Positions 1 through 64,000 of a DNA stretch of 64,000 nt are shown here, piece after piece (position 1 is the stretch's first letter; every line of letters begins with the position of its first letter). The stretch is taken from positions 25,667 through 89,666 of the forward strand of contig CAZQMX010000001.1 of NCBI GenBank assembly GCA_964594965.1, in the 5' to 3' direction. The notes under the pieces are model-generated. The model had not been told where the DNA came from and made no database searches. It was given only the letters and a program-made list of their open reading frames with translations. The translations under genes and the position numbers were made by a program. This DNA is from an uncultured Candidatus Saccharibacteria bacterium. Lineage in GTDB: Bacteria > Patescibacteriota > Minisyncoccia > Portnoybacterales > UBA2143.

Positions 1-16
1 TTTAATCAAAGTCCTA

Positions 17-457
17 ATGGCAATTGCTGCCGGGTTAATTCTGATTTATCTTTTGAAGGGTGTAAGCGAGAAAGTCATTAGAGGAGGCCTGACCCGTTTC
101 TGGAAGAGTTTAGGTTTTGGATTCTCAGCCTTGATTCTGACTCCAATCGCAGCTCTGATTATCTTAATCACGGTCATTGGCGCCTGGCTTTCTGGATTAA
201 TTATGGTCGCATACATCTTGATGCTTCTTTTGGCTGGAACTCTGGCTAATGTTGCCTTTGGTAGTTGGCTGATTAAAATAGTCAAGAAAAAAGAGGGATA
301 TCCGATTAATTGGCAGGCAGTTGTTATCGGCGTTATTAGCTTAAAGATTATTACCCTAATTCCGTTTGTTGGCTGGCTGGTTGGATTAGTTTTCTGTCTG
401 ATTGCCTTAGGTGCTCTTTATAGAATGATTTATCAGAATCTTATTATCAGGAAGTAG
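17..457 (+). CDS. hypothetical polytopic membrane protein
   Basis: ORF-track ORF with about 4 hydrophobic helices. No catalytic motif recognised. May begin upstream of the window. Confidence 0.3.
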   Translation: MAIAAGLILIYLLKGVSEKVIRGGLTRFWKSLGFGFSALILTPIAALIILITVIGAWLSGLIMVAYILMLLLAGTLANVAFGSWLIKIVKKKEGYPINWQAVVIGVISLKIITLIPFVGWLVGLVFCLIALGALYRMIYQNLIIRK

Positions 458-476
458 GGGATATTGAATTAAAGGA

Positions 477-507
477 AACAACCGCTCTTCGGCGGTTGTT
501 TTCTATT
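477..507 (+). terminator. rho-independent terminator hairpin
   Basis: AACAACCGC / GCGGTTGTT 9-bp stem with a short loop, followed by a T-rich tract. Confidence 0.5.
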
Positions 508-532
508 CTCGATTAAGATATAATCAGGGTAT

Positions 533-844
533 ATGAAAAACTCTAAATTAATATTAACGGCTTTCTTAAATTCAATCGCTGTTTTTGTCTATGTTTCCAG
601 TATTGCCTGGCTTTTATTCAACGGCGAAAGGTTTTTTGGCCAAGCAAGTAATTTCTGGATGCCAACAGCATTACTCCTGGTTTTTATTGTTTCAGCAACA
701 ATTACCGGATTACTGGTTTTGGGCCGACCAATTTACCTCTATCTTAATAATCTTAGATCCGAAGCGGTTAAATTACTGATTTATACGGTTGTATTTCTAC
801 TAATTATTACTGCTCTTGCCCTGATGGTCAATGTTTTTATTTAG
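533..844 (+). CDS. hypothetical small membrane protein (3 TM)
   Basis: ORF-track ORF, hydrophobic throughout, no motif recognised. Confidence 0.3.
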   Translation: MKNSKLILTAFLNSIAVFVYVSSIAWLLFNGERFFGQASNFWMPTALLLVFIVSATITGLLVLGRPIYLYLNNLRSEAVKLLIYTVVFLLIITALALMVNVFI

Positions 845-898
845 GATAGTTTTTGCTTAATAAAAAAAAGGATACCTGCTGTCCTTTTTTAATTTCGG

Positions 899-2260
899 TT
901 ATTTTATCCCCATTTTCTTAAAAAGAAAGTCTTCAATAACCCTATACCCATGATATTTTTTTCCAATCCTAAAATTCTTTTCCATCTTTTTATTTAATCC
1001 AGGATCAGTCAGCCATTTGATTGTTTTTCTTACAGCTTTATCCATATTTTTCTGAGGAATCTGGTAAAGCCCGGTTTTATCATTTTTTCTAATTTTATCT
1101 CCCAAAGAAATTAAACTATATTTTTCTTTAACAATATCCTTTTTAAAGACCGGGTATTCAAAAATAACAACCGGTTTTTTAGCAAAAACAGCTTCAATTA
1201 ACTGGTTACCCCAGCCTTCCCAGATACTTGGAAAGGTAATCAAATCAGCATGGACATAGGCGTCCCATAAAGACAGAGTTTTAACGCCGCCATTATAGTG
1301 TCTTTCTGCCTTGATATGTTCGGAAACAAATCTGACTCTAATTCGTTCATCAAAGGCCTTGGTTTTTAATTTAAAAAGATAATCTCTTTTTTCATCTTCA
1401 GTATAGCCGGCCATAACCAGAATAACATTAGAGCGGGAATTGAGTTTCTTGCCGTTATACAATTCCTGTCCTCTTAATTTTGAAATATTTTCCTGAAGAG
1501 CGTTAGCAAAGTCAACCGCTATTTCAATCCCTTTCCTTGGAATAATTCGGGTTGCCTGGAGAATGACTAAATCGTGTTGACCAATATCAAATTGTCTTAA
1601 AAAATCTTTGTTGAATTTATCTTTTTTCCACTCTTTTTGCCCAAAGTCAAAAGTGTCCGGAAGAACTTCTGCTTTAATGCCACTTCTTTTTTTAAGTTCG
1701 CGCTGGGTAATTGAATTAATGACAATATGTTTAATGTATTCGCTTTCTGGCGGCATATACTGATCAATGTACTTTTTGAGATAAGAATTGCGGGGGAGAT
1801 GGAATTCTCTTCTTTCCCAGAAAAAATCATGATGAGTAGCAATAGTTTTGAGTTTGAATTTTTCAATCCAATTAAAAAATCCTCTGGCAGCGGCAATGTG
1901 ACCACCAAAGGAAAAAATATTGTGAATCAAAACCAGGTCAAATTTTTCTTTTCTCTGAATTCGAGTTAATTCTTTTTCAATCGCGTTAGAAAGTTTCCTG
2001 ATTTTCCTCTTTATCTCAATATCTTCCAAATCCCAGCGCCGGAAATGAAGAAATCCGTTTTCTTTAACAATTGGAACAATGCCGTCATCCCATTCTAATT
2101 CTTTGATAATATAGTTAGCTCCTTTACTCCGGGAGCCGGCAATCAATTTAACATTAAAACCATGCTCTTTTAAAATTTGCTCTCTTTTCTCTATTTCAAG
2201 AGACACCCCATCTGTTCCTCCAACGCGATAATGACAGATAGCAATCTTGGTTTTAGGCAT
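899..2260 (-). CDS. glycosyltransferase, GT-B fold family 4
   Basis: C-terminal EX7E motif (EGWGNQLIEA) typical of GT4. 453 aa. Sugar specificity unknown. Confidence 0.55.
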   Translation of the reverse strand: MPKTKIAICHYRVGGTDGVSLEIEKREQILKEHGFNVKLIAGSRSKGANYIIKELEWDDGIVPIVKENGFLHFRRWDLEDIEIKRKIRKLSNAIEKELTRIQRKEKFDLVLIHNIFSFGGHIAAARGFFNWIEKFKLKTIATHHDFFWERREFHLPRNSYLKKYIDQYMPPESEYIKHIVINSITQRELKKRSGIKAEVLPDTFDFGQKEWKKDKFNKDFLRQFDIGQHDLVILQATRIIPRKGIEIAVDFANALQENISKLRGQELYNGKKLNSRSNVILVMAGYTEDEKRDYLFKLKTKAFDERIRVRFVSEHIKAERHYNGGVKTLSLWDAYVHADLITFPSIWEGWGNQLIEAVFAKKPVVIFEYPVFKKDIVKEKYSLISLGDKIRKNDKTGLYQIPQKNMDKAVRKTIKWLTDPGLNKKMEKNFRIGKKYHGYRVIEDFLFKKMGIK

Positions 2261-2284
2261 TACTTATATGGTATAATAAAATGG

Positions 2285-3043
2285 ATGATTGAGCAAGTTA
2301 TATTGGGGATTATTCAAGGAATAGCCGAATGGCTGCCAGTCAGTTCAGAAGGACTGATTGTTTTGGTTAAGAATAATTTTTTTGAAAGTGGGGGAATAGA
2401 AAATATTATCAGGCAGGCCTTGTTTTTACATTTAGGCACATTTTTGGCCGCCCTGCTCTATTTCAGAAAAGAAGTCTTATCTTTAACCAAGGATAAAGAA
2501 CTTTTGAAATTTTTAATCATTGCCACTTTAATCAGCGGCATTTTCGGATACGGCTTAATTAAAGTTTTTCTTAATTTAGAAAATGAATTATCTCTTTCAA
2601 CAAAAGCCATTACCTTAATTATTGGTTTGTTTTTGCTTTTAACCGCTCTATTTCAACTAAAGGCTAAAATGGGGGAGTATAAGGAAAGGAAAGACTTAAA
2701 CACCAAGGATGGAATTCTTTTGGGCTTGGTTCAAGCGATAGCCGTGCTACCGGGCCTGTCCCGTTCCGGCTTGACCGTCTCAACTCTGCTTTTAAGAAAA
2801 TTCAAAAGCAGGGAAGCCTTGACTTTAAGTTTTTTAATGAGTTTGCCCATTGTTCTAGGCGGTAATATTATTCTTAATTTTAATCAGTTTAGTTTTAATT
2901 CAGGAAATTTATTAGGATTATTTTTTTCTTTTATTTTCGGACTTTTGACAATTGGTTTGTTATTAAAAATAGCCGGAAGAATTAACTTCGGCTACTTCGT
3001 CCTAATTTTCGGTCTCTTGGTTATTATCTCTGTTTTTGTGTAA
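2285..3043 (+). CDS. uppP: undecaprenyl-diphosphatase UppP/BacA
   Basis: GIAEWLPVSSEG and PGLSRSG signatures. Start trimmed to the internal ATG (MIEQVILG), which is preceded by a TGgTATAAT extended -10. The track start overlaps the upstream minus-strand gene. Confidence 0.8.
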   Translation: MIEQVILGIIQGIAEWLPVSSEGLIVLVKNNFFESGGIENIIRQALFLHLGTFLAALLYFRKEVLSLTKDKELLKFLIIATLISGIFGYGLIKVFLNLENELSLSTKAITLIIGLFLLLTALFQLKAKMGEYKERKDLNTKDGILLGLVQAIAVLPGLSRSGLTVSTLLLRKFKSREALTLSFLMSLPIVLGGNIILNFNQFSFNSGNLLGLFFSFIFGLLTIGLLLKIAGRINFGYFVLIFGLLVIISVFV

Positions 3044-3080
3044 AAGAAAAAAGGACATCGCTCTTGGGTGAGAGATGTCC
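3041..3080 (-). terminator. hairpin GGACATCgCTCT...AGAGaTGTCC with T-tract on the minus strand
   Basis: Perfect nested stem. On the minus strand it is followed by a T-run, so it ends the 3101..3343 gene. Confidence 0.45.
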
Positions 3081-3100
3081 TTGAAGGGGGATGAACAAGA

Positions 3101-3343
3101 CTAGAGATCGCCGTACAGTTTTTCGAGGCACTTCGGACAAACGCCATGGCTGAATTGCATTTCAAGATGTTCTTTGAGAAGGTCTCTGAAGAATTGTTCT
3201 GGTATTATCCAGTGATCTTTGTTTCCCCGAATCTTTTTACATTGTGCGCAGATGGGGAATAACTGGGAAAGGATTTTTTTGAGCTCGGCTAATTTTTTTT
3301 CGGTCTTTCTTAATTTCCTTTTTATTCTTTTAGTTTTGTTCAA
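3101..3343 (-). CDS. small basic zinc-ribbon protein (CxxC...CxxC), function unknown
   Basis: 80 aa with a K/R-rich N-terminus and two CxxC pairs (CAQC, CPKC). Confidence 0.35.
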   Translation of the reverse strand: MNKTKRIKRKLRKTEKKLAELKKILSQLFPICAQCKKIRGNKDHWIIPEQFFRDLLKEHLEMQFSHGVCPKCLEKLYGDL

Positions 3344-3457
3344 ATTAAAAATTCCTCCTTTTTGAATTTCCCATATTCTACCACCATATATTCAATTTGT
3401 CAATATTTTTATCAACAATTTCTTTTGTTTTTCCCTTTTCTATGATAAAATATTTCT

Positions 3458-3955
3458 ATGGCTTCAAAGAAAAAAATTGCTAAAGACTTAGGAAAAGCTT
3501 CTAAAGAATTCCTTAATAAGGAAAAGAGAAAGGCGCTTTTAGATTCTTTGAAAAAAGATAAAACCAAATGGTTTTTATGGGTTTCCCAGATAAAAGGAAT
3601 TTTGAAGAATCTTAGCCGGGCTGATATGGTCGGTTTTGCCGGTTTGGTTTTACTTCTGGAACAGAGACCAAAAAGCAGATTTCACAGAGATAATCTAAAA
3701 AGATTTTTAATTAACAAAACCGAGTATTACAAACACTATGATTTTTCCCTGGAAAAGGAATTAAGAAAAGAAAAAAGGAAAAGAGGAAATTTATGGATAA
3801 GCAAAGTTCTGCGCCTTTTTATCAGCCGTTCTTTTCTTGGAATTTTAATCTTAATTCTAATCCTTGGCTTTGTCATTTGGTTTTATCTTGACCGGGAAAG
3901 TTGTTTGGAATTTGTCCAAAAAGTAATTGAACCCTTTTTAAAGGCAATTAGATAA
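3458..3955 (+). CDS. hypothetical protein, K-rich with a C-terminal TM helix
   Basis: ORF only. Confidence 0.25.
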   Translation: MASKKKIAKDLGKASKEFLNKEKRKALLDSLKKDKTKWFLWVSQIKGILKNLSRADMVGFAGLVLLLEQRPKSRFHRDNLKRFLINKTEYYKHYDFSLEKELRKEKRKRGNLWISKVLRLFISRSFLGILILILILGFVIWFYLDRESCLEFVQKVIEPFLKAIR

Positions 3956-3973
3956 ATAAAGGAAAATAAATAT

Positions 3974-4759
3974 ATGGAATTTTTAAAATCAGAGCATAAA
4001 CATAAGAATTTGGACCTTTTAATTAAGGTTTTGGTTGTTTTTCTGGTTGTTTTTGCTTTTTCCGGCCTGGTTGGAGCGATTAATAAAATTAGGGAAAGTA
4101 AATACATTGGCCAGGATGCCATAATGAAGAATACAATTTCTGCGACGGGAAAGGGAGAAGTTTATGCTAAGCCTGATTTAGGCATAGTTACTTTTTCAGT
4201 TAAAACAGAAGACAGAACTGTTTCCGGAGCAATGGAAGAAAATACTGAACAGATGAATAATGTAATTGAAGCGGTTAAAAATGCCGGAGTCGAAGAAAAA
4301 GATTTGAAAACAACTAATTTCAGTATTTATCCCCGTTATGAATTCCCTGAACCAGCCAGGAAAAGAATTCTAGTTGGATATGAAGTCTCCCAGTCGCTTC
4401 AGGTTAAAATCAGGGAATTAGAAAAAGCCGGTCAAATTATTCAGGAAGCAACCAAGGTTGGGTCAAACCAGGTTGATGATTTGGCTTTTACTATTGACAA
4501 CGAAGACGAACTTAAAAAACAGGCCAGGGAAGAAGCAATTAAAGAAGCCAAGGATAAGGCCAAGGAAATTGCCAAACAATTAGGAGTTAATCTAGTCAGG
4601 ATAATTAATTTTAATGAGAATACTTTTTCACCGGAGTCTGTTGAATTTATGAGAGCTCAAGGCGGCGGCGGAGGCATTGGCGGAGCTGGCGCACCTGAAA
4701 TTGAAACCGGGGAAAACAAAATTGAAAGCAATGTTAATATTGTCTACGAGATTAATTGA
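3974..4759 (+). CDS. SIMPL/DUF541 domain periplasmic protein (BP26-like)
   Basis: N-terminal TM or signal sequence. SIMPL-type motifs (GxGxV..KPD...V..V, NFSIYP, A/K-rich helix). Gly-rich C-terminus. Confidence 0.6.
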   Translation: MEFLKSEHKHKNLDLLIKVLVVFLVVFAFSGLVGAINKIRESKYIGQDAIMKNTISATGKGEVYAKPDLGIVTFSVKTEDRTVSGAMEENTEQMNNVIEAVKNAGVEEKDLKTTNFSIYPRYEFPEPARKRILVGYEVSQSLQVKIRELEKAGQIIQEATKVGSNQVDDLAFTIDNEDELKKQAREEAIKEAKDKAKEIAKQLGVNLVRIINFNENTFSPESVEFMRAQGGGGGIGGAGAPEIETGENKIESNVNIVYEIN

Positions 4760-6381
4760 TAAGAAATATGACTAATAAAAAGATAATTGTAATTGCCAGT
4801 ATCATCATCATTATTATCGGAGGATACTTTGCTATTCGAGGAATTCTTAACAGAGGAACAACCTATTCAACGGTTGCCGTTGAAAGGAGCAATGTTGAAG
4901 AAAATGTTTCTGTCACCGGAACAGTCATTTCCGCCAAAAAAATTGATTTGGAATTTGAAAAAGCCGGTAAAATTAGAAGTATTAATGTCAGAGTTAATGA
5001 CAAGGTTTCTGTTGGACAAACTTTGGTTAGGTTAGATACCTCAGAATTGGGCGCCCAGCTTTTATCCTACCAGGCAGCCTTGGAAGTTGCCCAGGCTAAA
5101 TTATCCAAGGCCTTGGCCGGAACAAGAGAAGAGGATGTCCAGATTTACCGGACAGCGGTTGAAAAAGCCCAGGTTGATGTGACTAATAAGGAGAGGGCTT
5201 TGGCTGATGCCCAGGCCGATGCCGACAATGACTTGGAAGCCGCTTATGAAGACGCCCTGGATTCAGTTAGAACTTCATATACCAAGGCTGACCAAGCCCT
5301 TTTGATTACTTACACTAATATGAGGGATAGCTATTTCGGCGGAAGCAGTGCCCTTGACGTTGGCGTCAAAGACAAAGAAAATGGCGCTAAGCAGGATTTG
5401 GCAGTTGCCGATGCCTATATCGAAGCAGCCGAATTGGATTCAACAGAGAATAATATTGATACAGCCATTGAAAAAATGCAGCACGCTCTTTCGTCAATTA
5501 GGGATGCTTTGGCTTATCTTCGCTCAGCAATGGATGATCCAAGCGAATCTTCAGTTTCTTCTGTTGATAAAACCAGCGTTGATACTGAAAGAACAAACAT
5601 TGACACTGAAATTGTCAGTGTTACCTCAGCCAAGCAGGCAATTTCTTCGACAAAAATCACTAATCAGACCAATATTAATACTGCTCAGTCTAATCTTGAT
5701 ACAGCTAAAACCAGCCTTAAGAAAGCCCAGGATGAATTAGCTTCGGAAGAAGCCGCTCCTCGCCAGGAAGATATTGATTTAGCCCAGGCAGAAGTTAAAC
5801 AAGCCCAAGCCAATGTTTTGGAAGCCCAGGCAAAAATAGCTAAATCAATTTTAAGAGCGCCGGTCGCCGGAACAATTACCGCCATAGAAAAAGAAGTTGG
5901 CGAAACGGTCCAAAGCAATACTTTAGTTGTCTCAATGATTAGCCAGGGTAATTTCCAGATTGAAGCCAATGTTTCTGAAACAGAGATTGCCAAGGTTAAA
6001 TTAGACGACCAGGTTGAAATGACCCTTGATGCTCTTGGTCCGGATGAAAAGTTTTTCGGAAAGATAATTAAGATTGACCCGGCTGAAACGGTTGTCTCGG
6101 GCGTTATCTATTACCAGGTTAACTCTGTTTTTGACGCTGAAGACGAAAGAATCAGACCGGGCATGACGGTTAATCTTGATATTAGAACGGATAAAAAAGA
6201 AAATGTTTTAGCAATTCCGTTTTTCATTGTCAGAGAAAAAAATGGAGAGAGATATGTTGAAATTCTAAAGGACGGCCAGAAAGAAAAACAGGATATTAAG
6301 ACCGGATTAGAAGGAGAAACCATGATAGAAGTTATTGAGGGACTTAAAGAGGGCGACGAGGTAATTGTTTCAGAGGAATAA
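4756..6381 (+). CDS. HlyD/MacA-family periplasmic adaptor with an unusually long coiled-coil hairpin
   Basis: N-terminal TM, split biotin-lipoyl half-motifs (VTGTV..., ILRAPVAGTI), a long A/D/S-rich coiled coil and a C-terminal beta-barrel. Overlaps the start of the downstream ABC genes. Confidence 0.65.
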   Translation: MIRNMTNKKIIVIASIIIIIIGGYFAIRGILNRGTTYSTVAVERSNVEENVSVTGTVISAKKIDLEFEKAGKIRSINVRVNDKVSVGQTLVRLDTSELGAQLLSYQAALEVAQAKLSKALAGTREEDVQIYRTAVEKAQVDVTNKERALADAQADADNDLEAAYEDALDSVRTSYTKADQALLITYTNMRDSYFGGSSALDVGVKDKENGAKQDLAVADAYIEAAELDSTENNIDTAIEKMQHALSSIRDALAYLRSAMDDPSESSVSSVDKTSVDTERTNIDTEIVSVTSAKQAISSTKITNQTNINTAQSNLDTAKTSLKKAQDELASEEAAPRQEDIDLAQAEVKQAQANVLEAQAKIAKSILRAPVAGTITAIEKEVGETVQSNTLVVSMISQGNFQIEANVSETEIAKVKLDDQVEMTLDALGPDEKFFGKIIKIDPAETVVSGVIYYQVNSVFDAEDERIRPGMTVNLDIRTDKKENVLAIPFFIVREKNGERYVEILKDGQKEKQDIKTGLEGETMIEVIEGLKEGDEVIVSEE

Positions 6382-6390
6382 AGACTTCTT

Positions 6391-7107
6391 ATGCTGATTA
6401 AAATTGAAAATCTTAATAAGGATTATGTTAATGAGGAATTGGTTACCCCGGCTTTACGCGGGGTTTCTTTTGATGTTGAAAAAGGCGAGTTTGCTGCGGT
6501 CATGGGTTCCTCCGGCTCGGGTAAATCAACCCTGATGCATATTATTGGTTTCTTAGATAAGTCAACTTCAGGAAGCTACTTTTTTGAAGAAGAAGACACC
6601 AGCCAATTCGACGACAACAAATTAGCAGAAATCAGGAATGAAAAAATTGGTTTTGTCTTCCAATTCTATAATCTCCTTCCCCGGACTTCTGTTCTGGATA
6701 ATGTCCTTTTACCAACCATTTATACGCCCAATCTTGATAAATCAAGAGCAGAAGTCCTGGCTAAAAAACTTTTAGAGGAAGTTGGCCTGAGTCACCGGAT
6801 AGGTCACCGGCCCAATCAATTATCCGGCGGCGAACAGCAAAGAGTTGCCATTGTCCGGGCTTTAATAAACAAGCCCCGTCTTATTCTGGCTGATGAGCCA
6901 ACTGGAAATCTTGACAGCAAATCCGGCCAGGAAGTTATTGAAATTCTTCAAAAGCTTAATCAGGAGGGCAATACTATTCTGATGGTTACTCATGAAAAGG
7001 AGGTCGCTGAATGCGCCCGCCGGATTATTGAATTTAAGGACGGTTCGGTTATCTCCGATAGAAAAGTTGAGAACCAACGCCGGGCAGAAGATGGAATAGT
7101 CAAGTAA
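6391..7107 (+). CDS. ABC transporter ATP-binding protein, MacB/LolD family
   Basis: Walker [13 protein letters not shown] signature LSGGEQQRV, Walker [12 protein letters not shown]. Confidence 0.8.
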
Positions 7108-7115
7108 CTATTCCT

Positions 7116-7168
7116 CCAAATCTTTGATTTGGTTAGGAACAGTTATCCTGAGCGAAGTCGAAGGATCT
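7116..7168 (+). repeat. CCAAATCTTTGATTTGG hairpin plus the left arm of the MITE-like element (copy A, truncated)
   Basis: GTTATCCTGAGCGAAGTCGAAGGATCT matches the left arm of the other five copies. The right arm is absent. Confidence 0.5.
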
Positions 7169-7176
7169 TATCCAAT

Positions 7177-8409
7177 ATGTATTTAGTTAATACATTAAAA
7201 CTAGCTTTAAGAAATTTGACCTTGCAGAGGAGCAGGTCTTTTTTGACTATGCTCGGAATCATTATTGGTGTTGCTGCCGTTATTTCAATCATTGCCGTTG
7301 GAGCCAGCGCCCAGGATTTGCTTTTAGCCCAGGTTAGGGCAATGGGAAGTAATTTAATTGGTATTCTTCCCGGAGCGAGCGATGAATCCGGACCGCCGGC
7401 CAGTGTCCTTGGTATTGAAGTCACAACTTTGAAATATGAGGATGCTTTGGCTTTGGAAAAAATTCCTCAGATTGAAGCCGTTGCTGCCTATTCCAAGGGA
7501 CGGGGGACAATGAGTTTTTTTAATAAATCAAATGATTTTGACTATACCGGGGTAACGCCAAGTTATCTTAATGTTGAAGATACTGAACTGGAATCAGGCC
7601 GTTTTTTCAGACAAGAAGAAGTTGATAGTTTGGCCCGGGTGGTTGTTTTAGGCAGCAAAGTCAGAGAAGAACTTTTTGGCCAGAACAACCCAATAGATGA
7701 GAGAATTAAGATTAATCAGATTAGTTTTAAAGTTATTGGAGTAATGGAGGAAAGAGGTTCGGCCGCTTTTCAAAATCAGGATGAACAGGTCTTTATTCCA
7801 TTAAAAACAGCCCAGAAAATTATGCTAGGAGTAGACCACCTGGCTTTTATCCGGGCTAAAGTAGACCAGACCAAAAATATTGATCTGGTCATTCCTCAAA
7901 TTAAAAACATTCTTCGCTTCCGCCATAATATTAAAGACCCAACCAAGGATGATTTCTCTGTTAGGAGTACTGATCAGGCCCTTGACCTGCTTGGTTCAAT
8001 CACCCAGGCCTTAAAAGTATTTCTAGGCATGGTTGCCGCTATTTCGTTAATTGTCGGCGGTATCGGCATTATGAATATTATGTTTGTTGCTGTTAATGAA
8101 AGAACCAAGGAAATTGGTCTTCGAAAAGCAATTGGCGCCAAACGAAGAGATATTTTAATCCAGTTTTTAATTGAAAGCGCGACCATGACTTTAATCGGCG
8201 GAATCATCGGTATTATTGTTGGTATTATCATTTCTTTCCTAATTTTCATTGGTGTTAAATATTTTGGCTACGACTGGCGATTTATTGTCACTCCTTTTTC
8301 CATTTTTGTTTCAACTTTTATGGCTATTGCGGTCGGCCTAATTTTTGGCCTTTGGCCAGCTAACCGGGCTTCAAAGTTAAATCCAATTGAGGCGCTTAGG
8401 TATGAGTAA
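7177..8409 (+). CDS. ABC transporter permease, MacB/FtsX-like
   Basis: MacB-type periplasmic domain followed by an FtsX 4-TM domain (GGIGIMNIM). Start moved to the ATG after repeat copy A. The track start is a TTG that translates the repeat. Confidence 0.7.
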   Translation: MYLVNTLKLALRNLTLQRSRSFLTMLGIIIGVAAVISIIAVGASAQDLLLAQVRAMGSNLIGILPGASDESGPPASVLGIEVTTLKYEDALALEKIPQIEAVAAYSKGRGTMSFFNKSNDFDYTGVTPSYLNVEDTELESGRFFRQEEVDSLARVVVLGSKVREELFGQNNPIDERIKINQISFKVIGVMEERGSAAFQNQDEQVFIPLKTAQKIMLGVDHLAFIRAKVDQTKNIDLVIPQIKNILRFRHNIKDPTKDDFSVRSTDQALDLLGSITQALKVFLGMVAAISLIVGGIGIMNIMFVAVNERTKEIGLRKAIGAKRRDILIQFLIESATMTLIGGIIGIIVGIIISFLIFIGVKYFGYDWRFIVTPFSIFVSTFMAIAVGLIFGLWPANRASKLNPIEALRYE

Positions 8410-8529
8410 TGCCTCAGATACATTTTTTGCCGGAGGACACCATATTTGCCTGCTGACAAATTGGCTCGTTCTCGCGCCGTCGCGCTTCGAAGGCCTCCTG
8501 CAAAAAAGTATCTTTCGGCTTTTTAAAAG

Positions 8530-9792
8530 ATGGACCCAATCTCTGTTTTAAAACAATCTATTATTTCTCTTAAGGCCAATAAACTCCGAAGTATCTTTTC
8601 TATCCTCGGAATTGTTATTGGTGTTTCAGCCGTTGTCATAATTCTCTCTCTTGGACAGGGATTAAAAGGGTTGGTCACAAATGAAGTTGAATCTTTTGGT
8701 TCAAATATTTTAGCAATCAATGTCAAGATTCCTGGAGCTGGCCAGATAGGAACTCTTTTTTCAACTGCCCAGGGGATCAAAGTTACAACCTTAAGATTAA
8801 AAGATGTTCAGGATTTACAGAACAAAGAAAACTTTCCCTACATTGAAGCTGTTACCGGTCAGGTCTTTGGCCAGGAATGGGTTAGTTACGGTAATAAGGA
8901 TAAAAAGGTCTTACTTTACGGCGGCAGTCCTGATTTCCCACAAATATTTAAAACTCTTGGAATGGAAACCGGCCGCTATTTGAATAAAAATGAAGATGAT
9001 AGTTTGGCTAAAGTAACGGTTTTAGGCAACAATCTGAAAGAAAAACTTTTTGGCCAAACTGACCCAATTGGCAAGAAGATAAAATTAAATGGATTGAGTT
9101 TTAAGGTTATTGGTGTTTTTGAACCTTACGGCGGAATGTCTTTTGGCGGAATTGATATTAACGATTTTATGTATATTCCTCTCCAGACCGCCTTAAAAGA
9201 AGTTTTAGGTATTGACTATTTATCAGAAGTTGATGTTGTTGTTAAGGACGAATCATATTTCCCGAGAGCCATCAGCGATATTTCAAGATTACTCCGAAAG
9301 AATCATAATATTAAAGACCCGGAAAAAGACGATTTCCAGATTACAACCATGACCGAAGTTATTGAACAGGTTAATGAAGTCAGCGTTATTCTAAATCTTC
9401 TTTTAGGATTTTTAGCAGCGATCTCGCTTTTAGTTGGCGGAATTGGTATTATGAATATTATGTTGGTCTCTGTTAGCGAAAGAACAAAAGAGATTGGTTT
9501 GAGAAAAGCGCTCGGGGCGACGAATAAGGGGATTTTGTACCAATTTCTAATTGAGGCTATGGTTATTACCGGTCTGGGCGGAATAATCGGCATTATTATC
9601 GGAATAGGCAATTCGCTCATTACCAGTATTATTATCCGAACCCAAGGATTGCCTGGTTGGCCATTGACTATATCAGGAATGGCAATCATTATCGCATTCC
9701 TTGTTTCAATGTCTATTGGTTTAATCTTCGGTATCTATCCGGCGAGGAAAGCGTCTCAATTAAATCCAATTGAGGCGCTTAGAAAAGAATAG
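8530..9792 (+). CDS. ABC transporter permease, MacB/FtsX-like (second copy)
   Basis: Paralogous to 7177..8409 with the same GGIGIMNIM motif. Confidence 0.7.
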   Translation: MDPISVLKQSIISLKANKLRSIFSILGIVIGVSAVVIILSLGQGLKGLVTNEVESFGSNILAINVKIPGAGQIGTLFSTAQGIKVTTLRLKDVQDLQNKENFPYIEAVTGQVFGQEWVSYGNKDKKVLLYGGSPDFPQIFKTLGMETGRYLNKNEDDSLAKVTVLGNNLKEKLFGQTDPIGKKIKLNGLSFKVIGVFEPYGGMSFGGIDINDFMYIPLQTALKEVLGIDYLSEVDVVVKDESYFPRAISDISRLLRKNHNIKDPEKDDFQITTMTEVIEQVNEVSVILNLLLGFLAAISLLVGGIGIMNIMLVSVSERTKEIGLRKALGATNKGILYQFLIEAMVITGLGGIIGIIIGIGNSLITSIIIRTQGLPGWPLTISGMAIIIAFLVSMSIGLIFGIYPARKASQLNPIEALRKE

Positions 9793-9818
9793 GAACCTTA
9801 AAAAACAGGAGGTCACTA

Positions 9819-10349
9819 ATGAAAAGAAAAGGATTGTTTTTGGTCGTTTTGGTTATGTCGTTTTCGTTGATTCTGGGCTGTGGAACACTTGCTAAATTAA
9901 AACAGCCCAAAGGCCCGGAATTCGCAGAAGAGGTTGGAAAAAGATTGTTTACCCGCGAGGATAAAGAAACAGGCGAATATATACCCGTATCTAGAAAATG
10001 GGGTTACAAAGTGCTGGCTTACGGAAAAGGAATCTGGAGAAAGTTGGTAAAAACATCAGCTAACGGGAAAAAGGAGTTCAAAGATATAGAAATCGACTGG
10101 GGCGCCTATTCGATTGAAACAGAGGCTGGACAGACTCAAGTAGATATTTTCATGAATCAAAAGATTTCCCGGGGAAAAATAAGGGAGTTTATGAAAAAGA
10201 AAAAACCCGGAGATACATTTTATCATGGAGGGTACCCAAGTATCCCCAAATCAACTCTCTTTGTTTTCCGGGGAATAAGCGAACTACCGGGACCAATAGG
10301 AGAGTTGGCGGACAAAGGAATCAAATTAACGGTTAGCGAATATTTTTAA
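9819..10349 (+). CDS. lipoprotein, function unknown
   Basis: Signal peptide with a lipobox LILGC. Preceded by a GGAGG ribosome-binding site. Confidence 0.45.
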   Translation: MKRKGLFLVVLVMSFSLILGCGTLAKLKQPKGPEFAEEVGKRLFTREDKETGEYIPVSRKWGYKVLAYGKGIWRKLVKTSANGKKEFKDIEIDWGAYSIETEAGQTQVDIFMNQKISRGKIREFMKKKKPGDTFYHGGYPSIPKSTLFVFRGISELPGPIGELADKGIKLTVSEYF

Positions 10350-10412
10350 CAATTGACCAAGGCGGGTACTCTGTGTGTGGGTACCCGCTAAAAATTATCA
10401 AAGGAGCGACCA

Positions 10413-10580
10413 ATGAGAATCTTAAGGCGTTTCCTCTGGTTGGTGGTCTTGGCCGTAATCGTCTCTGGCTTCTATTTTTTTCTTTTTTCGAAGGCAAGGC
10501 CGTTCATGGAAATTATTGGGGAGACTATGACGGTTAAAGAAAAATACTGGAGGGAAGCAATAAGGCACTTTAAACCATAG
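10413..10580 (+). CDS. possible 55-aa membrane peptide (not in the ORF track)
   Basis: ATG preceded by AAAGGAG. One TM helix. Lies in a locally GC-richer island flanked by hairpins. Could be spurious. Confidence 0.2.
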   Translation: MRILRRFLWLVVLAVIVSGFYFFLFSKARPFMEIIGETMTVKEKYWREAIRHFKP

Positions 10581-10581
10581 A

Positions 10582-10616
10582 AGCAGGCGCTCAAAACAGG
10601 CGCCTGCTTTCACTTT
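10582..10616 (+). terminator. rho-independent terminator
   Basis: AAGCAGGCGC-tcaaaaca-GGCGCCTGCTT followed by T-rich sequence. Confidence 0.5.
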
Positions 10617-10648
10617 CAAGGAACATTTTTGTCTGATATAATCAGATA

Positions 10649-11236
10649 ATGAATAAGATTGATAAAAGATTAAAAAAAATAAAAGAAGAAGTTATTGAAT
10701 GCCAGAAATGTCCTTTATCTAAATCCAGAACTCTGCCTGTTATTGGACGGGGTAATCATCAGGCAAATATTGTTTTTATTGGCGAAGGCCCGGGATTTAA
10801 TGAGGATAAAACCGGTGTTCCTTTTTGCGGACAAGCCGGCAATATTTTGGATGAACTTTTTAATTCAATTAAATACCAGAGAAAAGATGCTTATGTCTGT
10901 AATATTCTAAAATGCCGACCGCCTAATAATCGCAACCCGGAGAAAAATGAAATTGAGGCCTGTACGCCATATTTAGAAAAACAGGTTAAGATTATTCAGC
11001 CAAAAGTAATTGCAACCATGGGTAATTACGCAACATCATTTATCCTTGAAAAATATGGATTAAAGGATAAGATAGAAGGCATTAGCAGAATTCACGGAAA
11101 AGTTTTTCAGACAGAAGGAATGAAAATTATTCCTCTTTATCATCCGGCGGTAGCAGTTTACAACGCTAATATGAAAGAAACGCTTAAAAAAGATTTTAAG
11201 ATTTTGTCTGAAACTTTGAGCGCGGAGCGCGAATAA
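10649..11236 (+). CDS. uracil-DNA glycosylase, family 4
   Basis: CxxCxL at the N-terminus and GEGPGxxED/GxPFxGxAG motifs. Confidence 0.7.
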   Translation: MNKIDKRLKKIKEEVIECQKCPLSKSRTLPVIGRGNHQANIVFIGEGPGFNEDKTGVPFCGQAGNILDELFNSIKYQRKDAYVCNILKCRPPNNRNPEKNEIEACTPYLEKQVKIIQPKVIATMGNYATSFILEKYGLKDKIEGISRIHGKVFQTEGMKIIPLYHPAVAVYNANMKETLKKDFKILSETLSAERE

Positions 11237-11471
11237 GGTTTTAGTAACAAAATCTTACCCCGTTGTATAACGGGGTAGTCAACTTTATTTAAACATGGTT
11301 AGACCAAGAAAAAGGCGATTAGGATAAATAAGAAATAGAGTTTGTCTAAAGCTCCGAAAATCAAATTTTTGAATCGCTTAGCCCTACCCTCGCTCTGCTC
11401 GGGCAGCGCGCCCACGCCTACTCTTCAAAAATTTATTTTCTGCGCTTTATATACAGGACATCTAGATTAAC

Positions 11472-12605
11472 ATGAGAAGAAATAACAAAAAAGTAGTTGT
11501 TGGATTATCAGGCGGAGTTGATTCCTCCGTCTCTTTATTATGCCTCAAAAAACAAGGGTATGAGCCAATCGGGGTTTCTTTTAAATATGATCTCTGGAAA
11601 AACAAAAAAAACAAACTTAAAGAGAATATCTGCTGTTCTGAAAAATCATTTGCCATTGCCAGAGAAATTTGTCAGAAATTAGATGTTCAATATCATATTA
11701 TTGACGATACGATTGATTTCAAAGATAAAGTCATTGGCTATTTTCTCAAAACCCTAAAAGATAAAAAAACGCCCAATCCTTGTTTAATTTGCAATCGCTT
11801 TGTTAAATTTGATAAATTAATTAAGTTTGCTCATAAAATGGATGTCCAATATATTGCCACTGGCCATTATGCTCGGGTAAAAAAACAAGGCAATTCATAT
11901 CAACTTTTGAAAGCAAAAGACAAAACCAAAGACCAAAGTTACTTTTTAGCCCTTTTGGGACAAAAAGAATTATCAAGAATAATTTTTCCTTTAGGGAATT
12001 ATACTAAAAAGCAAGTTTATCAAATTGCCAAAAAACAAGGTTTTGATGCTTTTGAAAAAACCAAACAGAGTCAGGATTTATGCTTTGTTGCCTCCCAATC
12101 AATCCCATTCTTTTTAGAAGAGAAACTTGGATTAGAGCCGGGGAAAATAGTTGATATTGATAACAATATTTTAGGCGAACACAAGGGTTTATATTTTTAT
12201 ACTATTGGCCAGAGAAAAGGATTAAATCTTTCAGGTGGCCCTTGGTATGTAATTGGCTTTGATAAAATCAAAAATTATCTTATAATAACTAATAAGGAAA
12301 AAGATCCAAATCTTTACAAAAAAGAAATTATTCTTTCTGATTTCAGTTTTGTTTCTGGTCAAATACCAAAGGAAGAAATTAAAGTTAAAGCCAAGACCAG
12401 ATTTAGCCAGAAGCCGGCTTTGGCTAAAATTTATCCTCCTAAAAAGAAAAAATTAAAATTAATTTTTGAGAAATCTCAAAAAGCAATTACCCCCGGCCAA
12501 TGGGCAGTTTTTTATAAAGGCGATGTCTGTCTCGGCGGAGGAATAATATTATCGGAGGTTCGACCTCCGATAGTAAAGTCGGAGGTTCGACCTCCGAAAG
12601 TCTAA
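11472..12605 (+). CDS. mnmA: tRNA-specific 2-thiouridylase MnmA
   Basis: PP-loop SGGVDSS with catalytic cysteines. The C-terminal 18 aa (SEVRPPIVKSEVRPPKV) are encoded by two copies of the 17-nt palindrome. Confidence 0.8.
   Translation: MRRNNKKVVVGLSGGVDSSVSLLCLKKQGYEPIGVSFKYDLWKNKKNKLKENICCSEKSFAIAREICQKLDVQYHIIDDTIDFKDKVIGYFLKTLKDKKTPNPCLICNRFVKFDKLIKFAHKMDVQYIATGHYARVKKQGNSYQLLKAKDKTKDQSYFLALLGQKELSRIIFPLGNYTKKQVYQIAKKQGFDAFEKTKQSQDLCFVASQSIPFFLEEKLGLEPGKIVDIDNNILGEHKGLYFYTIGQRKGLNLSGGPWYVIGFDKIKNYLIITNKEKDPNLYKKEIILSDFSFVSGQIPKEEIKVKAKTRFSQKPALAKIYPPKKKKLKLIFEKSQKAITPGQWAVFYKGDVCLGGGIILSEVRPPIVKSEVRPPKV
12553..12596 (+). repeat. two tandem copies of the 17-nt palindrome CGGAGGTTCGACCTCCG
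   Basis: Exact copies at 12553-12569 and 12580-12596. The same 17-mer occurs at 36234 and, on the other strand, at 51870. Confidence 0.8.
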
Positions 12606-13727
12606 ATGAAGAAAATAATTAGTCTAGTTTTAATATCTTTTGTTTTTCTCGGGCTTTTTAGTTTTGCCCTGGCTCAGGGAGAAACAACCAGAATTGACTA
12701 TTTCTACGCCAGCACCTGTCCCAACTGCGAAAAAGCCAGTGCTTTTTTGGATGAGCTTGAGGATAAATATCCGGACTTGGAAATCATCCGCTATGAAATT
12801 TTATCAAGCCAGGAGAATGCCGAATTGCTTTTAAGTTTTTTCAAAGAAAGGGGAGAACTCTCGATTATTCAGGTCCCGGCTATTTTTATCGGCCAGGAAT
12901 CAATCATTGGTTATCTAAACGACGAAACCACCGGTAAAAAAATTAAAGGTTTAATCAAAGGAAATGGCAAAGAAGAAATTATTAAATACCCTCTTATTGG
13001 AGAAATTAATTTATCAAAATTATCTTTGCCGGTTTTGACTGTTGTTGTTGCGGCTCTGGACGGATTTAATCCCTGCGCCATGTGGGTTCTTTTGTTTTTA
13101 ATCGCTCTTTTGATTAATGTTAAATCAAGGAAGAGAATGTGGCTGGTCGGCGGAACCTTTATTGCTGCTTCTGGAATCGTCTATTTTCTTTTGCTTTCTG
13201 CCTGGCTCAACTTATTTTTATTCATTAGTTATGTTAGTTTAACCAGAATCATTATCGGAATTTTAGCCATCGGAGTTGGAACCTGGCAATTAAGAAAGTT
13301 TGCCACTTACCAGTCCGGGGTTTGCGAAGTTGCGCCGGTTGGAAGTAAATGGCATGAGCGGCTAACTAATAGGGCCAAGCAAGTAGTCCAATCAAATGCC
13401 TTGCCGGCCACGTTTCTTGGTGTTATCTTTTTAGCCCTTGGAGTTAATTTAGTTGAATTTTTCTGTTCAGCCGGACTACCAGCAATTTATACCCGGATAT
13501 TATCCCTAAATCAATTAAATTCTTTAGGTTATTATCTCTACCTTCTTTTATACACTTTCATCTTTATGCTTGACGACCTGATTATATTCGCCATTGCTAT
13601 TATTACTCTTTCTAAAATTGGATTTACCGAGAAGTATAATCGGTGGGCGACTCTGATTGGGGGACTGGTAATTCTGATTTTAGGAATTCTTTTAATTTTC
13701 AAACCTGATTTTCTGGCATTTGGGTAA
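12606..13727 (+). CDS. thioredoxin-fold domain (CPNC) fused to a DsbD/CcdA-like transmembrane disulfide-transfer domain
   Basis: Signal peptide, a CPNC thioredoxin motif, then a polytopic domain with membrane-embedded Cys (NPCAMW, FFCSAG). Confidence 0.45.
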   Translation: MKKIISLVLISFVFLGLFSFALAQGETTRIDYFYASTCPNCEKASAFLDELEDKYPDLEIIRYEILSSQENAELLLSFFKERGELSIIQVPAIFIGQESIIGYLNDETTGKKIKGLIKGNGKEEIIKYPLIGEINLSKLSLPVLTVVVAALDGFNPCAMWVLLFLIALLINVKSRKRMWLVGGTFIAASGIVYFLLLSAWLNLFLFISYVSLTRIIIGILAIGVGTWQLRKFATYQSGVCEVAPVGSKWHERLTNRAKQVVQSNALPATFLGVIFLALGVNLVEFFCSAGLPAIYTRILSLNQLNSLGYYLYLLLYTFIFMLDDLIIFAIAIITLSKIGFTEKYNRWATLIGGLVILILGILLIFKPDFLAFG

Positions 13728-13733
13728 AAACCC

Positions 13734-13757
13734 TTGACAAGGAATTCCAGCTATAAT
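13734..13757 (+). promoter_or_regulatory. consensus TTGACA and TATAAT hexamers with only ~12-nt spacing
   Basis: Both hexamers are perfect but the spacer is too short for a canonical sigma-70 promoter, so this is uncertain. A long hairpin and a terminator lie downstream. Confidence 0.25.
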
Positions 13758-13917
13758 ACGCTTTATTCAACGGACTGGATAGAAGACTGTTTTCGAGGGT
13801 GGTCTTTATCTGGCGTCCAGTCCGTTCGTTCTAACTCCTTTGAAAAAAAACATAGCCGTAGGCAACAGAACAGTCCTGCGGCTTTTTTATTTCTTAAATT
13901 TCTTGTATAATAAAAAC

Positions 13918-14703
13918 ATGAAAAACATAAAGGAAATTACAAAAGAAGAATTAGATAATTTGAAAGCTATCACCTTTGATATCGACGGAGTCATTGCTCC
14001 GATTGGGACGAAAATAAAGGAAACTATTGACGAAGATAGTATTGATTTATACATGGAATCAAAGAAACTTTCTGACAAATTTATCCAAACCCTTAAAAAA
14101 CTTGAAAAGCATCTTCGTCTTAATTTCTCATCCGGGAGAAACATTTTGTATCTCAAAAGCTTGGTTAATGAAATTTTTGACGAAAAAACAGTTCTTCAGG
14201 CAGAAAATGGCAATATTACCTGGGTTGATAACCAGATTACTCATCCAAAATATCCAAACGAATATTTTAACCTTTTAAGAGATTTAAAAGAGAAAATCAG
14301 GCAAATGAAAAAAACCGACGAAAGAATTCGCGGTTTTGAACCAAAGTTATTCATTTTAACTGTTCATTCTGAGCAAATGGAAGAAATTCCTAATTTAGTC
14401 AAAGAAATAGGGGGAGAGCAGCTTTATTGCCTTTGGACAAACGAGGGCTATGATATTGGCAGTCTTGATATGTCAAAAGGAAAGGGGATTGAAATTTTAG
14501 CCAAGGCTATGGGGATTAATCCAAAACAGATTATGACAACAGGGAATAATTACAATGACCAGCCCATGCTTGATGTTGGCAAAGGAGTATCAGTTAATCC
14601 TGAAAGAGTTAAAGGAGAATATTTTGTTGAGCATAAAAAAGAAGAACTCGGCGGAGAATTATTAGCCGAGTTCCTCTTAAAACATTTTGAAAATAAAAGT
14701 TAG
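13918..14703 (+). CDS. HAD-superfamily hydrolase (Cof/IIB-like phosphatase)
   Basis: FDIDGV motif I and a C-terminal GNNYNDQPM motif. Start moved to the ATG just after a TGTATAAT element, so the mRNA may be leaderless. Confidence 0.55.
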   Translation: MKNIKEITKEELDNLKAITFDIDGVIAPIGTKIKETIDEDSIDLYMESKKLSDKFIQTLKKLEKHLRLNFSSGRNILYLKSLVNEIFDEKTVLQAENGNITWVDNQITHPKYPNEYFNLLRDLKEKIRQMKKTDERIRGFEPKLFILTVHSEQMEEIPNLVKEIGGEQLYCLWTNEGYDIGSLDMSKGKGIEILAKAMGINPKQIMTTGNNYNDQPMLDVGKGVSVNPERVKGEYFVEHKKEELGGELLAEFLLKHFENKS

Positions 14704-15695
14704 ATTAATCCCATTTTCTGTTTGACTTTCTTTAATGTCTCTCCGGAAATCTTTTGAGCATCCTTGGCACCCTGGTCAAGGATTTTTTTAACCTGAGTCG
14801 GGTCTAGTTCCTTCATTTTTTTCTGAATGGGCTCTAATCCTTTAATAACAAGATCGGCCAGGTCTTTTTTGAATTGAGCATAACCCTTGCCCTTATATTT
14901 CTTTTCAATTCCTTCATAAGACAAACCAGAAAAACAATGATAAATTGTCATTAAATTGGCCACAGCAGGCTTTTTGGGAATATATTCAATTTCTTTTCCC
15001 GAATCTGTCACAGCTCTTTTAATCTTATTCTTAATTTCATCGGGAGAATCAGTCATAAACAGACAGCCCTGGGGAACGCTTTTAGACATCTTTTCAGAGG
15101 GGTCTGCCAAGGACATTATTCTTGCTCCGGCCCCGTAAACGAGGGCCTCGGGTATAATAAAAGTTTTTCCAAATTGATTGTTAAATTTTCGGGCAACTAT
15201 TCTGGTTAGTTCAATGTGTTGTTTTTGATCTTCGCCAACCGGAACAGCGTTGGTATTGTAAAGAAGGATATCCGAAGCCATCAAAACAGGATAACCGAAA
15301 AGCCCCATATTAATATTTTGCTTAAACTGGGCGGCTTTTTCTTTAAATTGAGTCATCCTTTCTAATTCAGAAACAGGAGTTATTGTATTTAAAAGCCAGG
15401 TTAGTTCGGTATGCTCCGGGACGTGGGATTGAACAAAAAGAGTGCATTTTTTAGGGTCTAGACCTGCGGCCAGATAAGTAGTAGCTAGGTCAAGAATATT
15501 TTTTTGCATTCCTTGAACGCTTTCAGGATTAGTTAAGGCGTGTAAATCCACAACACAAAAAATACAATCGTATTGGGACTGTAGTTCTACCCAGTTTTTA
15601 ATTGCACCCAAATAGTTGCCGATATGAATAGAACCAGTTGGCTGGATGCCGCTAAAAATTCTTCTTCGACTTTGCTCAGAATAAATTTTTTTCAT
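14700..15695 (-). CDS. trpS: tryptophan--tRNA ligase
   Basis: HIGH-type HIGN and KMSKS motifs, 331 aa. Confidence 0.85.
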   Translation of the reverse strand: MKKIYSEQSRRRIFSGIQPTGSIHIGNYLGAIKNWVELQSQYDCIFCVVDLHALTNPESVQGMQKNILDLATTYLAAGLDPKKCTLFVQSHVPEHTELTWLLNTITPVSELERMTQFKEKAAQFKQNINMGLFGYPVLMASDILLYNTNAVPVGEDQKQHIELTRIVARKFNNQFGKTFIIPEALVYGAGARIMSLADPSEKMSKSVPQGCLFMTDSPDEIKNKIKRAVTDSGKEIEYIPKKPAVANLMTIYHCFSGLSYEGIEKKYKGKGYAQFKKDLADLVIKGLEPIQKKMKELDPTQVKKILDQGAKDAQKISGETLKKVKQKMGLI

Positions 15696-15708
15696 CTAGA
15701 AATACTTA

Positions 15709-15778
15709 GTCATTCTGAACGAAACGAAGTGGAGTGAAGAATCTTTTTTACAGATCCTTCGCTAACGCTCAGGATGAC
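15709..15778 (-). repeat. MITE-like palindromic element, copy B (minus orientation)
   Basis: GTCATTCTGAAC...GAAGAATCT / AGATCCTTCGCT...CTCAGGATGAC. Sits 14 nt upstream of the trpS start. Confidence 0.7.
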
Positions 15779-15787
15779 AAAATAAGT

Positions 15788-16516
15788 TTATTTTTTATCT
15801 AATTTTTTAAAAGTTTTGATAATAGGTGAGAGATCACCGTCAATAATTTTATCCAAATTATGCCAGGATTTCTTAATCCGATGGTCAGTAATCCTGTTTT
15901 GCGGAAAATTGTATGTTCTGATTTTCTCTGCCCGCATGGCCATACCAATCTGTCCCTTTCTTTCATCGCCCCGTAGGGCCAGATCTTCTTCTCTTTTTTT
16001 AGCCAAAAGGCGAGCCCGCAGAACATTCATTGCTCTTTCCTTGTTTTGTTGTTGGGATCTTTCTTCCTGACAAGTAACCATTATTCCGGTCGGAGTATGA
16101 ATAATTCTAACAGCTGATTCAGTCTTATTAACATGCTGGCCACCCGGCCCAGAAGCTCTTAAAACATCGATCCTAACATCCTTTGGATTAATCTTTATTT
16201 CAGTTTCAGTTGCTTCTTCTAAAACAGCGACCGAAGCAGTTGAAGTATGGACTCGGCCTGATTTCTCTGTAGTTGGAACGCGCTGGACCCGATGAACTCC
16301 GCCTTCGTATTTTAACTCTTGATAAGCATTTTCTCCCTTTATTTCAAAAACAATTTCCTTGTAGCCGTTTAATTCAGATTGACTACTATTAATTAAAAGA
16401 GTTTTCCAGTTTTCCTTTTCAGCAAAGCGGGAATACATTCTAAAGAGGTCGCCAGCGAAAATGGCTGCTTCTTGTCCGCCGGCACCAGCTCTGATTTCAA
16501 TAATTACACCCTTCAT
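15788..16516 (-). CDS. prfA: peptide chain release factor 1, lacking the N-terminal domain 1
   Basis: GGQ motif and an RF1-type PxT tripeptide (PTT). 242 aa, beginning at the domain-2 sequence [11 protein letters not shown]. The upstream sequence encodes L31, not the missing domain. Confidence 0.7.
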
Positions 16517-16749
16517 TTTTTCTTTTTAGTTTTTAAGCCAAGTTTCTTTTCTCTTTTAGCCAATCTTTGCCTGAATTTTTCAACCTGGCCGGTTTCAATA
16601 ATTTTTTCCTTGCCGGTATAAAATGGATGGCATTGAGAACAGATTTCAACTTCCATATTTTCCTGAGTTGAACCAATTTCAAAGACTGCGCCGCAAGCGC
16701 ATTTAATCTTGGTGTCAGGATAATATTTCGGGTGGATATCTTTTTTCAT
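16513..16749 (-). CDS. rpmE: ribosomal protein L31
   Basis: [10 protein letters not shown]...CACG...[10 protein letters not shown]. The track ORF is trimmed to this internal Met. Confidence 0.8.
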
Positions 16750-17029
16750 TAGGGATATCATAACAAACATTGATTTATTTTTCAAGATAGTATAGGATAA
16801 TGTTGTAAATAGGGGAGGGAGAAAGGCCTTTTCAAAAAAGGCGTTTTTTAAGAGTTTATGCCCGGTAGTAGAATTTCGATAATCGCCAAGAGCGATAAAA
16901 TACCGGAGCATAGTGTTAAAGCTAAGATTATTAATTTATTTCGATAGTAATCATAGAAATTCTATTATTAAAATCGAAATTTCACTACCGGGTATGGCAG
17001 AGAAGAAGACAAAAAAAACAAAGAAAAAA

Positions 17030-17710
17030 ATGGATCTGGAAAAGATTCTTCCCAGTTTGGAAGAAATGCTTAAGGCCGGAGTTCATTTTGGTCATCGGAC
17101 TTCAAGGAAAAATCCCAAAATGGACCCCTATGTCTTTACTTCCCGAAACAATGTCCATGTACTTGATTTAGAGAAATCAAGAGAAAAGTTCAAACAAGCC
17201 CTTGAATTCCTTTTGGAATTGAAAGAAAAGAATGGGATAATTGTTTTTGTCGGAACCAAGGTTTCTGCCAAGCAGATTACCAAAGATTCAGCCGAAGAAG
17301 TCAAAATGCCCTATGTGACAGAGAGATGGATTGGCGGAACCCTAACCAATTTTAAGGTTATCTCTAATAGATTAGAGTATTACCGCGATTTGGAAGAGAA
17401 AAGAAAAAGCGGGGAGTTAAAGAAATATACCAAGAAAGAACAGCATGAATTTAGTGTTGAACTTCAGAAATTAGAAAGGCAGTTTGGCGGGATCAAGAAT
17501 TTGGTTAAAACTCCAGATGCTCTTCTGGTTATTGATATCCAGAAGGAAAAACTGGCAGTCAAGGAAGCCGGAATGAAGAATATTCCGGTCGTCGGCCTCT
17601 GCGACACCAATGCCGATCCAACCCTAATTGATTACCCAATTCCATCCAATGATGATGCTATTTCATCTCTTAAATTAATCTTATCTACAATTGTTAAAGT
17701 ATTAAAATGA
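17030..17710 (+). CDS. rpsB: ribosomal protein S2
   Basis: LKAGVHFGH signature. Start chosen at MDLEKIL. Alternative ATG at 16994 and a track GTG at 16913. Ends with a TGA stop overlapping the tsf ATG. Confidence 0.8.
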   Translation: MDLEKILPSLEEMLKAGVHFGHRTSRKNPKMDPYVFTSRNNVHVLDLEKSREKFKQALEFLLELKEKNGIIVFVGTKVSAKQITKDSAEEVKMPYVTERWIGGTLTNFKVISNRLEYYRDLEEKRKSGELKKYTKKEQHEFSVELQKLERQFGGIKNLVKTPDALLVIDIQKEKLAVKEAGMKNIPVVGLCDTNADPTLIDYPIPSNDDAISSLKLILSTIVKVLK

Positions 17711-18165
17711 AAAATATGATATCAACTGAACAAATTAAAAATCTTCGCCAAAAAACAAATCTTTCTGTTATGGAATGTAAAAAAGCATTAACAGAAGCCA
17801 AGGGCGATGAGAAAAGAGCTCTTCAGATTTTAAGCAAAAGAGGGGCAGAAAAAGCAATTAAGAAATCCGAAAGAGAAACCAAACAGGGATTAATCGAATC
17901 ATACATCCACAACAATGGCAAAATCGGAGTAATTTTAGAACTCAACTGCGAAACAGACTTTGTTGCCAGAAATGAAGAGTTTAAGAATTTAGCTCATGAT
18001 TTAGCCATGCATACTGCTGCCCTGGAACCCAAGGATGAAAAAGAACTGCTTGAACAGCCTTTTATCAAGGACGAAAGCAAAACAGTCAAGGATTTAATTA
18101 CCGAAGCCGTTGCCAAACTGGGCGAGAATATTAAAGTTGGCAAATTTGTTCGGATAGAGATATGA
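17707..18165 (+). CDS. tsf: elongation factor Ts (short form, 152 aa)
   Basis: N-terminal UBA-like LSVMECKKAL and core TDFVARNEEF. Confidence 0.7.
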   Translation: MKNMISTEQIKNLRQKTNLSVMECKKALTEAKGDEKRALQILSKRGAEKAIKKSERETKQGLIESYIHNNGKIGVILELNCETDFVARNEEFKNLAHDLAMHTAALEPKDEKELLEQPFIKDESKTVKDLITEAVAKLGENIKVGKFVRIEI

Positions 18166-18848
18166 GTATTTTATCCTACATCTTCATCGGATTAGTTGGG
18201 TCAAGTTTAATTGGTCTGGGAATTGTTGTTTACCGCAAGATTCCTGTTTTAGCTAATCTCTCAGAAGAGGAGATGATGATTTTAATCAAGAAAAGGGGAT
18301 TGGTTGAAAAAACCAGAGAGGTTAATTACAAACAGCATTGGCTTAATTTAATTGTCACTCTCCAGAAGTTTTTAATGCGGGTCAGAATTATCTTCCTTAA
18401 AACCGAGAGTATCCTCGGAAAATGGATCGGCGGATTAAGAGGTAGTTCAAAAACAATGACCCAAAAATCAAAAGAATGGATTAGACAGAGGGAAATAAGG
18501 AGAAAAGAAAGACACAGCAAGTTAAATGGGAAAATAAATGGGAAGGAGCCGGAAGAATTTATTCTCCAGATAAACAAAGAAAAAACAAAACCCAAACCGG
18601 AAAAAGAAGAAGACGAAATTACTCTTGATGAATTAAATAAACCAATCAAAGAAGAACAGCAATGGATTGACCTGATTGTTGAGAATCCAAAAAATATTAC
18701 TGCTTACAAATTCCTGGGATTGTTTTACCATAAACAGCATAACTATTCTGATGCCAAAGCATCATTGGAAATGGCAGTCAAACTTGGCTCCAAAGACAAA
18801 AAAGTCAAAGATATCCTCAAGGAATTAAAAGAAATGGAAATAGAGTAG
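18162..18848 (+). CDS. hypothetical protein with an N-terminal TM helix and a TPR-like C-terminus
   Basis: ORF only. Confidence 0.3.
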   Translation: MSILSYIFIGLVGSSLIGLGIVVYRKIPVLANLSEEEMMILIKKRGLVEKTREVNYKQHWLNLIVTLQKFLMRVRIIFLKTESILGKWIGGLRGSSKTMTQKSKEWIRQREIRRKERHSKLNGKINGKEPEEFILQINKEKTKPKPEKEEDEITLDELNKPIKEEQQWIDLIVENPKNITAYKFLGLFYHKQHNYSDAKASLEMAVKLGSKDKKVKDILKELKEMEIE

Positions 18849-18966
18849 GCCAGTGTAGTCCCGATTTTGTTCAAATCTCTGATTTGAATACAAAACCGCG
18901 GATCCTCGAAAATTATAAAATCAAAAGATTTTTAATTTTCGGGACTCAATGAGGTAACATATTCTA

Positions 18967-19038
18967 GCCCATCTAGCTCAACGGTAGAGCAACGCTCTTG
19001 TAAAGCGTAGGTTGTCAGTTCGACTCTGACGATGGGCT
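18967..19038 (+). tRNA. tRNA-Thr (anticodon TGT)
   Basis: Manual cloverleaf: acceptor GCCCATC/GATGGGC, D arm GCTC/GAGC, anticodon loop CTTGTAA, T loop TTCGACT. Confidence 0.8.
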
Positions 19039-19119
19039 CTGGGAGTTCGGGTGGGTTCGCCCTGTCATCCGACAGGGCGCCCCGTCGAATGACGGGGCGA
19101 ATCCTCCCACTGGCTCCAG

Positions 19120-19201
19120 GGGCGGTTCGCATAGCGGCAATTGCTCGAGACTGTAAATCTCGCGTCTTCGGACTTCGCAGGTTCGAGTCCTGCACCGCCC
19201 A
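19120..19201 (+). tRNA. tRNA-Tyr (anticodon GTA), class II with a long variable arm
   Basis: Acceptor GGGCGGT/ACCGCCC, anticodon stem CGAGA/TCTCG with loop CTGTAAA, T loop TTCGAGT. Confidence 0.8.
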
Positions 19202-19267
19202 CGCGTTTTTTATCCAAAACTTGTTTTGGGTATAAAAAAGAGCGTCCCGTCGGATGACGGGACTCAC

Positions 19268-19340
19268 GCCGATGTAGCTCAGTTGGTAGAGCACCTCCAT
19301 GGTAAGGAGTAGGTCGTCGGTTCAAGTCCGACCATCGGCT
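19268..19340 (+). tRNA. tRNA-Thr (anticodon GGT)
   Basis: Acceptor GCCGATG/CATCGGC, D arm GCTC/GAGC, anticodon loop ATGGTAA. Confidence 0.8.
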
Positions 19341-19357
19341 CAGGAAAAGAAAATACT

Positions 19358-19516
19358 ATGCCACAGGATAATATGGTAAAATTTCAGTGCGATGTTTGTA
19401 AGAGAATTAATTATCATTCTCGGAAAAACAGAAAAACAGTTCAAAAGAAATTAGAACTGAAGAAGTTTTGTCGTTGGTGTAAAAAACATACAATTCATAA
19501 AGAGATGAAGAAATAA
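19358..19516 (+). CDS. rpmG: ribosomal protein L33 (not in the ORF track; under 60 aa)
   Basis: [52 protein letters not shown]. Zinc ribbon CxxC...CxxC with the typical L33 motifs. Confidence 0.7.
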
Positions 19517-19523
19517 TAAGAAA

Positions 19524-19868
19524 ATGACTCCAAACGAATATCAAAAACTTTGTAAAAAACCTGCCAAGAAATATCGCAATAAAGAAAAAGAGATAATGAC
19601 TTGGGGATTGGGCATTGCCGGAGAAGCCGGCGATGTCGCCGGATGTATTAAGAAAACCTATAGCCATGGTCGGGGCAGCGATGAAAAGAAAGGCACCAGA
19701 GAAAACCTTGGTGATACCTTCTGGTATATTGCCATGATTTGTAACTTTTACGGCTGGGACATGGAAAATATTATGAAGGAGAATATTAAGAAACTCCAAA
19801 AAAGACATCCCAAAGGATTCTCCTTAAAAGGATACGGGAAAGTGACAAGAAAAGATTGGAATGAATAA
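19524..19868 (+). CDS. MazG-like nucleoside-triphosphate pyrophosphohydrolase
   Basis: Small all-alpha NTP-PPase with an EAGE-type metal-binding motif (GIAGEAGD...E). Confidence 0.55.
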   Translation: MTPNEYQKLCKKPAKKYRNKEKEIMTWGLGIAGEAGDVAGCIKKTYSHGRGSDEKKGTRENLGDTFWYIAMICNFYGWDMENIMKENIKKLQKRHPKGFSLKGYGKVTRKDWNE

Positions 19869-19872
19869 TATT

Positions 19873-19943
19873 GGGCGCGTCCGTTAATGGTAAACGGCTG
19901 GTCTCCAAAACCAGTCCTGCAGGTTCGAATCCTGCCGCGCCTG
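19873..19943 (+). tRNA. tRNA-Trp (anticodon CCA)
   Basis: Acceptor GGGCGCG/CGCGCCT, anticodon stem CTGGT/ACCAG with loop CTCCAAA, T loop TTCGAAT. Confidence 0.75.
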
Positions 19944-19952
19944 CTGCGTCAA

Positions 19953-19978
19953 GAACCGCTTCGTCAAGCGGTTTTTGA
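19953..19978 (+). terminator. rho-independent terminator after tRNA-Trp
   Basis: AACCGCTT-cgtc-AAGCGGTT followed by TTTTGATTTT. Confidence 0.5.
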
Positions 19979-19984
19979 TTTTAA

Positions 19985-20012
19985 TTTACGAAAATTGACA
20001 AAAGATTATAAT
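19985..20012 (+). promoter_or_regulatory. putative sigma-70 promoter (TTTACG, 16-nt spacer, TATAAT)
   Basis: The hexamers sit 60 nt upstream of the 20075 ATG. A strong GGGAGGTGA ribosome-binding site follows. Confidence 0.35.
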
Positions 20013-20074
20013 AAGATACACTTGTTGTAATCAGTAACTTAACAAAATAATCTTCAGAGGGAGGTGATGAAGGT

Positions 20075-21142
20075 ATGGCTGGTAAACGGAAGCGAAAAAA
20101 ATACACTATCCATTTTGATTGGATTAAAGCCAAGGAAGTTTTCCAAATTATAGCGTCGGAATGGAATAAAAGAGAGAAATCAGGTGTTTATTATGGATTG
20201 GTTCTACCGCAGGATAACTACATATCCTCAGGCCTATCCGAAAAAGAATTAGCCCTTTTCTTTTTTTATGCTGTTCTACCACAACGGGGTAGTATTGACA
20301 GTGAAAGCCCAATGAAAGTTTGGTGGCGTTTCAGAGAAAGAACGCCTGAAGCATTTGATCCCGCCGTAGCGGTAAGAGACTTTTCTCCAGAAACGATTTT
20401 ATTTGGATTAAGAAAGACCATTGGTATAGAAAAAACAAATAAACGCGGTTTTAAACTGGAAGAACTGTCGAGGTTCTGGATTTACAACTCAGCAGAACTT
20501 CTAAAATTCTGGGACGGTGATCCAAGAAATATTTTTTCTAAAGTTAAAGACTTCAAAGAGGCCTTTAAGAGAATCGAGCGTAAGGCAGGCAAAACAATGT
20601 TTAAGGGTATGGGCATGAAAGTTTTTGCCCTACTAACCATTTATTTACAGGAAAGAAATTTAATTCCAATTTTTCCTACACCCTTGCCGCCGGATTTTCA
20701 CACTTTAAGAATATTATGGACGACTGGGATAATAAGGAGGAGTGATTGGATCAAACCTTGTTCTGCGACCAAATATCGTCCAGAACAACTAATTGGCAAG
20801 CCAGCAATTAATGTTGGTCATGGCTTTACAGACATAGTTGCTCTTTGGTCTCAAGGATTTATGGAAAAAAACGGATTTTTTCCCCTGGATATGAATCCGG
20901 CTATCTGGTTCTTGGGCAGGAGATGTAGTAAAAATTTCCAAAATCGCTCAAGAAAAAAAGCCAGTCAATACGCTGATCTGGCTAAATTAAGAAGAAATCC
21001 GAATCTATGGCCCAAGAGTTATAAAGATCTGTGCGCCGCTTGCCCAATTGAGAGGTATTGCAAATGGGCGATTCCCTCAATTCCATATTGGAGGTGGGGA
21101 CTATTAGTTAAACTAGGAAGAGGGGTTCCTTATCAGAAATAG
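20075..21142 (+). CDS. hypothetical protein with a C-terminal Cys cluster (CAACPIERYC)
   Basis: 355 aa, somewhat GC-richer than its neighbours. A C-x2-C-x5-C motif resembles part of an Fe-S cluster loop. No confident family assignment. Confidence 0.3.
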   Translation: MAGKRKRKKYTIHFDWIKAKEVFQIIASEWNKREKSGVYYGLVLPQDNYISSGLSEKELALFFFYAVLPQRGSIDSESPMKVWWRFRERTPEAFDPAVAVRDFSPETILFGLRKTIGIEKTNKRGFKLEELSRFWIYNSAELLKFWDGDPRNIFSKVKDFKEAFKRIERKAGKTMFKGMGMKVFALLTIYLQERNLIPIFPTPLPPDFHTLRILWTTGIIRRSDWIKPCSATKYRPEQLIGKPAINVGHGFTDIVALWSQGFMEKNGFFPLDMNPAIWFLGRRCSKNFQNRSRKKASQYADLAKLRRNPNLWPKSYKDLCAACPIERYCKWAIPSIPYWRWGLLVKLGRGVPYQK

Positions 21143-21175
21143 AGGCTGTTCTGTGAAATTGCAGGACAGCCTTTT
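21143..21175 (+). terminator. hairpin terminator
   Basis: AGGCTGTTCTG...CAGGACAGCCT followed by a T-tract. Confidence 0.4.
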
Positions 21176-21177
21176 AT

Positions 21178-21205
21178 TTGATTCAAAAAACAAGTGTGGT
21201 ATAAT
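21178..21205 (+). promoter_or_regulatory. putative promoter TTGATT, 16-nt spacer, TGgTATAAT
   Basis: Extended -10 element 28 nt upstream of the 21233 ATG. Confidence 0.4.
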
Positions 21206-21232
21206 AAGGGAAATAATTAACCAAATAAAAAC

Positions 21233-22156
21233 ATGGAAACAAACAATCACAATTCACCCAAATACGCCTTTTTATACATGCTTTCTTTAGCAGCCCTGAT
21301 GTTCACCGGCTTTTCAGTCGGCATGATTGCTTTTCAGATAATTAATAAATATGTCCCGGACGCTATTAATCAGTTCAGGCCCAGCTTTGATACCGGAGCG
21401 CTTCGTTTTGCCCTTTCAGCTTTACTAGTAGCAGCGCCGGTATTCTTTATCGTTAACTATTTCATCAACAAAGGTCTTTACAAAGGAGTCCTAACAAAAG
21501 ATTCCGGAGTCAGAAAATGGCTGACATATTTTATTCTCCTGGTCTCTTCGGTTGTTATTCTGGGCTGGTTTATTGGATTGATTAACACTTTTTTGGGAGG
21601 AGAACTAACCCTCAAATTTGCTCTGAAAGCTTTAATTTCAATTATTCTCTCAGCCCTGGCTTTTAGTTTCTATCTCTATGATATCCGTCGTGAAGGCATA
21701 GCAGGGAAGAAAGATGGTGTCGTTAGGATATATTTCTATATCGCCCTGATTATTGTCATCAGCGCCCTATCTTCGGCTTTGGTTTTCGGAGAAAGCCCAA
21801 TGGAAGCCAGAAACAAGAAACTGGACAGCGCAATTTTAAACGACTTCAGCAGCATTAAAAACGCCATAGACCAATATTATAATAGCAATGAGAGCCTGCC
21901 GAAAAATCTATCTGTCTTAGAAGGGGAAGTTGAATTTATGACCCAAGATAGATTAACTGATCCGGAAACGGATTCAAATTACCAATATAATATTTTGAGT
22001 GAAAGTGAATACGAATTATGCGCTAACTTTAGAACTTCCAATCTGGAAGATGACGATGGAATGAACGAATTTTATAGAGAAACCTGGCCGCATCAGAAAG
22101 GCAGGCAGTGCATTGAAAAGAGTGTTGAAGATCCAAAACCCACACCAATCAGATAA
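21233..22156 (+). CDS. hypothetical membrane protein (4 TM N-terminal domain, DUF5671-like) with a soluble Cys-containing C-terminal domain
   Basis: ORF and hydropathy only. N-terminus SPKYAFLYMLSLAAL. Confidence 0.3.
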   Translation: METNNHNSPKYAFLYMLSLAALMFTGFSVGMIAFQIINKYVPDAINQFRPSFDTGALRFALSALLVAAPVFFIVNYFINKGLYKGVLTKDSGVRKWLTYFILLVSSVVILGWFIGLINTFLGGELTLKFALKALISIILSALAFSFYLYDIRREGIAGKKDGVVRIYFYIALIIVISALSSALVFGESPMEARNKKLDSAILNDFSSIKNAIDQYYNSNESLPKNLSVLEGEVEFMTQDRLTDPETDSNYQYNILSESEYELCANFRTSNLEDDDGMNEFYRETWPHQKGRQCIEKSVEDPKPTPIR

Positions 22157-22162
22157 TTAGAA

Positions 22163-22193
22163 AACACCCCGCAGTACTGCGGGGTGTTTTTTG
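22163..22193 (+). terminator. strong rho-independent terminator
   Basis: ACACCCCGCAGTACTGCGGGGTGT followed by TTTTTTG. Confidence 0.6.
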
Positions 22194-22202
22194 TTTCTCC
22201 AC

Positions 22203-22232
22203 TTGTCATTTTCCCTTTACCCATGCTATATT
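22203..22232 (+). promoter_or_regulatory. putative sigma-70 promoter (TTGTCA, 18-nt spacer, TATATT)
   Basis: Hexamers read directly, 11 nt upstream of the uppS ATG. Confidence 0.4.
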
Positions 22233-22242
22233 AAAATAGTTT

Positions 22243-22959
22243 ATGGAAAAAAATCTACCAAAACATATTGTTATTGTCCCGGATGGCAATCGCCGCTGGG
22301 CAAAAAAAAGAAATCTCTCTCCCTGGCGGGGTCATCTGGAAGGAGCTAAAAGGACTGAAGAGTTGGTTCAGGCGGCTTTTGATCTGGGGATTGAATGCCT
22401 TTCTATCTGGGGTGGCTCATTAAATAATTTAACTAAAAGGCCCCGAAGAGAAGTTAACGCTCTGGTCGGGATATATGACAGGTATTTCAAAAAACTAACC
22501 AAAGAGAAGAAAATACATCAGAATAGAGTCAAAATTAATGTCATTGGTCGTTGGCAGAAAGTTTTACCCAAAAAGACTATCGGGATAATCAAGGAATTAA
22601 TTCAGGCAACGAAGGACTATAATCAGTATTCTCTCAATTTTTTCATCGCCTATAACGGTACCGATGAAATGATAGCTGCTATTAAAGGCATAGCCAAAGA
22701 AGGAGGAGAGAATAAAGGTTTGAAGATTACCCCAAAGACCCTGGAAAAACATCTTTGGTCTGGCCACTTGCCACCAGTTGACTTTCTAATCCGGACTGGC
22801 AGCGGCGGAGACCCCCATAACAGCGCTGGCTTTATGATGTGGCACTGCGCCAACAGCCAATTGTATTTTACTGATACTTGTTACCCCGGTTTTAATAAGA
22901 AGGAATTAACTAAAGCAATAAACGATTTTGTTAGGAGACAGAGGCGTTTTGGGAAATAA
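22243..22959 (+). CDS. uppS: undecaprenyl diphosphate synthase (cis-isoprenyl transferase)
   Basis: HIVIVPDGNRRWA signature. Confidence 0.85.
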   Translation: MEKNLPKHIVIVPDGNRRWAKKRNLSPWRGHLEGAKRTEELVQAAFDLGIECLSIWGGSLNNLTKRPRREVNALVGIYDRYFKKLTKEKKIHQNRVKINVIGRWQKVLPKKTIGIIKELIQATKDYNQYSLNFFIAYNGTDEMIAAIKGIAKEGGENKGLKITPKTLEKHLWSGHLPPVDFLIRTGSGGDPHNSAGFMMWHCANSQLYFTDTCYPGFNKKELTKAINDFVRRQRRFGK

Positions 22960-24020
22960 TGGACGGATTTAAACCTTTTTACAAAGTTCTTTCTCAATAT
23001 CAGAAGAAAATAGATTCTGAAATAGAAGTTTTTTTTAGAGAAAAAATTAGGGAAAGTCGATCAGTTTTTAGAGAGGCGACCGAGACAATTAAGATACTGA
23101 GAGATATCAATCTAGGCGGCGGTAAAAGAATCAGGCCGATTTTAGTCAATACCGGATATTTCTTAGCTGGCGGAAAAAACAAGAAAGCTATTTTAGAAGC
23201 GTCTTTGTCTGTAGAATTTATCCATAATTGGTTTTTGATCCACGACGATATTATTGATCAGGACGAATTAAGAAGAGGCAAGCCGTCGCTCCACACTTTT
23301 TATCGGAAAAAGACAGACAATGCTCATATGGGGATTTCTTTGGCAATAGTCGCTGGAGATATTAGCGCGGCCTTAGGGTACCAGGCACTAATCAGTAGCA
23401 GATTCCCAGAAAGACCAAAAGCCAAGGCTCTAAGCATTTTTCATCAGGCAGTGGTCAATACCTGTCACGGCGAAATGTTGGAATTATTTATCAAGGAAAA
23501 CAAAGAGGGACTGACTGAAAGAGATGTCTTGGATGTTTGTAGATATAAGACGGCATATTATACCTTTGTTAATCCTTTGAAAATTGGCGCAGCTTTGGCG
23601 GGGGCGGATAATAAGTTCTTAGAATTGATTGAAAAGTTTGCTCTGCCAATAGGAATCGCTTTTCAAATACAGGATGATATTTTAGGATTGTTTGCCTCTG
23701 AGGAAAAACTAGGCAAACCAATTGCTTCTGATATAGAAGAGAATCAACCCAACCTTTTAATTCTAAAGACTTTAGCCTTGGCTAGTCCCAAAGACAGAAA
23801 AATATTTAGAAAATATTTAGGCAAGGAAGGCGCGAATCAGAAAGATATTAAGGAAATAAGAAGGATAGTCAAAGAAAGCGGAGCTTTGGATTATTGTCAG
23901 AACAAGGCTAGGAAGCTGGTTGAGGGAGCTAAGCCCATGATTTTGAAAATAAAAGCAGCCCAAAAGCAAAAAGAATTCCTCTTAGAGTTGGCAGATTATA
24001 TGGTGGAAAGAAAGTTTTAA
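22959..24020 (+). CDS. trans-polyprenyl diphosphate synthase (IspA/IspB family)
   Basis: First Asp-rich motif IHDDIIDQD and second FQIQDDILG. Confidence 0.75.
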   Translation: MDGFKPFYKVLSQYQKKIDSEIEVFFREKIRESRSVFREATETIKILRDINLGGGKRIRPILVNTGYFLAGGKNKKAILEASLSVEFIHNWFLIHDDIIDQDELRRGKPSLHTFYRKKTDNAHMGISLAIVAGDISAALGYQALISSRFPERPKAKALSIFHQAVVNTCHGEMLELFIKENKEGLTERDVLDVCRYKTAYYTFVNPLKIGAALAGADNKFLELIEKFALPIGIAFQIQDDILGLFASEEKLGKPIASDIEENQPNLLILKTLALASPKDRKIFRKYLGKEGANQKDIKEIRRIVKESGALDYCQNKARKLVEGAKPMILKIKAAQKQKEFLLELADYMVERKF

Positions 24021-24022
24021 TA

Positions 24023-24649
24023 ATGAAGAAATTAATTGACCAGTTAATAGAAGAGAAATATCTTAAAAGCCAGAATATTATTGAGGCCTTCAAAAAAATC
24101 AATCGGGCTGATTTTGTTCCGGATGAGATTATTAACGAAAAAGGAAAGGAATTTGTTCAGGAATACAACGCTCCTTTATCAATTAACCATAATCAAACAA
24201 TTTCCCAACCCTTAACCGTTGCTTTTATGCTTGAGCTCCTGAAGCCAAAAAAAGGGGATAAAATCTTAGACATTGGTTCCGGTTCCGGTTGGCAAACAGC
24301 CATGCTTTGCCAAATTGTCGGAAAAGATGGTTTTGTTTACGCTATCGAAAGAATCAGGGAATTAAAAGAGTTTGGTCAAAAAAATGTTGGCAAGTATGAT
24401 TTTAATAATGTTGAATTCATTTGCGGCGACGGCTCCAAAGGATTAAAAGAAAAAGCTCCTTTTGATAAAATTATTGCCGCCGCCTCGGCAGAAGAAATTC
24501 CGAATTCCTGGAAAGAGCAATTAAAAATTAAAGGGCGACTAGTGACGCCGATTAAATCAAGTATCTGGCTTTTAGTTAAAAAAGGCGAAGATGAATTTGA
24601 AGAAAAGGAATATCCGGGATTTGCCTTTGTCCCGCTAATCAGGGATTAG
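24023..24649 (+). CDS. pcm: protein-L-isoaspartate O-methyltransferase
   Basis: TISQP motif and the SAM-binding motif LDIGSGSGW. Confidence 0.8.
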   Translation: MKKLIDQLIEEKYLKSQNIIEAFKKINRADFVPDEIINEKGKEFVQEYNAPLSINHNQTISQPLTVAFMLELLKPKKGDKILDIGSGSGWQTAMLCQIVGKDGFVYAIERIRELKEFGQKNVGKYDFNNVEFICGDGSKGLKEKAPFDKIIAAASAEEIPNSWKEQLKIKGRLVTPIKSSIWLLVKKGEDEFEEKEYPGFAFVPLIRD

Positions 24650-24688
24650 ACCTCTTCCAAAACAATCCTTTCTACTCCAGATTAAATA

Positions 24689-24794
24689 TTTTGGCTGCAA
24701 ATTGTTCAAACCTCGTCGCCTATACACTAGTATAAGCTCCTCCCTTTTCACAATTTTCGCTCAAAATCTTTAATCTTCGTAACGAAAAATTATC
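24689..24794 (+). promoter_or_regulatory. conserved promoter/leader module upstream of mltG (paralogous to 54797..54902)
   Basis: ATATTTTGGCT...TATACACTAGTATAAG...TTTTCGCTCAAAATCTTTAATCTTCGTAACGAAAAATTATC. An imperfect palindrome can form an AATTTTCG/CGAAAAATT stem. Confidence 0.5.
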
Positions 24795-24808
24795 TTGAAA
24801 GAGGTCTT

Positions 24809-25795
24809 ATGAAAAAACTAATTATCGCCAATAAAAAGAAATTTATCTTTTTTTTCATTTCCGTTTTTCTATTCTCCTTCCTTTTAATTGGTGGGATTTT
24901 GTATGTTAATCTCCAGATTAATATTCCTTTAAGTAATCAAGAGAATCAAAAGAATTTTCTTATTGAAAAAGGCGAAGGATTAAAAGAAGTTGCTCTACAT
25001 TTGGAAGAAAAGGAAATAATCAAAGATGATCTTTGGTTTGTAATTTATGTCTTTTCCAAAGGCCGGGCAGGGAATTTAATGGCAGGGGAATATTTATTAA
25101 GCCCTTCCTTGACTATTCCTGAAATAACTCAGAAGATTACTTACGGAAACGCTCTTTCAACTGAAATTGAAGTTGTTATTCCAGAAGGGTTTACTCTAAG
25201 AAAAATTGATGCTCGTCTGGCTGCTAATGGTCTAATTAAGGAAGGCAATCTAATGGCTTCTTCAAGAAAACTAGAAGGATATTTATTCCCTGACACTTAT
25301 CGATTTGAAAAGGAATCCACTCTAAATGAAATTATTGATAAAATGACCGATAATTTTAACAAGAAGGTTAATCAGGAATTAAGGGATGAAATCACCAGAC
25401 AAGGAAAAACACTAGACGAGATAATCATTATGGCCAGTTTAATTGAAAAGGAAGTTCCGATTTACGAAGACAGGCGAATTGTTTCAGGAATATTCTGGAA
25501 TCGGATTAGAGATAATTATCCGCTTCAATCCTGCGCTACAATTGCCTACATCCTAGATATTGATAAATGGAAATATTCAACTGAGGATACCAAGGTTGAT
25601 TCGCCTTATAATACGTATAAATACAAAGGGCTACCGCCTAATCCAATTAACAATCCGGGACTTTCGGCAATTAAAGCCGCGATTTATCCAACAGAAACAG
25701 ATTACTATTTCTTCCTCTCCGCTCCGGACGGAACAACTATCTTTTCGAAAACAAACGAAGAACATAATGAGAATAAGGCCAAGTATTTGAATTAG
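24809..25795 (+). CDS. mltG: endolytic murein transglycosylase MltG (YceG family)
   Basis: N-terminal TM helix and YceG motifs EGYLFPDTYRF, YNTYKYKGLPP.PI.NPG. Confidence 0.75.
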   Translation: MKKLIIANKKKFIFFFISVFLFSFLLIGGILYVNLQINIPLSNQENQKNFLIEKGEGLKEVALHLEEKEIIKDDLWFVIYVFSKGRAGNLMAGEYLLSPSLTIPEITQKITYGNALSTEIEVVIPEGFTLRKIDARLAANGLIKEGNLMASSRKLEGYLFPDTYRFEKESTLNEIIDKMTDNFNKKVNQELRDEITRQGKTLDEIIIMASLIEKEVPIYEDRRIVSGIFWNRIRDNYPLQSCATIAYILDIDKWKYSTEDTKVDSPYNTYKYKGLPPNPINNPGLSAIKAAIYPTETDYYFFLSAPDGTTIFSKTNEEHNENKAKYLN

Positions 25796-25824
25796 TTCGA
25801 GTCCGGTTAGAGGAGCCCTGATAC

Positions 25825-25850
25825 AAACCGCACGGTTGCGCGGTTTTTTT
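25825..25850 (+). terminator. rho-independent terminator after mltG
   Basis: AACCGC-acggttgc-GCGGTT followed by TTTTT. Confidence 0.45.
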
Positions 25851-26290
25851 CGTACCGAGGGCAGGACATTTCGGGGGTGTTCGAACCTATTGAATTTTAA
25901 TTGAAAATAGATTATCTTTTTATTAAGAAATAGATATCTTGTATAAAATCCGGTAACTTTGAGCAACGTCATAGCCTCAAAAGAGGACTGGCGAAAAGTA
26001 CGAATTCTTTTTGTGGTCTATGCGACTTTGAAAAAGTTTATGGGCTTTCCAAAAGTGGTCACGAAAATTTAAGGGGGTGCTACCATAAATAGCTCGTTGA
26101 TATAGTTGTCCGGAAACCAAATCCCTCCTGGATATCTATTTCTTAAAATCAAAGAAGAGAGATTGCGTTTTTCTCTCTTCTTTTCTGTTCAACAAATAAG
26201 TTCGAAAGTCGTCCCATCGGGGGAGCCAGATTATCAAGATTCAAACCGAGACTTGACAAGGCCCTATAAATGAAATAAGATTTATGTAGC

Positions 26291-26352
26291 TGTAGACAAT
26301 AGGTGGCTTTGGCGGAAATCCTATCGAGGCGAGTGCCTTTTAATTGTCTACA
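26291..26352 (+). ncRNA. candidate structured RNA element: 10-bp stem TGTAGACAAT/ATTGTCTACA enclosing 42 nt
   Basis: Perfect inverted repeat inside the ~730-bp ORF-free region. Identity unknown. Confidence 0.25.
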
Positions 26353-26426
26353 TATTCGTAGGCATTTTTAATTTTTTGTCTGAATTTTAGAGCCGTAGGC
26401 GAATAAAATTTAGGAACAAAACATTA

Positions 26427-26506
26427 ACCCGCCCAAATTTTCGCGGAGCGAAAAATTGTGGCGGGTGCTCAATTCTGATAACTAAAAATTCTTCTTCGCC
26501 CAGGGC
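26427..26506 (+). promoter_or_regulatory. candidate rplJ (L10) leader: long hairpin CCCGCCCAAATTTTCGC-GGAG-GCGAAAAATTGTGGCGGG, then a TTCGCCC-AG-GGCGAA hairpin with a T-tract
   Basis: Two strong hairpins read directly, 25-105 nt upstream of the rplJ ATG. L10-L12 autoregulatory leaders are known in many bacteria. Assignment is an inference. Confidence 0.35.
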
Positions 26507-26532
26507 GAATTGAATTTTTAGACACAATTGGC

Positions 26533-27045
26533 ATGATTACCAAAGAAAAGAAAAAAGAAATAGTTAAGGATTTAATCGACAAACTATCCCGCCAGAAATC
26601 GGTTGTCTTTTTTGACTATACCGGCCTGAAGGTTAATCAAAGCCAGGAATTAAGAAGCAAATTAAGAGAAGAAGAAATTGATTGCCAGATTAGTAAAAAA
26701 ACCCTAATTGATTTGGCTTTAGAAAAAGCCGGTTTAAAAGATATTAAGGTCAAGGAATTAGCCGGTCGGATTGGTTTGGTTTTTGGATACAAGGACGAAG
26801 TTTTACCAGCCAAGATTCTATATGATTTTTCAAAGGAAAATAAGGATCTTAAAATTATTTCCGGTTTAATTGACGGCGAATTCTTAGGAAACGAGGCTAT
26901 TCTTGAATTAGCCAAATTACCCTCTAAACAGGAATTACTTTCAAAACTGGTTGGCAGTATTTCATCTCCAATCTTCGGATTACATAATACCTTACAAGGT
27001 AATTTACAAAAGTTGATTTATATATTAAAGTCGTGTAAAGTATAA
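26533..27045 (+). CDS. rplJ: ribosomal protein L10
   Basis: [12 protein letters not shown]...VVFFDYTGL, a typical L10 N-terminus. Confidence 0.8.
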
Positions 27046-27064
27046 TTTAAGAAAGGGCAAAACT

Positions 27065-27559
27065 ATGGCAGAAGAAAACAAGAAGGAAGAAACTCCTAAA
27101 GAGGAGGCTCCTAAAAAAGAAGAGGCGCCAACACCTGAGAAAAAAGAAAAGGAAGTTCCCGCCCCGTCGGCGGACAAGGAGGTGCCAAAGAAATTCAAAG
27201 ACTTAGTCAAACAAATTGAAGAACTAAGTGTTTTGGAATTAGCCGAATTGGTTAAAGTTCTAGAGGATAAGTTTGGTGTCAGTGTCCCGCAGTACAGCGG
27301 GATTGCTCCGGCTGCCGGAGGCGCTCCAGCTGAAGGCGGAGAAGAAAAAAGCATCTTTGACATCGAGCTCAAAAGCTCTGGTGACCAGAAAATCAGTGTT
27401 ATTAAGGTGGTTAAAGAAATTACAGACCAAGGATTAAAAGAAGCTAAAGAAATTGTTGATAGCGCTCCGAAAGTTATCAAACAGGGCGTTAAAAAAGAAG
27501 AAGCCGAAGAAATCAAAAAGAAACTAGAAGAAGCCGGCGCAACAGTAGAATTAAAATAA
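27065..27559 (+). CDS. rplL: ribosomal protein L7/L12 with an E/K/P-rich N-terminal extension
   Basis: C-terminal domain KFGVSVP...[56 protein letters not shown]. Confidence 0.8.
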
Positions 27560-27567
27560 CTATTTAT

Positions 27568-27660
27568 CCAAATCTTGATTTGGTAGTAAATAGTTATCCT
27601 GAGGAGCAAAGCGACGAAGGATCTATAACTAACAGATTCTTCGCTAACGCTCAGAATGAC
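27568..27660 (+). repeat. CCAAATCTTGATTTGG hairpin plus MITE-like element, copy C
   Basis: GTTATCCTGAGGAGCAAAGCGACGAAGGATCT / AGATTCTTCGCTAACGCTCAGAATGAC. Between the rplL stop and the ATG at 27680. Confidence 0.7.
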
Positions 27661-27679
27661 GGAGGGACTATCATTATCC

Positions 27680-28255
27680 ATGGCTAAAGAAATTTTAGAA
27701 CAACTTTTCGACTCACCAGTTAAAGTTAAATTACTTAAGCTATTCCTAAGGAATACAAGCGATTCTTTTGAATTAAAAGATATTATCAGACGAACCAGAA
27801 GCAATCCTTCTATTTGCCGCAATCAGATAAAGAAGTTAGAAAATATTAAACTGATAAAAGGTAAATTCAAAGGAAGAGCCAAGGCCTATAGTGTTAACTC
27901 TGACTTTGACTTTTACAATGAGCTCAAAACATTGATTTTGAAATCCAGCCCAGCTTCGAAGAATAAGCTGACTGGCCGGATAAAATCAATTGGAAGAATT
28001 AAATTAGGAATTATTTCTGGTATCTTTATTGACAGCGATAATTCAAGGGCAGATCTTTTAATAGTCGGAGACGCAATTAAAAGGAAGAAATTATCAGATT
28101 TTCTAAGAGAATTGGAAGCTGAAGTTGGTAAGGAAATTGATTATGTTGTTTTATCAACAGCTGAGTTTAAATATCGTTATGATATGTTTGATCGGTTTAT
28201 CCGTGATTTTCTGGAAAAACCGCATGAAAAATTAATCAACAGATTAAAGGTTTAG
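27680..28255 (+). CDS. winged-helix DNA-binding domain fused to a minimal nucleotidyltransferase-like domain; function unknown
   Basis: wHTH-like N-terminus. C-terminal GIISGIFIDSDNSRADLLIV resembles the pol-beta NTase GS...DxD motif. Start trimmed to the ATG after the repeat. Confidence 0.35.
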   Translation: MAKEILEQLFDSPVKVKLLKLFLRNTSDSFELKDIIRRTRSNPSICRNQIKKLENIKLIKGKFKGRAKAYSVNSDFDFYNELKTLILKSSPASKNKLTGRIKSIGRIKLGIISGIFIDSDNSRADLLIVGDAIKRKKLSDFLRELEAEVGKEIDYVVLSTAEFKYRYDMFDRFIRDFLEKPHEKLINRLKV

Positions 28256-28262
28256 TTCATCT

Positions 28263-28721
28263 TTGGCAGGCCACGCCTTGTTGTATATGATTATTATTCC
28301 GCACATGCTAGTTGGAACAGCGATTGGCGTCCATTCGAATAATATTGGAATGGCTTTTTTGTTTGGTTTAATTAGTCACTATCTGCTTGATCTTTTACCT
28401 CATTGGGAATATGTGGATGATATCGGAATAAGCAAGAGAAAAGACCTTATAAAAATACTCATCGATTTCATTATTGGCCTGATAATTGTTTCCTTTTTAA
28501 TCTGGGATCAACCAGAAAAGATAATAATAGTTGGGTTTGCTCTTTTGGGTTCGCTTTTACCTGATTTCCTTATCTTCGGATACAAAGCCTTTGGAATAAA
28601 GATTCTAGAGGGTCATTACGATCTTCACCATAAGATCCATTACTTTAAATACCTTTCTTTTTGGCAGGGATTACCAGCAACTTTGATTATCATAATATTA
28701 TCTATTTTCCTAATAATCTGA
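28263..28721 (+). CDS. membrane-bound metal-dependent hydrolase, YdjM/DUF457-like
   Basis: Small polytopic protein with conserved His residues (PHMLVG...HYLLDLLPHWEY...HHKIH). Confidence 0.4.
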   Translation: MAGHALLYMIIIPHMLVGTAIGVHSNNIGMAFLFGLISHYLLDLLPHWEYVDDIGISKRKDLIKILIDFIIGLIIVSFLIWDQPEKIIIVGFALLGSLLPDFLIFGYKAFGIKILEGHYDLHHKIHYFKYLSFWQGLPATLIIIILSIFLII

Positions 28722-28861
28722 CTTGTGGAAAACTAAAAAACACATTACCTAAGAGCGTCTGGGGATAAAATGTGGACAGGAAATAGGGGATTTTAATTAA
28801 TTTGGCTTTAATAAGCCATTTTTTATTTTACCCCATTAGAAATAAGGGTAATTTTAAGTGT

Positions 28862-28890
28862 TTGACATGCCTAATAAAGTAGCATAAAAT
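28862..28890 (+). promoter_or_regulatory. putative sigma-70 promoter of the mraZ/dcw operon (TTGACA, 17-nt spacer, TAAAAT)
   Basis: Consensus -35 with canonical spacing, about 200 nt upstream of mraZ. Confidence 0.5.
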
Positions 28891-28988
28891 GGGTATGAAG
28901 TGAATGATTGTGGATAAAAGTGGGGATAAGTATATAAAATTGTGGATAACTGACTATTTTGTCTTAATCTTTGATTCAGATACAAAAT

Positions 28989-29055
28989 ATCATCCTGAGG
29001 AGCGAAGCGATCGAAGGATCTGTACAAACAGATTCTTCGCTTTGCTCAGAATGAC
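28989..29055 (+). repeat. MITE-like palindromic element, copy D
   Basis: ATCATCCTGAGGAGCGAAGCGATCGAAGGATCT / AGATTCTTCGCTTTGCTCAGAATGAC. 38 nt upstream of mraZ, inside the operon leader. Confidence 0.7.
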
Positions 29056-29092
29056 AATTCTAAAAAACAAAAGTAATAAAATAATAATTGGC

Positions 29093-29524
29093 ATGCTCAT
29101 TGGGGAATACAAACACATACTTGATGCTAAAAAAAGATTGGCTATTCCAGTCAAATTCAGGCGTTTTTTCAGCCAAGGAGCAGTCATTACCCGCGGAATT
29201 GATAATTGTTTGATTCTTTATCCGCTTAAGGAATGGGAAAGTATGGCTGGTAAATTAGGTCAGTTGCCAGCCAGCCAGATTGAAGCAAGGAGTTTTGCTA
29301 GAATTATGCTGGCTGGGGCTATGGCAGTAAAATTTGACCGATTGGGTCGAATTCTTGTTCCGGACTATCTGAAAAAATATGCTTTTTTGAAAAAGGGCGC
29401 TGTCATTATCGGCTTATACAATCGTCTTGAAATCTGGGCAGAAGAGAAATGGGAGACCTATCGAGGAAAGGCTGAAAAGGAGGTCGGCGACTTAGCTGCT
29501 AAACTAGGGGAATTGGGCTTGTAA
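29093..29524 (+). CDS. mraZ: transcriptional regulator MraZ
   Basis: MLIGEYKHILDAKKRLAIPVKFR, a typical MraZ N-terminus. Start trimmed from the track ORF, which translated the repeat. Confidence 0.75.
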   Translation: MLIGEYKHILDAKKRLAIPVKFRRFFSQGAVITRGIDNCLILYPLKEWESMAGKLGQLPASQIEARSFARIMLAGAMAVKFDRLGRILVPDYLKKYAFLKKGAVIIGLYNRLEIWAEEKWETYRGKAEKEVGDLAAKLGELGL

Positions 29525-29525
29525 T

Positions 29526-30443
29526 ATGCACCAGCCTGTCCTTCTAAACGAAGTTCTAAAATATCTTAATCCAGAATCAAACCAGGACTTTATTGACTGC
29601 ACTTTTGGCTGGGGAGGCCATTCTTTAGAAATACTAAAAAGAAACAAACCCAATGGTAAGGTTTTAGGAATAGAACGAGACAAAAAAGTTTTAGAGATTC
29701 TAGAAAAGGAAAGAAATGAAAAAAGATTAATTTTGGTTAATAATAATTTTTCTGACTTAGAGAGAATTGTTCAGGAAAATGAATTTCTGTCGGTTAACGG
29801 AATTCTCTTTGACCTGGGATTATCTTCCTGGCAAATAGAGAAAAGCGGAAAGGGATTTAGTTTTATGAGAGATGAACCACTTTTAATGAATTATGAATCA
29901 GGAATTAGGAATCAAGAATTAACAGCCGCGACAATCATCAACCAGTGGAGTAAAGAAGATTTAGAACAAATACTAAAAGAATACGGAGAAGAAAGATATG
30001 CCAGAAGAATAGCCCGAAAAATACATCAGAGCAGACAAAAACAGAAAATTGAAACAACTGGCCAATTAGTTGAAATTATTAAAAAAGCAGTTCCAATTAA
30101 TTATCAAAGAAGAAGAATCCCCCGAAAAAAAGCAAGCTTTTCACGGGGCAGGCATTTTGCAACTAAGACATTTCAGGCGTTAAGAATTGCGGTTAATGAC
30201 GAATTAAATAATCTGGAAAAAGCTCTTCCCCAAGCATTAAAGATTTTGAATAAGAAAGGTCGAATAGTAATTATCTCTTTCCACTCTTTAGAAGACAGAA
30301 TTGCTAAAAACTTTTTTCGTCAGAAAGCCAGAGAAGGGGAATTAGAAATTTTAATAAAAAAGCCCATTAGGCCAAGTCAGGAAGAAATTAAATTAAATCC
30401 TCGCAGCCGAAGCGCTAAATTAAGAGCGGCTGTGAAAATATAA
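29526..30443 (+). CDS. rsmH: 16S rRNA (cytosine1402-N4)-methyltransferase RsmH (MraW)
   Basis: HQPVLLNEVL...DCTFGWGGHS signature. Confidence 0.85.
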   Translation: MHQPVLLNEVLKYLNPESNQDFIDCTFGWGGHSLEILKRNKPNGKVLGIERDKKVLEILEKERNEKRLILVNNNFSDLERIVQENEFLSVNGILFDLGLSSWQIEKSGKGFSFMRDEPLLMNYESGIRNQELTAATIINQWSKEDLEQILKEYGEERYARRIARKIHQSRQKQKIETTGQLVEIIKKAVPINYQRRRIPRKKASFSRGRHFATKTFQALRIAVNDELNNLEKALPQALKILNKKGRIVIISFHSLEDRIAKNFFRQKAREGELEILIKKPIRPSQEEIKLNPRSRSAKLRAAVKI

Positions 30444-30444
30444 A

Positions 30445-30774
30445 ATGTTCTCGCACTACGCCAAATCAAAAAAATTCAGGAGGGGGCACAATCGCGGCTT
30501 GGCTCTTTTAAGCGTTTTAGTTTTTTTCTCAGTAATTTGTCTGGGATTTTTTTATTTAATCCAGACTAATAGTTTGGTTGGCCAGAGCTATAAGATCAGA
30601 GAACAGAAAAAGTATCTCGGAGAACTTGAAAACCAAAGGCATGATTTAGAAATTGAAATTGCCAGGATGCAATCACCAGCCAGCCTGGAAGAAATGATTC
30701 AATCATTGGATTTAATTGAAATCGGGCAAGTAATTTATCTTGAGAGTGAAAAGGCCATGGCAACGATAAGATGA
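30445..30774 (+). CDS. ftsL: cell division protein FtsL-like (single TM plus coiled coil)
   Basis: Position between rsmH and ftsI. 109 aa with a TM helix then a heptad-rich segment. Confidence 0.4.
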   Translation: MFSHYAKSKKFRRGHNRGLALLSVLVFFSVICLGFFYLIQTNSLVGQSYKIREQKKYLGELENQRHDLEIEIARMQSPASLEEMIQSLDLIEIGQVIYLESEKAMATIR

Positions 30775-32495
30775 AAAAAGATTGGCGGATTCATCTTCTA
30801 GTTATTATCATTTTCCTGATTGGGAGCGGGGTATTAACCCGCTTGTTTTCTCTCCAGATTTTTCGTTATGACTATTACAGCGCCTGGGCCAAAGACCAGC
30901 ATGAACTTTATCAAGAATTGGTTCCTCAACGGGGAGAAATCTTTATGCAGGATTTCTCAGCCAAGAAGAGAAATAATCAGAACCAGTATTATCCTTTGGC
31001 AATTAACAAGGAATTCCAACAAGTCTATGCTATTCCCCAGGATATTGACCAGGACAAAACAGAGGAAATATCCGAGAAACTCTCTTCTCTTATTGATTTA
31101 GATAAGGAAATAATCTTGAGCCGGATTAGCAAGCCAGATGATCCCTATGAACCATTAAAACATAAAATTAGTCAGGAGATTGCCAATCAGGTAGAAGAAC
31201 TTAATATTTCCGGAATAAAATTAGGGCCGGAAATCTGGCGGTATTATCCCAATGACGAATCAACCTGTCATTTAATCGGTTTTGTTGGCATGAGCGAAAA
31301 AGGAGACATTGGCCAATATGGATTAGAAAGATATTATCAGGATGAATTAGGAGGCAAGGCTGGTTTTATTGCCGGGCAAAAAGATACTGCCGGCTATTGG
31401 ATTCCTTCTTTGAGAGAAGATTTAGAACCAGCCGAAGACGGAGCCGATATTATCCTGACCATTGACCAAAATATCCAATTCAGGGCAGAAAGAGAATTAG
31501 AGAGAGTTATAGAAAGATGGCAGGCAGAAGCCGGGACAATTATTGTCCTTGAACCGGAAACCGGGGCAATCAGAGCAATGGCCAATTGGCCAACCTTTAA
31601 CCCAAACCAATACATGAAGGTTGAAGAAATTGATTCTTTTCTTAACCCTTCGGTCCAGAAAGTTTATGAACCAGGTTCTGTTTTTAAGGCCATTACCATG
31701 GCAGCCGGATTGGACAGCGGTAAAATTACTCCGGAAACAACCTATTACGATAAGGGAAGAATAACAATTAAAGGAAGTTTTATCAGTAATGTTGATGGCA
31801 GAACCTATGATTACCAAAATATGACTCAAGTTCTTGAAAAATCAATTAATACCGGGGCAGTTTTTGTCCAACAAGAAATTGGTCAGGAGATTTTCGCTGA
31901 CTATGTCCAGAGATTCGGCTTTGGCCAGACAACCGGAGCCGATTTAATCGGAGAAGTCAACGGCAATATCTCCAATCTTTTTACTGGTCGGGAAATCAAT
32001 TTAGCCACAATTTCATTTGGCCAGGGAATTACCGCTACGCCCTTGGGAATGCTTTCTGCTGTTGGGGCAATTGCTAATCAGGGAAAACTAATGCGTCCTT
32101 TTGTTGTTGAAAAGACAATCTGGCCGGATGGCAAGGAAGAAACCACCCAACCAGAAGTATTAAGGGAAACAATTTCTTCTCAATCAGCCAGGGAATTAAC
32201 CAAAATGCTTGTCAGCGCCGTTGAAAACGGCTATGGTAGACCTGCCCGGATTAGCGGCTATGATATTGCCGGCAAGACCGGTACAGCCCAGATAGCTGAT
32301 TTGGAAAAGGGCGGCTATACCGAAGAAACCATTCATAGCTTTATTGGTTACGCCCCTGCTTTTGACCCTAAGTTTGCTATTTTAATAAAGATTGATAAGC
32401 CCCAGGGTATTCGCTTTGCTTCTGATTCAGTTGGTCCGGTTTTCAGGGAATTAGCTGAGTATATTATTAACTATTTAGAAATACCTCCAGAGTAA
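30771..32495 (+). CDS. ftsI: penicillin-binding protein (FtsI/PBP2-type transpeptidase)
   Basis: SxxK (GSVFK), SxN-like and KTGT motifs, with an N-terminal TM helix. Confidence 0.8.
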   Translation: MKKDWRIHLLVIIIFLIGSGVLTRLFSLQIFRYDYYSAWAKDQHELYQELVPQRGEIFMQDFSAKKRNNQNQYYPLAINKEFQQVYAIPQDIDQDKTEEISEKLSSLIDLDKEIILSRISKPDDPYEPLKHKISQEIANQVEELNISGIKLGPEIWRYYPNDESTCHLIGFVGMSEKGDIGQYGLERYYQDELGGKAGFIAGQKDTAGYWIPSLREDLEPAEDGADIILTIDQNIQFRAERELERVIERWQAEAGTIIVLEPETGAIRAMANWPTFNPNQYMKVEEIDSFLNPSVQKVYEPGSVFKAITMAAGLDSGKITPETTYYDKGRITIKGSFISNVDGRTYDYQNMTQVLEKSINTGAVFVQQEIGQEIFADYVQRFGFGQTTGADLIGEVNGNISNLFTGREINLATISFGQGITATPLGMLSAVGAIANQGKLMRPFVVEKTIWPDGKEETTQPEVLRETISSQSARELTKMLVSAVENGYGRPARISGYDIAGKTGTAQIADLEKGGYTEETIHSFIGYAPAFDPKFAILIKIDKPQGIRFASDSVGPVFRELAEYIINYLEIPPE

Positions 32496-32626
32496 AAAAA
32501 TAACCAATCACCAAGATACAAGATACAAACAAATCTCAAACATCAATAATCAATCACCAAAAATTAATTTATTTGATTATTGATTATTATTTGGTTATTG
32601 TTTCTTGTTTCTTGATTATTTGAAAA
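32496..32626. repeat. AT-rich imperfect palindrome built from 7-nt periodic repeats (CAAGATA... / ...TTTCTTG)
   Basis: The left arm has heptamers ending in CAA. The right arm has heptamers TTGATTA/TTTCTTG, which are their reverse complement. Confidence 0.55.
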
Positions 32627-33895
32627 ATGCGTAGCATTTTACAATATATTCTAAAAATTCTGGCTAAAGTAGTCCTATATCGGTACAAACCGGAAATTGT
32701 TGCTGTAACCGGTAACGTTGGCAAAACCAGCACCAAAGAAGCTATTGCCCAGGTTTTAGAAAAATTCTTTCGGGTCAGACAAAACAAGAGGAATTACAAT
32801 AATGAGATTGGAGTGCCTTTAACAATAATTGGCTTAGAGACCGGCGGGAGTTCATTAATTGCCTGGTTGAAAAATTTTTTACTCGCTCTTAGAACAATTT
32901 TATGGAGAGGTGATTATCCGGAAATTCTGATTCTGGAGATGGGCATTGATAAGCCCGGAGATATGGAATATTTAATGAGTTTTATCCCGGTTGACGTCGC
33001 CGTTATCACCGCTATTGGAGAATTTCCTGTTCATCTTGAATTTTTCCCTGGAAAAGGAAAATTGGTTCAAGAAAAAGCCCTTTTGGCTAAATCACTTGAC
33101 GGAGAAGGCCAGGTGGTTCTAAATTACGATGATTTATCTGTTCGGGCGATTGGCGATGAGTTGCCCGAGGGATTAAAAAAGATTCAATACGGATTTGGTC
33201 AGGCAGCGAATTTAAGAATTATGAATTATGAATTAGGAATTAGGAATTTAGAAAAAAAAGATTTTGGCATAAGTTTCAAATTAGAATATGGAGGAAGTAT
33301 TGTCCCGGCCCAGATAAAGGGGGCAACCGGAAAACAACATGCCTTTGCCCTTGCCGCTGCCGCCGGAGTTGGATTGTATTTCGGCCTTAATCTGGTTGAG
33401 ATTTCAGGAGCTTTCAAAAAACATAGATCCTTACCCGGCCGAACCAACCTCTAAAAAGGAATTAAACAAACCTGGATTATTGATGATAGTTACAATGCTT
33501 CGCCTTTGGCAACTTTAGCTTCTCTGGAAATTCTAAACCAATTTTCAGAAGGAAAAAGAAGGAGAATTGCAGTCCTGGGTGATATGCTTGAATTAGGGAG
33601 CAAAACCGAAGAAGGTCATCGCCAAGTTGGAAAAAAAGTAAAAGAAACTGCTGATTTGCTTTTTACTGTTGGCAGCCGGGCTATCTTTATCGCTGACCAA
33701 GCCAGAAAAGCAGGAATGAAAAAAGAAAATATTTTTGAGTTCCAGACCTCAAAACAAGCCGGACTAGCAGTCCAAAAACAACTAATCAGCCAGGATATTA
33801 TTCTAGTTAAAGGGTCGCGCTCAATCCATACGGAAGAAGTTACCAGAGAAATTATGGCTCATCCGGAAAAAGCCGATGAATTGTTGGTAAAATAA
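32627..33895 (+). pseudogene. murF: UDP-MurNAc-tripeptide--D-Ala-D-Ala ligase MurF interrupted by a single in-frame TAA at 33452-33454
   Basis: Mur ligase P-loop TGNVGKTSTKE in ORF 1. DDSYNASP and the C-terminal domain are in ORF 2, which is in the same frame. The spacing GR-(14 aa)-DDSYNA matches intact MurF if the stop is read as sense. This may be a sequencing error or a genuine nonsense codon. Confidence 0.6.
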
Positions 33896-33967
33896 GATTG
33901 GACAAAACCGATGACTTGTGGTAAGTTAAAGATGTGGCCTTGCCATTCCGGAGCCTTAGCGAAGGAT

Positions 33968-34039
33968 GGCCCTATCGTCTAGTGGTTAGGACGCCGCTTT
34001 CTCAAGGCGGTAACACGGGTTCGACTCCCGTTGGGGCTA
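33968..34039 (+). tRNA. tRNA-Glu (anticodon CTC)
   Basis: Acceptor GGCCCTA/TGGGGCT with G.U wobbles at both ends, D arm GTCT/GGAC, anticodon stem CCGCT/GGCGG with loop TTCTCAA, T loop TTCGACT. Confidence 0.7.
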
Positions 34040-34104
34040 CAAGCCTAGACGGGTTCGCCCCGTCGGATGACGGGACGGTAGTCCATCGAAAGGAGGTGAT
34101 AAAA

Positions 34105-34362
34105 ATGGCGGAAGAAAAACCAATTGGTAAAGTTACTCACTACTTTACAAATATCGGAGTAGCTGTTGTTGAAATTACCAATGGTCAATTAAAAGTAGGC
34201 GACAAGATTCATATCAAGGGAGCAACAAGCGATTTTGAGCAAAAAATTGATTCAATGCAGATAGAACATGAAAGTGTTGAGAAAGCCAAAAAAGGACAAT
34301 CAATCGGCCTTAAGGTTGAACAACAGGTACGAGAAGGCGATGAAGTTTTTGTAGCTGAGTAG
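34105..34362 (+). CDS. small beta-barrel protein, EF-Tu domain-2-like fold; function unknown
   Basis: Strong ribosome-binding site AAGGAGGTG. 85 aa. The track ORF's N-terminus is a translated tRNA-Glu and was trimmed. Confidence 0.35.
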   Translation: MAEEKPIGKVTHYFTNIGVAVVEITNGQLKVGDKIHIKGATSDFEQKIDSMQIEHESVEKAKKGQSIGLKVEQQVREGDEVFVAE

Positions 34363-34365
34363 TTT

Positions 34366-35331
34366 TTGAATAATATGAAAAAGAAAAGGACCAAAACAAA
34401 GGGTCTGGCGCTTTTGTCTGGCGGCTTGGATTCTATTTTGGCAATAAAGATTTTACAAGAGCAGGGAATTGAGGTAACTGGCTTATGTTTTGTCAGTTAT
34501 TTTTTTAATTCAGCCGCAGCTGAAAAAGCAGCTAAGAAACTTAAAATTAAATTAAAGATTATTGATTTTTCAGAAGAGCATCTGGAAGTTGTTAAAAAAC
34601 CTCGCCACGGCCATGGTAAGGCTATCAATCCCTGTATTGACTGCCATCTTTTGATGATTAAAAAAGCCGGTGAAATTATGAAGAAAGAGAAATTTGATTT
34701 TGTTGCTACCGGCGAAGTTTTAGGCGAAAGACCAATGTCCCAGAACAAACAAGCCCTCGAATTGATTGAAAGAGAATCCGGCCTGAAAGGATATTTGCTC
34801 CGACCCTTATCAGCCAAACTTTTTAAACCAACAATTCTGGAAGAAAAAGGATTAATTAAAAGAGAACAACTTTTGGATATTTCCGGAAGAAGCCGGAAAA
34901 GACAAATGGCTTTGGCTGAAGAATATGGAATAAGGGATTATCCAACCCCGGCTGGCGGATGCCTTTTAACCGATCTTCAATTCGGCGACAGATTAAAAGA
35001 AATGCTTTCTCATTGGCCAAAAGCCAAAGGAAGTGATGTTAAGTTATTAAGGTTCGGTCGTCACTTCTGGATCGAAGAAAATTTAATTGTTGTTGGCAGG
35101 AATAAGGGGGATAATAATAGAATAAAGGAATTGGCGCAAAAAGGAGATGTTTTGATTGAGCCGAAAGAATTTCCTGGTCCAACAATTCTAATCAGGGGCA
35201 AACCCGCCCGCCATGCTTCGCAAGGCGAAGCGGGCAGGGAAAAAATTTTGGAAAAAAGCTTAATCCAGGCCAAGGATTTAATGATTAAATATTCGCCAAA
35301 GCTGAGAAAGAAATCTAGCTCCGAAAACTAA
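34366..35331 (+). CDS. ThiI-like PP-loop ATPase (tRNA sulfurtransferase catalytic domain without THUMP)
   Basis: SGGLDSILA PP-loop and GEVLGERPMSQNKQALELIE, ThiI-like. CxxC pairs (CIDCH). Confidence 0.45.
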   Translation: MNNMKKKRTKTKGLALLSGGLDSILAIKILQEQGIEVTGLCFVSYFFNSAAAEKAAKKLKIKLKIIDFSEEHLEVVKKPRHGHGKAINPCIDCHLLMIKKAGEIMKKEKFDFVATGEVLGERPMSQNKQALELIERESGLKGYLLRPLSAKLFKPTILEEKGLIKREQLLDISGRSRKRQMALAEEYGIRDYPTPAGGCLLTDLQFGDRLKEMLSHWPKAKGSDVKLLRFGRHFWIEENLIVVGRNKGDNNRIKELAQKGDVLIEPKEFPGPTILIRGKPARHASQGEAGREKILEKSLIQAKDLMIKYSPKLRKKSSSEN

Positions 35332-35483
35332 ATTTTTGAATCGGTTCAGTCAAGCTCAATAATCATCTTTTTTTAAAAATCTTCCCCTCCATCCCGCCCG
35401 CAATGCAGGCGGGACGGCCACGCCCCCTCCCTGATTTTAAAAAAAGAGATTATCTTCGCTTCTTTATAGATGTCTTTAAAAGT

Positions 35484-36230
35484 ATGATTCCATATTTCTC
35501 GTACAATCAGGTTGAAATATTTGGGATAACTCTTTATCCCTGGGGGTTTTTTATTGGTCTGGCTTTTCTTTCCGGCTATTTATTGATTTTAAATCAATCC
35601 AAAAAACAGGGAATAAGGGAAAAAAATGTTTTCTGGCTTTTTATCTGGATTTTTATCGGGGTAATGATTGGTTCTCGTTTGGGATATATTCTTCAATTCC
35701 CAGGAAGATTTTTTGATAATCCAATAGATATTTTTAAATTCAGCGCCGGGGGATTGATGCTTTATGGTGGACTTATCGGAGCTTTAATTACCGGAGGACT
35801 TTATTTAAAAAAAGCCAAGCTTAATTTTTTAAAAACAGCTGATATTTTAGCGCCGGCTATTGCTTTGGGTATCTTTATCGGTCGGATTGGCTGTTTTTTA
35901 ATTAATGACCACCAGGGGGCAGTAACAAGTTTGCCTTGGGCAATTCAATGGGCGGACGGCAGTTTGCGTCACCCCATTGCCCTTTATTTATCTCTTAATG
36001 GATTAATTCTATTTTTTGTCTTATTAAAATTAAGAAAGAAATTAATTAAACCAGGCCAATTATTTTTTATTTTTCTAGCTTGGTACGCCATTTCCCGCTT
36101 TTTCCTTGATTTTCTGAGAGCAAGTGATACAGTATTAGCAGACCCTCATTACTGGGGTTTGACAATTAGCCAGTGGTTCAGTTTGTTAATTCCTATCATA
36201 CTATTTGCGTGTTTAAAATTTCGGAGATAA
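35484..36230 (+). CDS. lgt: prolipoprotein diacylglyceryl transferase
   Basis: Polytopic protein with a GRIGCFLINDHQG signature region. Start trimmed to MIPYF. Confidence 0.75.
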   Translation: MIPYFSYNQVEIFGITLYPWGFFIGLAFLSGYLLILNQSKKQGIREKNVFWLFIWIFIGVMIGSRLGYILQFPGRFFDNPIDIFKFSAGGLMLYGGLIGALITGGLYLKKAKLNFLKTADILAPAIALGIFIGRIGCFLINDHQGAVTSLPWAIQWADGSLRHPIALYLSLNGLILFFVLLKLRKKLIKPGQLFFIFLAWYAISRFFLDFLRASDTVLADPHYWGLTISQWFSLLIPIILFACLKFRR

Positions 36231-36233
36231 TTT

Positions 36234-36260
36234 CGGAGGTTCGACCTCCGATTTTTTTTA
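36234..36260 (+). terminator. 17-nt palindrome CGGAGGTTCGACCTCCG followed by T8, an intrinsic terminator after lgt
   Basis: 7-bp GC stem with a 3-nt loop, then TTTTTTTT. Confidence 0.6.
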
Positions 36261-36300
36261 TTCACTTAATCAATATTTTTCTTTATGATATAATATCAGT

Positions 36301-38976
36301 ATGGCGAAAGCATGGCATAGTTTTTCAATTGAGCATATTTTTCAAGAGGTTAATTCGGGGCTTGACGGATTGAGCCAAAAAGAATCTGAAAGAAGATTAG
36401 AAAAGTTTGGCTTAAATGAACTTCCTGAGAAAAAGCCAGTTTCTAAATTGGAACTACTTTTTGAACAGATAAAAAGTCCTCTGGTCTATATTCTTCTTAT
36501 TGCCGGAGTTGTCACTTTGGTTTTGGGAGAGAACACTGATACAATTGTCATTTTCGGCGCCGTCATCTTAAACGCCCTAGTCGGTTATTTTCAGGAAGTT
36601 AAGGCTAATCAATCACTCGATAAATTAAGAAAAGTTCTAAAAACAAAGGCGATTGCTATTAGAGACGGAGATGAAAAAGAGATTCCTCAGGGAAAACTTG
36701 TTCCTGGGGATGTTATTTTTTTAAGAGCAGGCAATAAGGTTCCGGCTGACGGAAGAGTAATTGAAAATTGCGATTTAAGAATTAACGAGGCTCCTTTGAC
36801 CGGCGAATGGCTGTCAGCGGCTAAAACAATCAAGATTTTCCCGGAGAAAACCTCTTTAGCCGACAGGGATAATATGGTCTATATGGGAACAGTTGTTGAA
36901 AGCGGCTGGGGTAAAGCGGTTGTGGTCAGTACCGGGCTTGGCGCTCAGATCGGTCGAGTGGCAGAAGTAATCAAAGAGACCAAAGAAAAAAAGACGCCTT
37001 ATCAGAGGAAATTATCCCATTTCAGCAAAATTGTTGGTTTAGTTATTCTTGCTATTGCTTCAGCTATCTTTATAGAAGGATTAGTAACCAAGCATAATTT
37101 TGTTGAAATGTTTACTACTTCTGTTGCGGTTGCGGTTGCGGCAATTCCAGAGGGATTACCCGTTGCCATGACCGTCATTTTGGCCCTGGGCATGCAAAGA
37201 ATTCTGAAGAAAAGGGGATTGGTCAGAAAACTGGCTTCGGCCGAAACCCTAGGCAGTACTTCCGTTATTTTAACCGATAAGACCGGAACGCTAACCGAAG
37301 CTAAAATGGAAGTTGCCGGTGTTTATACCGGGACAAAGGAACTTTTAGGCGATCAATTAAATCATAGATTTGACGGAGAAAGCAATCATTCTCATGTCCG
37401 GCTTTTGAAAATTGCCATGATTTGCAACGAGGCCTTTATTGAAAACCTTGAAGAACCAACTGAGAAATGGGTTATCCGGGGAAGGCCAACCGAGAAAGCC
37501 CTGCTTTTAGCGGGAATCCAGTTTGGCTTGTCTAAAAAAGAAATCTTAAAAAGGGAAGCCTTAATTGACCGTTTTCTTTTTGATCCAATTTACAAATACG
37601 CGGCTTGCCTTCATAGGTTAGACGATGAAAATAATGTTCTATACGCCGTTGGCTCGCCAGAGGTTATCCTTTCCTCTTCAACCTATTTGGATAGCGATGG
37701 CCAGGAAAAAGAGTTACTTCTATCTGATTTTGATAAAATTAAGAAGAAAATAGATAATTTGACTAATAGCGGTCTAAGGGTTGTTGCAATTGCCTACAAA
37801 AAAACAAGGGAAAAAGAGATAAAGAAAGAAGGGGAGAATAAACTGGGAGACATGGTTTTTGTTGGTTTTCTTTCTCTTCATGACCCGATTAGAAAGGGGA
37901 CTAAAGAAGTAATGGATGTCTGTCGTCGGGCAGGAATGAAGCCGATTATTGTTACCGGCGATCATAGATTAACAGCCAAGAAGGTAGCGGAGAAACTTGG
38001 CTTTCCGGTTGAAGATAAAAACATCCTCGAAGGAAAAGAACTTGAACAAATGAACGAGAAGGAATTTGAAAGAAGAATTAGAGAGATTCATGTCTATGCT
38101 CGGGTTGAACCAAAACAGAAATTAAGAATTGTTCAGGCCTGGCAGAAAAGGGGAGAGGTTGTTGCTATGACCGGTGATGGCATCAATGACGCCCCGGCTC
38201 TTTCCCAGGCGGATATTGGCGTCGCTCTCGGCTCTGGCACCGATGTTGCCAAAGAGGTCTCCGATATGGTTCTTTTAACAGATAACTTTCATGTTATTGT
38301 TGCTGCTATTGAAGAAGGCAGGGCAATTATTGACAATATTAGGAAGGTCATTACTTATCTATTGTCCGATAGTTTTGCCGAAGTCGTATTGGTCGGAGTT
38401 AGTTTGCTTTTTGGTTTGCCCTTGCCGATTCTGGCCGCCCAGATTTTATGGGTTAATTTGATTGAGGATGGACCAATGAGCATTGCTCTGGCTTTTGAAA
38501 AAAAGGAGAAAGACACCATGAGGCAGAAACCAAGGAATTACAGTTTATTCCTCTTGACCAATGAAATGAAAGTCCTGATATTTATTATCGGCTTTCTGAC
38601 GGATGTCTTTCTGCTTGGTCTCTTTTTCTGGCTTTTGAAATATTCTAATTACGATATTGTTCATATTAGGTCGGTTATCTTTGCCGGTTTAACAATTGAT
38701 TCGCTTTTCTACATCTTCTCCTGTAAGAGTTTAAGAAAGAATATCTGGCAGATTAATCCATTTTCAAATAAGTTTCTAATTTTATCCTGGGTTTTTGGCA
38801 TCTTTATGCTCTCAATTGCCATCTATGTTCCGTTTTTCCAAAATCTTTTAAAGACAGTCCCACTAAACCTATTTGACTGGGGCTTGGTTTTGGCTCTCGG
38901 AGCAATTAATATATTATTAATTGAAGTAACTAAATACTTTTTTATCTCTCGGAAAATTGAAAAGAAAAAAATATGA
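36301..38976 (+). CDS. cation-transporting P-type ATPase (Ca2+/PMCA-SERCA-like)
   Basis: DKTGTLT phosphorylation site and TGDGINDAPAL hinge. 891 aa with 10 TM helices. Confidence 0.85.
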   Translation: MAKAWHSFSIEHIFQEVNSGLDGLSQKESERRLEKFGLNELPEKKPVSKLELLFEQIKSPLVYILLIAGVVTLVLGENTDTIVIFGAVILNALVGYFQEVKANQSLDKLRKVLKTKAIAIRDGDEKEIPQGKLVPGDVIFLRAGNKVPADGRVIENCDLRINEAPLTGEWLSAAKTIKIFPEKTSLADRDNMVYMGTVVESGWGKAVVVSTGLGAQIGRVAEVIKETKEKKTPYQRKLSHFSKIVGLVILAIASAIFIEGLVTKHNFVEMFTTSVAVAVAAIPEGLPVAMTVILALGMQRILKKRGLVRKLASAETLGSTSVILTDKTGTLTEAKMEVAGVYTGTKELLGDQLNHRFDGESNHSHVRLLKIAMICNEAFIENLEEPTEKWVIRGRPTEKALLLAGIQFGLSKKEILKREALIDRFLFDPIYKYAACLHRLDDENNVLYAVGSPEVILSSSTYLDSDGQEKELLLSDFDKIKKKIDNLTNSGLRVVAIAYKKTREKEIKKEGENKLGDMVFVGFLSLHDPIRKGTKEVMDVCRRAGMKPIIVTGDHRLTAKKVAEKLGFPVEDKNILEGKELEQMNEKEFERRIREIHVYARVEPKQKLRIVQAWQKRGEVVAMTGDGINDAPALSQADIGVALGSGTDVAKEVSDMVLLTDNFHVIVAAIEEGRAIIDNIRKVITYLLSDSFAEVVLVGVSLLFGLPLPILAAQILWVNLIEDGPMSIALAFEKKEKDTMRQKPRNYSLFLLTNEMKVLIFIIGFLTDVFLLGLFFWLLKYSNYDIVHIRSVIFAGLTIDSLFYIFSCKSLRKNIWQINPFSNKFLILSWVFGIFMLSIAIYVPFFQNLLKTVPLNLFDWGLVLALGAINILLIEVTKYFFISRKIEKKKI

Positions 38977-39923
38977 TTTTTCTCTATATTACTATCTTTA
39001 TTCTTTCCTTTTTCACTTTAACCTTTTCAAGTGGATGGCTGGTCAAGTCATTGACCAAAGTCGCCAAGTTTTTGGGTTGGAAAGAATTTGTTGTTGCTTT
39101 TTTTACTATGGCTTTGGCCAGTTCTATTCCTAATCTTTCGGTTGGAATAAGTTCGGCTCTGCATAAAATTCCTTCTCTGGCTTTTGGAGAAATCGTTGGC
39201 AACAATATTATTGATTTATCTCTGGCCGTCGCTTTAGCCGCCTTGGTTGCCAAAGGGGGATTAAGTTTGTCCAGTCGGACTGTTCAGGGAAGCGGAATAT
39301 TCACCATTTTTATTGCAGTTCTGCCGTTGTTTTTAGCCATGGATGGGGAAATCACCAAATCAGATGGTTTTGTCCTGATTCTAACTTTTCTTGTCTATAT
39401 CTCCTGGCTTTTTAGCAAAAAGGAAAGATTTAGCAAGATTTATGACCATACAGCCAGAATGAGCCTGAGCAGGTTTTTTAAAAACATTGTTAATATGATC
39501 CTGGCAGTTTCTCTTCTGGTTTTAGCCGCCGAAGGAATTGTTCGTTCAGCAATATATTTTTCAGAAATCTTCTTCTTGCCGATTGCCTTGGTTGGTATTT
39601 TGGTCGTTGGATTAGGCAACGCTCTACCCGAAATTTTCTTTAGTGTTCAAGCAGCCAAAAGGGGAGAAGATTGGGTTGTTATCGGAAACCTGATGGGTTC
39701 GGTCATTATTACCGCTACTCTTGTCTTGGGGACGGTTGCCCTGATTGAACCAATAGTTATTAAGACAATTTCTCCCTTTGCTATTGCCCGATTTTTCATG
39801 ATAGTTTCAGCTATCTTTTTTCTCTTATTCCTTAGAACCGGCAGAAAGATTGATAAAAAAGAAGCTGCCTTTCTGCTCCTTATTTACATTAGTTTTGTCC
39901 TGGCCGAAATTTGCTTTTTCTAA
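38973..39923 (+). CDS. Na+/Ca2+ exchanger family (CaCA/YrbG-like) membrane protein
   Basis: Two alpha-repeats (GEIVGNNIIDL, GNALPEIFFSV). Confidence 0.65.
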   Translation: MIFLYITIFILSFFTLTFSSGWLVKSLTKVAKFLGWKEFVVAFFTMALASSIPNLSVGISSALHKIPSLAFGEIVGNNIIDLSLAVALAALVAKGGLSLSSRTVQGSGIFTIFIAVLPLFLAMDGEITKSDGFVLILTFLVYISWLFSKKERFSKIYDHTARMSLSRFFKNIVNMILAVSLLVLAAEGIVRSAIYFSEIFFLPIALVGILVVGLGNALPEIFFSVQAAKRGEDWVVIGNLMGSVIITATLVLGTVALIEPIVIKTISPFAIARFFMIVSAIFFLLFLRTGRKIDKKEAAFLLLIYISFVLAEICFF

Positions 39924-39946
39924 TTTTCTGTGCTAAATTAGTTTTC

Positions 39947-40978
39947 ATGGAATACTTGGTTATTCTACTTTTGTTTGTTGTTGTTATCAGTTCCTCCCTG
40001 ATTATATTTTTGCTGTTAAGAAGAAAACCAAAACAAGAAGATAGTCAATCGCTTTTAATGCTTCAGGAACAGATTGGTCAATTAAACCAGGCGGTTGATA
40101 ACAAACTATCCGAATCAGCCAGGGCAATGCAGACCCAATTTGGCCAAAGCGCTAAAATTGTCCGGGACGTAACAGAAAGATTAACTAAATTAGATGATAC
40201 TAATAAGCGGGTGGTTGATTTTGCCAAGCAGATGCAGTCCTTAGAGAATATTCTAACCAATCCAAAACAAAGAGGTGTTTTAGGAGAATATTTTTTAGAA
40301 ACAGTTTTAAAAAATGTCCTGCCTCCTGATTCCTACAAGGTCCAATATTCTTTTAAGGACGGGACTATAGTTGACGCGGTCGTATTTATTGATAAGCAGA
40401 TTATTCCAATTGATTCAAAGTTTTCTCTGGAGAATTATAATAGGATTTTAGATAGCCAGAGCTCCGAAGAGAAAAAAAGATACGAGACCGCTTTTATTAA
40501 TGACTTAAAATTCAGGATTGACGAAACTTCAAAATATGTTAAACCAGAAGAAAAGACAATGGACTTTGCCTTTATGTATATCCCTTCAGAAGCCGTTTAT
40601 TATGACCTTTTGATTAATAAGGTTGGGGCGGTTACAGGCGATACTAATAATCTGGTTTCTTACGCCGGGAGAAAGAAAGTAATAATAGTTTCCCCAACCT
40701 CTTTTCTGGCCTATTTACAAACCGTTTTACAGGGATTAAGAAGACAAAAGATTTCTGAACAGGCGATGGGGATAGTAAAGGAAGTTGAGAGACTCGGAAA
40801 ACACTTGGGAGCATACAATCAGCACATGCAGAAACTGGGAAATCACTTGACAACAACCGTTGGAAGTTATAATAAGGCTAATAAGGAACTTAAAAAAGTT
40901 GATAAAGATGTGGTTAAAATTACAGACGGAAAACCACAAATAGAAGTAGAAGAAATAGAAAAACCATTACTAGAATAA
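39947..40978 (+). CDS. rmuC: DNA recombination protein RmuC
   Basis: N-terminal TM helix, a long coiled coil, and a C-terminal RmuC nuclease-like domain (FAFMYIPSEAVYYDL). Confidence 0.65.
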   Translation: MEYLVILLLFVVVISSSLIIFLLLRRKPKQEDSQSLLMLQEQIGQLNQAVDNKLSESARAMQTQFGQSAKIVRDVTERLTKLDDTNKRVVDFAKQMQSLENILTNPKQRGVLGEYFLETVLKNVLPPDSYKVQYSFKDGTIVDAVVFIDKQIIPIDSKFSLENYNRILDSQSSEEKKRYETAFINDLKFRIDETSKYVKPEEKTMDFAFMYIPSEAVYYDLLINKVGAVTGDTNNLVSYAGRKKVIIVSPTSFLAYLQTVLQGLRRQKISEQAMGIVKEVERLGKHLGAYNQHMQKLGNHLTTTVGSYNKANKELKKVDKDVVKITDGKPQIEVEEIEKPLLE

Positions 40979-40979
40979 T

Positions 40980-41336
40980 ATGTTTGCAGTCATAAAGACC
41001 GGGGGAAAACAATATTTGGTTTCTCCAGGCGATAAAATCAAAATAGAGAAGATTGAAAAAGAAGAAGGTAAAGAAATTACCTTCAACGATATTTTATTAC
41101 TCGACCCTTCGACAAACTCAGGGCAAGAAAAGGGAAAATCAATTAAAATTGGAACACCTTTTGTTAAGGGCGCCAAAGTAACAGCAAAAGTTTTAAAACA
41201 AGATAAAGCCAAGAAGGTTATCATTTTAAAATACAAACCCAAGAAACGTTCTCAAACAAAAAAAGGGCATCGACAGCCCTTTACCGAGGTAGAGATTTTA
41301 AAGATCTCACTTTCTTCCCAAAAGAGCGCTGCTTAG
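40980..41336 (+). CDS. rplU: ribosomal protein L21
   Basis: MFAVIKTGGKQY.V..GD. Confidence 0.8.
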   Translation: MFAVIKTGGKQYLVSPGDKIKIEKIEKEEGKEITFNDILLLDPSTNSGQEKGKSIKIGTPFVKGAKVTAKVLKQDKAKKVIILKYKPKKRSQTKKGHRQPFTEVEILKISLSSQKSAA

Positions 41337-41906
41337 GGTGTTTTCGTCAATGTATTCCAAATCTGAGCCGGTTGATAGGCCTCGCGCTAACCGGCTCGTT
41401 TTAATTTCCAGCCCCCCAAGCAATCGTTCAATATACAAAGCGGTGGTGTCGCCCTCGGTCGTCGGGCTAAAAGCGAATATAATTTCCTTTATCCCTGGTT
41501 GGGATTTTTTAATTCTAGCAATTAATTGATTAATTTTCAGGCTTTCCGGACCAATGCCATTTCCCGGAGAAATTAATCCGCCTAAAACATGATAAAGCCC
41601 GTGATATTGTTTGGTTTTTTCAATTGGAATAATATTCAATAGATTTTCAACCAAGCAAAGAATTGATTTATCTCTTTTTCCATCAAGACAAATTGGACAG
41701 AATTTCTTGCTTTTTTCAGTCAGGTTATAGCATTGAGGACAGAGATTGATTTCGGTTTTAAGGTTTTTAATAGCAAAAGAAAAATTATCCAATTCTTTTT
41801 GATTCTGATTAAGCAAATGAAAAACCATCCGGGTGGCGGATCTTGGCCCGATTTCCGGTAGTTTAGATAATTCATTAATAAGTTTTTGAACTGATTTGGG
41901 AAACAT
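41307..41906 (-). CDS. recR: recombination protein RecR
   Basis: HhH N-terminus, a C4 zinc finger (CPQC...CPIC) and a Toprim domain. Confidence 0.85.
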   Translation of the reverse strand: MFPKSVQKLINELSKLPEIGPRSATRMVFHLLNQNQKELDNFSFAIKNLKTEINLCPQCYNLTEKSKKFCPICLDGKRDKSILCLVENLLNIIPIEKTKQYHGLYHVLGGLISPGNGIGPESLKINQLIARIKKSQPGIKEIIFAFSPTTEGDTTALYIERLLGGLEIKTSRLARGLSTGSDLEYIDENTLSSALLGRK

Positions 41907-41929
41907 GCCAATTTTTTCTAAATTTTAAT

Positions 41930-41967
41930 TTAGATAAAAAATTGAGCATCCCGCAGTATTGCGGGAT
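41930..41967 (-). terminator. hairpin ATCCCGCAGTATTGCGGGAT with T-tracts on both sides
   Basis: Perfect 8-bp stem lying between the dnaB stop and the recR start. Confidence 0.45.
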
Positions 41968-41976
41968 CACTCTTTT

Positions 41977-43338
41977 TTATTCCTCTAATCTCTTTTCCAG
42001 GTTTCTGAAACTAGCCTGACTTTCATTAAAATATAGTTCGGCTCGGCCAGTCGGTCCGTTTCGATGTTTGGCGATAATAATATCAGCAATATTCTTCCTG
42101 TCGGTATTAGGCCTTTCTTTGTCTTCTCGATAGATAAATAGAACAACATCGGCATCTTGTTCCAAACTTCCACTTTCTCTTAAATCAGAAAGTTTAGGAA
42201 TAGCCGGGGAACGGGATTCAACCGAGCGGTTGAGTTGGGAAAGAGCCAGGACCGGAACCTTAAGTTCTCTAGCCAAGGATTTCAAACTCCGGGATATTTC
42301 TGTCATTTGCTGAACAGGGGAATCAAAATTATTCCTCGGTTGAATCATTTGGATGTAATCGATAATAATTAAACCAAGATTATTCTGAGCCTGAAGCCGG
42401 CGAGCCATGGTTCTCATTTGTAAAATAGTCGGAGAAGGAGTGTCATCAATATAAATCGAGGCATCGGATAATTCATCCAACGCTCTTTGGATTTTTTCAA
42501 AATCGTTATCCGGCCCTTCGCCTGATAATCTTCCTGTTCTAATTCTCCATGAATCAACTTCTGCCTGAGAACTAATTAACCGGTCAACCAATTGTTCCTT
42601 GGACATTTCAATACTAAAAACAGCAACTGGTGTTTTTTCTTTAATCGAGGCATGTCGGGCAATATTTAAAGCGAGAGAAGTTTTTCCAAGAGAAGGACGA
42701 GCGCCTAAAATGATTAAATCGGACTTCTGGAAACCAGAAAGATAATTATCAATATCAGCGAATCCGGTTGGAATGCCCCGGGTTGCTTCTTCGCCCCGGT
42801 GTAATTTATCAATTCTTTCAAAAGCGCCTTCAAGGGCCTCTTTAACAGGCATGAATTTCTGACTAATTGATCTTTGGGAAACGCTAAATATTTTCTGTTC
42901 AGATTCATCAATCAGGGTTTCAACATCATCCGGCTCTTGGTAACTTAATTGATTAATTTCATCAGAAGCTCCGATTAAATCGCGAAGGGCTTTTTTGTTT
43001 TTAATAATTTTGGCGTAGTGGGTGATATGGGCAGCAGTTGGAACAGAATTAACCAAATCGGTTAAATAACTTGCTCCGCCAATTTCTTTTAATTTCTTTT
43101 TCTCTTCTAATCGGTTGGTTAAGCTTAATAAATCAATTGGTTCGTTCTTTTCATAAAGATCTACCATGGCCTGATAAATATTCCCATGAATTCCCCGGTA
43201 GAAATCATCAGCAATCAGAACATCCGCTATTTTAATAATAGCGTCCTTATCCAACATTAAAGCTCCCAGAACTGATTGTTCGGCTTCAATATTCTGGGGA
43301 GGTATTTTGCCTTCTATTTTAACTTTTTGGTCAGCCAT
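41977..43338 (-). CDS. dnaB: replicative DNA helicase DnaB
   Basis: Walker A GARPSLGKTS and the DnaB N-terminal domain. Confidence 0.85.
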   Translation of the reverse strand: MADQKVKIEGKIPPQNIEAEQSVLGALMLDKDAIIKIADVLIADDFYRGIHGNIYQAMVDLYEKNEPIDLLSLTNRLEEKKKLKEIGGASYLTDLVNSVPTAAHITHYAKIIKNKKALRDLIGASDEINQLSYQEPDDVETLIDESEQKIFSVSQRSISQKFMPVKEALEGAFERIDKLHRGEEATRGIPTGFADIDNYLSGFQKSDLIILGARPSLGKTSLALNIARHASIKEKTPVAVFSIEMSKEQLVDRLISSQAEVDSWRIRTGRLSGEGPDNDFEKIQRALDELSDASIYIDDTPSPTILQMRTMARRLQAQNNLGLIIIDYIQMIQPRNNFDSPVQQMTEISRSLKSLARELKVPVLALSQLNRSVESRSPAIPKLSDLRESGSLEQDADVVLFIYREDKERPNTDRKNIADIIIAKHRNGPTGRAELYFNESQASFRNLEKRLEE

Positions 43339-43423
43339 TTTTTTGGAATAAATAACAGGAGGCTATCCTCCTGTTTGAAAGTATATATTTTTTACCTGCC
43401 CCGGGCAAGGGAAGATTCTGTTA

Positions 43424-44827
43424 CTATTTTGGGGACAATTCTGAACCGCTGGGAGTGTCCTTGATTTTCCATCCTTTTTCTTCAATTTCTTTTCTAATCT
43501 TATCAGATTGATTAAAATCTTTTTCTTTCCTGGCTTTTTCTCTTTGCTCGGCCAGATCTTTAATTTCTTGAGGAATTTCTTCCATTTTAATCTTATCCAG
43601 TTTTAAGCCAAGAACCTGATCAAAATCCAGAAGAGTAGCTAGTTTATCTTGATTATCCAAATCTGATTTTAAAACCTCCTGGACAATAGTTAAAGCCAAG
43701 GGAGAATTAAAGTCATCCGATATTTTTTCAATAAATTTATCTTTGTATTCATGGCTAATCCCGCCCTTCTCATTGCCTAATTCTCTAATCTGAGAAATTA
43801 GATGTTCAAAACCCTTTTGGGCGGATTCCATTGCTTCAAAAGTAAAATTTTGTTTGGAGCGGTAATGGGCTTGTAAAAATAAATAGCGGAGAGATAGAGG
43901 GCTGAAGTTCTTTTCTTTAATTTCAGACAAATTGTATCCCGTTCCTTCTGATTTGCCCATCTTTTTGTTATCAACCAATAAGTGTTCATTGTGGAGCCAG
44001 TAATCAACAAACTCGGCATCATTGGCTGATTCGCTTTGGGCAATCTCATTGGTGTGATGAACCGGGATATGTTCAATGCCGCCCATATGAATATCTATGG
44101 TTTTTCCAAGGAATTTTTTACTCATAACCGAGCATTCGATATGCCAGCCGGGAAAACCCTGACCGTTTTCAACCAAATCAGATTTAAAAGGAGATGGCCA
44201 TGTTTGAAGAGCGTTTTTATGCTTTCCAGCCCTGAAAAACCAAAGAGCAAAATCAGCTGGATTTTTTTTATCCGGGTCAGTCACATCAGCCTTGCCAGCG
44301 CCCTTAATTTGTTCTTCCAAATTTTGGCCGGAAAGGGCAGTATAGTTTTTGGCTTTGGAGGTGTTGAAATAGACGGCGAGGGGAGTTGTGTAAGCAAATC
44401 CCTTATCAATTAATGTCTGGGCCATTTCAGTCATTTCTTCAATACATTCGGTTGCTTTTGGTTTGTGGGTCGGTTCAAGCATATTCAAATCTTTAGCATC
44501 CTGTTCATAAATCTTAATATATTTCTCCGATATTTCTTTGGGGGTCTTTTTTTCCTGCTTGGCAGCTTTTTCAACCTTATCTTCACCCTCATCCTGATCG
44601 CTGGTTAAATGACCAACATCAGTATAGTTTCTAACATAATTAACCTGATAACCTAAATATTTCAAAGTCCTAACAACTAAATCAGCGCAGAAAAGACCGC
44701 GCATATTACCAATGTGCTGAGTCCAGTAAACAGTTGGCCCGCAGTAATAGAAAGAAACTACACCTTTTTTAATCGGTTTGAATTCCTCCTTTTGACGAGT
44801 GAGGGTATTGTATAATCTTAGAGCCAT
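43424..44827 (-). CDS. cysS: cysteine--tRNA ligase
   Basis: CGPTVY...HIGN and a KMGKS motif. Confidence 0.85.
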   Translation of the reverse strand: MALRLYNTLTRQKEEFKPIKKGVVSFYYCGPTVYWTQHIGNMRGLFCADLVVRTLKYLGYQVNYVRNYTDVGHLTSDQDEGEDKVEKAAKQEKKTPKEISEKYIKIYEQDAKDLNMLEPTHKPKATECIEEMTEMAQTLIDKGFAYTTPLAVYFNTSKAKNYTALSGQNLEEQIKGAGKADVTDPDKKNPADFALWFFRAGKHKNALQTWPSPFKSDLVENGQGFPGWHIECSVMSKKFLGKTIDIHMGGIEHIPVHHTNEIAQSESANDAEFVDYWLHNEHLLVDNKKMGKSEGTGYNLSEIKEKNFSPLSLRYLFLQAHYRSKQNFTFEAMESAQKGFEHLISQIRELGNEKGGISHEYKDKFIEKISDDFNSPLALTIVQEVLKSDLDNQDKLATLLDFDQVLGLKLDKIKMEEIPQEIKDLAEQREKARKEKDFNQSDKIRKEIEEKGWKIKDTPSGSELSPK

Positions 44828-45771
44828 TTTTTCTTCTTAAAATAGGCGACCATGATGGTGCTAGTAACAGCCATAAAGATAAGAATAATTACCCAAGTAT
44901 AAGGGTGTTCTCTGACAATAGAGATGCCGCCGAAAACGTTCATTCCAAAAAAGCCGACAATAACACTGAGGGGGAAAGTAATGAACGAGACTACAGTCAG
45001 GAATTTCATAATATCGCTTAATTTATAGGAAAGAAGCGAATTATTGGTTTCTTCTATTGAATTAATTAATTCCCGATGGCTTTCCAAAACATTCCAGACT
45101 CGGATAACCGAACCAACAACTTCCTGAGATAATGACCTGACTTCCGGATTAAAGAGCCGACGGGACTTTTTCTCTAGGATATCCAGAACCGAACGCTGGG
45201 GTTTAATCGCTCTTCTAAAATCAATTAAATCTCTTTTAATTAAAGCAATCTCCATGAGCATTTCTTTTTCCTTTCCCTCGAAAACATCGTTTTCAATCTT
45301 TTCAATATTCTCTCCGATGTGGTCAAGCATGGGCAGGCATCGGTCAATTAACCAGTCAAGGACACTCATTAAAACATGACCATTGCTTCTAAAAACTTTT
45401 TTCTGATGGTAATCCTGGACTTCGCAATCCTTGAAAAGAGCTTCCAATTCATGAATTTTTTCAGTATGGCTAGTAATCAAAGTATCAGAAGTCAGAATCA
45501 GATCAAGTTCAACTGGTTTTGTTTGTTTGGTCTTTGAATTGTAAACCGGAAAATGAAGGACAATAAAAAGCTGTTCCGGATATTCTTCGATTTTAGGACG
45601 ATGGATTGGCGGAAGGAATTGCTGGGCGATATATGGATGAAGGTTGAATTTCTCTTTTAATTCTTCCAGATTGTTTTCATCTGGTTTTTCAATATCAATC
45701 CAGCTAATATTATTAAAAGTAATCTTTTTCATAAATAGGTCCCTTCTTTTAATTTTCTTCCATTCTATCAT
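44818..45771 (-). CDS. corA: Mg2+/Co2+ transporter CorA
   Basis: C-terminal 2 TM helices with a GMNVFGG (GMN) motif. The start may be the second Met (MKKITF). Confidence 0.65.
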   Translation of the reverse strand: MIEWKKIKRRDLFMKKITFNNISWIDIEKPDENNLEELKEKFNLHPYIAQQFLPPIHRPKIEEYPEQLFIVLHFPVYNSKTKQTKPVELDLILTSDTLITSHTEKIHELEALFKDCEVQDYHQKKVFRSNGHVLMSVLDWLIDRCLPMLDHIGENIEKIENDVFEGKEKEMLMEIALIKRDLIDFRRAIKPQRSVLDILEKKSRRLFNPEVRSLSQEVVGSVIRVWNVLESHRELINSIEETNNSLLSYKLSDIMKFLTVVSFITFPLSVIVGFFGMNVFGGISIVREHPYTWVIILIFMAVTSTIMVAYFKKKKWL

Positions 45772-45784
45772 ACTCTTTCTTTGT

Positions 45785-45812
45785 TTGACAACTTCTAGAA
45801 AAATGATACAAT
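45785..45812 (+). promoter_or_regulatory. putative sigma-70 promoter of grpE (TTGACA, 16-nt spacer, TACAAT)
   Basis: Consensus hexamers read directly. No CIRCE operator found. Confidence 0.5.
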
Positions 45813-45819
45813 GATATAA

Positions 45820-46308
45820 ATGCTTAAAAAGAAAAAGATTAGTTATTTATCCGAAGAATCAGAAAGACCGGAAGGAAGAATTAAAGGACTCAAAGATAAA
45901 CTTAAGGAATGCCAAAAAGAAAAGGAGGAGTATTTAACCCAGGCGCAGCGCGCCCGGGCTGATTTGATTAACTATCAAAGAAGACAGGAAGAAATGAAAG
46001 GCAGTCTGAAAGCCGATCTGGAAGCAACCATAACCAGAGACTTTCTTCCAATCCTGGATAGCTTAAAAGCCGGGGCTAAAAAAGACAAAGGAATAGAACA
46101 GATTTTAAATCAGTTTCAACAAGAATTAATTAAAAAAGGATTAGAAGAAATTAAATCTCTCGGTCAGAAATTTAATCCTGAAATGCACGAAGCGGTTGAG
46201 GAAATAGAATCCAAAGAAGAATCCGGAATAATTATTCAAGTAATCCAGGACGGATACAAAATAGATGGTTTGATTCTAAGACCAAGTAAAGTTAAAATTA
46301 GTAAATAG
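45820..46308 (+). CDS. grpE: nucleotide exchange factor GrpE
   Basis: Coiled-coil N-terminus and a GrpE core (ADLINYQRR). Confidence 0.75.
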   Translation: MLKKKKISYLSEESERPEGRIKGLKDKLKECQKEKEEYLTQAQRARADLINYQRRQEEMKGSLKADLEATITRDFLPILDSLKAGAKKDKGIEQILNQFQQELIKKGLEEIKSLGQKFNPEMHEAVEEIESKEESGIIIQVIQDGYKIDGLILRPSKVKISK

Positions 46309-46321
46309 AAAGGAACATATT

Positions 46322-46759
46322 ATGCCCATTAAATGGCAACCATTTAAAGATTTAAATAGACGACCTCATCTTCCTGATGTTTTTGAAGAAGATGACCGGA
46401 TGCCTTTTTCTCCACATTTCCGACAGGAAGAACCGACAATTGACATTTATCAGGATAGAAATAATCTCTACATTGAACTTCCTTTAATTGGCATTAAAGC
46501 CAAGGATGTTAGTATTTCTATAGAGAATAGTGTTTTAATTATTGAAGGGAAAATACAGGAAAAGAAAGAAGCCAAAGAAAAGGACTATATCAGAAAAGAA
46601 ATCAGAAAAGGTTCTTTCCATCGGGCAATCAGATTGCCGGTTGAAGTTAAAGGGAACCAGGCCAGCGCTGAAACATCTGAAGGCATGCTTAAAATCACTC
46701 TTCCCAAAGCAGTTAAAGGGGCTCCTAAAGCTAACCGAGTCCCAATTAAGATTAAGTGA
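46322..46759 (+). CDS. Hsp20/alpha-crystallin small heat-shock protein
   Basis: Alpha-crystallin domain (IDIYQDRNNLYIELPLIG...GSFHRAIRLP). Confidence 0.8.
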   Translation: MPIKWQPFKDLNRRPHLPDVFEEDDRMPFSPHFRQEEPTIDIYQDRNNLYIELPLIGIKAKDVSISIENSVLIIEGKIQEKKEAKEKDYIRKEIRKGSFHRAIRLPVEVKGNQASAETSEGMLKITLPKAVKGAPKANRVPIKIK

Positions 46760-46767
46760 GTATTTTT

Positions 46768-46865
46768 CTAAATCTCTGATTTAGTTTAAAATAGTCATCC
46801 TGAGGGCGAAGCCCGAAGGATCTATGGCAAAGAAAAGATAGATTCTTCGCTTCACTCAGAATGAC
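46768..46865 (+). repeat. CTAAATCTCTGATTTAG hairpin plus MITE-like element, copy E
   Basis: GTCATCCTGAGGGCGAAGCCCGAAGGATCT / AGATTCTTCGCTTCACTCAGAATGAC, ending 9 nt before the dnaK ATG. Confidence 0.7.
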
Positions 46866-46874
46866 ATCGGCAAT

Positions 46875-48707
46875 ATGAGTAAAGTAATTGGTATTGATTT
46901 AGGAACCTCTAATTCTGCAGCCGCAGTTGTTGAGGCCGGAAAACCAACCATAATTCCTTCAGCCGAAGGAACAGTTATTGGCGGAGGCAAAGCCTTTCCG
47001 TCCTATGTTGCCTTTGATAAAGAAGGCAATCTTTTAGTTGGCGAACCAGCCAGAAGGCAGGCAGTCAGTAATCCGGAAAACACGATTTCTGCTTTCAAAC
47101 GGAAAATGGGGACAAAGGAAAAATATGCTATTAATGGCAAGGAATATACGCCGGAACAACTTTCTGCTTTTGTCCTGCAGAAAATTAAAAAAGATGCCGA
47201 GGCCTTTTTAGGCGAACCAATTCAAAAAGCCGTCATTACTGTCCCAGCCTATTTCAATGATTCCCAGAGACAGGCAACCAAAGATGCTGGTTCAATTGCC
47301 GGGCTGGAAGTTGTCCGGATTATTAACGAACCAACTGCAGCTTCTCTTTCTTACGGAATTGACAAAGCCGGCCAAGAAGAAAAGATTCTTGTTTTTGACT
47401 TTGGCGGCGGAACTCTTGATGTCACGATTATGGACTTTGGCGAGGGTGTTTTTGAGGTCAAATCAACTTCAGGCGACACTCAATTAGGCGGAACAGATAT
47501 GGATGAAGTTCTGGTTAATTACATTCTGGAAGAATTTAAAAACCAAAACAATGTTGATTTGAAAGAAGACCGGACGGCCTTGGAACGGGTTAAAGATGCG
47601 GCTGAAAAAGCCAAGATTGAGTTATCAAGTACTCTTGAAACCAATATTATTATTCCTTTTATCAGCCAATCAAAGGAATTAAACATGAAAATTACCCGGG
47701 CGAAATTAGAAGAATTAGTTAAGCCTATTGTTGAAAAATGCCGCGGTCCATTAGAACAGGCCCTAAATGATTCTAAACTAACTCCTAATGATATTACTAA
47801 AATAATTTTGGTTGGTGGACCAACCCGAATGCCATTGGTTCAGAAATTTGTTGAAGATTATGCCGGTAAAAAAATTGAAAGGGGAGTTGATCCAATGGAA
47901 TGTGTTGCTCTTGGAGCAGCAATTCAGGGCGGAATTCTAACTGGAGAAACAAAAGATGTTCTTTTGCTTGATGTTACTCCGCTGACTTTAGGAATTGAAA
48001 CCCTTGGTCAGGTCATGACCCCTTTAATTGAAAGAAATACGACCATACCAACTTCTAAGAGTCAGATTTTTTCAACGGCGGCTGATAATCAGCCGGCAGT
48101 TGATGTTCATGTTCTTCAGGGAGAAAGGCCAATGGCAACCGATAACCGAACCCTGGGTAGATTTATTCTTGATGGCATTCCGCCTGCTCCGCGGGGCGTT
48201 CCTCAGATTGAAGTTACTTTTGATATTGATGCTAATGGAATTCTTAATGTCAAAGCTAAAGATAAAGCAACGAACAAAGAACAGAAAATTACTATTACCG
48301 ATTCTTCATCTCTTTCTAAAGAAGATATTGAAAAGATGAAAAAAGAAGCTGAAGCTCATTCAGCCGAAGACCGAAAGAAAAAGGAATTAATTGAAACCAG
48401 AAATCAGGCTGATACTTTAATCTCTTCAACCGAGAAAGCCATGAAAGAAGCCGGAGATAAAGTTAAACCGGAGGATAAAAAAGAAGTTGAAGAAAAATTA
48501 GAATCTCTTAAGAAACTTAAAGATTCTAATGAAATTGAACCGCTTAAAAAAGCGATTGATGAATTATCCCAGGTTATTCAGAAAATCGGCGCTCAATTGT
48601 ATCAATCCGCCTCCGCTAAAGCTGCGGCGGACAAGAAAGTCTCAGAAGACAAGCCGGTGGACAAGACGGTTGAAGGAGAATACGAAGAAATTAAAAAGGA
48701 GGAATAA
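46875..48707 (+). CDS. dnaK: chaperone DnaK (Hsp70)
   Basis: [18 protein letters not shown], 610 aa. Confidence 0.9.
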
Positions 48708-49483
48708 TGAAGATAAACAAGAATCAAATAACTAATTCTGTAATTATTGGTCTGGCGACTTTGGTCGCGGCGATTACCTGGGCCGGACTAAAAGGAGTGT
48801 TATTCAATGATGGTTCTTGGATTTTTCCAAGTATTGGCTTTTTAATCTTATCAGTCTTTTTGAGCTTAAACTGGCTCTTGACCAAATCAAGGACAATTAT
48901 TTTAACAACCCTTGTCTTTATCTTGATTACTTTTTTGCTGACTTTTGGGCTTAAGATTGAATTTTTTGCAGTTCTTCTTTTGGCTTTGCTTTTCTTTGTT
49001 TTTGGCTCATTTCGGTCAATTTCTGAAAAAGAGGACAGAATTAAAATTAACTCAATTAAAATTGTTAAAAGGGGACTGCCATATATTATGACCGGCCTTT
49101 CCCTTGTTATTGCCTCGGCCTACTATTTCTCCCCCCTCTCTATGATTGGTCAGGAAAAAATTGAAATTCCCCGTCCTTTTTTTAATACCATTATCAGTCC
49201 GGTAATCGAAGTTTTTGAAGGACAGACCGGTTTCGATCTAAGAGAAACGCGAGATACCCTTTATCAGACAATTAACGGAGAGATTAATAAACGGAGCGAA
49301 CCTTACAAAGGATTCATTCCAATTAGTTTATCCGTTGGTGTCTTTTTCGCTCTTAAAGTTATTAGTATTCCTTTTATCTGGCTGACAATTCTCTTAGCCT
49401 CCCTCATTTTCAAAATCCTGGTTTGGACAAAGGCAATCCATATTCATGAAAAGTCTGTCTTGAGGGAGGTAATTGAAATTTAA
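48707..49483 (+). CDS. hypothetical polytopic membrane protein
   Basis: ORF and hydropathy only. Confidence 0.3.
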
Positions 49484-49485
49484 CC

Positions 49486-50571
49486 ATGGCTCAAGATTAC
49501 TACGAAGTTCTCGGCGTTGATAAAGGCGCTGAGGAGGGGGAAATTAAAAAGGCCTATCGGAAACTAGCTCTTAAATACCATCCTGACCGGGCGCCGGAAA
49601 GCAAGAAAAAGGAATACGAGGAAAAGTTCAAGGAAATTAGCCAGGCCTACCGAATTTTATCCGATAAAGAGAAAAAAGCCCAATATGACCAATTCGGCCA
49701 GACCTTTGAAGGGCAAGCGCCATTTGGACAAGGGTTTTCCCAACAGGACTTTCATTCTTTTTATGATGCCTTTGGCGGAGAGGATATTTTTGAAGACCTA
49801 GGTTTTAGCAGGATTTTTGAAGAAATCTTTGGCCGAAGAACCAGAGCAACTGCCCAGGCCGGCGATGATATTTCCATTGATATGGAAATTAGTTTAGAAG
49901 ATGCTTATCATGGTTTAGAAAAAGAAGTTGATTTGAGAAAATTAGTTTCCTGTTCAGAATGCCAGGGCAAAGGCGGAAAGAAATTGAAAAAATGCTCAGT
50001 TTGCCAGGGAAGCGGATACCAACAAATTCAAAGCAGAAGTATTCTTGGATATTTTATCCAGCAAAGACCCTGTTCTGAATGCCAGGGCAGAGGAGAGGTT
50101 CCAGAGGAAGAATGCAGTCATTGCCGTGGACAAGGCCGAATTAAAGAAAACAAAAAGATTAAAGTCATTGTTCCCCAGGGAATTGAAAATGGCCAGACTT
50201 TAAGATTAAGCGGACAGGGCCAGGCCGGGAAACACGGCAGTCAATCAGGCGACCTCTTTGTTAGTATTCATATCAAAGAACACAAGTATTTTAAACGCCA
50301 ATCAGATAATCTTTTCTATGAATTAGTTGTTAACTTTACCCAGGCAAGTTTGGGTGATAGAATAGAAATACCGACAATCGACGGGGAAATTAATTTAAAA
50401 ATTCCATCAGGAACACAGCCCGGAGAATTAATTGAATTAAAAGGCAAAGGCATGCCCCGGCTCTATGGAAGAGGAAAAGGGGATATGATTATCAGAATTC
50501 GGGTTGAAGTTCCCAAGAAACTATCCCGTCAACAAAAGAAATTAATTAAAGAATTAAGTAAAAGTAGTTAA
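49486..50571 (+). CDS. dnaJ: chaperone DnaJ
   Basis: J-domain with HPD (KYHPDR) and four CxxCxG zinc-finger repeats. Confidence 0.85.
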
Positions 50572-50574
50572 TAT

Positions 50575-51123
50575 ATGGAAATCCGTTCATTTCTGGCAAA
50601 CCTCCATGTTGGCGCTGCCTCGGGCTGGGATTTATTCATCGCCCTGGTTTTTTTAATTGCTGTTCTAATTTATGGATTTTTTCTTGGCCGCAACCGAATG
50701 ATAATTCTTTTAATCAGCAGTTATTTTTCTCTTTTAATTGTTAAATCTCTGCCTTGGCAGAAATTATCATCTTTTGGTTGGCTGGGAATAGACAACGGGC
50801 CGTCGGGATCTTCTCAAATCCTGATTTTTATCGGAGTTATTCTTTTACTCTATTTCCTTATCCCTCGCAGTCTTTTAAGTTCACCTCTCCGAATCAGGAA
50901 AAGAGGGGATGCTTCCTGGATTCAATTATTCATTCTTAGCGTTGTCCAGGTTGGATTACTGGCTATGATTATTCTTTCATTTCTTCCACCAGATGCGGTT
51001 TCAAATCTTGGCTCGGTTATTAAAAAAATATTCATTGGGCCGGAAGCTGAATTTGTCTGGGTGACTATTCCGATATTAGCCGTGGTTTTAATGCGAAGGA
51101 AGAAGGAAATAGGGAAGAAGTAA
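50575..51123 (+). CDS. CvpA-like small membrane protein
   Basis: 4 TM helices. The N-terminal topology resembles the colicin V production protein family. Weak call. Confidence 0.3.
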   Translation: MEIRSFLANLHVGAASGWDLFIALVFLIAVLIYGFFLGRNRMIILLISSYFSLLIVKSLPWQKLSSFGWLGIDNGPSGSSQILIFIGVILLLYFLIPRSLLSSPLRIRKRGDASWIQLFILSVVQVGLLAMIILSFLPPDAVSNLGSVIKKIFIGPEAEFVWVTIPILAVVLMRRKKEIGKK

Positions 51124-51190
51124 GGGGTAAACAAAATTTATCAAGCTTCTGGCTTGATTTTTATTTGGAAAGAAGATATAATGTGTGTAT

Positions 51191-51264
51191 GCGCCGTTAG
51201 CTCAGTCCGGTAGAGCAACTCCCTTTTAAGGAGATGGTCGGGGGTTCGAATCCCTCACGGCGTA
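51191..51264 (+). tRNA. tRNA-Lys (anticodon TTT)
   Basis: Acceptor GCGCCGT/ACGGCGT, D arm GCTC/GAGC, anticodon stem CTCC/GGAG with loop CTTTTAA, T loop TTCGAAT. Confidence 0.8.
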
Positions 51265-51349
51265 CTGAAATTTATTACGGGTTCGCCCTGTCATCCGACG
51301 GGGCGCCCTATCGGATGATAGGGCGATTCCCTCTACCCCTACCATGATA

Positions 51350-51392
51350 AAAACCCGCTTGTCTGTTTTTCCAGACAGGCGGGTTTTTGTAT
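51350..51392 (+). terminator. strong rho-independent terminator
   Basis: CCCGCTTGTCTG-tttttc-CAGACAGGCGGG followed by TTTTTG. Confidence 0.6.
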
Positions 51393-51444
51393 TCTCTCAA
51401 TGGTGTTTATTCATCTTATTTATGCTAAAATATTGGATAAGAAA

Positions 51445-52347
51445 ATGCATCACATAGCGATAATGAGAAAATCCTGGGGTCTCTTGCCCAAGATTTTAAC
51501 CAAAGAAAAGACAATTGAATCACGCTGGTATATGAATAAATATTCCCCCTGGGACAGAATTAAAAAAGGGGATATTGTCTATTTTAAAAACTCTGGCGAG
51601 CCGATCAGCGTTAAAACAGAAGTTTCAAAGATTATTCAGTATTCAGATTTAACATCAGTTAAAGTTAAACAAATTCTTGAAGAATATGGCGCTAAAGATG
51701 GTTTGGGCATTAATGAAATTGACAAATATTATCAGATGTTTAAAGATAAAAAGTATTGTTTATTAATTTTTCTTAAAAATCCGCAGAAAATTAAATCTTT
51801 TGATATAGACAAAACCGGATTTGGAGCCATGGCGGCCTGGATAACAGTTGATAATATAAAAAGAATTATCGGAGGTCGAACCTCCGACAGTCCCAATATG
51901 ACTAATTTAATGACAAAAGAACAATTTAATAAGAAAAAGAAGGAACTGGATAAATTAAAGAAAGAATATGAGAAATTGGGTAAAAAGATTTCTGGAGAAG
52001 CCAAAGACAGCGGTTCTTTTCTTCATAATATCCCAGGCTATGTTGGATTAATGGATAGAATGGAAGCCCTCTCTTTAAAGATTGCTCAGTTAGAAAAAGA
52101 ATTGGACTCTGTTCAAATGATTAGCCCGAAGGAGATTCCTTCTGGTGTTGTCTCGGTTTTATCCTGTGTTTTGGTTTTAGATATTCTGAAAAACAAAAAA
52201 GAGAAATATTGTTTCGGGGAAAATATTAGCCAGGATTCCTTAATTGGCAAAGCGCTGATTAATAAGAAGGTTGGGGATAGAGTAAAAGTTAAAACCCCAA
52301 AAGGCGAAAGGGAATTGGAGATACTGGAAATAGAAGTTATGGCTTGA
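51445..52347 (+). CDS. fusion protein: N-terminal ASCH domain plus GreA/GreB-like coiled-coil and C-terminal FKBP-like domain
   Basis: ASCH motif LTKEKTIESRW...GD. GreA-like C-terminal domain SPKEIPSGVVS...IGKALINKKVGDRVKV. The 17-nt palindrome (51870-51886) lies in-frame at the junction. Start chosen after a TATGCTAAAAT element. Confidence 0.45.
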   Translation: MHHIAIMRKSWGLLPKILTKEKTIESRWYMNKYSPWDRIKKGDIVYFKNSGEPISVKTEVSKIIQYSDLTSVKVKQILEEYGAKDGLGINEIDKYYQMFKDKKYCLLIFLKNPQKIKSFDIDKTGFGAMAAWITVDNIKRIIGGRTSDSPNMTNLMTKEQFNKKKKELDKLKKEYEKLGKKISGEAKDSGSFLHNIPGYVGLMDRMEALSLKIAQLEKELDSVQMISPKEIPSGVVSVLSCVLVLDILKNKKEKYCFGENISQDSLIGKALINKKVGDRVKVKTPKGERELEILEIEVMA

Positions 52348-52380
52348 CTTATTTCTGGGTTGGATTAGAATAAGAGTATT

Positions 52381-52629
52381 ATGACAGATAAAGATGTTCA
52401 AAAAATTATAGAAGCTAATAAAGCGGTCTTTTATGATAAACAGGAAATGGACTCAAAGTTTAATGATTTGAGGGGTGATTTCAATAAACTTCAATCTTCT
52501 GTTGACAGATTGGCCGGAAATATTGCGGATTATGTTCAGGAAATGAAGATGCTTGGCAGTAAGATTGATCGACATGAAAAATGGATACAGCAACTTGCCC
52601 AAAAACTAGGAGTTAGTTTGGATTATTAA
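52381..52629 (+). CDS. hypothetical small coiled-coil protein
   Basis: ORF only. Confidence 0.2.
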   Translation: MTDKDVQKIIEANKAVFYDKQEMDSKFNDLRGDFNKLQSSVDRLAGNIADYVQEMKMLGSKIDRHEKWIQQLAQKLGVSLDY

Positions 52630-52742
52630 ATCAATTTTTATTTGGAAAATGGTTTGACAATGGCAGTGTATCGTGGTGCGCTGTTTTTTAATTACGATTT
52701 TAATTCAAGTTCACTAACAACAAACAGAAAGGGAGATAGGTA

Positions 52743-53234
52743 ATGGATGATTGTTTTTTGTGCAAAGAAGGAACATGTTTTTTAATGTATGCAGGGGATA
52801 CGGGGGATTGTCGGGTCTATTGCAGTATTAGACCAGACTTGGATCCCGAGTCAAAAAAGCCACTTCATGTATTGGTGGCGCCAAAGAAACATTTTGCTTC
52901 GGTTTCTGAGATGCCACGGGGGGATTATCTCAGATTTATGAACGCCGTACAACAGGTTAAAAACTTCTATCTGTCCAGGGGCTATGGACCGGCGGTAACT
53001 ATACTGATCCTTGAGCCCGGTCCTCATTCGCCCCATCCCCACGCTCATTTGGTTTTTTCGAGTAATCCACTTCGGCCCCTAAAAGAAGAAAAAAGAGATT
53101 TGGTTGAGGAGGACTTTCTGGACGAATTAAAAAGAGAGGCTGAGGCTTTACAAAAAAAGAACTGTCCGCGCTGTCGGGGCACCACTAAAGGGAATCGTAC
53201 ACATCAATATCAACGATGCCACCCGAAGACGTAA
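52743..53234 (+). CDS. HIT-family (histidine triad) hydrolase-like protein with Cys-rich termini
   Basis: HSPHPHAHLVF histidine-triad-like motif and HVLVAPKKH, plus CxxC pairs at both ends. Locally GC-richer. Confidence 0.4.
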   Translation: MDDCFLCKEGTCFLMYAGDTGDCRVYCSIRPDLDPESKKPLHVLVAPKKHFASVSEMPRGDYLRFMNAVQQVKNFYLSRGYGPAVTILILEPGPHSPHPHAHLVFSSNPLRPLKEEKRDLVEEDFLDELKREAEALQKKNCPRCRGTTKGNRTHQYQRCHPKT

Positions 53235-53358
53235 AAGAGAAGACGTAAAAGAGTCGTGGGGAGCAAAAAAAATAGGGCGGGGTGGAAAGTTAATCCATCC
53301 CGCTTTTTAATTTATCAACATTGCTTGTTTTTAGCCAAAATGATAATATATTAAAGAT

Positions 53359-54771
53359 ATGAAGCGGACTTTAGCGGGTAAAACAATTGAAAAAGTGGGG
53401 GAGGAAGTCAGATTAAATGGCTGGGTTCATAACCGAAGAGACCATGGTAAATTAATTTTCATTGACCTACGCGACAGAAGCGGGCTGGTTCAGCTTGTTT
53501 TTCTGCCGGAAAACGAGGAAGTTTATCAATTGGGTAATAAATTAAGAGGGGAATGGGTCATTGAAGTTGAGGGCAAGGTTAATAAAAGACCGGATAAAAT
53601 GGTTAATGATAAAATTCCAACCGGCAAGGTTGAAGTTGAAGTAGCCAAATTAAAAGTTTTAAACCAATCCAAAACCCCACCATTTGAAATCAGCGAAGAA
53701 GGGGCTAAAAGTGTTAATGAAGAAGTCAGATTAAGATATCGATATCTGGATTTGCGCCGCCAGCGAATGAGAAGAAATCTTTACATTCGTCATAAAGTTA
53801 TTAAATTAATCAGAGACTTCCTTGATAAAAGGGGATTTATTGAAATAGAGACACCAATTCTAACCAAGTCAACTCCGGAAGGAGCCAGGGATTACCTGGT
53901 TCCAAGTCGTCTTCATCCCGGCCAGTCCTATGCCCTGCCTCAATCTCCCCAGCAGTTCAAACAACTTTTAATGGTTGCCGGATTGGGAAGATACTTTCAA
54001 ATCGTCCGCTGTTTTCGGGACGAGGATTCAAGAGGAGACCGTCAGCCAGAATTTACCCAATTAGATTTGGAAATGTCTTTTATTAAACAGGAAGATATTT
54101 TAAGATTAACTGAAAAACTCTATACTAAAATTATTAAAGATTTAATTCTTTTTGATGAGGGCTTATCCAAAAAGCTGACCTCTAGTCCTTTTAAAAGAAT
54201 GGATTACCAGGAAGCCATAAAAAGTTACGGGACTGATAAGCCTGATTTGAGAAAAAATAAGAAGGACCCAAATGAACTGGCTTTTGTCTGGATTTTAAAC
54301 TGGCCTTTATTCGAATGGAATGAAAAGGAAAAAAGGTATGATTCGCATCACCATGTTTTCACCGCTCCCCAAAAAAGAGATTTGCCTCTGCTTGATAAAG
54401 AACCTCTAAAAGTCCGTTCCTGGCAGCATGATTTGGTTTTGAACGGCGTTGAAATAGGGGGCGGAAGTATTAGAATTCATCAGAGAGACATCCAGGAAAA
54501 GATATTTAAATTAGTTGGACTGACTCAGGAAGAAATTAATCAGAAATTCGGTCATTTATTAAAAGCTTTTGAATACGGAGCACCGCCTCATGGGGGAATT
54601 GCCCCGGGAATTGACCGCTTTCTAATGATTCTTTTGGGCGAGGAAAATATCAGAGAGGTTATGGCTTTTCCAAAAACAGGAGATGGCCGCGATTTAATGA
54701 TGGAAGCGCCCAGTCCGGTCAGCAAAGAACAATTAAGAGACCTTAGTATTAAACTGAGCCCTCTTAAATAA
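53359..54771 (+). CDS. aspS: aspartate--tRNA ligase, short form lacking the GAD insertion
   Basis: N-terminal OB fold. Motif 2 region QFKQLLMVAGLGRYFQIVRCFRDEDSRGDRQPEFTQLD matches AspRS. 470 aa. Confidence 0.8.
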   Translation: MKRTLAGKTIEKVGEEVRLNGWVHNRRDHGKLIFIDLRDRSGLVQLVFLPENEEVYQLGNKLRGEWVIEVEGKVNKRPDKMVNDKIPTGKVEVEVAKLKVLNQSKTPPFEISEEGAKSVNEEVRLRYRYLDLRRQRMRRNLYIRHKVIKLIRDFLDKRGFIEIETPILTKSTPEGARDYLVPSRLHPGQSYALPQSPQQFKQLLMVAGLGRYFQIVRCFRDEDSRGDRQPEFTQLDLEMSFIKQEDILRLTEKLYTKIIKDLILFDEGLSKKLTSSPFKRMDYQEAIKSYGTDKPDLRKNKKDPNELAFVWILNWPLFEWNEKEKRYDSHHHVFTAPQKRDLPLLDKEPLKVRSWQHDLVLNGVEIGGGSIRIHQRDIQEKIFKLVGLTQEEINQKFGHLLKAFEYGAPPHGGIAPGIDRFLMILLGEENIREVMAFPKTGDGRDLMMEAPSPVSKEQLRDLSIKLSPLK

Positions 54772-54796
54772 TAACCTTTCTACTACAATTCCCATA

Positions 54797-54902
54797 TTTT
54801 GGCTACGACTTTGCAAAAATTTCTTGATGTATAGTATACATCTGCGAAATTTCTGCTTCGTCTCGCTCAAAATCTGAAAATTTCGTAGCGAAAATTATTA
54901 TC
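54797..54902 (+). promoter_or_regulatory. conserved promoter/leader module upstream of the dacB-like gene (paralogous to 24689..24794)
   Basis: ATATTTTGGCT...TGTATAGTATACAT...TCTCGCTCAAAATCTGAAAATTTCGTAGCGAAAATTATTATC. Confidence 0.5.
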
Positions 54903-54923
54903 TAAAAGAGCTCAAGAGCAAAT

Positions 54924-55913
54924 ATGTTGCTTAAATTCATAATTGCCACCTCGGTTATTTTTAATTCCCTGACTTCTTTAATTGATAATGTTGCCCCTCC
55001 TCAGGTTTTTTCTGATTTACCCGAATATTATTCCAGGAAAGAAGTTAAAGTCAAAAAACTTCCCCTTTCACCGGACCCGCCTGTCGGCGAGACAGGTTGG
55101 CAGTTTCAAAAAGCTGCCCTTTCCGCCATTAAACAGGCCAAACCTAATTTTTATCCAATCCGGGACTGGGGGATTGAATCTCTTGAAGTCGAAGCCAAAG
55201 CAGCTTTAATCTTTGACTCAGCCAAAGATAAAGCCCTTTACCAAAAAGAATCAGATTTAGTTTTACCGATTGCCAGTTTAACTAAAATAATGACGGCTTT
55301 GGTTGTTCTGGAGAATATTGATACTGAAGAAATTGTCCTTATTTCTGAAAAAGCTATTGCCGGATATGGAGACAGGGGCGGATTGGTTCTTAATGAAGAA
55401 ATCAGTGTTGAAAATCTCTTACATGCTCTTTTAATGGAATCAAGCAATGATGCCGCTTATGCTTTGGCAGAAGCAGTTGAATTAAAAACAGAAAGAAACT
55501 TTATTAATTTAATGAATGAAAAAGCCAGTCAATTAGGTTTTGAAAAAACTAGTTTTACTGACCCGAGCGGATACGAATCAAGTAATGTCTCAACGGTTAA
55601 TGAATTAGTCCAATTGGTTGAGTATAGTTTTGGAGAATCCCTGATTTGGCAGATTATGAAAACACCGATGATTGAGAAATTTTCTGTTGATAGAGGAATC
55701 CGTCATTTCTGGACAAACACCGACAAATTATTGGCTCGTTTAGATAATGTTGTTGGAGGAAAAACCGGCTATACCGAAGAAGCCGGCGGTTGCCTGATTC
55801 TGGTTATTAATCATAATGGAGGGAATTTAATTAGTGTTGTCTTGGGAACAGAAGAAAGGTTTTTAGAAACCGAAAGATTAATTAATTGGGTCCAAGAGGC
55901 CTACTCCTGGTAA
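54924..55913 (+). CDS. D-alanyl-D-alanine carboxypeptidase (S11, PBP5/DacB-like)
   Basis: SxxK (ASLTK), SxN (SSND) and KTG (GKTGYT) motifs, with a signal-anchor N-terminus. Confidence 0.65.
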   Translation: MLLKFIIATSVIFNSLTSLIDNVAPPQVFSDLPEYYSRKEVKVKKLPLSPDPPVGETGWQFQKAALSAIKQAKPNFYPIRDWGIESLEVEAKAALIFDSAKDKALYQKESDLVLPIASLTKIMTALVVLENIDTEEIVLISEKAIAGYGDRGGLVLNEEISVENLLHALLMESSNDAAYALAEAVELKTERNFINLMNEKASQLGFEKTSFTDPSGYESSNVSTVNELVQLVEYSFGESLIWQIMKTPMIEKFSVDRGIRHFWTNTDKLLARLDNVVGGKTGYTEEAGGCLILVINHNGGNLISVVLGTEERFLETERLINWVQEAYSW

Positions 55914-56022
55914 AATTTCTAATTTTTAATTTCTAATTTCTAAACAATTTCTAATGATTTAATTATTAAATTAATAAATTAAAGAATTGTTTGAAAATTG
56001 AAAATTGATAATTGAAAATTAA
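55914..56022. repeat. inverted arrays of 7-nt periodic repeats (AATTTCT x4-5, then GAAAATT x4)
   Basis: Read directly. The left array is AATTTCTAATTTTTAATTTCTAATTTCT. The right array GAAAATTGAAAATTGATAATTGAAAATT is its approximate reverse complement. Confidence 0.6.
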
Positions 56023-57075
56023 ATGCTTATGCCTGATATATTTTTTATCTCAAGAATCATGGGATTAGGAGCAATTTCTTTTCTTTTTGCTTTGGCCTGG
56101 ACGCCCTTCTTGGTTCGTTTTCTTGAAAAGTACAAAATGGGCAAGCAAATCAGGACAGAGGGGGTCCCATACTTCGCCAAACATCACAGCAAGAAAGAGG
56201 GGACTCCAACCATGGGCGGAATCTTAATTTGGATGACAGTTTTGTTTTTAACCCTGCTTTTCTGGATTTTAGCTAAAGCCGGGGACGGAACAATTCTTCA
56301 AAACTTTGATTTCTTGACAAGGAAAGAAACTCTTCTTCCTTTGGGCGCCCTGATCGCCTCGGCCTTAGTTGGTTTAGGGGATGATTTGCTGGGAATTTTT
56401 AAGATTGGTTCTAGTGGCGGCGGGCTTAAAATCCGCCATCGTCTTTTAATCTATACCGCTATTGCCGTTTTCGGCGCCTGGTGGTTTTTTGTTAAGTTGG
56501 AATGGGATTTGGTCCATGTTCCTTTTCTGGGAGATTTTAATATCGGTCTTTGGTATATTCTCGTTTTTATCTTTGTTTTAGTTGCGACTGCTTTTTCAAC
56601 AAATCAAACCGATGGACTTGATGGATTAGCCGGCGGGATTCTTTTAATTGGTTTTGCTTCTTACGGGGCGATTGCCTTTTCCCAGGGCAAAATGGATTTA
56701 GCTGCTTTTTGCGGAGTAATTATTGGGGCCCTATTGGCCTTCCTCTGGTTTAATATTTACCCAGCCAGATTTTTTATGGGTGATACCGGGTCAATGTCAT
56801 TGGGAATTACCCTGGGCATTATTGCCATGCTGACAAACTATTTTCTTCTTCTTCCTTTAATCTTTTTTATTCCGGTAGTAGAATCGGTTTCGACTGCAGT
56901 CCAGATGCTTTCAAAAAAAATCAGAAAGAAAAAAATATTTCTTTCGGCGCCTATTCATCATCATTTTGAAGCTAAAGGATGGCATGAGACAAAGGTGACT
57001 ATGCGTTTCTGGATGATTAATGGAACCATGGCGGTGATAGGATTAATTCTTGTTTTTATTGAAGTAATCATTTAG
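56023..57075 (+). CDS. mraY: phospho-N-acetylmuramoyl-pentapeptide transferase MraY
   Basis: DGLDGLAGG and PIHHHFE motifs. Confidence 0.85.
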   Translation: MLMPDIFFISRIMGLGAISFLFALAWTPFLVRFLEKYKMGKQIRTEGVPYFAKHHSKKEGTPTMGGILIWMTVLFLTLLFWILAKAGDGTILQNFDFLTRKETLLPLGALIASALVGLGDDLLGIFKIGSSGGGLKIRHRLLIYTAIAVFGAWWFFVKLEWDLVHVPFLGDFNIGLWYILVFIFVLVATAFSTNQTDGLDGLAGGILLIGFASYGAIAFSQGKMDLAAFCGVIIGALLAFLWFNIYPARFFMGDTGSMSLGITLGIIAMLTNYFLLLPLIFFIPVVESVSTAVQMLSKKIRKKKIFLSAPIHHHFEAKGWHETKVTMRFWMINGTMAVIGLILVFIEVII

Positions 57076-57120
57076 GGCTTTCTCTAAAATTTCTGCGAAA
57101 TTTTAGCTAGAAAACCTTTA

Positions 57121-57219
57121 CCCCGCCCCCTATACTCTGACTCAATCATTAGAGAATTATACATAGAAACAGATTATCCGTATTATCAAACAAGAAATCA
57201 GAGTAAAGGGGGCGGGGTG
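57121..57219. repeat. 99-bp element bounded by 20-bp GC-rich terminal inverted repeats (CCCCGCCCCCTWTACTCTGA)
   Basis: Left arm 57121-57140, right arm 57198-57219, one mismatch in 20. The only C5GC5 run in the window. Confidence 0.55.
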
Positions 57220-57286
57220 CTCAATGTTGTAGCTAAATTTATTTCGCTACACTTGAGTTTCGCTCATAAATTTAGACAACATTCGC

Positions 57287-58381
57287 ATGAAAGTCCATCA
57301 ACCAGACTATTTTTTCATCTCAGCTGTTTTTGTTCTGGTTGTTTTTGGTTTAGTTGTTTTATCAAGCGCTTCGGTTGTCATTTCCCAGGAAACCTTTGGA
57401 GAAAATTACTATTTCCTCAAGCACCAGCTTATTTACGGCCTTTTAATTGGATTAGTTGCTTTTTTTGTTGTTCAGAGAATTAATTACCGCTTTTGGCAGA
57501 AACTAGCTTTTCCTTTAATGATTTTGGGTTTAATTCTTTTGGCGCTGGTTTTTCTGCCGGGAATAGGATATGGCCATGGAGAAGCCAAACGTTGGATAAG
57601 TTTAGGTCCCTTTTCTCTTCAGCCCTTTGAATTTATTAAATTAAGTTTTGTTCTTTACTTGGCAGCGCTCTTGAGTAGAAGAGGGGAAAGCAAAGAGGTA
57701 ATTAAAGAGAGTTTAATTCCTTTTCTGGTCAGCTTTGTTGTTATTAGCATCCTGGTTCTTTTCCAGCCCAATATGAGCGCTTTTATCTTAATTTCTTTAA
57801 TTGCCGGCCTAGTATATTTCCTGGCCGGAGTTAAGTTTTCCTATTTAATATCATTAGGGGTATTGGCTTTATCCAGTTTTTTTGTTTTAATAAAGGTAAC
57901 ACCTTATCGGATGAGAAGGTTAACGGTATTCCTCCATCCGGAGATTGATCCGCAGGGGATTGGCTATCAGATTAATCAGGCCCTTTTGGCTATTGGTTCA
58001 GGCGGTCTTTTCGGATTAGGTCTGGGGCACAGCATCCAAAAATGGAAATACCTGCCGGAAGTTATTGGTGATTCCATTTTCGCCATTATCGCTGAAGAAC
58101 TTGGATTAATTGGGGCTGGTCTTCTGGTTGGTTTATTCATCTTTCTGTTCTGGCGGGGATTAAAAATTGCTAAAAACGCTCCTGATAAATTTGGCTATCT
58201 TTTAGCTGGTAGTATTACGGGCTGGCTCTTCTTTCAGGTTTTTATCAATATTATGGCAATCTGTGGAATGATTCCTTTAACCGGCATGCCCTTGCCTTTT
58301 ATCAGTTACGGCGGTTCTGCTTTAGCGATTTCTCTGGCAGCGGTTGGTATAGTAACTAATATTTCTAAGTATACAAACTAG
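57287..58381 (+). CDS. ftsW: cell division/peptidoglycan glycosyltransferase FtsW (SEDS family)
   Basis: 10 TM helices and SEDS motifs. Sits in the dcw cluster. Confidence 0.8.
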   Translation: MKVHQPDYFFISAVFVLVVFGLVVLSSASVVISQETFGENYYFLKHQLIYGLLIGLVAFFVVQRINYRFWQKLAFPLMILGLILLALVFLPGIGYGHGEAKRWISLGPFSLQPFEFIKLSFVLYLAALLSRRGESKEVIKESLIPFLVSFVVISILVLFQPNMSAFILISLIAGLVYFLAGVKFSYLISLGVLALSSFFVLIKVTPYRMRRLTVFLHPEIDPQGIGYQINQALLAIGSGGLFGLGLGHSIQKWKYLPEVIGDSIFAIIAEELGLIGAGLLVGLFIFLFWRGLKIAKNAPDKFGYLLAGSITGWLFFQVFINIMAICGMIPLTGMPLPFISYGGSALAISLAAVGIVTNISKYTN

Positions 58382-58460
58382 AATAATGAATAATGAATCA
58401 CGAATAAGGAATAGATTTAATTCTTGATTCCTAATTCTTAATTCTTAATTCTGATTCCTA
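58382..58460. repeat. inverted arrays of 7-nt periodic repeats (GAATAAT... / ...ATTCTTA)
   Basis: GAATAATGAATAATGAATCACGAATAAGGAAT | ATTCTTGATTCCTAATTCTTAATTCTTAATTCTGATTCC. Confidence 0.6.
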
Positions 58461-59567
58461 ATGAGAATAGTATTTGCCGGTGGCGGCACTGGCGGACATA
58501 TTTATCCGATTATTGCCGTAGCCAGACAATTAAAACAGGGACAAATACCCTTGGAAATGTTCTTTCTTGGACCAGTTGGTCCTTATCGTCAGGAACTGGA
58601 AAAAGAGGGGATTATTGTCAAGTCGGTCCTGGCCGGAAAATTAAGAAGATATTTTTCCATTTGGACAATTTTGGATATTTTAAAGTTTCCTCTTGGTCTA
58701 ATTCAATCTCTTTGGTATTTGTTTATCCTAATGCCGGACATTGTTTTTTCCAAAGGGGGATACGGCAGTGTTCCGATTACCCTGGTCTCCTGGACATATT
58801 TCATCCCAATCATTTCTCATGAATCAGATGCTGTTCCGGGTCTGGCTAATCGCATTGGAGCATTTTTTTCAAAAAGAATTGCTCTTTCATTTCAATCGGC
58901 CGGGAAGTATTTTTCTTCTAAAAAAACTGCTTTGGTTGGTAATCCAATCCGTTCAGAGATTGCCCAGATTTGTCTTTCAACTGATTCTCAAGAAAAAGAA
59001 AAAGGCAAACAACTTTTTAGCATTTCCGGTCAAAAGCCAATTATTTTGATTTTAGGCGGCAGTCAGGGGGCAGAGAAAATTAATCGATTGGTCTTATCCG
59101 TTTTGCCCAGTCTCTTGGAGAAATATGAGGTTATTCATCAATCCGGGCCAAAAAATTATGAGAAGATAAAAAGCTGGTTAAAGCAAATGCCGGTTAATTA
59201 CCATCTCTTTCCATTTTTGGATGAAAACCAGATTGCCCACGCCTATCTTGTTTCTAATCTAATCATTTCCCGGGCCGGAGCAGGAAGTATTTCAGAAATT
59301 GCCGCTTGCGGAAAGCCAAGCATTTTAATCCCAATTCCTAAATCAGCCTCTGACCATCAGAGAAAAAATGCTTTTGATTACGCTCGGGCCGGAGCAACAT
59401 CAGTTCTGGAACAGGATAATTTAACGCCTAATTTGCTCTTAAACGAAATATCAGAGATACTGGATAATCCGGAATTAGCCCAGAAAATGTCTTTGAATGC
59501 CAAGAATTTTTCCCGGCCCCGAGCCGCCCAAAAAATCGCAGAGGAAATAGTTGAGATGGGGAGGTAG
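58461..59567 (+). CDS. murG: UDP-GlcNAc--MurNAc-pentapeptide GlcNAc transferase MurG
   Basis: GGGTGGHIYP N-terminal motif and the GT28 C-terminal domain. Confidence 0.85.
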   Translation: MRIVFAGGGTGGHIYPIIAVARQLKQGQIPLEMFFLGPVGPYRQELEKEGIIVKSVLAGKLRRYFSIWTILDILKFPLGLIQSLWYLFILMPDIVFSKGGYGSVPITLVSWTYFIPIISHESDAVPGLANRIGAFFSKRIALSFQSAGKYFSSKKTALVGNPIRSEIAQICLSTDSQEKEKGKQLFSISGQKPIILILGGSQGAEKINRLVLSVLPSLLEKYEVIHQSGPKNYEKIKSWLKQMPVNYHLFPFLDENQIAHAYLVSNLIISRAGAGSISEIAACGKPSILIPIPKSASDHQRKNAFDYARAGATSVLEQDNLTPNLLLNEISEILDNPELAQKMSLNAKNFSRPRAAQKIAEEIVEMGR

Positions 59568-59570
59568 TAT

Positions 59571-61043
59571 ATGAAAAAAAATCAAGAAACACAAGTTAGG
59601 TTTGCGCCGAGTCCGACCGGGCTGTTTAGTATAGGCAATGCTCGGACGGCTCTTTTTAACTATTTATTCGCCAAACAGAACAAAGGTAAATTTATTCTTC
59701 GAATAGAAGATACTGATGAAGACCGCTCTGAAAAAAAATATGAGAAAGATATCATAGAGAATCTGAAATGGCTTGGATTAAATTGGGACGAAGGACCAAT
59801 AAAACAGAGTGAAAGAACAGAAATTTATCAGAAAGAAATTAAAAAACTCCTTGAACAAGGAGATGCTTTTTTCTGCGACCACACCAAAGAAGAATTAAAC
59901 GAAGAGAAAGAAGAGCAAAGTAAGAGAAAAGAGGCTCCCCGGCATATTTGCAATCGTCCTAATTATGTCATTCTGAAGGAGTCGAAGACGACTGAAGAAT
60001 CTGTTAACAGATCCTTCGCTGACGCTCAGGATGACAGAGGTAAAAAGGATACTAGAAACAAGAAGGGAATTATTCGATTCCGGACGCCCAAAGGAAAAAT
60101 TACTTTCAATGATTTAATTCGGGGGAAAGTTGAAATTAACGGAGAGCTATTAGGGGATTTCAGCATTGCCAAGGATGAAAAAACTCCTTTATATAATTTT
60201 AGCGCGGTTGTTGACGACGCCGAAATGAAAATATCTCATGTTATTAGAGGAGAAGACCATCTTCCCAATACGCCTAAACAAATCCTCCTATACAAAGCCC
60301 TTAAATTAGATGTGCCGGAATTTGCTCATTTGCCTTTAATTTTAGGTCCAGATAGGTCTAAAATGAGCAAAAGGCATGGATCAACCTCTGTTGGTCAATA
60401 CAAAAAAGAAGGGTATTTACCAGAGGCGATAAATAACTTTTTAGCGCTTTTAGGCTGGAATCCAGGAACGGAAAAAGAAATATTTTCAATGAATGAATTA
60501 ATCAAGGAATTTTCTCTTGAAAGAGTTCATAAAGGCGGAGCAATTTTTAACATTGAACGATTGGATTGGATTAATGGACAATATATTCGGCAGATGGATT
60601 TAGATGAATTAACCAAGAAATGCCTTGAATATTTACCAAAAGAAACAGATTTTGAATACGCTAAGAAAATAGTTAAATTAGAACAGGAAAGAATTAAGAG
60701 ATTGTCGGAAATAGGGGAGTTAAGTCAATTCTTTTTTAAGGATAAACTAGATTATGATAAAGAACTCTTAATTTGGAAGAAAATGTCTTTAGAACAAGTT
60801 AAGGAAAAACTGGAATTAATACTCAAAGAATTAGAAAAAGTAGGGGATTTTGATCAAGAAAACCTGGAATATCTAATGATGCCTCTGGCGGAAAAACACG
60901 GCCGAGGCGAGCTTCTATGGCCTCTGAGAGTGGCTTTAACAGGCCAAAAGGCCTCACCCGGACCTTTTGAGATAATGGAGGTTTTGGGTAAGGAAAAGAC
61001 CTTAGAAAGAGTGGAAGAAGCAATAAAAAAACTCCAAGAATAG
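59571..61043 (+). CDS. gltX: glutamate--tRNA ligase carrying an in-frame 23-aa insertion
   Basis: PSPTG...IGNARTA and KMSKR motifs. Insertion VILKESKTTEESVNRSFADAQDD is encoded by MITE copy F. Confidence 0.85.
   Translation: MKKNQETQVRFAPSPTGLFSIGNARTALFNYLFAKQNKGKFILRIEDTDEDRSEKKYEKDIIENLKWLGLNWDEGPIKQSERTEIYQKEIKKLLEQGDAFFCDHTKEELNEEKEEQSKRKEAPRHICNRPNYVILKESKTTEESVNRSFADAQDDRGKKDTRNKKGIIRFRTPKGKITFNDLIRGKVEINGELLGDFSIAKDEKTPLYNFSAVVDDAEMKISHVIRGEDHLPNTPKQILLYKALKLDVPEFAHLPLILGPDRSKMSKRHGSTSVGQYKKEGYLPEAINNFLALLGWNPGTEKEIFSMNELIKEFSLERVHKGGAIFNIERLDWINGQYIRQMDLDELTKKCLEYLPKETDFEYAKKIVKLEQERIKRLSEIGELSQFFFKDKLDYDKELLIWKKMSLEQVKEKLELILKELEKVGDFDQENLEYLMMPLAEKHGRGELLWPLRVALTGQKASPGPFEIMEVLGKEKTLERVEEAIKKLQE
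59967..60035 (-). repeat. MITE-like palindromic element, copy F (minus orientation), 69 nt, in-frame inside gltX
   Basis: GTCATTCTGAAGGAGTCGAAGACGACTGAAGAATCT / AGATCCTTCGCTGACGCTCAGGATGAC. Starts on a gltX codon boundary and is 23 codons long. Confidence 0.7.
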
Positions 61044-61082
61044 GACACGATGCCTATTCCCGGAGCGCGGTGATTCTTGTAC

Positions 61083-61346
61083 TTAAGGGTCGGGAAGCAT
61101 AGGTTGATCAGAGAATAGATCCTCTGCTCTTTTGAGGTGTTCCTTCGATGTTGATTTATCGAAGGTTCTATTGATGGTCGTTTTGAGGCAATAGGAAAGC
61201 GCTTTTATGAGAGCGTCTATCTCGCCGGGAGTGGAGGCAAAAAAAGTTTTTCTCTTTCGGTGACCCTCCTCAAGAGTCGCCAAGGTGACCCTAAAGCGAT
61301 TTATGCCATTTCTTCTACCAAACCCTATTACTGCAATAGCGTTCAT
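61083..61346 (-). CDS. hypothetical 87-aa protein, in the same frame as the upstream SpeH-like ORF
   Basis: ATG preceded by AGGAGA-N7. The N-terminal AIAVIGFG weakly resembles the SAM-decarboxylase alpha-chain segment AAIDLFTCG. Confidence 0.2.
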   Translation of the reverse strand: MNAIAVIGFGRRNGINRFRVTLATLEEGHRKRKTFFASTPGEIDALIKALSYCLKTTINRTFDKSTSKEHLKRAEDLFSDQPMLPDP

Positions 61347-61358
61347 TTTTTTTCTCCT

Positions 61359-61673
61359 TTATCTTTTTTTTCTGTAAAATTCGTAAACACAGGAAGGACC
61401 AACTTCTTCGTTTTTTATTTCTGGTTTCCGAATAGAAAGGTATTGGCTGGCAGCAATTATACTTGCCACCTTTTCAAATTCAAAGAGAGAAACTCTTTTA
61501 CAGCACTCGGCGCCGCTTTTTGCTAAACAGTGCCATCCCGGATTCTCTCTAACAAAGTCAATGCTGGTAAAGAAGTTGTGCCTGATTTTATCCCCAATTT
61601 TAATGGTGATTTTTTTTCTCTTTAGTAATGCTATTAGGACTCTTGCCGCTCTTTTCTTGGTTTCGTCAGACAA
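61359..61673 (-). CDS. S-adenosylmethionine decarboxylase (class I, SpeH)-like protein, possibly disrupted
   Basis: LAKSGAE...FEFEKVASIIAASQYLSIRKPE aligns to SpeH AxxSGA...FHxFxPxGVSGVVxISESHLTIHTxPE. The ES-H pyruvoyl-site residues are altered (AAS-Q). Followed by an in-frame TAA and then the 87-aa ORF. Confidence 0.3.
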   Translation of the reverse strand: MSDETKKRAARVLIALLKRKKITIKIGDKIRHNFFTSIDFVRENPGWHCLAKSGAECCKRVSLFEFEKVASIIAASQYLSIRKPEIKNEEVGPSCVYEFYRKKR

Positions 61674-61751
61674 TTCTACCCCCTTCCTTTTTCTTTCCTT
61701 AGATATATTTGTTAATATTATTAAGAACTAGTATAATAAACGTAAACTAGC

Positions 61752-63059
61752 ATGATTAATAGATTGAGTCAATTTAGTTGGCGGTTTTGGGTTTTGTCTT
61801 TAACCCCCCTTTTAATATTTCCTCTTCTGAGCCAGGCGGATTTAATTGACGAATTAAACCAACAGATTAAAGACCAGGAAAGCAAGAGAGAACAGTTAGA
61901 AAGACAAGCCCAGGAATACCAGGCCATTATTAACCAGAAAAGGGGAGAGATAAATACCTTTAGTAATCAGATTGCCATTTTCAATGCCCAGATTAATAAA
62001 TTACAGGTGGAAATAAATATTACTCAAGATGATGTTTCTCAGACCAAAGTAGAAATTATTCAATTAGAATACGGCATTGAGGAAACAGGGGAGGACATAA
62101 TTTACCAAAAAGATAATCTGGCTGTAATCATCCAATTAATTGCCGAATACGACCAAACTTCCCAATTAGAGATGATGCTTCAGAGCGATGATTTTTCTGA
62201 CTTTTTCAGCCAGATGACATATTTGGATAATCTTCAAAGCGGTGTCCGGGAAAAAGTTAATAGACTTAAAACTCTGAAAGTAAAATTAGGACAGGACAAA
62301 GAAACAAAAGAAGATAAGAAAGTTAATTTAGAAAATCTTAAAAGCCAATTAGATAATCAAAAATGGTCTTTAGCCAGCCAGAGGAATTCCAAAGAAGCTC
62401 TTTTAGGATATACCCGGGGGGAAGAAAAGAAATATCAACAAATGCTGGCTAATATTGAAGCCCAGAAAAAGTCATTATTAGGCGATTTAAGCAGATTACG
62501 CCAGCAGAAAGCAGAAGAATTAGCCAAATTAAAAGAATTACAGGAAAAACCACCATCTCAATACTGGGCTTCAACTAATTGGTATTATCAGCAGGATAAT
62601 CCGACCTGGGCTGAAACAACTATCGGTTTTAGTCGCTCTGAAATGGGGGACTACGGCTGCGCTGTTAGTAGCGTTGCTATGGTGGCAAGTTATCATGGTA
62701 GTTGGATTACGCCGGGGCAAATGGCCAAACAACCAATTTTCTATTACGACCTAATTGTCTGGCCGAGAAACTGGGGGAATATTAGCTGCACTAATTGTCC
62801 ACCGCCTCATGTTTCAACATTTGACTGGTTCCGCCTAGACAGGGAATTAGGAGCTGGCAACCCGGTTATTATCTTTGTCAGGGCTAATGGCCGGGGAGCA
62901 GGCCATTATGTTGTTGTTCATCATAAGACCGATGATGGCAGATATGTTGTCCATGATCCGCTCTTTGGAGCAAATATCTATTTGGACTCAACTCGGGTCT
63001 ATATTTCCAATCTTTACGAAACTAATACATCAATAGACCAAATGGTCATTTATCATTAA
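61752..63059 (+). CDS. secreted coiled-coil protein with a C-terminal C39-like (papain-fold) cysteine peptidase domain
   Basis: Signal peptide, ~250-aa heptad-rich region, then YGCAVSSVAMVASYHG (catalytic Cys) and GHYVVVHH (catalytic His), typical of Peptidase_C39_2. Confidence 0.5.
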   Translation: MINRLSQFSWRFWVLSLTPLLIFPLLSQADLIDELNQQIKDQESKREQLERQAQEYQAIINQKRGEINTFSNQIAIFNAQINKLQVEINITQDDVSQTKVEIIQLEYGIEETGEDIIYQKDNLAVIIQLIAEYDQTSQLEMMLQSDDFSDFFSQMTYLDNLQSGVREKVNRLKTLKVKLGQDKETKEDKKVNLENLKSQLDNQKWSLASQRNSKEALLGYTRGEEKKYQQMLANIEAQKKSLLGDLSRLRQQKAEELAKLKELQEKPPSQYWASTNWYYQQDNPTWAETTIGFSRSEMGDYGCAVSSVAMVASYHGSWITPGQMAKQPIFYYDLIVWPRNWGNISCTNCPPPHVSTFDWFRLDRELGAGNPVIIFVRANGRGAGHYVVVHHKTDDGRYVVHDPLFGANIYLDSTRVYISNLYETNTSIDQMVIYH

Positions 63060-63070
63060 ATATTAAAAAC

Positions 63071-63499
63071 ATGCGATACATCATTTTTTCAATAATGTTT
63101 TTCTTTGTTTCTGCTAATTTTTCTCTGGCAGAAGAGGTCACATCCCCGAAACTGCCGGGAGACATAGATAGCTTTTATCAGGAAGTTCAGAAAGTTAGTA
63201 ATAAGATTATTTTTCCAGTGAAACAGATATTTGAAACAATTCCTAAAAAAGCCAAAGAAAGCGCTGATAAAATTATGGAAAGGTTCCAGGATAAAGCAGA
63301 ACAGAAAAAAGAAGAGATAAAAGAGGAAATTAAAGAAGAAATCAAACAAGAAAGCAAAGAACAAGTTCAGAAAAAATCAAAATGGGCAGAGGGGACAATT
63401 AAAAAATGGCTCTCTCCCCTAAAAATTAAAATTGAGCAGGGGAGTCAGGTCTTGAGAGGATGGATGGAAAAAGGGATAGATTGGATTAAAAGTTTTTAA
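63071..63499 (+). CDS. secreted K/E-rich small protein
   Basis: Signal peptide plus a low-complexity EEIKEEIK region. Confidence 0.25.
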   Translation: MRYIIFSIMFFFVSANFSLAEEVTSPKLPGDIDSFYQEVQKVSNKIIFPVKQIFETIPKKAKESADKIMERFQDKAEQKKEEIKEEIKEEIKQESKEQVQKKSKWAEGTIKKWLSPLKIKIEQGSQVLRGWMEKGIDWIKSF

Positions 63500-63626
63500 T
63501 AAAAAAAACGATAACCAGAGTTAGGGAATAGGGGAGAGGTTGCCCACAGAAAAATTTGACGGCTATTTAGCCGTGTTATAAAATAGACATATAGTCGCAT
63601 AATATACCTTAATACACATTAGATAT

Positions 63627-64000
63627 ATGGAGAAAAGCAAAAAGCCACTAATTCAACATTTAACTGATTTTTTGGATTGGCTTGATATTGAAAAAGGTTT
63701 GTCAAATAAATCCCAGGAAAACTATTCCCGCTTCCTCAAAAAGTTTATTGGTTGGCTAGAAGAAAATAAATTAGAGGGCCTAAGGCCTCACGAGCTCTCC
63801 CCCGGCCATATTTGGGAATATCGGGTCTATCTATCACGCCACTCAAAGAAACCACTTAAAAAATCTACCCAGAACTATTACTTAATCGCTTTAAGGTCTT
63901 TTTTAAACTATTTTGCCAACCGGGATATTATTTCTCTCCCCGCCGAAAAAATTAAATTAGCCAAGGATAAAGGCGAAAAGAAGATACATTTTTTAACCAT
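63627..64000 (+). CDS. tyrosine recombinase XerC/XerD-family, N-terminal SAM-like domain; partial because it runs off the window
   Basis: MEKSKKPLIQHLTDFLDWL...LSNKSQENYSRFLKKF...IALRSFLNYF matches the integrase N-terminal core-binding domain. Not in the ORF track because the window ends before a stop. Confidence 0.55.
   Translation, partial: MEKSKKPLIQHLTDFLDWLDIEKGLSNKSQENYSRFLKKFIGWLEENKLEGLRPHELSPGHIWEYRVYLSRHSKKPLKKSTQNYYLIALRSFLNYFANRDIISLPAEKIKLAKDKGEKKIHFLT

Follow-up and report, generated by a model that had tools for sequence, protein, structure and literature searches.

Heptanucleotide repeats have been recognised in bacteria since 1990, and the contiguous heptamer repeats of cyanobacteria (STRR) were reportedly described in that year by Mazel and co-workers. 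Repeats of this unit length are over-represented among the long simple-sequence repeats of many bacteria, a bias that has been ascribed to polymerase slippage (Mrazek 2007, as related in PMC4679880 and PMC4692102). In marine Beggiatoaceae, TAACTGA repeats are concentrated just upstream of start codons with few copies in open reading frames, the largest class ending 1 nt before the start; one unit dominates there, with 169 direct sets and one inverted repeat, the same repeats are also found in cyanobacteria and Bacteroidetes, and a translational role has been proposed for them (MacGregor 2015, PMC4679880). The GGGAATC repeats of Xanthomonas and the GGGGAYT repeats of Nostoc are again intergenic heptamers that vary in length between related strains, some of them arranged as inverted pairs capable of forming stem-loops, and they are G-rich and form G-quadruplexes (Rehm 2015, PMC4692102). 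REP/BIME and REPIN elements, finally, are intergenic imperfect palindromes within operons, often in inverted pairs and variable between strains (PMC3116915), with REP sequences occurring as hundreds of near-identical palindromes of 20–40 nt together with a cognate RAYT transposase.

Here we analyse heptamer arrays in an uncultured member of the Patescibacteria (CPR) with a Parcubacteria/Portnoybacteria-like genome, using a stretch of 64,000 nucleotides, called the window below, in which three spacers between dcw genes are filled by inverted pairs of such arrays. Like the cyanobacterial STRR, the arrays found here consist of tandem 7-nt units, are mostly intergenic, often abut or overlap start codons and comprise many units per genome, whereas they differ from the STRR in being short (4–6 units) and in belonging to a Patescibacteria genome that is streamlined, the median length of junction spacers being 6–15 nt. 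They share with the TAACTGA repeats the concentration just upstream of starts and the scarcity in open reading frames, but have many different units instead of a dominant one and are frequently paired in inverse orientation. The likeness to the Xanthomonas and Nostoc repeats extends to intergenic position, length variation and stem-loop-capable inverted pairs, and the GAATC core of the Xanthomonas unit resembles the GAATCA/GAATTA units found here; however, at 11–23% G+C the present arrays cannot form G-quadruplexes. REP-type elements are matched in the palindromic, inverted and intra-operonic arrangement, but here there is no common sequence and the inner period is 7 nt.

When the murG spacer was compared with 72,556 plasmid records, the sole match was an intergenic heptamer array on an Anabaena plasmid, roughly 165 nt long and built of ATTCCTG/ATTCTTA units, which agreed with an arm of the spacer at 90.7% over 43 nt. 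This match is a direct link between the present arrays and the classical heptamer repeats of cyanobacteria, and the GAATT-type unit common to the two suggests a common cause across phyla. The Anabaena array is a single direct one, whereas just over half of the intergenic arrays studied here are inverted pairs, predicted to form a hairpin that fills the spacer. BLAST searches of the plasmids with the mraY spacer, the murF spacer or a synthetic GAATNNN array gave no match, low-complexity masking being the probable cause.

A limited literature search gave no report of heptamer repeats in Patescibacteria. The host group thus sets the present arrays apart from those described before, as do the dominance of spacer-filling inverted pairs and the fact that, in the essential dcw operon, the arrays were cleanly gained as compared with a sister species. 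CPR genomes are ultra-small and streamlined with genes that normally overlap, and period-specific heptamer repeats are frequent there. Having recently split an essential operon in one species while leaving it intact in the sister, the arrays provide a natural before-and-after comparison, which bears both on the origin of such arrays and on their effect on translational coupling. Should they be products of slippage only, the lesson would be one of annotation, namely that the spacers are not regulatory sites and that the in-frame arrays are repeat-derived.

Architecture of the three spacers

A Pfam scan of ten proteins of the dcw region confirmed the gene names used here, with mraZ, rsmH, an ftsL-like gene, a PBP transpeptidase gene and then murF (split in two) in one cluster, and a D,D-carboxypeptidase gene (named dacA here), mraY, ftsW and murG following 20 kb beyond murF. 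In each of the dacA–mraY, ftsW–murG and PBP–murF spacers, an array of tandem 7-nt units is followed by its approximate inverse, together forming a long imperfect palindrome that occupies the whole gap from stop to start codon. An earlier note on this DNA, made from the letters of the sequence, had described exactly this structure, with palindromes of 7-bp direct repeats having a period of 7 rather than 10–11, and both Tandem Repeats Finder (TRF) and an inverted-repeat search bore it out.

The dacA–mraY palindrome extends from the dacA stop codon TAA (55911–55913) to the ATG at 56023. Its 5′ arm, (AATTTCT)×4–5 at 55914–55949 on the plus strand, starts with the first base after the stop codon and was found both by TRF (AATTTCT, 4.3 copies at 55914–55943, 91% matches) and as one half of an inverted-repeat pair. 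The 3′ arm, (TTGAAAA/GAAAATT)×4 at 55985–56020, also on the plus strand, stops 2 nt short of the ATG (TRF: TTGAAAA, 4.3 copies at 55991–56020, 91% matches), and the two 36-nt arms, 55914–55949 and 55985–56020, are 78% complementary. Between them lies the centre or loop of the palindrome (55950–55984, no strand assigned), which is almost pure A+T and holds AATTATTA repeats of period 8, given by TRF as 3.6 copies at 55953–55981 and located at the apex of the predicted hairpin. In the alignment with the sister species (locus L004), the mraY start of the latter corresponds to an ATG at 56029, as compared to the window ATG at 56023.

The ftsW–murG palindrome spans the gap between the ftsW stop codon TAG (58379–58381) and the ATG at 58461. 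The 5′ arm, (GAATNNN)×5 at 58380–58413 on the plus strand, overlaps the stop codon and was detected by TRF (GAATAAT, 4.7 copies at 58381–58413), by a regular-expression scan (58381–58415) and in two inverted pairs, while the 3′ arm, (ATTCTTN)×6 at 58417–58462 on the same strand, enters the murG ATG (TRF: TTAATTC, 5.1 copies at 58417–58452, extending to 58462) and upon reverse complementation again reads as a (GAATNNN) array. Here the inverted arms, 58380–58405 and 58420–58445, comprise 26 nt with 81% complementarity. The PBP–murF palindrome, filling the gap from the PBP stop codon TAA (32493–32495) to the ATG at 32627, was the weakest of the three as judged by TRF. Its A/C-rich 5′ arm with CAAGATA and ..TCAA heptamers (32498–32546, plus strand) was found by TRF and as part of an inverted pair and is more degenerate than the other arms, TRF giving only 2.4 copies of CAAGATA at 32512–32528; its 3′ arm of TTGATTA and TTTCTTG heptamers (32573–32621, plus strand; TRF: TTGATTA, 7.3 copies at 32573–32620, 75% matches) stops 5 nt short of the murF ATG, and the 49-nt inverted arms, 32498–32546 and 32573–32621, are 71% complementary. 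At least three head-to-tail copies of a 7-nt unit were thus present in five of the six arms (4.3–7.3 copies by TRF), the exception being the 5′ arm of the murF spacer, and the 3′ arms end 0–5 nt ahead of the ATG. The sequence of the window was the same in three independent assemblies (JGI, ENA and Logan), and the spacers are therefore not an assembly artefact.

Using a sliding test with a 28-nt window and at least 80% identity at the lag, we found six period-7 segments in the 64-kb window and none at periods 4–6 or 9–11, while thirty local shuffles of the same sequence gave no period-7 segment. The earlier note had named the presence of such arrays in most intergenic regions as the finding that would make them generic low-complexity sequence; among the 32 gaps of at least 48 nt, however, only these three had a lag-7 identity of 0.60 or above (0.60–0.71, with 0.60 for the whole PBP–murF spacer), the remaining gaps having at most 0.37. 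When unrelated heptamer arrays paired at random were used as the null, complementarity between the arms exceeded it modestly (p = 0.049 for the mraY spacer, p = 0.033 for the murG spacer).

Occurrence and turnover of the arrays in related genomes

The closest available genome (CAZQUN01, loci L004 and L164), with an MraY that is 97% identical and coding DNA that is about 85–90% identical, represents a sister species in which all three junctions lack a spacer. Its dacA–mraY junction reads TGGTAGtATG, its ftsW–murG junction reads TAAtATG, and its PBP and murF genes overlap by ATGA. Across 168 distinct dacA–mraY, mraY–ftsW and ftsW–murG junctions the median spacer was 6–15 nt, and more distant relatives mostly lacked the spacers seen in the window; the comparison with dcw spacers of related genomes that the earlier note had proposed hence turned up abutting or overlapping junctions in the sister and short ones in most others. 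Because they are absent from the sister and from most surveyed relatives, the dacA–mraY and ftsW–murG spacers are gains of the window lineage, and so is the PBP–murF spacer, in that case because of its absence from the sister alone. The gains fall at positions where stop and start codons earlier abutted or overlapped. Their non-conservation argues against conserved operator or iteron sites. In a metagenome scan with MraY, the closest among the matches listed was 82% identical, and a search for DacA homologues left the range between 88% and 100% identity empty, so that no intermediate states of the window arrays were recovered. We also considered an origin by duplication of flanking coding sequence, which was dropped since the three window spacers, when compared with the 200 nt on either side, gave no significant similarity in either orientation; a copy of the dacA 3′ end, 15 nt long, was seen in L013 only.

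Period-7 arrays are common in related Parcubacteria, clade-wide and mostly intergenic. When the surroundings of mraY were surveyed in about 160 related genomes and metagenome contigs, 1.12 Mb in total, arrays of period 7 numbered 73, compared with a single array of period 6, 15 of period 8 and five for each of the periods 9–11, while 100 kb of phage T4 with similar G+C gave no period-7 array. Of 79 arrays, 57 were located outside long ORFs, and an inverted partner within 160 nt was found for 26 of 48 distinct intergenic arrays but for only 4 of 21 arrays inside long ORFs. Among 14 adjacent array pairs, nine beat random pairs in complementarity (p ≤ 0.05), and among 50 junction spacers of at least 40 nt there were 15 for which period 7 scored best (binomial p = 3e-6). 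The units varied from locus to locus, but a self-complementary AATT/GAATT core was enriched about three- to four-fold, AATT being present in 27 of 69 units (10.2 ± 2.8 expected) and GAATT in 15 of 69 (3.5 ± 1.8 expected).

Evidence on how the arrays change came from near-identical loci. Loci L101 and L102 are 99.3% identical over the whole aligned locus and 99.8% identical in the flanks around an array, and the sole indel between them in that region, 14 nt long, corresponds to exactly two units of the (CATGTAR)n array that directly follows the mraY stop codon. In a set of 31 near-identical locus pairs, this was the largest indel. Within the arms of the window spacers the identity between units was 84–91%, compared to a complementarity between arms of 78–81%, and this greater likeness within arms fits homogenisation inside each arm.

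Some elements have nevertheless persisted. The pairs L009/L015 and L067/L078 share spacers at an identity of 0.82–0.84, whereas third codon positions in the flanking genes are at 0.55–0.69, and in the pairs L024/L027 and L021/L025 the arms are kept while the centre is different. Conservation of shared elements above that of third codon positions hints at constraint, with low complexity, however, inflating these identities. Moreover, the window and the distant locus L013 have the same unit pair at the dacA–mraY junction around an unrelated centre, with closer relatives lacking it, which is unexpected under purely random local growth. Together, the persistent elements and the L013 pair lend some plausibility to constraint or to insertion at preferred sites.

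In-frame arrays within rsmH and murF

The remaining two of the six period-7 segments of the window are found inside genes. In rsmH, a (GAATNNN)×5 array at 29888–29922 (plus strand), which shares its unit family with the murG-spacer arms, is in frame and encodes NYESGIRNQEL; in murF, another in-frame (GAATNNN)×5 array at 33216–33250 (plus strand), found by the regular expression and the sliding test, encodes NYELGIRNLE. With both arms of the murG spacer, (GAATNNN)5 is hence present at four sites of the window. The rsmH and murF arrays match at 30 of 33 nt, and the 20-mer GAATTAGGAATCAAGAATTA is identical in rsmH and, inverted, in the 3′ arm of the murG spacer (minus strand, 58418–58437). We first regarded the latter identity as proof of recent copying, but it was downgraded because the unit frequencies of the family make such a match not very improbable, the chance being roughly 0.1 by our own estimate rather than by computation.

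The sister rsmH has 21 non-periodic nt where the window has 33 nt. Nearly the same array DNA is present in three RsmH genes that are only 61–65% identical in protein, so the rsmH copy is probably old, and it may be the source of the other copies. That the array had destroyed a DMRM motif was considered and rejected, since many relatives already have IMNY or LMNY there. The sister murF has a segment of equal length with a different and weaker 7-nt periodicity, identical at 24 of 43 nt between flanks that are about 84% identical. From this pattern in murF and rsmH we infer that sequence may be exchanged between arrays, by ectopic conversion or template switching. Both in-gene copies are single arms, and the one in murF replaces sequence at equal length rather than being inserted.

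The small dispersed repeats (SDR) of Nostoc punctiforme, 21–27 nt long and reported by Elhai and colleagues in 2008, are said to appear at new sites, often in heptamer contexts and with no net change in length. They resemble the murF case in this equal-length replacement, but SDRs are defined unique sequences and not heptamer arrays.

Origin and possible function of the spacers

The explanation that we favour, and hold with about even confidence, is that the spacers are lineage-specific inverted pairs of heptanucleotide arrays, a Patescibacteria counterpart of the heptamer repeats (STRR) of cyanobacteria, Beggiatoaceae and Xanthomonas, made by slippage and strand switching. Slippage of 7-nt units during replication would lengthen or shorten each arm, the palindromic AATT cores would be the places where strand switching or fold-back priming creates the inverse arm, and ectopic conversion or template switching would swap sequence between arrays. 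The inserts that persist would chiefly be those in the least harmful positions, namely gene junctions and surface loops. In the polycistronic mRNA, an array pair would fold as a weak A+U-rich hairpin with multiple registers, the base of which would set the stop codon beside the start codon, and this juxtaposition may be why the operon tolerates an insert of 80–130 nt where the genes were once translationally coupled. Among the options listed in the earlier note, slippage-prone spacers fit best, in view of the difference of exactly two heptamers between L101 and L102. Our overall view is that the arrays are near-neutral or selfish repeat DNA that at most modulates expression, with no dedicated regulatory site. 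The identity of the window arrays in all three assemblies means, however, that they are not hypervariable, which counts against this explanation. Nor does slippage alone account for periods 6 and 8 being so much rarer.

It is conceivable, though we would put it forward only tentatively and as a minority view, that a sequence-biased process makes and disperses heptamer arrays with GAATT/AATT cores in Patescibacteria, shared with cyanobacteria and perhaps with Xanthomonas, the arrays then representing very small non-autonomous mobile DNA rather than passive microsatellites. Such a process could be the work of a dedicated enzyme, or else reflect a hitherto unrecognised trait of certain replisomes or repair systems, and it would seed hairpin-forming inverted arrays at junctions of essential operons and overwrite loops of rsmH and murF in frame.

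We consider it doubtful that the spacers are instead selected cis-acting RNA hairpins of the dcw mRNA, serving in processing or stability, as a bridge for translational coupling, or as thermosensor-like elements occluding the start codon. Their position within the operon would suit such a role, as would the predicted base of the hairpin, which brings stop and start codons together with the 3′ arm entering the start codon, and the retention of arms, together with a conservation above that of synonymous sites, in elements common to species pairs. Heptamer repeats abutting start codons affect reporters of Nostoc recO and recF (bioRxiv 10.1101/2022.06.06.494920), and translational regulation is what has been proposed for the Beggiatoaceae repeats (PMC4679880). 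The predicted folds had minimum free energies of −16 to −27 kcal/mol and z scores against shuffles of −1.5 to −4.5, two of the three being more stable than shuffles (z = −4.5 and −3.4), but the murG hairpin was not significantly so (z = −1.5). The minimum free energy structure made up just 1.5–3.8% of the ensemble, and these predicted hairpins are weak, with many alternative registers; folded as DNA, the spacers had z scores of about −2 to −2.9.

Selection on the sense-strand RNA, for which G–U wobble pairs would be expected to favour the mRNA sense, was a candidate that we dropped because the antisense strand folds as well or better. In 40 junction spacers the antisense fold was the better in 28 and the sense fold in 11, with one tie (sign test p = 0.009, Wilcoxon p = 0.14), and this preference for antisense in 28 of 39 speaks against selected mRNA hairpins, as does the absence of the spacers from the sister and most relatives. 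With Rfam 15, no family reached its gathering score in the spacers, the whole window giving six tRNAs only. Terminators, one of the structures suggested in the earlier note, found no backing either, as none of the three spacers has a G+C-rich stem with a T-run. A promoter scan of the three spacers gave a single promoter-like match, at 9 of 12 positions, which is the background rate. A loose Shine–Dalgarno-like motif was found in only 18 of 64 genes, and with such weak use genome-wide the absence of the motif from the spacers is uninformative.

An insertion of the spacers as whole units at the junctions, as miniature mobile elements (MITE-, REP- or REPIN-like) moved by a trans-acting transposase, which was sought among the ten dcw-region proteins scanned with Pfam, is in our judgement unlikely. 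It would account for a presence or absence relative to the sister that falls at exact stop/start junctions, for the (GAATNNN)5 arrays at four window sites and for the recurrence of one unit pair, in the distant L013, at the very junction that has it in the window. The genome also has at least three other families of small structured intergenic repeats, and four inserts from three of these families fall in aligned regions and are all absent from the sister. To a separate repeat family, as a 211-nt element at 57076–57286, belongs the GCGAAATTTCTGC block that the earlier note had heard echoed in the mraY spacer, an echo that proved weak. Inverted arms, as in MITEs, are present in the spacers; however, the three palindromes have neither common termini nor a common centre, their units differ and, unlike the conserved palindromes of REP and REPIN, they differ in sequence. 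No target-site duplication was recognisable at the three junctions, and neither the window nor the 1.1 Mb of loci contained a full-length second copy, except for the one in L013 at the same junction. The in-gene copies, as single arms of which one swaps sequence at equal length, do not suit insertion of whole elements, and copy-number change by whole heptamers together with identity that is higher within than between arms points to local array dynamics.

More improbable still, in our assessment, are protein-binding arrays, whether for a regulator, a nucleoid protein or a single-strand binder of OB-fold or cold-shock type covering about 7 nt per monomer. The strict period of 7 nt, the clade-wide enrichment of one core, (G)AATT, and the presence of the same unit family in Anabaena are in line with such binding, and CspB is a protein that occupies heptamer repeats with one protein per unit (reviewed in PMC4679880). 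But the units differ among spacers of one genome, and the spacers are not shared with the sister. The same absence from the sister and the same differences between spacers tell against the iteron-like sites for a conserved dimeric regulator that the earlier note had raised, and the 7-bp unit contrasts with the conserved direct repeats of typically 17–22 bp, located beside the gene for their binding protein, or the conserved operator position, by which iterons and regulator arrays are recognised. MraZ, which it had named as a possible binder, has its boxes elsewhere: MraZ-box-like GTGG repeats are found ahead of mraZ at 28909–28950, the expected place, just downstream of a promoter match at 11 of 12 positions, and not in the heptamer spacers. 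Planar DNA curvature, also put forward there, seems unsupported because A-tracts spaced by 7 bp would be out of phase with the helical repeat of roughly 10.5 bp.

That the spacers are generic A+T-rich low-complexity sequence that arose by chance, without special structure, has practically nothing left in its favour, for although they are 77–89% A+T and such sequence readily yields spurious repeats and palindromes, it is ruled out by the census of intergenic gaps, the empty shuffles, the near absence of periods 4–6 and 9–11 next to the 73 period-7 arrays of the related loci, and the T4 control. The three spacers are also the most A+T-rich gaps of the window, having a G+C content of 0.11–0.23 compared to 0.25–0.49 in the other gaps.

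Structured inserts at dcw junctions

The gap between mraY and ftsW in the window is occupied by a 211-nt insert (57076-57286), which is missing from the sister species CAZQUN01 (MraY 97% identical to that of the window), where the junction reads TAAtATG. This element is strongly structured, with an RNA fold z of -7.7 to -9.9, and contains an inverted repeat that is G+C-rich and 13 bp long (ACCCCGCCCCCT / AGGGGGCGGGGT), as well as a AAATTTCTGCGAAATTT palindrome. The heptamer arrays, i.e. the paired inverted tandem repeats of 7 nt that fill three other spacers of the window, are not related to it.

At the dacA-mraY junction of another Parcubacteria genome (locus L008, 1523-1649), where the window has a heptamer palindrome, we found a 127-nt repeat element that is G+C-richer, folds strongly and carries GAGGTTCGACCTT motifs. 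The same stop/start junction thus receives different structured inserts in different lineages. The Anabaena sp. WA102 plasmid NZ_CP011457 also carries a heptamer array, about 165 nt long (74400-74562; locus L168, 304-466), with an HU-family gene downstream of it. The units of this array, ATTCCTG/ATTCTTA/ACTCCTG, belong to a unit family identical to that of the murG-spacer arm in the window.

Other small intergenic repeat families

The intergenic elements at 24650-24808 and 54772-54923, each roughly 150 nt long, are related: they have in common CCTTTCTAC..ATATTTTGGCT..TCGCTCAAAATCT..TTCGTARCGAAAA, and neither is present at the orthologous junctions of the sister species. The block GCGAAATTTCTGC, assigned in the earlier note to a 'leader module', sits within the element at 54772-54923. 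A third small family is represented by copies at 27590-27660, 46790-46870 and, on the minus strand, 15700-15790. Its consensus, GTCATCCTGAG..CGAAGGATCT..AGATTCTTCGCT..CTCAGAATGAC, forms a hairpin, and the sister species lacks the copy found at 27560-27655.

Coding sequences and expression signals

In murF of the window an in-frame TAA (33452-33454), in place of the TTA (Leu) of the sister species, cuts the gene into open reading frames of 275 and about 129 residues, whereas murF of the sister species is intact with 422 residues. The stop could mean that murF is a pseudogene or a split gene here, that the sequence contains an error, or that the codon is read through. Compared to RsmH of the sister species, rsmH of the window encodes an 11-residue insertion, PRKKASFSRGR (30118-30150), without heptamer periodicity. 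Similar basic insertions in some distant homologues mark this site as a second variable loop.

Among the promoter-like sites of this region, the best is TTGACA-17-TAAAAT (11/12 match), which lies within 28862-28950 and is followed there by three GTGG(A/G)(T/G)AA direct repeats resembling MraZ boxes. The true start of mraZ is probably later than in the listed open reading frame of 206 aa, because MraZ of the sister species has 143 aa. At several gene starts of the window, including those at 533, 10649, 36301, 45820 and 61752, TATAAT-like boxes were found just 5-11 nt 5' of the ATG, and Shine-Dalgarno-like motifs were rare (18 of 64 genes), together suggesting that leaderless or Shine-Dalgarno-independent initiation is frequent.

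Follow-up and report, generated by a model that had tools for sequence, protein, structure and literature searches.

What is the inverted repeat of 99 nt that separates two cell-wall and division genes, mraY and ftsW, in a genome with little room to spare between genes, and is it an entity of its own or part of something larger? The host is a member of Candidatus Portnoybacteria (Patescibacteria), placed by its FtsW homologues. The stretch of DNA analysed, hereafter the window, is 64 kb long. The mraY-ftsW spacer measures 211 nt, and is bordered by the following genes:

56023-57075, + strand: mraY, open reading frame with Pfam domains Glycos_transf_4 and MraY_sig1; the module described below begins with its stop codon, TAG (57073-57075).
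57287-58381, + strand: ftsW, open reading frame with Pfam domain FTSW_RODA_SPOVE; the alignment to the module model ends with its ATG.

The gene following ftsW is murG. The preliminary description had placed the repeat inside the dcw cluster. The position between mraY and ftsW is correct, but mraZ, rsmH and ftsI reside about 25 kb away, at 28.9-32.5 kb of the window, and the site is therefore a mraY-ftsW-murG sub-cluster rather than a contiguous dcw cluster.

The arms of the repeat, read directly, are ACCCCGCCCCCTATACTCTGA at 57120-57140 and TCAGAGTAAAGGGGGCGGGGT at 57198-57218. According to a repeat finder they are 21 nt each, 57 nt apart and 95% complementary, since 20 of 21 positions pair, and A57132 facing A57206 is the sole mismatch. 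The interior (57141-57197) is AT-rich, with about 26% G+C by hand count. Within the window, the mean G+C of which is 34-41%, the 11-mer CCCCGCCCCCT occurs in the two arms and nowhere else. The notion of a near-perfect, GC-rich inverted repeat of unusual composition, closed by an AT-rich loop of 57 nt, is thus borne out, and so is the very stable hairpin expected in the mraY-ftsW transcript, as far as predicted folds go. For a 102-nt stretch around the repeat, the predicted folding energy is -41.4 kcal/mol on the + strand (z -7.9) and -47.0 kcal/mol on the - strand (z -7.3), and on either strand none of 200 shuffled sequences was as stable. The repeat is one of the two best inverted repeats with spacing up to 300 nt in the entire window. 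The palindrome runs past the arms with some indels (GCGAAAT..TTTAGCTAGAA on either side), with a score matched by 7 of 1000 shuffles. The mraY-ftsW spacer is identical, base for base, in an independent JGI contig and in a Logan assembly, and is therefore not an assembly artefact.

The repeat does not stand alone. It is the middle hairpin, H2, of a 215-base module of three hairpins, which takes up the entire spacer, the mraY stop codon and the ftsW ATG included (57073-57289). Its parts follow each other as 5' tail, H1 (an AT-rich hairpin), linker TAGAAAACCTTT, H2, linker GCTCAAT, H3 (AT-rich as well), 11-nt tail and ATG. In this copy, called F, the parts are:

57073-57083, + strand: 5' tail TAGGGCTTTCT (family consensus TAAAGGnnTTnGTC), aligned to AGGGCTTTCTC of the L031 copy and to the tails of other copies.
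57084-57106, + strand: hairpin H1, CTAAAATTTC-TGC-GAAATTTTAG, from inverted repeat and fold.
57107-57119, + strand: linker 1, CTAGAAAACCTTT, conserved and unpaired, aligned in every full copy.
57120-57218, + strand: hairpin H2, arms 57120-57140 and 57198-57218, interior 57141-57197, from inverted repeat and fold.
57219-57232, + strand: linker 2, GCTCAATGTTGTAG, of which GCTCA(A/T) is conserved across the family, from alignment and fold.
57233-57275, + strand: hairpin H3, CTAAATTTAT / ATAAATTTAG with a loop of 23 nt, from inverted repeat.
57276-57286, + strand: 3' tail ACAACATTCGC, the 11 nt from H3 to the ATG, with no Shine-Dalgarno motif.

A fold of the whole spacer returns three hairpins (57084-57106, the 99-nt repeat, and 57222-57285) with a total of -69.9 kcal/mol (z -7.6); here 57223-57230 pairs with 57276-57283, and H3 is lengthened accordingly. 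The covariance model R1, described below, aligns to this copy end to end (57071-57289; 137.7 bits, E 5.6e-25). A leader motif of ftsW had been indicated as a separate neighbour of the repeat: a motif is indeed present before ftsW, but it is the third hairpin of the same module.

The relation to other genomes was disclosed by a short-word search of loci, which identified a homologous spacer in L031, a genome of Candidatus Jorgensenbacteria, where it begins right behind the mraY stop. Here AGGGCTTTCTC is followed by an AT-rich hairpin, TAGAAAACCTTT, a GC-clamped hairpin of 31 nt (ACCCCCTCACTCG..CGAGTGAGGGGGT) and GCTCA..., and then by a second AT-rich hairpin, a short tail and the ATG of the next gene. 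The two genomes share an exact match of 17 nt, TAGAAAACCTTTACCCC, in the region of linker 1. A first profile, made of the window and L031 spacers, found further copies in the same genome, and covariance model R1 was used to confirm copies and to scan related loci. Source-genome sequence amounted to about 83 kb (window plus flanking loci), less than 10% of the genome, and related loci to about 0.9 Mb. At least 11 sense copies have been identified by the covariance model, in four genomes belonging to two lineages of Patescibacteria. Five reside within the 83 kb of the source genome, four of them before rplJ, rpmA, recR and ftsW, and the fifth after a UDG gene. All five are intergenic or overlap the 3' end of a gene. 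Next to F, they are:

26367-26535, + strand: full copy J, which ends at the rplJ ATG (26533); 174.8 bits. The gene, from its translation and the adjacent L7/L12 gene, presumably encodes L10.
14498-14654 of locus L094, about 2.3 kb beyond the end of the window: full copy R, before rpmA, filling a divergent intergenic region; 148.6 bits.
11195-11289, + strand: partial copy W6, with H1 and H2 (H2 at 11257-11276), overlapping the last part of the UDG gene, which stops at 11236; 49.4 bits, nhmmer E 7e-7.
41904-41976, - strand: partial copy W5, with H2 at 41948-41967, GCTCAAT, a short H3 at 41918-41933 and a tail of 11 nt, set between the stop of dnaB and the ATG of recR (41906-41904; Pfam DnaB and RecR); 42.6 bits.

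The remaining six reside in three Jorgensenbacteria-like genomes, two of them directly after mraY. In close relatives of L031, copies are found before smc, before a D-Ala-D-Ala carboxypeptidase gene and after dnaX, and a reduced one after mraY. The L031 copy scores 144.4 bits, L106a 101.4, the copies of L104 at prfA-smc and scpB-dac 91 and 84.2, respectively, and partial copies 26-49.

Family members have the same architecture: tail TAAAGGnnTTnGTC, H1, linker ..AAAACCTTT, clamp ACCCCG..CGGGGT, GCTCA(A/T), H3, 11-nt tail, next gene. The 5' tail often supplies, or follows, the stop codon of the upstream gene. H1, an AT stem of 10 bp, usually carries a GCC..GGC tip, linker 1 reads ..A(A/G)CAAAACCTTT, and the H2 clamp encloses an interior of 4 to about 150 nt. 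H3 is again a 10-bp AT stem, with a variable loop, and the 11-nt tail ends in ..GC, directly before the first base of the next gene. All 11 copies are co-oriented with the following gene, and most full copies end at its first base. The genes found downstream (ftsW, rplJ, rpmA, recR, smc, dac, an amidohydrolase gene) are functionally unrelated.

Compared with its relatives, F is atypical. The GC-rich tip GCCGTAGGC present in other copies is missing from its H1, the tip being reduced to TGC, and H2, elsewhere usually 20-40 nt long, has likely reached its 99 nt by gain of AT-rich interior sequence. The outer clamp ACCCCG...CGGGGT is the only part of H2 that F has in common with other copies. Long AT-rich H2 interiors occur also in the scpB-dac and prfA-smc copies of L104, and are mutually unrelated. 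The expansion of H2 is thus a recurrent event, not the mark of a separate element. The idea of a repeated element, put forward in the preliminary description, holds in the sense that the hairpin belongs to a dispersed module; the 99-bp unit itself has no second copy.

The covariance model and profile found no copy in loci of sister Portnoybacteria, nor in 79 other loci from Patescibacteria, Bacillota and other bacteria, and an nhmmer profile of seven copies brought no new genomes. Rescanning the window with the model and filters off gave no further convincing copy; weak matches at 27555-27658, 51275-51402 and 16823-16959 lack the module architecture, and a weak nhmmer match in L041 falls inside the murD coding sequence. 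In viral contigs, the linker pattern TAGAAAACCTTTACCCC gave four chance matches, devoid of hairpins, and a gapped clamp pattern gave none. Searching phage and plasmid records with the module by blastn returned no match. Rfam 15 recognised no family at gathering score in the window besides tRNAs, and permissive scans of F, J and the L031 copy gave sub-threshold matches only. SRP RNA, 6S RNA, tRNA-like or Y RNA, integron attC sites and the MraZ operator were considered as well, and discarded, as neither Rfam matches nor defining motifs were found.

The three stems covary across copies, while the linkers stay constant. Among the seven best distinct copies, pairing reaches 95.1% of cells (shuffles: 79.4 ± 1.7), in an alignment fitted to the model and thus favouring pairing. 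In the same model-fitted alignment 17 of 34 pairs are changed on both sides, against 7.6 ± 1.7 in shuffles, and none of 500 shuffles reached the observed value. Controls in which partners were slid pair at 57% or less. Pairing amounts to 98.6% in helix 1 (H1; 5 of 10 pairs altered on both sides), 98.2% in helix 3 (H2; 4 of 8) and 91.4% in helix 4 (H3; 6 of 10). The standard pairs that are not Watson-Crick are all G-U on the sense strand (three, to which W6 adds two), and A-C pairs are missing. Copies of the same genome differ at most stem positions. Covariation is not a proof of function at the RNA level, since a DNA palindrome can also be kept by gene conversion via hairpins, or by a transposase acting on hairpins in single-stranded DNA.

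The mraY-ftsW junction has been compared among relatives, that is, among FtsW loci in the matches listed, mostly distant ones. Three sister species, with FtsW 82-83% identical, show an overlap of 4 nt (ATGA) between mraY and ftsW, in the context ...ATT ATA TGA AAG.... Two relatives at 73% FtsW identity have a mraY-ftsW spacer of 9 nt, and one at 69% a spacer of 4 nt. A spacer of 148 nt is found in the L087 lineage (relative at 74%), and has no detectable homology to the module. In these orthologous junctions, a comparison proposed in the preliminary description, the module is absent: genes overlap by 4 nt in the sisters, and are 4-148 nt apart in the others. Removing 57072-57286 in silico gives ...ATC ATA TGA AAG, which is the arrangement of the sisters, with EVII as C-terminus of MraY and no duplication left. 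MraY is 84% identical to that of the sister species L083 and 55% identical to that of L031, which argues against a recent transfer of the gene. Because sister species have overlapping mraY and ftsW, the module was likely gained in the source lineage, at a formerly overlapping ATGA junction, as judged from these alignments; such a gain would likely have broken the translational coupling of mraY and ftsW.

The rpmA site is also free of the module in L083 and L087, and the scpB-dac and prfA-smc sites are free of it in relatives of L104. At the L104 sites the 5' tail of the module is read as C-terminus of the upstream protein, and the relatives with "empty" sites have similar native sequences, which could represent either microhomology at the target or remnants of deletions. 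At the scpB-dac site of L104 and L106 a loss, instead of a gain, is possible. Simple random insertion does not explain why mraY is the upstream gene of F as well as of the L031 copy, or why the linkers of the two are near-identical despite 55% identity of MraY.

Putative signals for transcription reside at the downstream end of the module. In Jorgensenbacteria-like copies TATAAT occurs 6-8 nt before the next gene, and TATAAT-N6-ATG is read in the L031 copy, the scpB-dac copy of L104, L106a and the mraY copy of L106, and in the first three TTGCG(C/T)-N17 precedes TATAAT, inside the loop of H3. L106a is followed by a tRNA-Gln gene, not by an open reading frame, at the same TATAAT spacing, and this points to a signal for the start of transcription rather than of translation. 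Copies of the source genome are poorer in this respect. F carries GACAAC in the register of the TATAAT of the Jorgensenbacteria-like copies, and the tails of J, R and W5 carry GACACA, GATAAA and GAAAAA, respectively; all are poor -10 hexamers, compared with the TGnTATAAT usual in the genome. A consensus scan of the spacer found promoter-like sites no more often than expected by chance. Yet R fills a divergent intergenic region, and judging from this layout would have to contain a promoter. In the window, -10 hexamers peak at -12 from the ATG, and are found 12-14 nt before several start codons of L104 and L106. Shine-Dalgarno motifs precede a minority of the window genes, and no ATG following a module copy. 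The clustering of -10 hexamers near starts, combined with the paucity of Shine-Dalgarno motifs, suggests that leaderless starts are common in these organisms.

The sequence features point to a portable cassette, made of hairpins and promoter, which would be placed at gene junctions. The best explanation for the 99-nt repeat, which we hold with about as much doubt as confidence, treats it as the H2 hairpin in a single copy of an intergenic element that is modular and dispersed, and that would act as a gene-junction, or punctuation, cassette. According to this tentative view, the message of the upstream gene would have H1 and H2 as its 3' end, and the stable hairpins may either block 3' exonucleases, or work as a stop devoid of U residues. 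H3 and the tail would house a promoter, with a -10 set 6-8 nt ahead of the base at which the next gene begins. Transcription may start at that base, and give rise to a leaderless mRNA, or to a tRNA precursor. The -10 of F being degenerate, this copy would probably work mainly as a very stable intercistronic RNA structure, which uncouples ftsW from mraY. A bolder version, possible though rather doubtful, holds that the cassette is an undescribed, self-propagating entity of candidate-phyla-radiation bacteria, a "stop-to-start" unit of three hairpins which would insert between tightly packed or overlapping genes, close the upstream frame and provide its own promoter for a leaderless mRNA or a tRNA. 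If this were true, a self-propagating cassette would rewire operons in genomes almost devoid of intergenic space, and the same hairpins would serve both to spread, as single-stranded DNA, and to form RNA 3' ends.

Of three readings proposed for the 99-nt repeat alone, an RNA processing hairpin is conceivable, and the two others are weighed here. The hypothesis of a free-standing MITE can draw on its near-perfect terminal inverted repeats of 21 nt, AT-rich non-coding interior and small size. In spite of this, no target-site duplication is found, and the flanks (CCTTT|ACCCC and GGGGT|GCTCA) are conserved module linkers. Since the outermost 8 bp, together with the flanks on both sides, are homologous to short hairpins of other copies, which enclose nothing but a loop, the arms represent a stem that has grown rather than the ends of a transposon. 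No further copy of the 20-mer arm occurs in the 83 kb of source genome or in the 0.9 Mb of related loci, even with up to five mismatches, and there are no matches in viral contigs. A single arm was matched in a metagenome contig, unrelated and with 48% G+C, and was regarded as a chance match (the collection did not return the source contig). A MITE of 99 bp is hence hardly tenable. An intrinsic terminator or attenuator, separating the transcription of mraY from that of ftsW, is less far-fetched, yet very unlikely. A 12-bp G+C clamp, a folding energy of -41 kcal/mol and a location directly after a gene speak in its favour, and terminators devoid of U-tracts ("I-shaped") have been proposed in some phyla, though they are debated. 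In its canonical form the terminator is not borne out. A consensus scan found none at 57076-57286, the loop is 57 nt long, and the 3' flank GCTCAATG is not U-rich. The flank of H2 reads GCTCAATGTTG on the + strand and AAAGGTTTTCT on the - strand, where four T residues come only 5 nt on, and no T-run directly follows the stem. Moreover, the same genome has canonical stem and T-run terminators (22152-22199 and 51349-51388), and ftsW and murG would lack an obvious promoter. Missing any other arm copy, duplication and U-tract, the repeat is neither a free-standing MITE nor a canonical terminator.

Two further alternatives take the whole module into account. The module could be selfish, a palindromic repeat of the same type as REP/BIME, REPIN or IS200/IS605-PATE elements, propagated as single-stranded DNA hairpins by a transposase acting in trans, and of no use to the host beyond tolerated side effects. 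Presence and absence vary among related genomes at four sites, and partial and rearranged copies exist. The module is quasi-palindromic throughout: the arms of H1 and H3 are alike, CTAAA(A)TTT(C), and the minus strand scores 45-55 bits. As in IS200/IS605 elements, the F junction exhibits neither terminal inverted repeats nor duplications. In addition, sense transcription of the hairpins is not expected for R, which lies between divergent genes. On the other hand, no transposase is found among the identifiable open reading frames of the window or in the annotated flanking loci. Neither Y1_Tnp nor other transposase domains were detected in 30 window frames, seven of which have no Pfam match, or among the Pfam labels of L092 and L094. 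Same-genome copies differ at most stem positions, hence no recent burst is visible; a fixed distance to the next gene and the co-orientation of 11 copies out of 11 are not expected from insertion alone; G-U pairs are restricted to the sense strand. We regard a purely selfish repeat as unlikely, and less probable still is an RNA-level cis element with no promoter, either an intercistronic leader presenting an AUG free of Shine-Dalgarno motifs, or a transcript cleaved just upstream of it to give a leaderless message. Three covarying stems joined by conserved unpaired linkers are the usual signature of a structured RNA. The sense-strand G-U pairs, the ATG lacking a Shine-Dalgarno motif in every copy, the location of most copies between co-directional genes, and the behaviour of H2, which acts like a stem of variable length on a conserved base, all fit with such a role. 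In contrast, one copy precedes a tRNA gene and one is set between divergent genes; TATAAT is found at leaderless spacing in four copies, three of which have a -35 too; and no Rfam family matches. The unrelated downstream genes argue against a regulator specific for a ligand or protein.

In the papers searched, no description of a comparable element in Patescibacteria was found. The closest known kinds are BOX, Correia/ERIC and REP/BIME/PATE elements, with none of which the module is known to share sequence. In Streptococcus pneumoniae, BOX elements are composed of boxA, boxB and boxC modules, and vary in the copy number of boxB. Like BOX sequences, the module is a dispersed, non-coding, modular intergenic repeat of about 100-250 nt, with conserved ends, a variable middle and predicted stable transcript stem-loops, features which in BOX can affect expression of neighbouring genes. 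The two are not known to be similar in sequence, BOX elements are not known to keep a fixed distance to a start codon, and the module varies by growth of the H2 interior rather than by boxB copy number. Correia elements of Neisseria can supply outward promoters, and are substrates of RNase III. They share with ERIC/IRU sequences of enterobacteria, and with the module, small size, palindromic nature, an intergenic location, cotranscription with neighbours, long hairpins and variable presence among related strains. However, Correia and ERIC/IRU sequences end in clear terminal inverted repeats, come with a TA duplication and occur as near-identical copies in the same genome, whereas in the module no terminal repeat or duplication is seen, paired stems have diverged, and the span from stop to start is exact.

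REP-type elements form 3' hairpins reported to stabilise mRNA, as at malE-malF. REP, BIME and REPIN sequences, associated with RAYT, and PATEs, derived from IS200/IS605, resemble the module as extragenic palindromes of operon spacers, with hairpins and conserved flanking nucleotides, and are inserted in an orientation-specific manner, leaving no terminal inverted repeats or duplications. They differ because neither the 64-kb window nor its annotated flanks yielded a gene for RAYT, TnpA or TnpB, and because the module lacks a tetranucleotide of the GTAG type; REP elements are not known to combine three hairpins with an embedded -35/-10 pair. Rho-independent terminators similarly place a G+C-rich stem just 3' of a gene; the module differs by its 57-nt loop and lack of a U-tract.

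How operons are punctuated, mRNAs stabilised and promoters born in model bacteria are questions on which REP, BOX, ERIC and Correia elements, all of them dispersed structured intergenic repeats, have left their mark. The family described here stands out for its strong covariation, for spanning exactly from stop to start, and for its appearance where sister genomes have overlapping genes. It provides a testable case of uncoupling of translationally coupled cell-wall and division genes, mraY and ftsW, and may show how leaderless transcription units arise. The module also leaves traces in annotation. A "protein" of 58 aa called across the rpmA copy is a spurious open reading frame born from the module, and searching a protein database with the spurious frames of the minus strand returned only the frame itself. 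Since the module causes such spurious calls, it should be masked when genomes of this kind are annotated.

Division and cell-wall genes form two separate groups in the window, one at 28904-33895 versus one at 56023-59567, and the mraY-ftsW-murG group lies 22 kb from the mraZ-rsmH-ftsI group. No murD is found between mraY and ftsW in the window, and the Mur ligase appears as two ORFs, with 129 nt in between.

28.9-33.9 kb: mraZ, rsmH, a small ORF, ftsI and the Mur ligase
32627-33454: Mur ligase ORF, M domain
33584-33895: Mur ligase ORF, C domain

At the site where the Jorgensenbacteria-like locus L031 carries the module after mraY, its 89%-identical relative L104 hosts a 781-nt spacer (11063-11843). 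Several G+C-rich hairpins and a canonical terminator lie in this spacer, as does a Cys-rich ORF of 64 aa that has a GGAGG Shine-Dalgarno motif. This post-mraY position appears to be a hot spot of spacer turnover. A related Portnoybacteria lineage (L087, 74% identity) has its own 148-nt mraY-ftsW spacer (9853-10000), containing perfect AT-rich palindromes (GAAATGAAAATATATTTTCATTTC) plus CGCTCATTTCGC motifs, which could not be aligned to the module. In L031, D-Ala-D-Ala carboxypeptidase (Peptidase_S11) and MraY domains reside within a single 674-aa open reading frame (366-2390), which may represent a fusion or a sequencing frameshift; in the relative L106, another Jorgensenbacteria-like locus, the two genes overlap by 4 nt.

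The aspS-dac spacer (54772-54923) features AT-rich palindromes, and shares with the module the motifs CTGCGAAATTTCTGC, GAAAATTTCGTAGCGAAAAT and GCTCAAGAGCAAAT, the last located upstream of the ATG. The spacer may be a relative of the module that has degenerated or been rearranged; it obtained no score with the module covariance model R1. A long hairpin (-40.8 kcal/mol), AT-rich in its basal stem and G+C-rich at its tip, resembles an inflated H3, the third hairpin of the module.

11341-11450: long hairpin, with the partial module copy on one side and mnmA (11472) on the other

ORFs lie across two module copies. They have in common the peptide QFALGEEE.LVI..EHP, which is probably spurious, and derives from DNA conservation.

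L094 14482-14664, minus strand: 58-aa ORF (protein P0121), a gene-caller product across the rpmA copy
Window 26387-26527, minus strand: similar 46-aa ORF across the rplJ copy

Many genes of the window carry TGnTATAAT 6-7 nt upstream of the ATG (starts at 3458, 10649, 13918, 36301, 45820 and others). Since, in addition, -10-like hexamers peak at position -12, and only about 11 of 62 genes have an SD-like motif in front of them, the sequence suggests that leaderless transcription is widespread in the source genome.

The strongest fold of the window (-66 kcal/mol) is formed by a G+C-rich double-hairpin repeat, GGGTTCGCCCTGTCATCCGACAGGGCGCCCCGTCGAATGACGGGGCGAATCC plus a variant, found immediately 3' of tRNA-Thr and of tRNA-Lys, with a half copy upstream of tRNA-Thr(ggt).

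19052-19105: G+C-rich double-hairpin repeat
51281-51333: G+C-rich double-hairpin repeat
19242-19263: half copy of the repeat

The TTCGCCC..GGGCGAA clamp of these tRNA-flanking elements is similar to the H3 tip in the rplJ and rpmA module copies.

What the first reader, a model, noticed from the sequence alone, without database searches (positions are those of the whole stretch)
59967..60035. gltX carries an exact in-frame 69-nt insertion of the MITE-like element (23 extra residues)
Seen directly: copy F begins on a gltX codon boundary (59967 is codon 133) and is 69 nt long, which is 23 codons with no stop. It adds VILKESKTTEESVNRSFADAQDD between ...RHICNRPNY and RGKKDTRNKKGIIRF. The class-I GluRS motifs on either side (HIGH-like SIGNARTA, KMSKR) are intact. 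Inference: this is either a tolerated surface-loop insertion in an essential aminoacyl-tRNA synthetase or an intein-like nuisance. It also shows the element can land in coding sequence and survive when in frame.
Basis: partly seen in the sequence, partly recalled or inferred. Interest (0 to 1): 0.65.

Follow-up and report, generated by a model that had tools for sequence, protein, structure and literature searches.

The report
Palindromic repeat translated inside GluRS
A 69-base selfish palindromic repeat has landed in frame inside the essential glutamyl-tRNA synthetase gene of a tiny-genome (Patescibacteria) bacterium and is read through as a floppy extra loop. This is the same kind of event long known from Rickettsia, seen here with a different repeat family that occurs across most bacterial phyla.

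Summary
Window 59967-60035 is a 69-nt member of a dispersed palindromic repeat family with five full copies and one half copy in the window. It starts at codon 133 of gltX (59571-61043) and adds VILKESKTTEESVNRSFADAQDD without a stop.

- **Lineage-specific:** the closest syntenic orthologues have an empty site (CNR-KGKAKEG-IIRF). The real length difference is 28 codons: PNY, the 23 element codons, and about 4 more.
- **Not an assembly quirk:** the identical DNA appears in two different assemblies.
- **Gene still functional:** it scores as bona fide gltX_bact, is under purifying selection (dN/dS about 0.1), and folds as GluRS (pLDDT 90.8). Residues 137-162 are disordered.
- **Position:** the insert sits in the variable loop just after the putative zinc knuckle.
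- **Recurrent:** related Patescibacteria GluRS carry other copies of the repeat in the same loop and in a second loop. trpS in this window has a single repeat arm in frame at its N-terminus.
- **Intein, intron, ribozyme and bypass readings fail.**

The closest precedent is the Rickettsia palindromic elements, including one in PheT. The element is REP/REPIN-like, has no target-site duplication and is not in Rfam. Its core occurs in many phyla. Verdict: real, explained, moderately interesting.

The parts
59571..61043 (+). gltX (glutamate--tRNA ligase), 490 aa, host gene of the insertion
   Evidence: ORF. NCBIfam TIGR00464 gltX_bact scores 523 bits against a cut-off of 290. Pfam PF00749 and PF19269. 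AF2 pLDDT 90.8. Foldseek TM 0.86 to bacterial GluRS structures. dN/dS 0.09-0.14 against orthologues.
59967..60035 (+). Copy F of the palindromic repeat: 69-nt core, codons 133-155, VILKESKTTEESVNRSFADAQDD. With the conserved flanking T and A the element is 59966-60036. The left arm is ATTCT...AGAAT and the right arm ATCCT...AGGAT, which is the reverse orientation relative to the intergenic copies and their downstream genes.
   Evidence: RNA hairpin -26.8 kcal/mol, z = -3.8. No terminator-like site at the element.
59958..59966 (+). CCTAATTAT (Pro-Asn-Tyr), extra codons immediately 5' of the element. They are absent from empty-site orthologues and shared only with the orthologue in L003.
60036..60068 (+). 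Remainder of the loop (RGKKDTRNKKG), about 4 codons longer than the consensus KGKAKKG, up to the conserved GIIRF strand
59874..59951 (+). Putative zinc knuckle C102-x-H104 ... H125-x-C127; the insertion begins 3-6 residues after C127
   Evidence: C102 is invariant and H104, H125 and C127 are at least 90% conserved in 98 homologues. C102 and H104 align with E. coli GluRS C98 and C100. The identity of the E. coli zinc ligands is from my own knowledge.
59628..59639 (+). HIGH-signature position, here SIGN (His replaced by Ser)
   Evidence: 117 of 120 homologues have His; SIGN, TIGN and TMGN occur once each.
60360..60374 (+). KMSKS signature (KMSKR), intact
15709..15778 (-). Copy B, a full element, 13 nt upstream of the trpS start codon (between prfA and trpS); the copy most similar to F
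15658..15682 (-). Single repeat arm (ATTCTGAGCAAAGTCGAAGAAGAAT) inside trpS codons 4-12. It adds IYSEQSRR to the consensus N-terminus MKKRIFSG.
7142..7168 (+). Copy A, a single arm, in the 5' leader of an ABC-transporter permease gene
27593..27660 (+). Copy C, a full element, about 20 nt upstream of a gene start
28989..29055 (+). Copy D, a full element, 37 nt upstream of the mraZ start
46794..46865 (+). Copy E, a full element, 9 nt upstream of a gene start

Best explanation
**What it is.** Copy F is a passenger. It is one copy of a dispersed, non-coding palindromic repeat made of two inverted, hairpin-forming REP-like arms (a REPIN-like doublet, TGTCAT...ATGACA). It became inserted in the gltX coding sequence of this Portnoybacteria-like Patescibacteria lineage after the split from its nearest sequenced relatives.

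**Why it survived.** Three filters were passed:
1. Its length is divisible by three.
2. It sits in the only reading frame in which this subtype has no stop codon.
3. It landed in a solvent-exposed, length-variable loop directly after the zinc knuckle of the acceptor-arm-binding insertion domain, where extra residues do not disturb the fold.

**How it works now.** It is transcribed and translated with the gene as a charged, disordered excursion of about 26-28 residues. The enzyme stays functional.

**Shown:**
- family membership
- absence from orthologues
- identical sequence in separate assemblies
- intact catalytic architecture
- purifying selection
- predicted disorder
- repeated colonisation of the same loop in relatives

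**Inferred:** that it is translated rather than removed, that it is neutral or slightly deleterious rather than useful, and how it moves. The absence of a target-site duplication together with the hairpin arms suggests a single-strand or HUH-type mechanism, or a recombination or template-switch mechanism, rather than a DDE transposase. No enzyme was identified.
For: **Family membership**
- 12 terminus motifs against 1.1 expected.
- nhmmer E=1.2e-15 for F, from a profile that includes F.
- 94% identity to the arm of copy B.

**Absent from orthologues**
- The syntenic orthologues L004 and L005 have the empty site TGTAATAGA|AAGGGG....
- The consensus loop in 120 homologues is PRHIC-NR-KGKAKKG-IIRF.
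- P0001 groups with the insert-free P0002, P0003 and P0004 in 100 of 100 bootstraps.

**Not a chimera**
- 7.4 kb is 100% identical to the window in both a JGI contig and an ENA contig. Six contigs carry the exact protein.

**Functional host gene**
- gltX_bact scores 523 bits.
- KMSKR is present.
- dN/dS is 0.09-0.14.
- AF2 gives pLDDT 90.8, with only residues 137-162 below 50.
- TM-score 0.86 to solved GluRS structures.
- PDB sequence alignments break exactly across residues 113-166.

**Frame filter**
- Only 3 of 30 combinations of copy, frame and orientation are both divisible by three and stop-free.

**Recurrence**
- P0005, P0049, P0061 and P0075 carry related elements in the same loop.
- P0061, P0090 and about 7 others carry them at a second loop near residue 357.
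- A trpS arm insertion lies in this window.

**Precedent**
- Rickettsia palindromic elements insert in frame, including a 63-84 bp RPE-7 insert in PheT (PMC1779305; PMC10969869).
Against: - There is no direct evidence of translation. No proteome, transcriptome or reads were available.
- Only one allele is known, so tolerance is inferred rather than measured.
- The HIGH histidine is replaced (SIGN), so full activity cannot be assumed.
- The 5' junction, including 9-12 non-element bases, is identical in a non-sister orthologue that carries a different subtype of the element. A simple 'one random insertion' story does not explain this.
- gltX is mosaic around the element: dS is 1.26 on the 5' side and 0.72 on the 3' side against L004. 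Recombination may therefore have delivered or reshaped the insert.
- No mobilising enzyme was found.
Confidence: 0.82

Rival explanations
1. The insertion has been exapted. Either the charged flexible loop next to the zinc knuckle contributes to tRNA acceptor-arm or partner (GatCAB) binding, or the -27 kcal/mol mRNA hairpin modulates gltX translation. The repeated occurrence in this loop would then reflect selection for it.
For: At least five related GluRS lineages carry repeat-derived inserts in the same loop. The loop lies in the acceptor-binding insertion domain (plus own knowledge). The hairpin is stable, z = -3.8.
Against: - Most close orthologues, roughly 105 of 120, do without any insert. 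None of 150 diverse representatives has one.
- The inserted peptides differ in sequence, frame and length between lineages.
- AF2 sees no structure in the insert.
- The same family also sits in intergenic DNA and in another gene.
Confidence: 0.08
2. Assembly artefact: a repeat copy was spliced into gltX by mis-assembly of a dispersed repeat.
For: Short dispersed repeats are classic places for assembly errors. Reads could not be examined.
Against: - The sequence is identical in contigs from a JGI and an ENA assembly.
- The insert is flanked on both sides by uninterrupted gltX in the right frame.
- Copy F is not identical to any other copy in the window, so it cannot have been copied from one of them.
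- Analogous inserts occur in orthologues from unrelated assemblies.
Confidence: 0.03
3. The segment is removed before the mature protein is made, as an intein, an intron or ribozyme, or by translational bypass. It would then be invisible to the enzyme.
For: It is a strongly folding palindrome inside a coding region.
Against: - The segment is only 23 residues, with Val at its first position and Arg following its last. It has none of the Cys/Ser/Thr and His-Asn splicing residues.
- The 23-residue peptide has no Pfam hit.
- There is no Rfam family at gathering threshold over the whole window. At permissive thresholds nothing turned up on intergenic copies C and D. Copy F itself was not scanned at the permissive threshold.
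- There are no matching take-off and landing codons and no stop codon after the take-off site.
- Frame 0 is the only stop-free frame and is the one used here and in P0005 and P0061. That constraint would be pointless if the segment were excised.
Confidence: 0.02
4. This gltX is a decaying or non-canonical paralogue (HIGH His to Ser plus an insert), and the working GluRS is encoded elsewhere.
For: SIGN replaces HIGH, a rare state seen in 3 of 120 homologues. Only 64 kb of the genome is visible.
Against: - The gene sits in the conserved syntenic position of the single-copy orthologue (AspRS-PBP-MraY-FtsW-MurG-GluRS).
- dN/dS is 0.09-0.14.
- It scores at full length as gltX_bact.
- All other invariant residues are kept.
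- TIGN-type signatures are functional in TrpRS (own knowledge).
Confidence: 0.03
5. The 23 residues are an ancestral or convergent hypervariable loop that merely resembles the repeat.
For: The loop is hypervariable in length among homologues.
Against: - Nucleotide-level membership in the repeat family covers the full length, including both termini.
- The closest relatives have an empty site.
- The distribution on the tree is patchy.
Confidence: 0.01

Closest known systems
Rickettsia palindromic elements (RPEs), including the RPE-7-derived insert in phenylalanyl-tRNA synthetase beta chain (Ogata et al. 2000, 2002; PMC1779305; review PMC10969869)
   Same: - Dispersed palindromic repeats found both between genes and in frame inside essential genes of a reduced-genome bacterium.
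- The insert is translated as an extra peptide at a structurally tolerant site.
- Even the target class matches, since PheT is also an aminoacyl-tRNA synthetase.
- Proliferation is lineage-specific.
   Different: - RPEs are 100-150 bp and are described in Rickettsia. This element is 69-71 bp, in Patescibacteria.
- This element is built from two REP-like arms, and its core blocks occur in many phyla.
- Sequence similarity to RPE consensus sequences was not tested.
- Here the same loop of one enzyme has been hit repeatedly in different lineages.
REP / REPIN elements mobilised by RAYT (REP-associated tyrosine transposases) (PMC3116915, PMC3337134)
   Same: - Short imperfect palindromic units of about 22-30 nt occur as singlets, as inverted doublets separated by a short spacer, and in tandem clusters.
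- They are mostly extragenic.
- There is no target-site duplication.
   Different: - The conserved 5' GTAG/GTGG tag is absent; the termini are TGTCAT.
- No RAYT or any other recurrent neighbouring gene was found.
- REPINs are described as vertically inherited and lineage-specific. Here near-identical core blocks occur across phyla.
- REPs are by definition extragenic, whereas here two copies are translated.
Bacterial MITEs with intragenic, in-frame copies (ERIC, BOX, Correia, Anabaena MITEs; review PMC10969869)
   Same: Small size, non-coding, terminal inverted repeats, able to fuse in frame with host ORFs.
   Different: No target-site duplication, and no parent insertion sequence with the same ends was identified.
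Idiosyncratic insertions in the zinc-binding acceptor-arm domain of bacterial GluRS (for example the loop after Cys125/His127 in E. coli GluRS, PDB 8I9I)
   Same: Same structural position. E. coli has 15 residues where this protein has 39, which shows that the site tolerates length variation.
   Different: Those loops are ordinary protein sequence with no relation to a repeat. Here the origin of the extra residues is traceable to a mobile palindrome.

Membership tests
Bacterial glutamyl-tRNA synthetase (gltX_bact, class I aaRS) | Full-length match to the equivalog model above its curated cut-off, with catalytic and anticodon-binding domains | tested here: met
   TIGR00464 scores 523 bits against a cut-off of 290. 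PF00749 and PF19269. TM 0.86 to solved GluRS structures.
Bacterial glutamyl-tRNA synthetase (gltX_bact, class I aaRS) | HIGH and KMSKS signature motifs | tested here: inconclusive
   KMSKR is present. The HIGH position reads SIGN, with His replaced (His in 117 of 120 homologues). Activity was not testable.
Rickettsia palindromic elements (RPE) | Palindromic interspersed repeat present both in intergenic DNA and in frame in ORFs | tested here: met
Rickettsia palindromic elements (RPE) | Length 100-150 bp (PMC1779305) and occurrence in Rickettsia genomes | tested here: not met
   Element is 69-71 bp. Nearest named homologues are Candidatus Portnoybacteria / Patescibacteria group.
Rickettsia palindromic elements (RPE) | Sequence similarity to one of the RPE-1 to RPE-10 consensus sequences | not tested
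MITE | Terminal inverted repeats; small size; no coding capacity | tested here: met
   TGTCATYCTGAG / CTCAGRATGACA termini; 55-106 bp
MITE | Target-site duplication flanking the element | tested here: not met
   No flanking direct repeat in 100 of 109 cross-phylum copies, nor in the window copies.
MITE | Parent autonomous IS with the same termini | not tested
   Only 64 kb of the genome is visible. No recurrent gene lies next to 120 copies from other genomes.
REP / REPIN | Units are short imperfect palindromes occurring as singlets, inverted doublets with a short spacer, and clusters | tested here: met
   - Arms ATYSY-GAG...GA-RSRAT of 21-31 nt in the window, up to about 50 nt in related loci.
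- Doublets B-F, singlets at 7145-7166 and 15658-15682.
- Tandem cluster L143:8560-8980.
- With the inner arm halves fixed by the search, the left outer terminus matches its own arm in 88 of 88 copies. The right outer terminus does so in 85 of 88.
REP / REPIN | Conserved GTAG/GTGG tetranucleotide at the 5' end of each REP | tested here: not met
   Termini are (T)GTCAT.
REP / REPIN | A cognate single-copy RAYT gene flanked by REPs | not tested
   The genome is incomplete, and neighbour clustering found nothing recurrent. Window ORFs were not screened against the transposase family.
Intein | Hint domain of at least about 130 aa, with N-terminal Cys/Ser, C-terminal His-Asn and a downstream Cys/Ser/Thr | tested here: not met
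   23 residues, starting with Val, ending Asp-Asp and followed by Arg. The peptide has no Pfam hit.
Self-cleaving ribozyme, intron or any curated RNA family | Match to an Rfam covariance model | tested here: not met
   Only six tRNAs at gathering threshold in the whole window. Only chance-level hits at E up to 10 on intergenic copies C and D. Copy F itself was covered only by the gathering-threshold scan.
Programmed translational bypass (T4 gene 60 type) | Matching take-off and landing codons flanking the gap, with a stop codon right after take-off | tested here: not met
   The codon before the element is TAT and the first codon after it is AGA. No in-frame stop occurs anywhere in the element.

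The most novel reading that the evidence does not exclude
The repeat in gltX belongs to an apparently undescribed family that spans many bacterial phyla. Elements are about 55-105 nt long. They have four near-invariant blocks ((T)GTCATCCTGAG / CGAAGGATCT / AGATTCTTC / CTCAGAATGAC(A)) separated by freely varying hairpin tips.

Each outer terminus pairs with the inner half of its own arm rather than with the opposite terminus. That pattern points to two independent, constrained hairpins. If the conservation reflects constraint, it implies a conserved trans-acting partner, either a single-strand DNA transposase or nuclease or an RNA-processing activity.

In gene-dense Patescibacteria this element recurrently, and perhaps site-specifically, colonises permissive loops of essential enzymes. 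Supporting cases are the same gltX junction in two non-sister lineages and the same trpS site in two non-sister lineages.
Probability: 0.3. Interest if true: 0.7.

Novelty: new member of a known kind. Interest (0 to 1): 0.45.

Why it matters
- **Generality.** It extends a phenomenon thought of as a Rickettsia curiosity, selfish palindromes read through inside essential genes, to the Candidate Phyla Radiation. Those genomes have almost no intergenic space, so flexible protein loops may be among the few safe landing sites.
- **Natural tolerance map.** It shows where GluRS tolerates insertions: the loop after the zinc knuckle and a loop in the anticodon-binding domain. It also gives a second example at the N-terminus of TrpRS.
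- **Practical consequences.** Such inserts inflate apparent divergence, break alignments and profile matches (the PDB alignments split exactly here), and can mislead annotation and phylogeny of marker genes in metagenome-assembled genomes.
- **Wider question.** The element family occurs in many phyla with near-invariant core blocks and has no Rfam entry. Its mobilisation mechanism is an open question that these coding-sequence copies, with clean empty-site comparisons, could help to solve.

Tried and rejected
- **Rfam.** A gathering-threshold scan of the whole window found only six tRNAs. A permissive scan over copies C and D found only chance-level hits.
- **Literature by sequence.** Searching for the terminus strings returned only chance primer matches. 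Searching for characteristic translated peptides returned one unrelated hit. Searches for MITE plus Patescibacteria and for aaRS plus palindromic insert gave nothing relevant. The Ogata 2002 paper is not held. A search for a paper on the E. coli GluRS zinc ligands found nothing.
- **Plasmid collection.** BLAST with a consensus element found no match.
- **Metagenome scan for the shared 5' junction (TGYAAYMGNCCNAAKTAYGTCAT).** It returned three unrelated chance hits and no further lineages. The junction motif is next to no other element copy in the 154 fetched loci.
- **Search for a linked gene.** All-against-all clustering of ORFs around 120 cross-phylum copies found no recurrent neighbour beyond generic transporters and kinases.
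- **Orientation or position bias across phyla.** A crude ORF-based analysis showed mostly intergenic copies with no clear orientation preference. The uniform orientation of the five intergenic window copies (p about 0.06) is therefore not generalisable.
- **Recombination-patch hypothesis for trpS.** The 5' end is conserved in all pairs, so it is not informative.
- **Considered and rejected.** Intein, intron or ribozyme, translational bypass, integron attC, dif/Xer site, and CRISPR-like array. The tandem arrays in viral contigs are whole elements with T-rich 13-nt spacers, not repeat-spacer units.
Full report
**1. The observation**

The ORF 59571-61043 (+) encodes a 490-aa protein. It scores as bacterial glutamate--tRNA ligase: NCBIfam gltX_bact gives 523 bits against a cut-off of 290, and Pfam finds PF00749 plus PF19269. 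Position 59967 is the first base of codon 133.

The 69 bases to 60035 read VILKESKTTEESVNRSFADAQDD without a stop, between ...RHICNRPNY and RGKKDTRNKKGIIRF. The stretch belongs to a repeat family:
- Its terminus motif occurs 12 times in the window against 1.1 expected.
- A profile built from the five full copies, F included, finds F at E=1.2e-15, so that score is partly circular.
- Independently, its right arm is 94% identical to that of copy B.

The other copies are A 7142-7168 (one arm only), B 15709-15778, C 27593-27660, D 28989-29055 and E 46794-46865.

**2. Anatomy of the element**

Each copy has the form GTC-[ATYCT-GAG...CGA-AGRAT]-CT..loop..AG-[ATYCT-TC...CTC-AGRAT]-GAC. It is two inverted arms, and each arm is itself a small imperfect hairpin. 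The minimum-energy fold of the whole element is a long hairpin of -20 to -30 kcal/mol, z about -4 to -5.

In 109 copies from other genomes, position -1 is T in 72% and position +1 is A in 75%. No target-site duplication is seen in 100 of 109. The unit is therefore TGTCAT...ATGACA, which in gltX is 59966-60036.

Copies A to E are all intergenic and lie 9-40 nt upstream of a start codon. All have the same orientation relative to the downstream gene. F has the opposite orientation relative to gltX.

In this subtype both termini contain TGA in two of the three frames. Only 3 of 30 combinations of copy, frame and orientation are both divisible by three and open. That is why a surviving coding copy must begin on a codon boundary.

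**3. Is the insert lineage-specific and real?**

The exact protein is encoded on six contigs. Two were fetched, one from a JGI assembly and one from an ENA assembly, and both are 100% identical to the window over 7.4 kb.

Orthology is secured by synteny (AspRS-PBP-MraY-FtsW-MurG-GluRS-C39 peptidase-...-Xer) in five related genomes. The two nearest with long contigs, L004 and L005, have an empty site: TGTAATAGA|AAGGGGAAAGCC... and TGTGACAGG|CAAGCC....

Among 120 homologues the consensus loop is PRHIC-NR-KGKAKKG-IIRF. The window protein groups with the insert-free P0002, P0003 and P0004 in 100 of 100 NJ bootstraps.

Against these, the gene is 28 codons longer: PNY, the 23 element codons, and about four more in RGKKDTRNKKG.

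**4. State of the host gene**

- KMSKR is intact.
- The HIGH position reads SIGN. His is present in 117 of 120 homologues, with TIGN in P0003 and TMGN in P0009. From my own knowledge, TrpRS naturally uses TIGN, so this need not mean inactivity.
- dN/dS against four orthologues is 0.07-0.14 on both sides of the insert.
- AlphaFold2 with 98 homologues gives mean pLDDT 90.8. Only residues 137-162 fall below 50, with no secondary structure between 119 and 161.
- The model superposes on solved bacterial GluRS with TM up to 0.86.
- Sequence alignments to PDB chains break exactly across residues 113-166.

A focused alignment pairs C102 and H104 with E. coli C98 and C100. It leaves 39 residues here opposite 15 in E. 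coli. From my own knowledge, that E. coli segment holds the remaining zinc ligands Cys125 and His127.

C102 is invariant, and H104, H125 and C127 are conserved in at least 90% of 98 homologues. The insert therefore sits 3-6 residues after the zinc knuckle, in the acceptor-arm-binding insertion domain, in a loop whose length varies naturally.

**5. Recurrence**

Related GluRS carry the same kind of element in the same loop:
- L003/P0005 has a 75-nt 'GC-type' copy (GTCATTGCGAG...CGCAATGAC).
- L006/P0061 has a 102-nt copy.
- L007/P0075 has one and a half copies.
- P0049 has an SFAHAQDD half copy.

A second loop near residue 357 is also occupied, in P0061, P0090 and about seven sequences with a single arm read as SLRGAEGDEAIS.

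Each genome uses its own subtype. The window has only the CT type, while L003, L006 and L007 have the GC type. L004 and L005 have none in 21 kb. The L003 gltX copy is 74/75 identical, in reverse complement, to an intergenic copy 2.3 kb away, so that insertion or conversion is recent.

None of 150 more diverse GluRS representatives has such an insert. The phenomenon is confined to this clade, where it affects roughly one orthologue in eight.

Within the window a second case exists. trpS (14700-15695, minus strand) starts MKK-IYSEQSRR-RIFSG, where 84 of 120 homologues start MKKRIFSG. The extra 24 nt are a single arm at 15658-15682. The nearest orthologue (88% identity) lacks it, and a distant one (66%) has it at the same site.

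**6. Mechanism and rivals**

The best-supported reading is a passenger insertion that passed three filters: length divisible by three, the one open frame, and a permissive loop. It is then simply translated. Confidence is about 0.8.

Removal at the RNA or protein level is unlikely:
- The segment is too short for an intein and has no intein splicing residues. The 23-residue peptide has no Pfam hit.
- No Rfam family matches. The gathering scan covered the whole window. The permissive scan covered only copies C and D, not F.
- There is no bypass signature.
- There is no terminator-like tail.
- The frame constraint itself argues for read-through.

An assembly artefact is unlikely given two assemblies and the uniqueness of copy F. 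An adaptive role cannot be excluded. It is disfavoured by the heterogeneity of the inserts and by their absence from most relatives.

How the element moves is not known. The absence of a target-site duplication and the hairpin arms resemble REP/REPIN biology. However, the GTAG tag is absent, and no RAYT or other linked gene was found.

**7. Unexplained features**

(a) The window and L003 share the 5' junction CATATTTGCAATCGTCCTAA[T/G]TAT|GTCAT (23 of 24 bases). This holds although the elements are of different subtypes, the 3' junctions differ, and the proteins are never sisters. P[NK]Y occurs in no other homologue, and a metagenome scan found no further carriers.

(b) gltX is mosaic relative to L004. 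Nucleotide identity is 75.5% and dS 1.26 on the 5' side of the insert, against 85.5% and 0.72 on the 3' side. Neighbouring genes are 86-90% identical.

(c) L006 has what looks like a relic CT-type terminus just before its GC-type copy, and L007 has stacked copies. Elements seem to accumulate on elements.

Short-patch recombination, replacement by the resident subtype, or a hidden target preference could each account for parts of this. None was demonstrated.

**8. The wider family**

The hits span many groups:
- Firmicutes
- Planctomycetota
- Omnitrophota
- Ignavibacteriota
- Acidobacteriota
- Chloroflexota
- Proteobacteria
- Bacteroidota
- Cyanobacteria
- several CPR groups

A chromosome-level MAG and an isolate-type assembly are also included.

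In 96 of 123 matches both outer termini are present. In the 88 clearest cases the left outer terminus is complementary to the inner half of its own arm in 88 of 88. The right outer terminus is so in 85 of 88. In those 85 copies the two outer termini would form a C-A mismatch with each other.

The arm tips vary freely and often form their own hairpins. Viral-labelled contigs hold 23 loci, including tandem clusters with a period of about 87 nt.

I found no Rfam family and no paper naming this element. My literature search was by strings only, so it may simply be unnamed rather than unknown.

**9. Comparison and verdict**

In kind this matches the Rickettsia palindromic elements. Those are interspersed palindromes of 100-150 bp, present between genes and in frame within them. 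They include a 63-84 bp RPE-7 insert in the aaRS subunit PheT (PMC1779305; PMC10969869).

It is not a member of that family by length and host, and sequence similarity was not tested. Architecturally it is closest to REPINs but fails their GTAG tag. It fails the target-site-duplication criterion of MITEs.

I rate it a new member of a known kind: real, well explained and moderately interesting (0.45). The more novel possibility is that the element family itself is an undescribed, constrained, phylum-spanning mobile hairpin with site preferences.

Noticed in passing
window 15658-15682 (minus strand), inside trpS 14700-15695: A single arm of the same repeat sits in frame in codons 4-12 of tryptophanyl-tRNA synthetase (MKK-IYSEQSRR-RIFSG against the consensus MKKRIFSG). 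The same insertion at the same site is present in a distant orthologue (L155:4709-, 66% aa identity, 22/24 nt). It is absent from the nearest one (L156, 88%).
   Followed up: yes
window 59943-59966 and L003 10373-10396: The 5' junction of the gltX insertion is identical (23/24 nt, including 9-12 non-element bases) in two non-sister orthologues. They carry different subtypes of the element and have different 3' junctions.
   Followed up: partly
window 59571-59957 versus 60064-61043: gltX is mosaic relative to the closest genome (L004). Identity is 75.5% and dS 1.26 upstream of the insert, against 85.5% and 0.72 downstream. Flanking genes are 86-90% identical. A recombination breakpoint lies at or near the element.
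   Followed up: partly
window 59628-59639: The HIGH signature of GluRS reads SIGN, with the first His replaced by Ser. Only 3 of 120 homologues lack the His (SIGN, TIGN, TMGN).
   Followed up: partly
loci L008-L127 (genome collection) and L132-L154 (viral collection): The core blocks of the element occur in genomes of very many bacterial phyla, with invariant termini and freely varying hairpin tips. With the inner arm halves fixed by the search, each outer terminus matches its own arm (88/88 and 85/88). No Rfam family, no plasmid-collection hit and no linked gene were found.
   Followed up: partly
L143 8560-8980; L150 8923-9526: Tandem clusters of five whole elements, with periods of about 87 nt in L143 and about 78 nt in L150. 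In L143 the copies are separated by T-rich 13-nt spacers, reminiscent of BIME-type REP clusters.
   Followed up: partly
window 7117-7132, 27571-27585, 28964-28979, 46769-46784; also 18872-18887: A small palindromic motif, AAATCTnTGATTTRG, lies about 10 nt upstream of element copies A, C, D and E. It also occurs without an element about 80 nt upstream of a tRNA cluster. It may be a promoter- or operator-like module associated with the 5'-leader copies.
   Followed up: partly
window 7142-7168, 15709-15778, 27593-27660, 28989-29055, 46794-46865: All five intergenic copies lie 9-40 nt upstream of a start codon, in the same orientation relative to the downstream gene (p about 0.06 by chance). No such bias was seen in a crude survey of copies from other phyla.
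   Followed up: partly
window 19051-19104, 19236-19264, 34049-34077, 51277-51330: G+C-rich hairpins flank tRNA genes (CCCGTC-GGAT/GAAT-GACGGG). Their stem-loop contains the same heptamer as the element termini (GTCATCC / GGATGAC). They form a separate small repeat family.
   Followed up: no
window 12546-12598, 36227-36252, 51863-51888: Another short hairpin repeat, TCGGAGGTTCGACCTCCGA, occurs at four sites. At least one is followed by a T-run and so is terminator-like.
   Followed up: no
window 29872-29925, 33207-33260, 58417-58451: Runs of GAATTAG/GAATTAT heptamers. The third run is inverted and lies immediately upstream of the murG start at 58461.
   Followed up: no
homologues P0043, P0046, P0083, P0095 (alignment A1, near residue 75 of the window protein): A different repeated peptide (DCPLDTVLESRTVSKGQSL and variants, once duplicated) is inserted at another GluRS loop in several relatives. 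It is probably a second translated repeat family.
   Followed up: no
L128 5373-5411 (orthologue P0003): The empty-site loop of P0003 contains a perfect small palindrome, GGGAGCC-T-GGCTCCC (encoding part of SFGSLAPK), at the position where others carry the element. It may be a footprint or an unrelated hairpin.
   Followed up: no
protein P0226 (representative search): A 935-aa MurG-GluRS fusion protein exists among the representatives. This fits the conserved murG-gltX adjacency seen in all loci.
   Followed up: no
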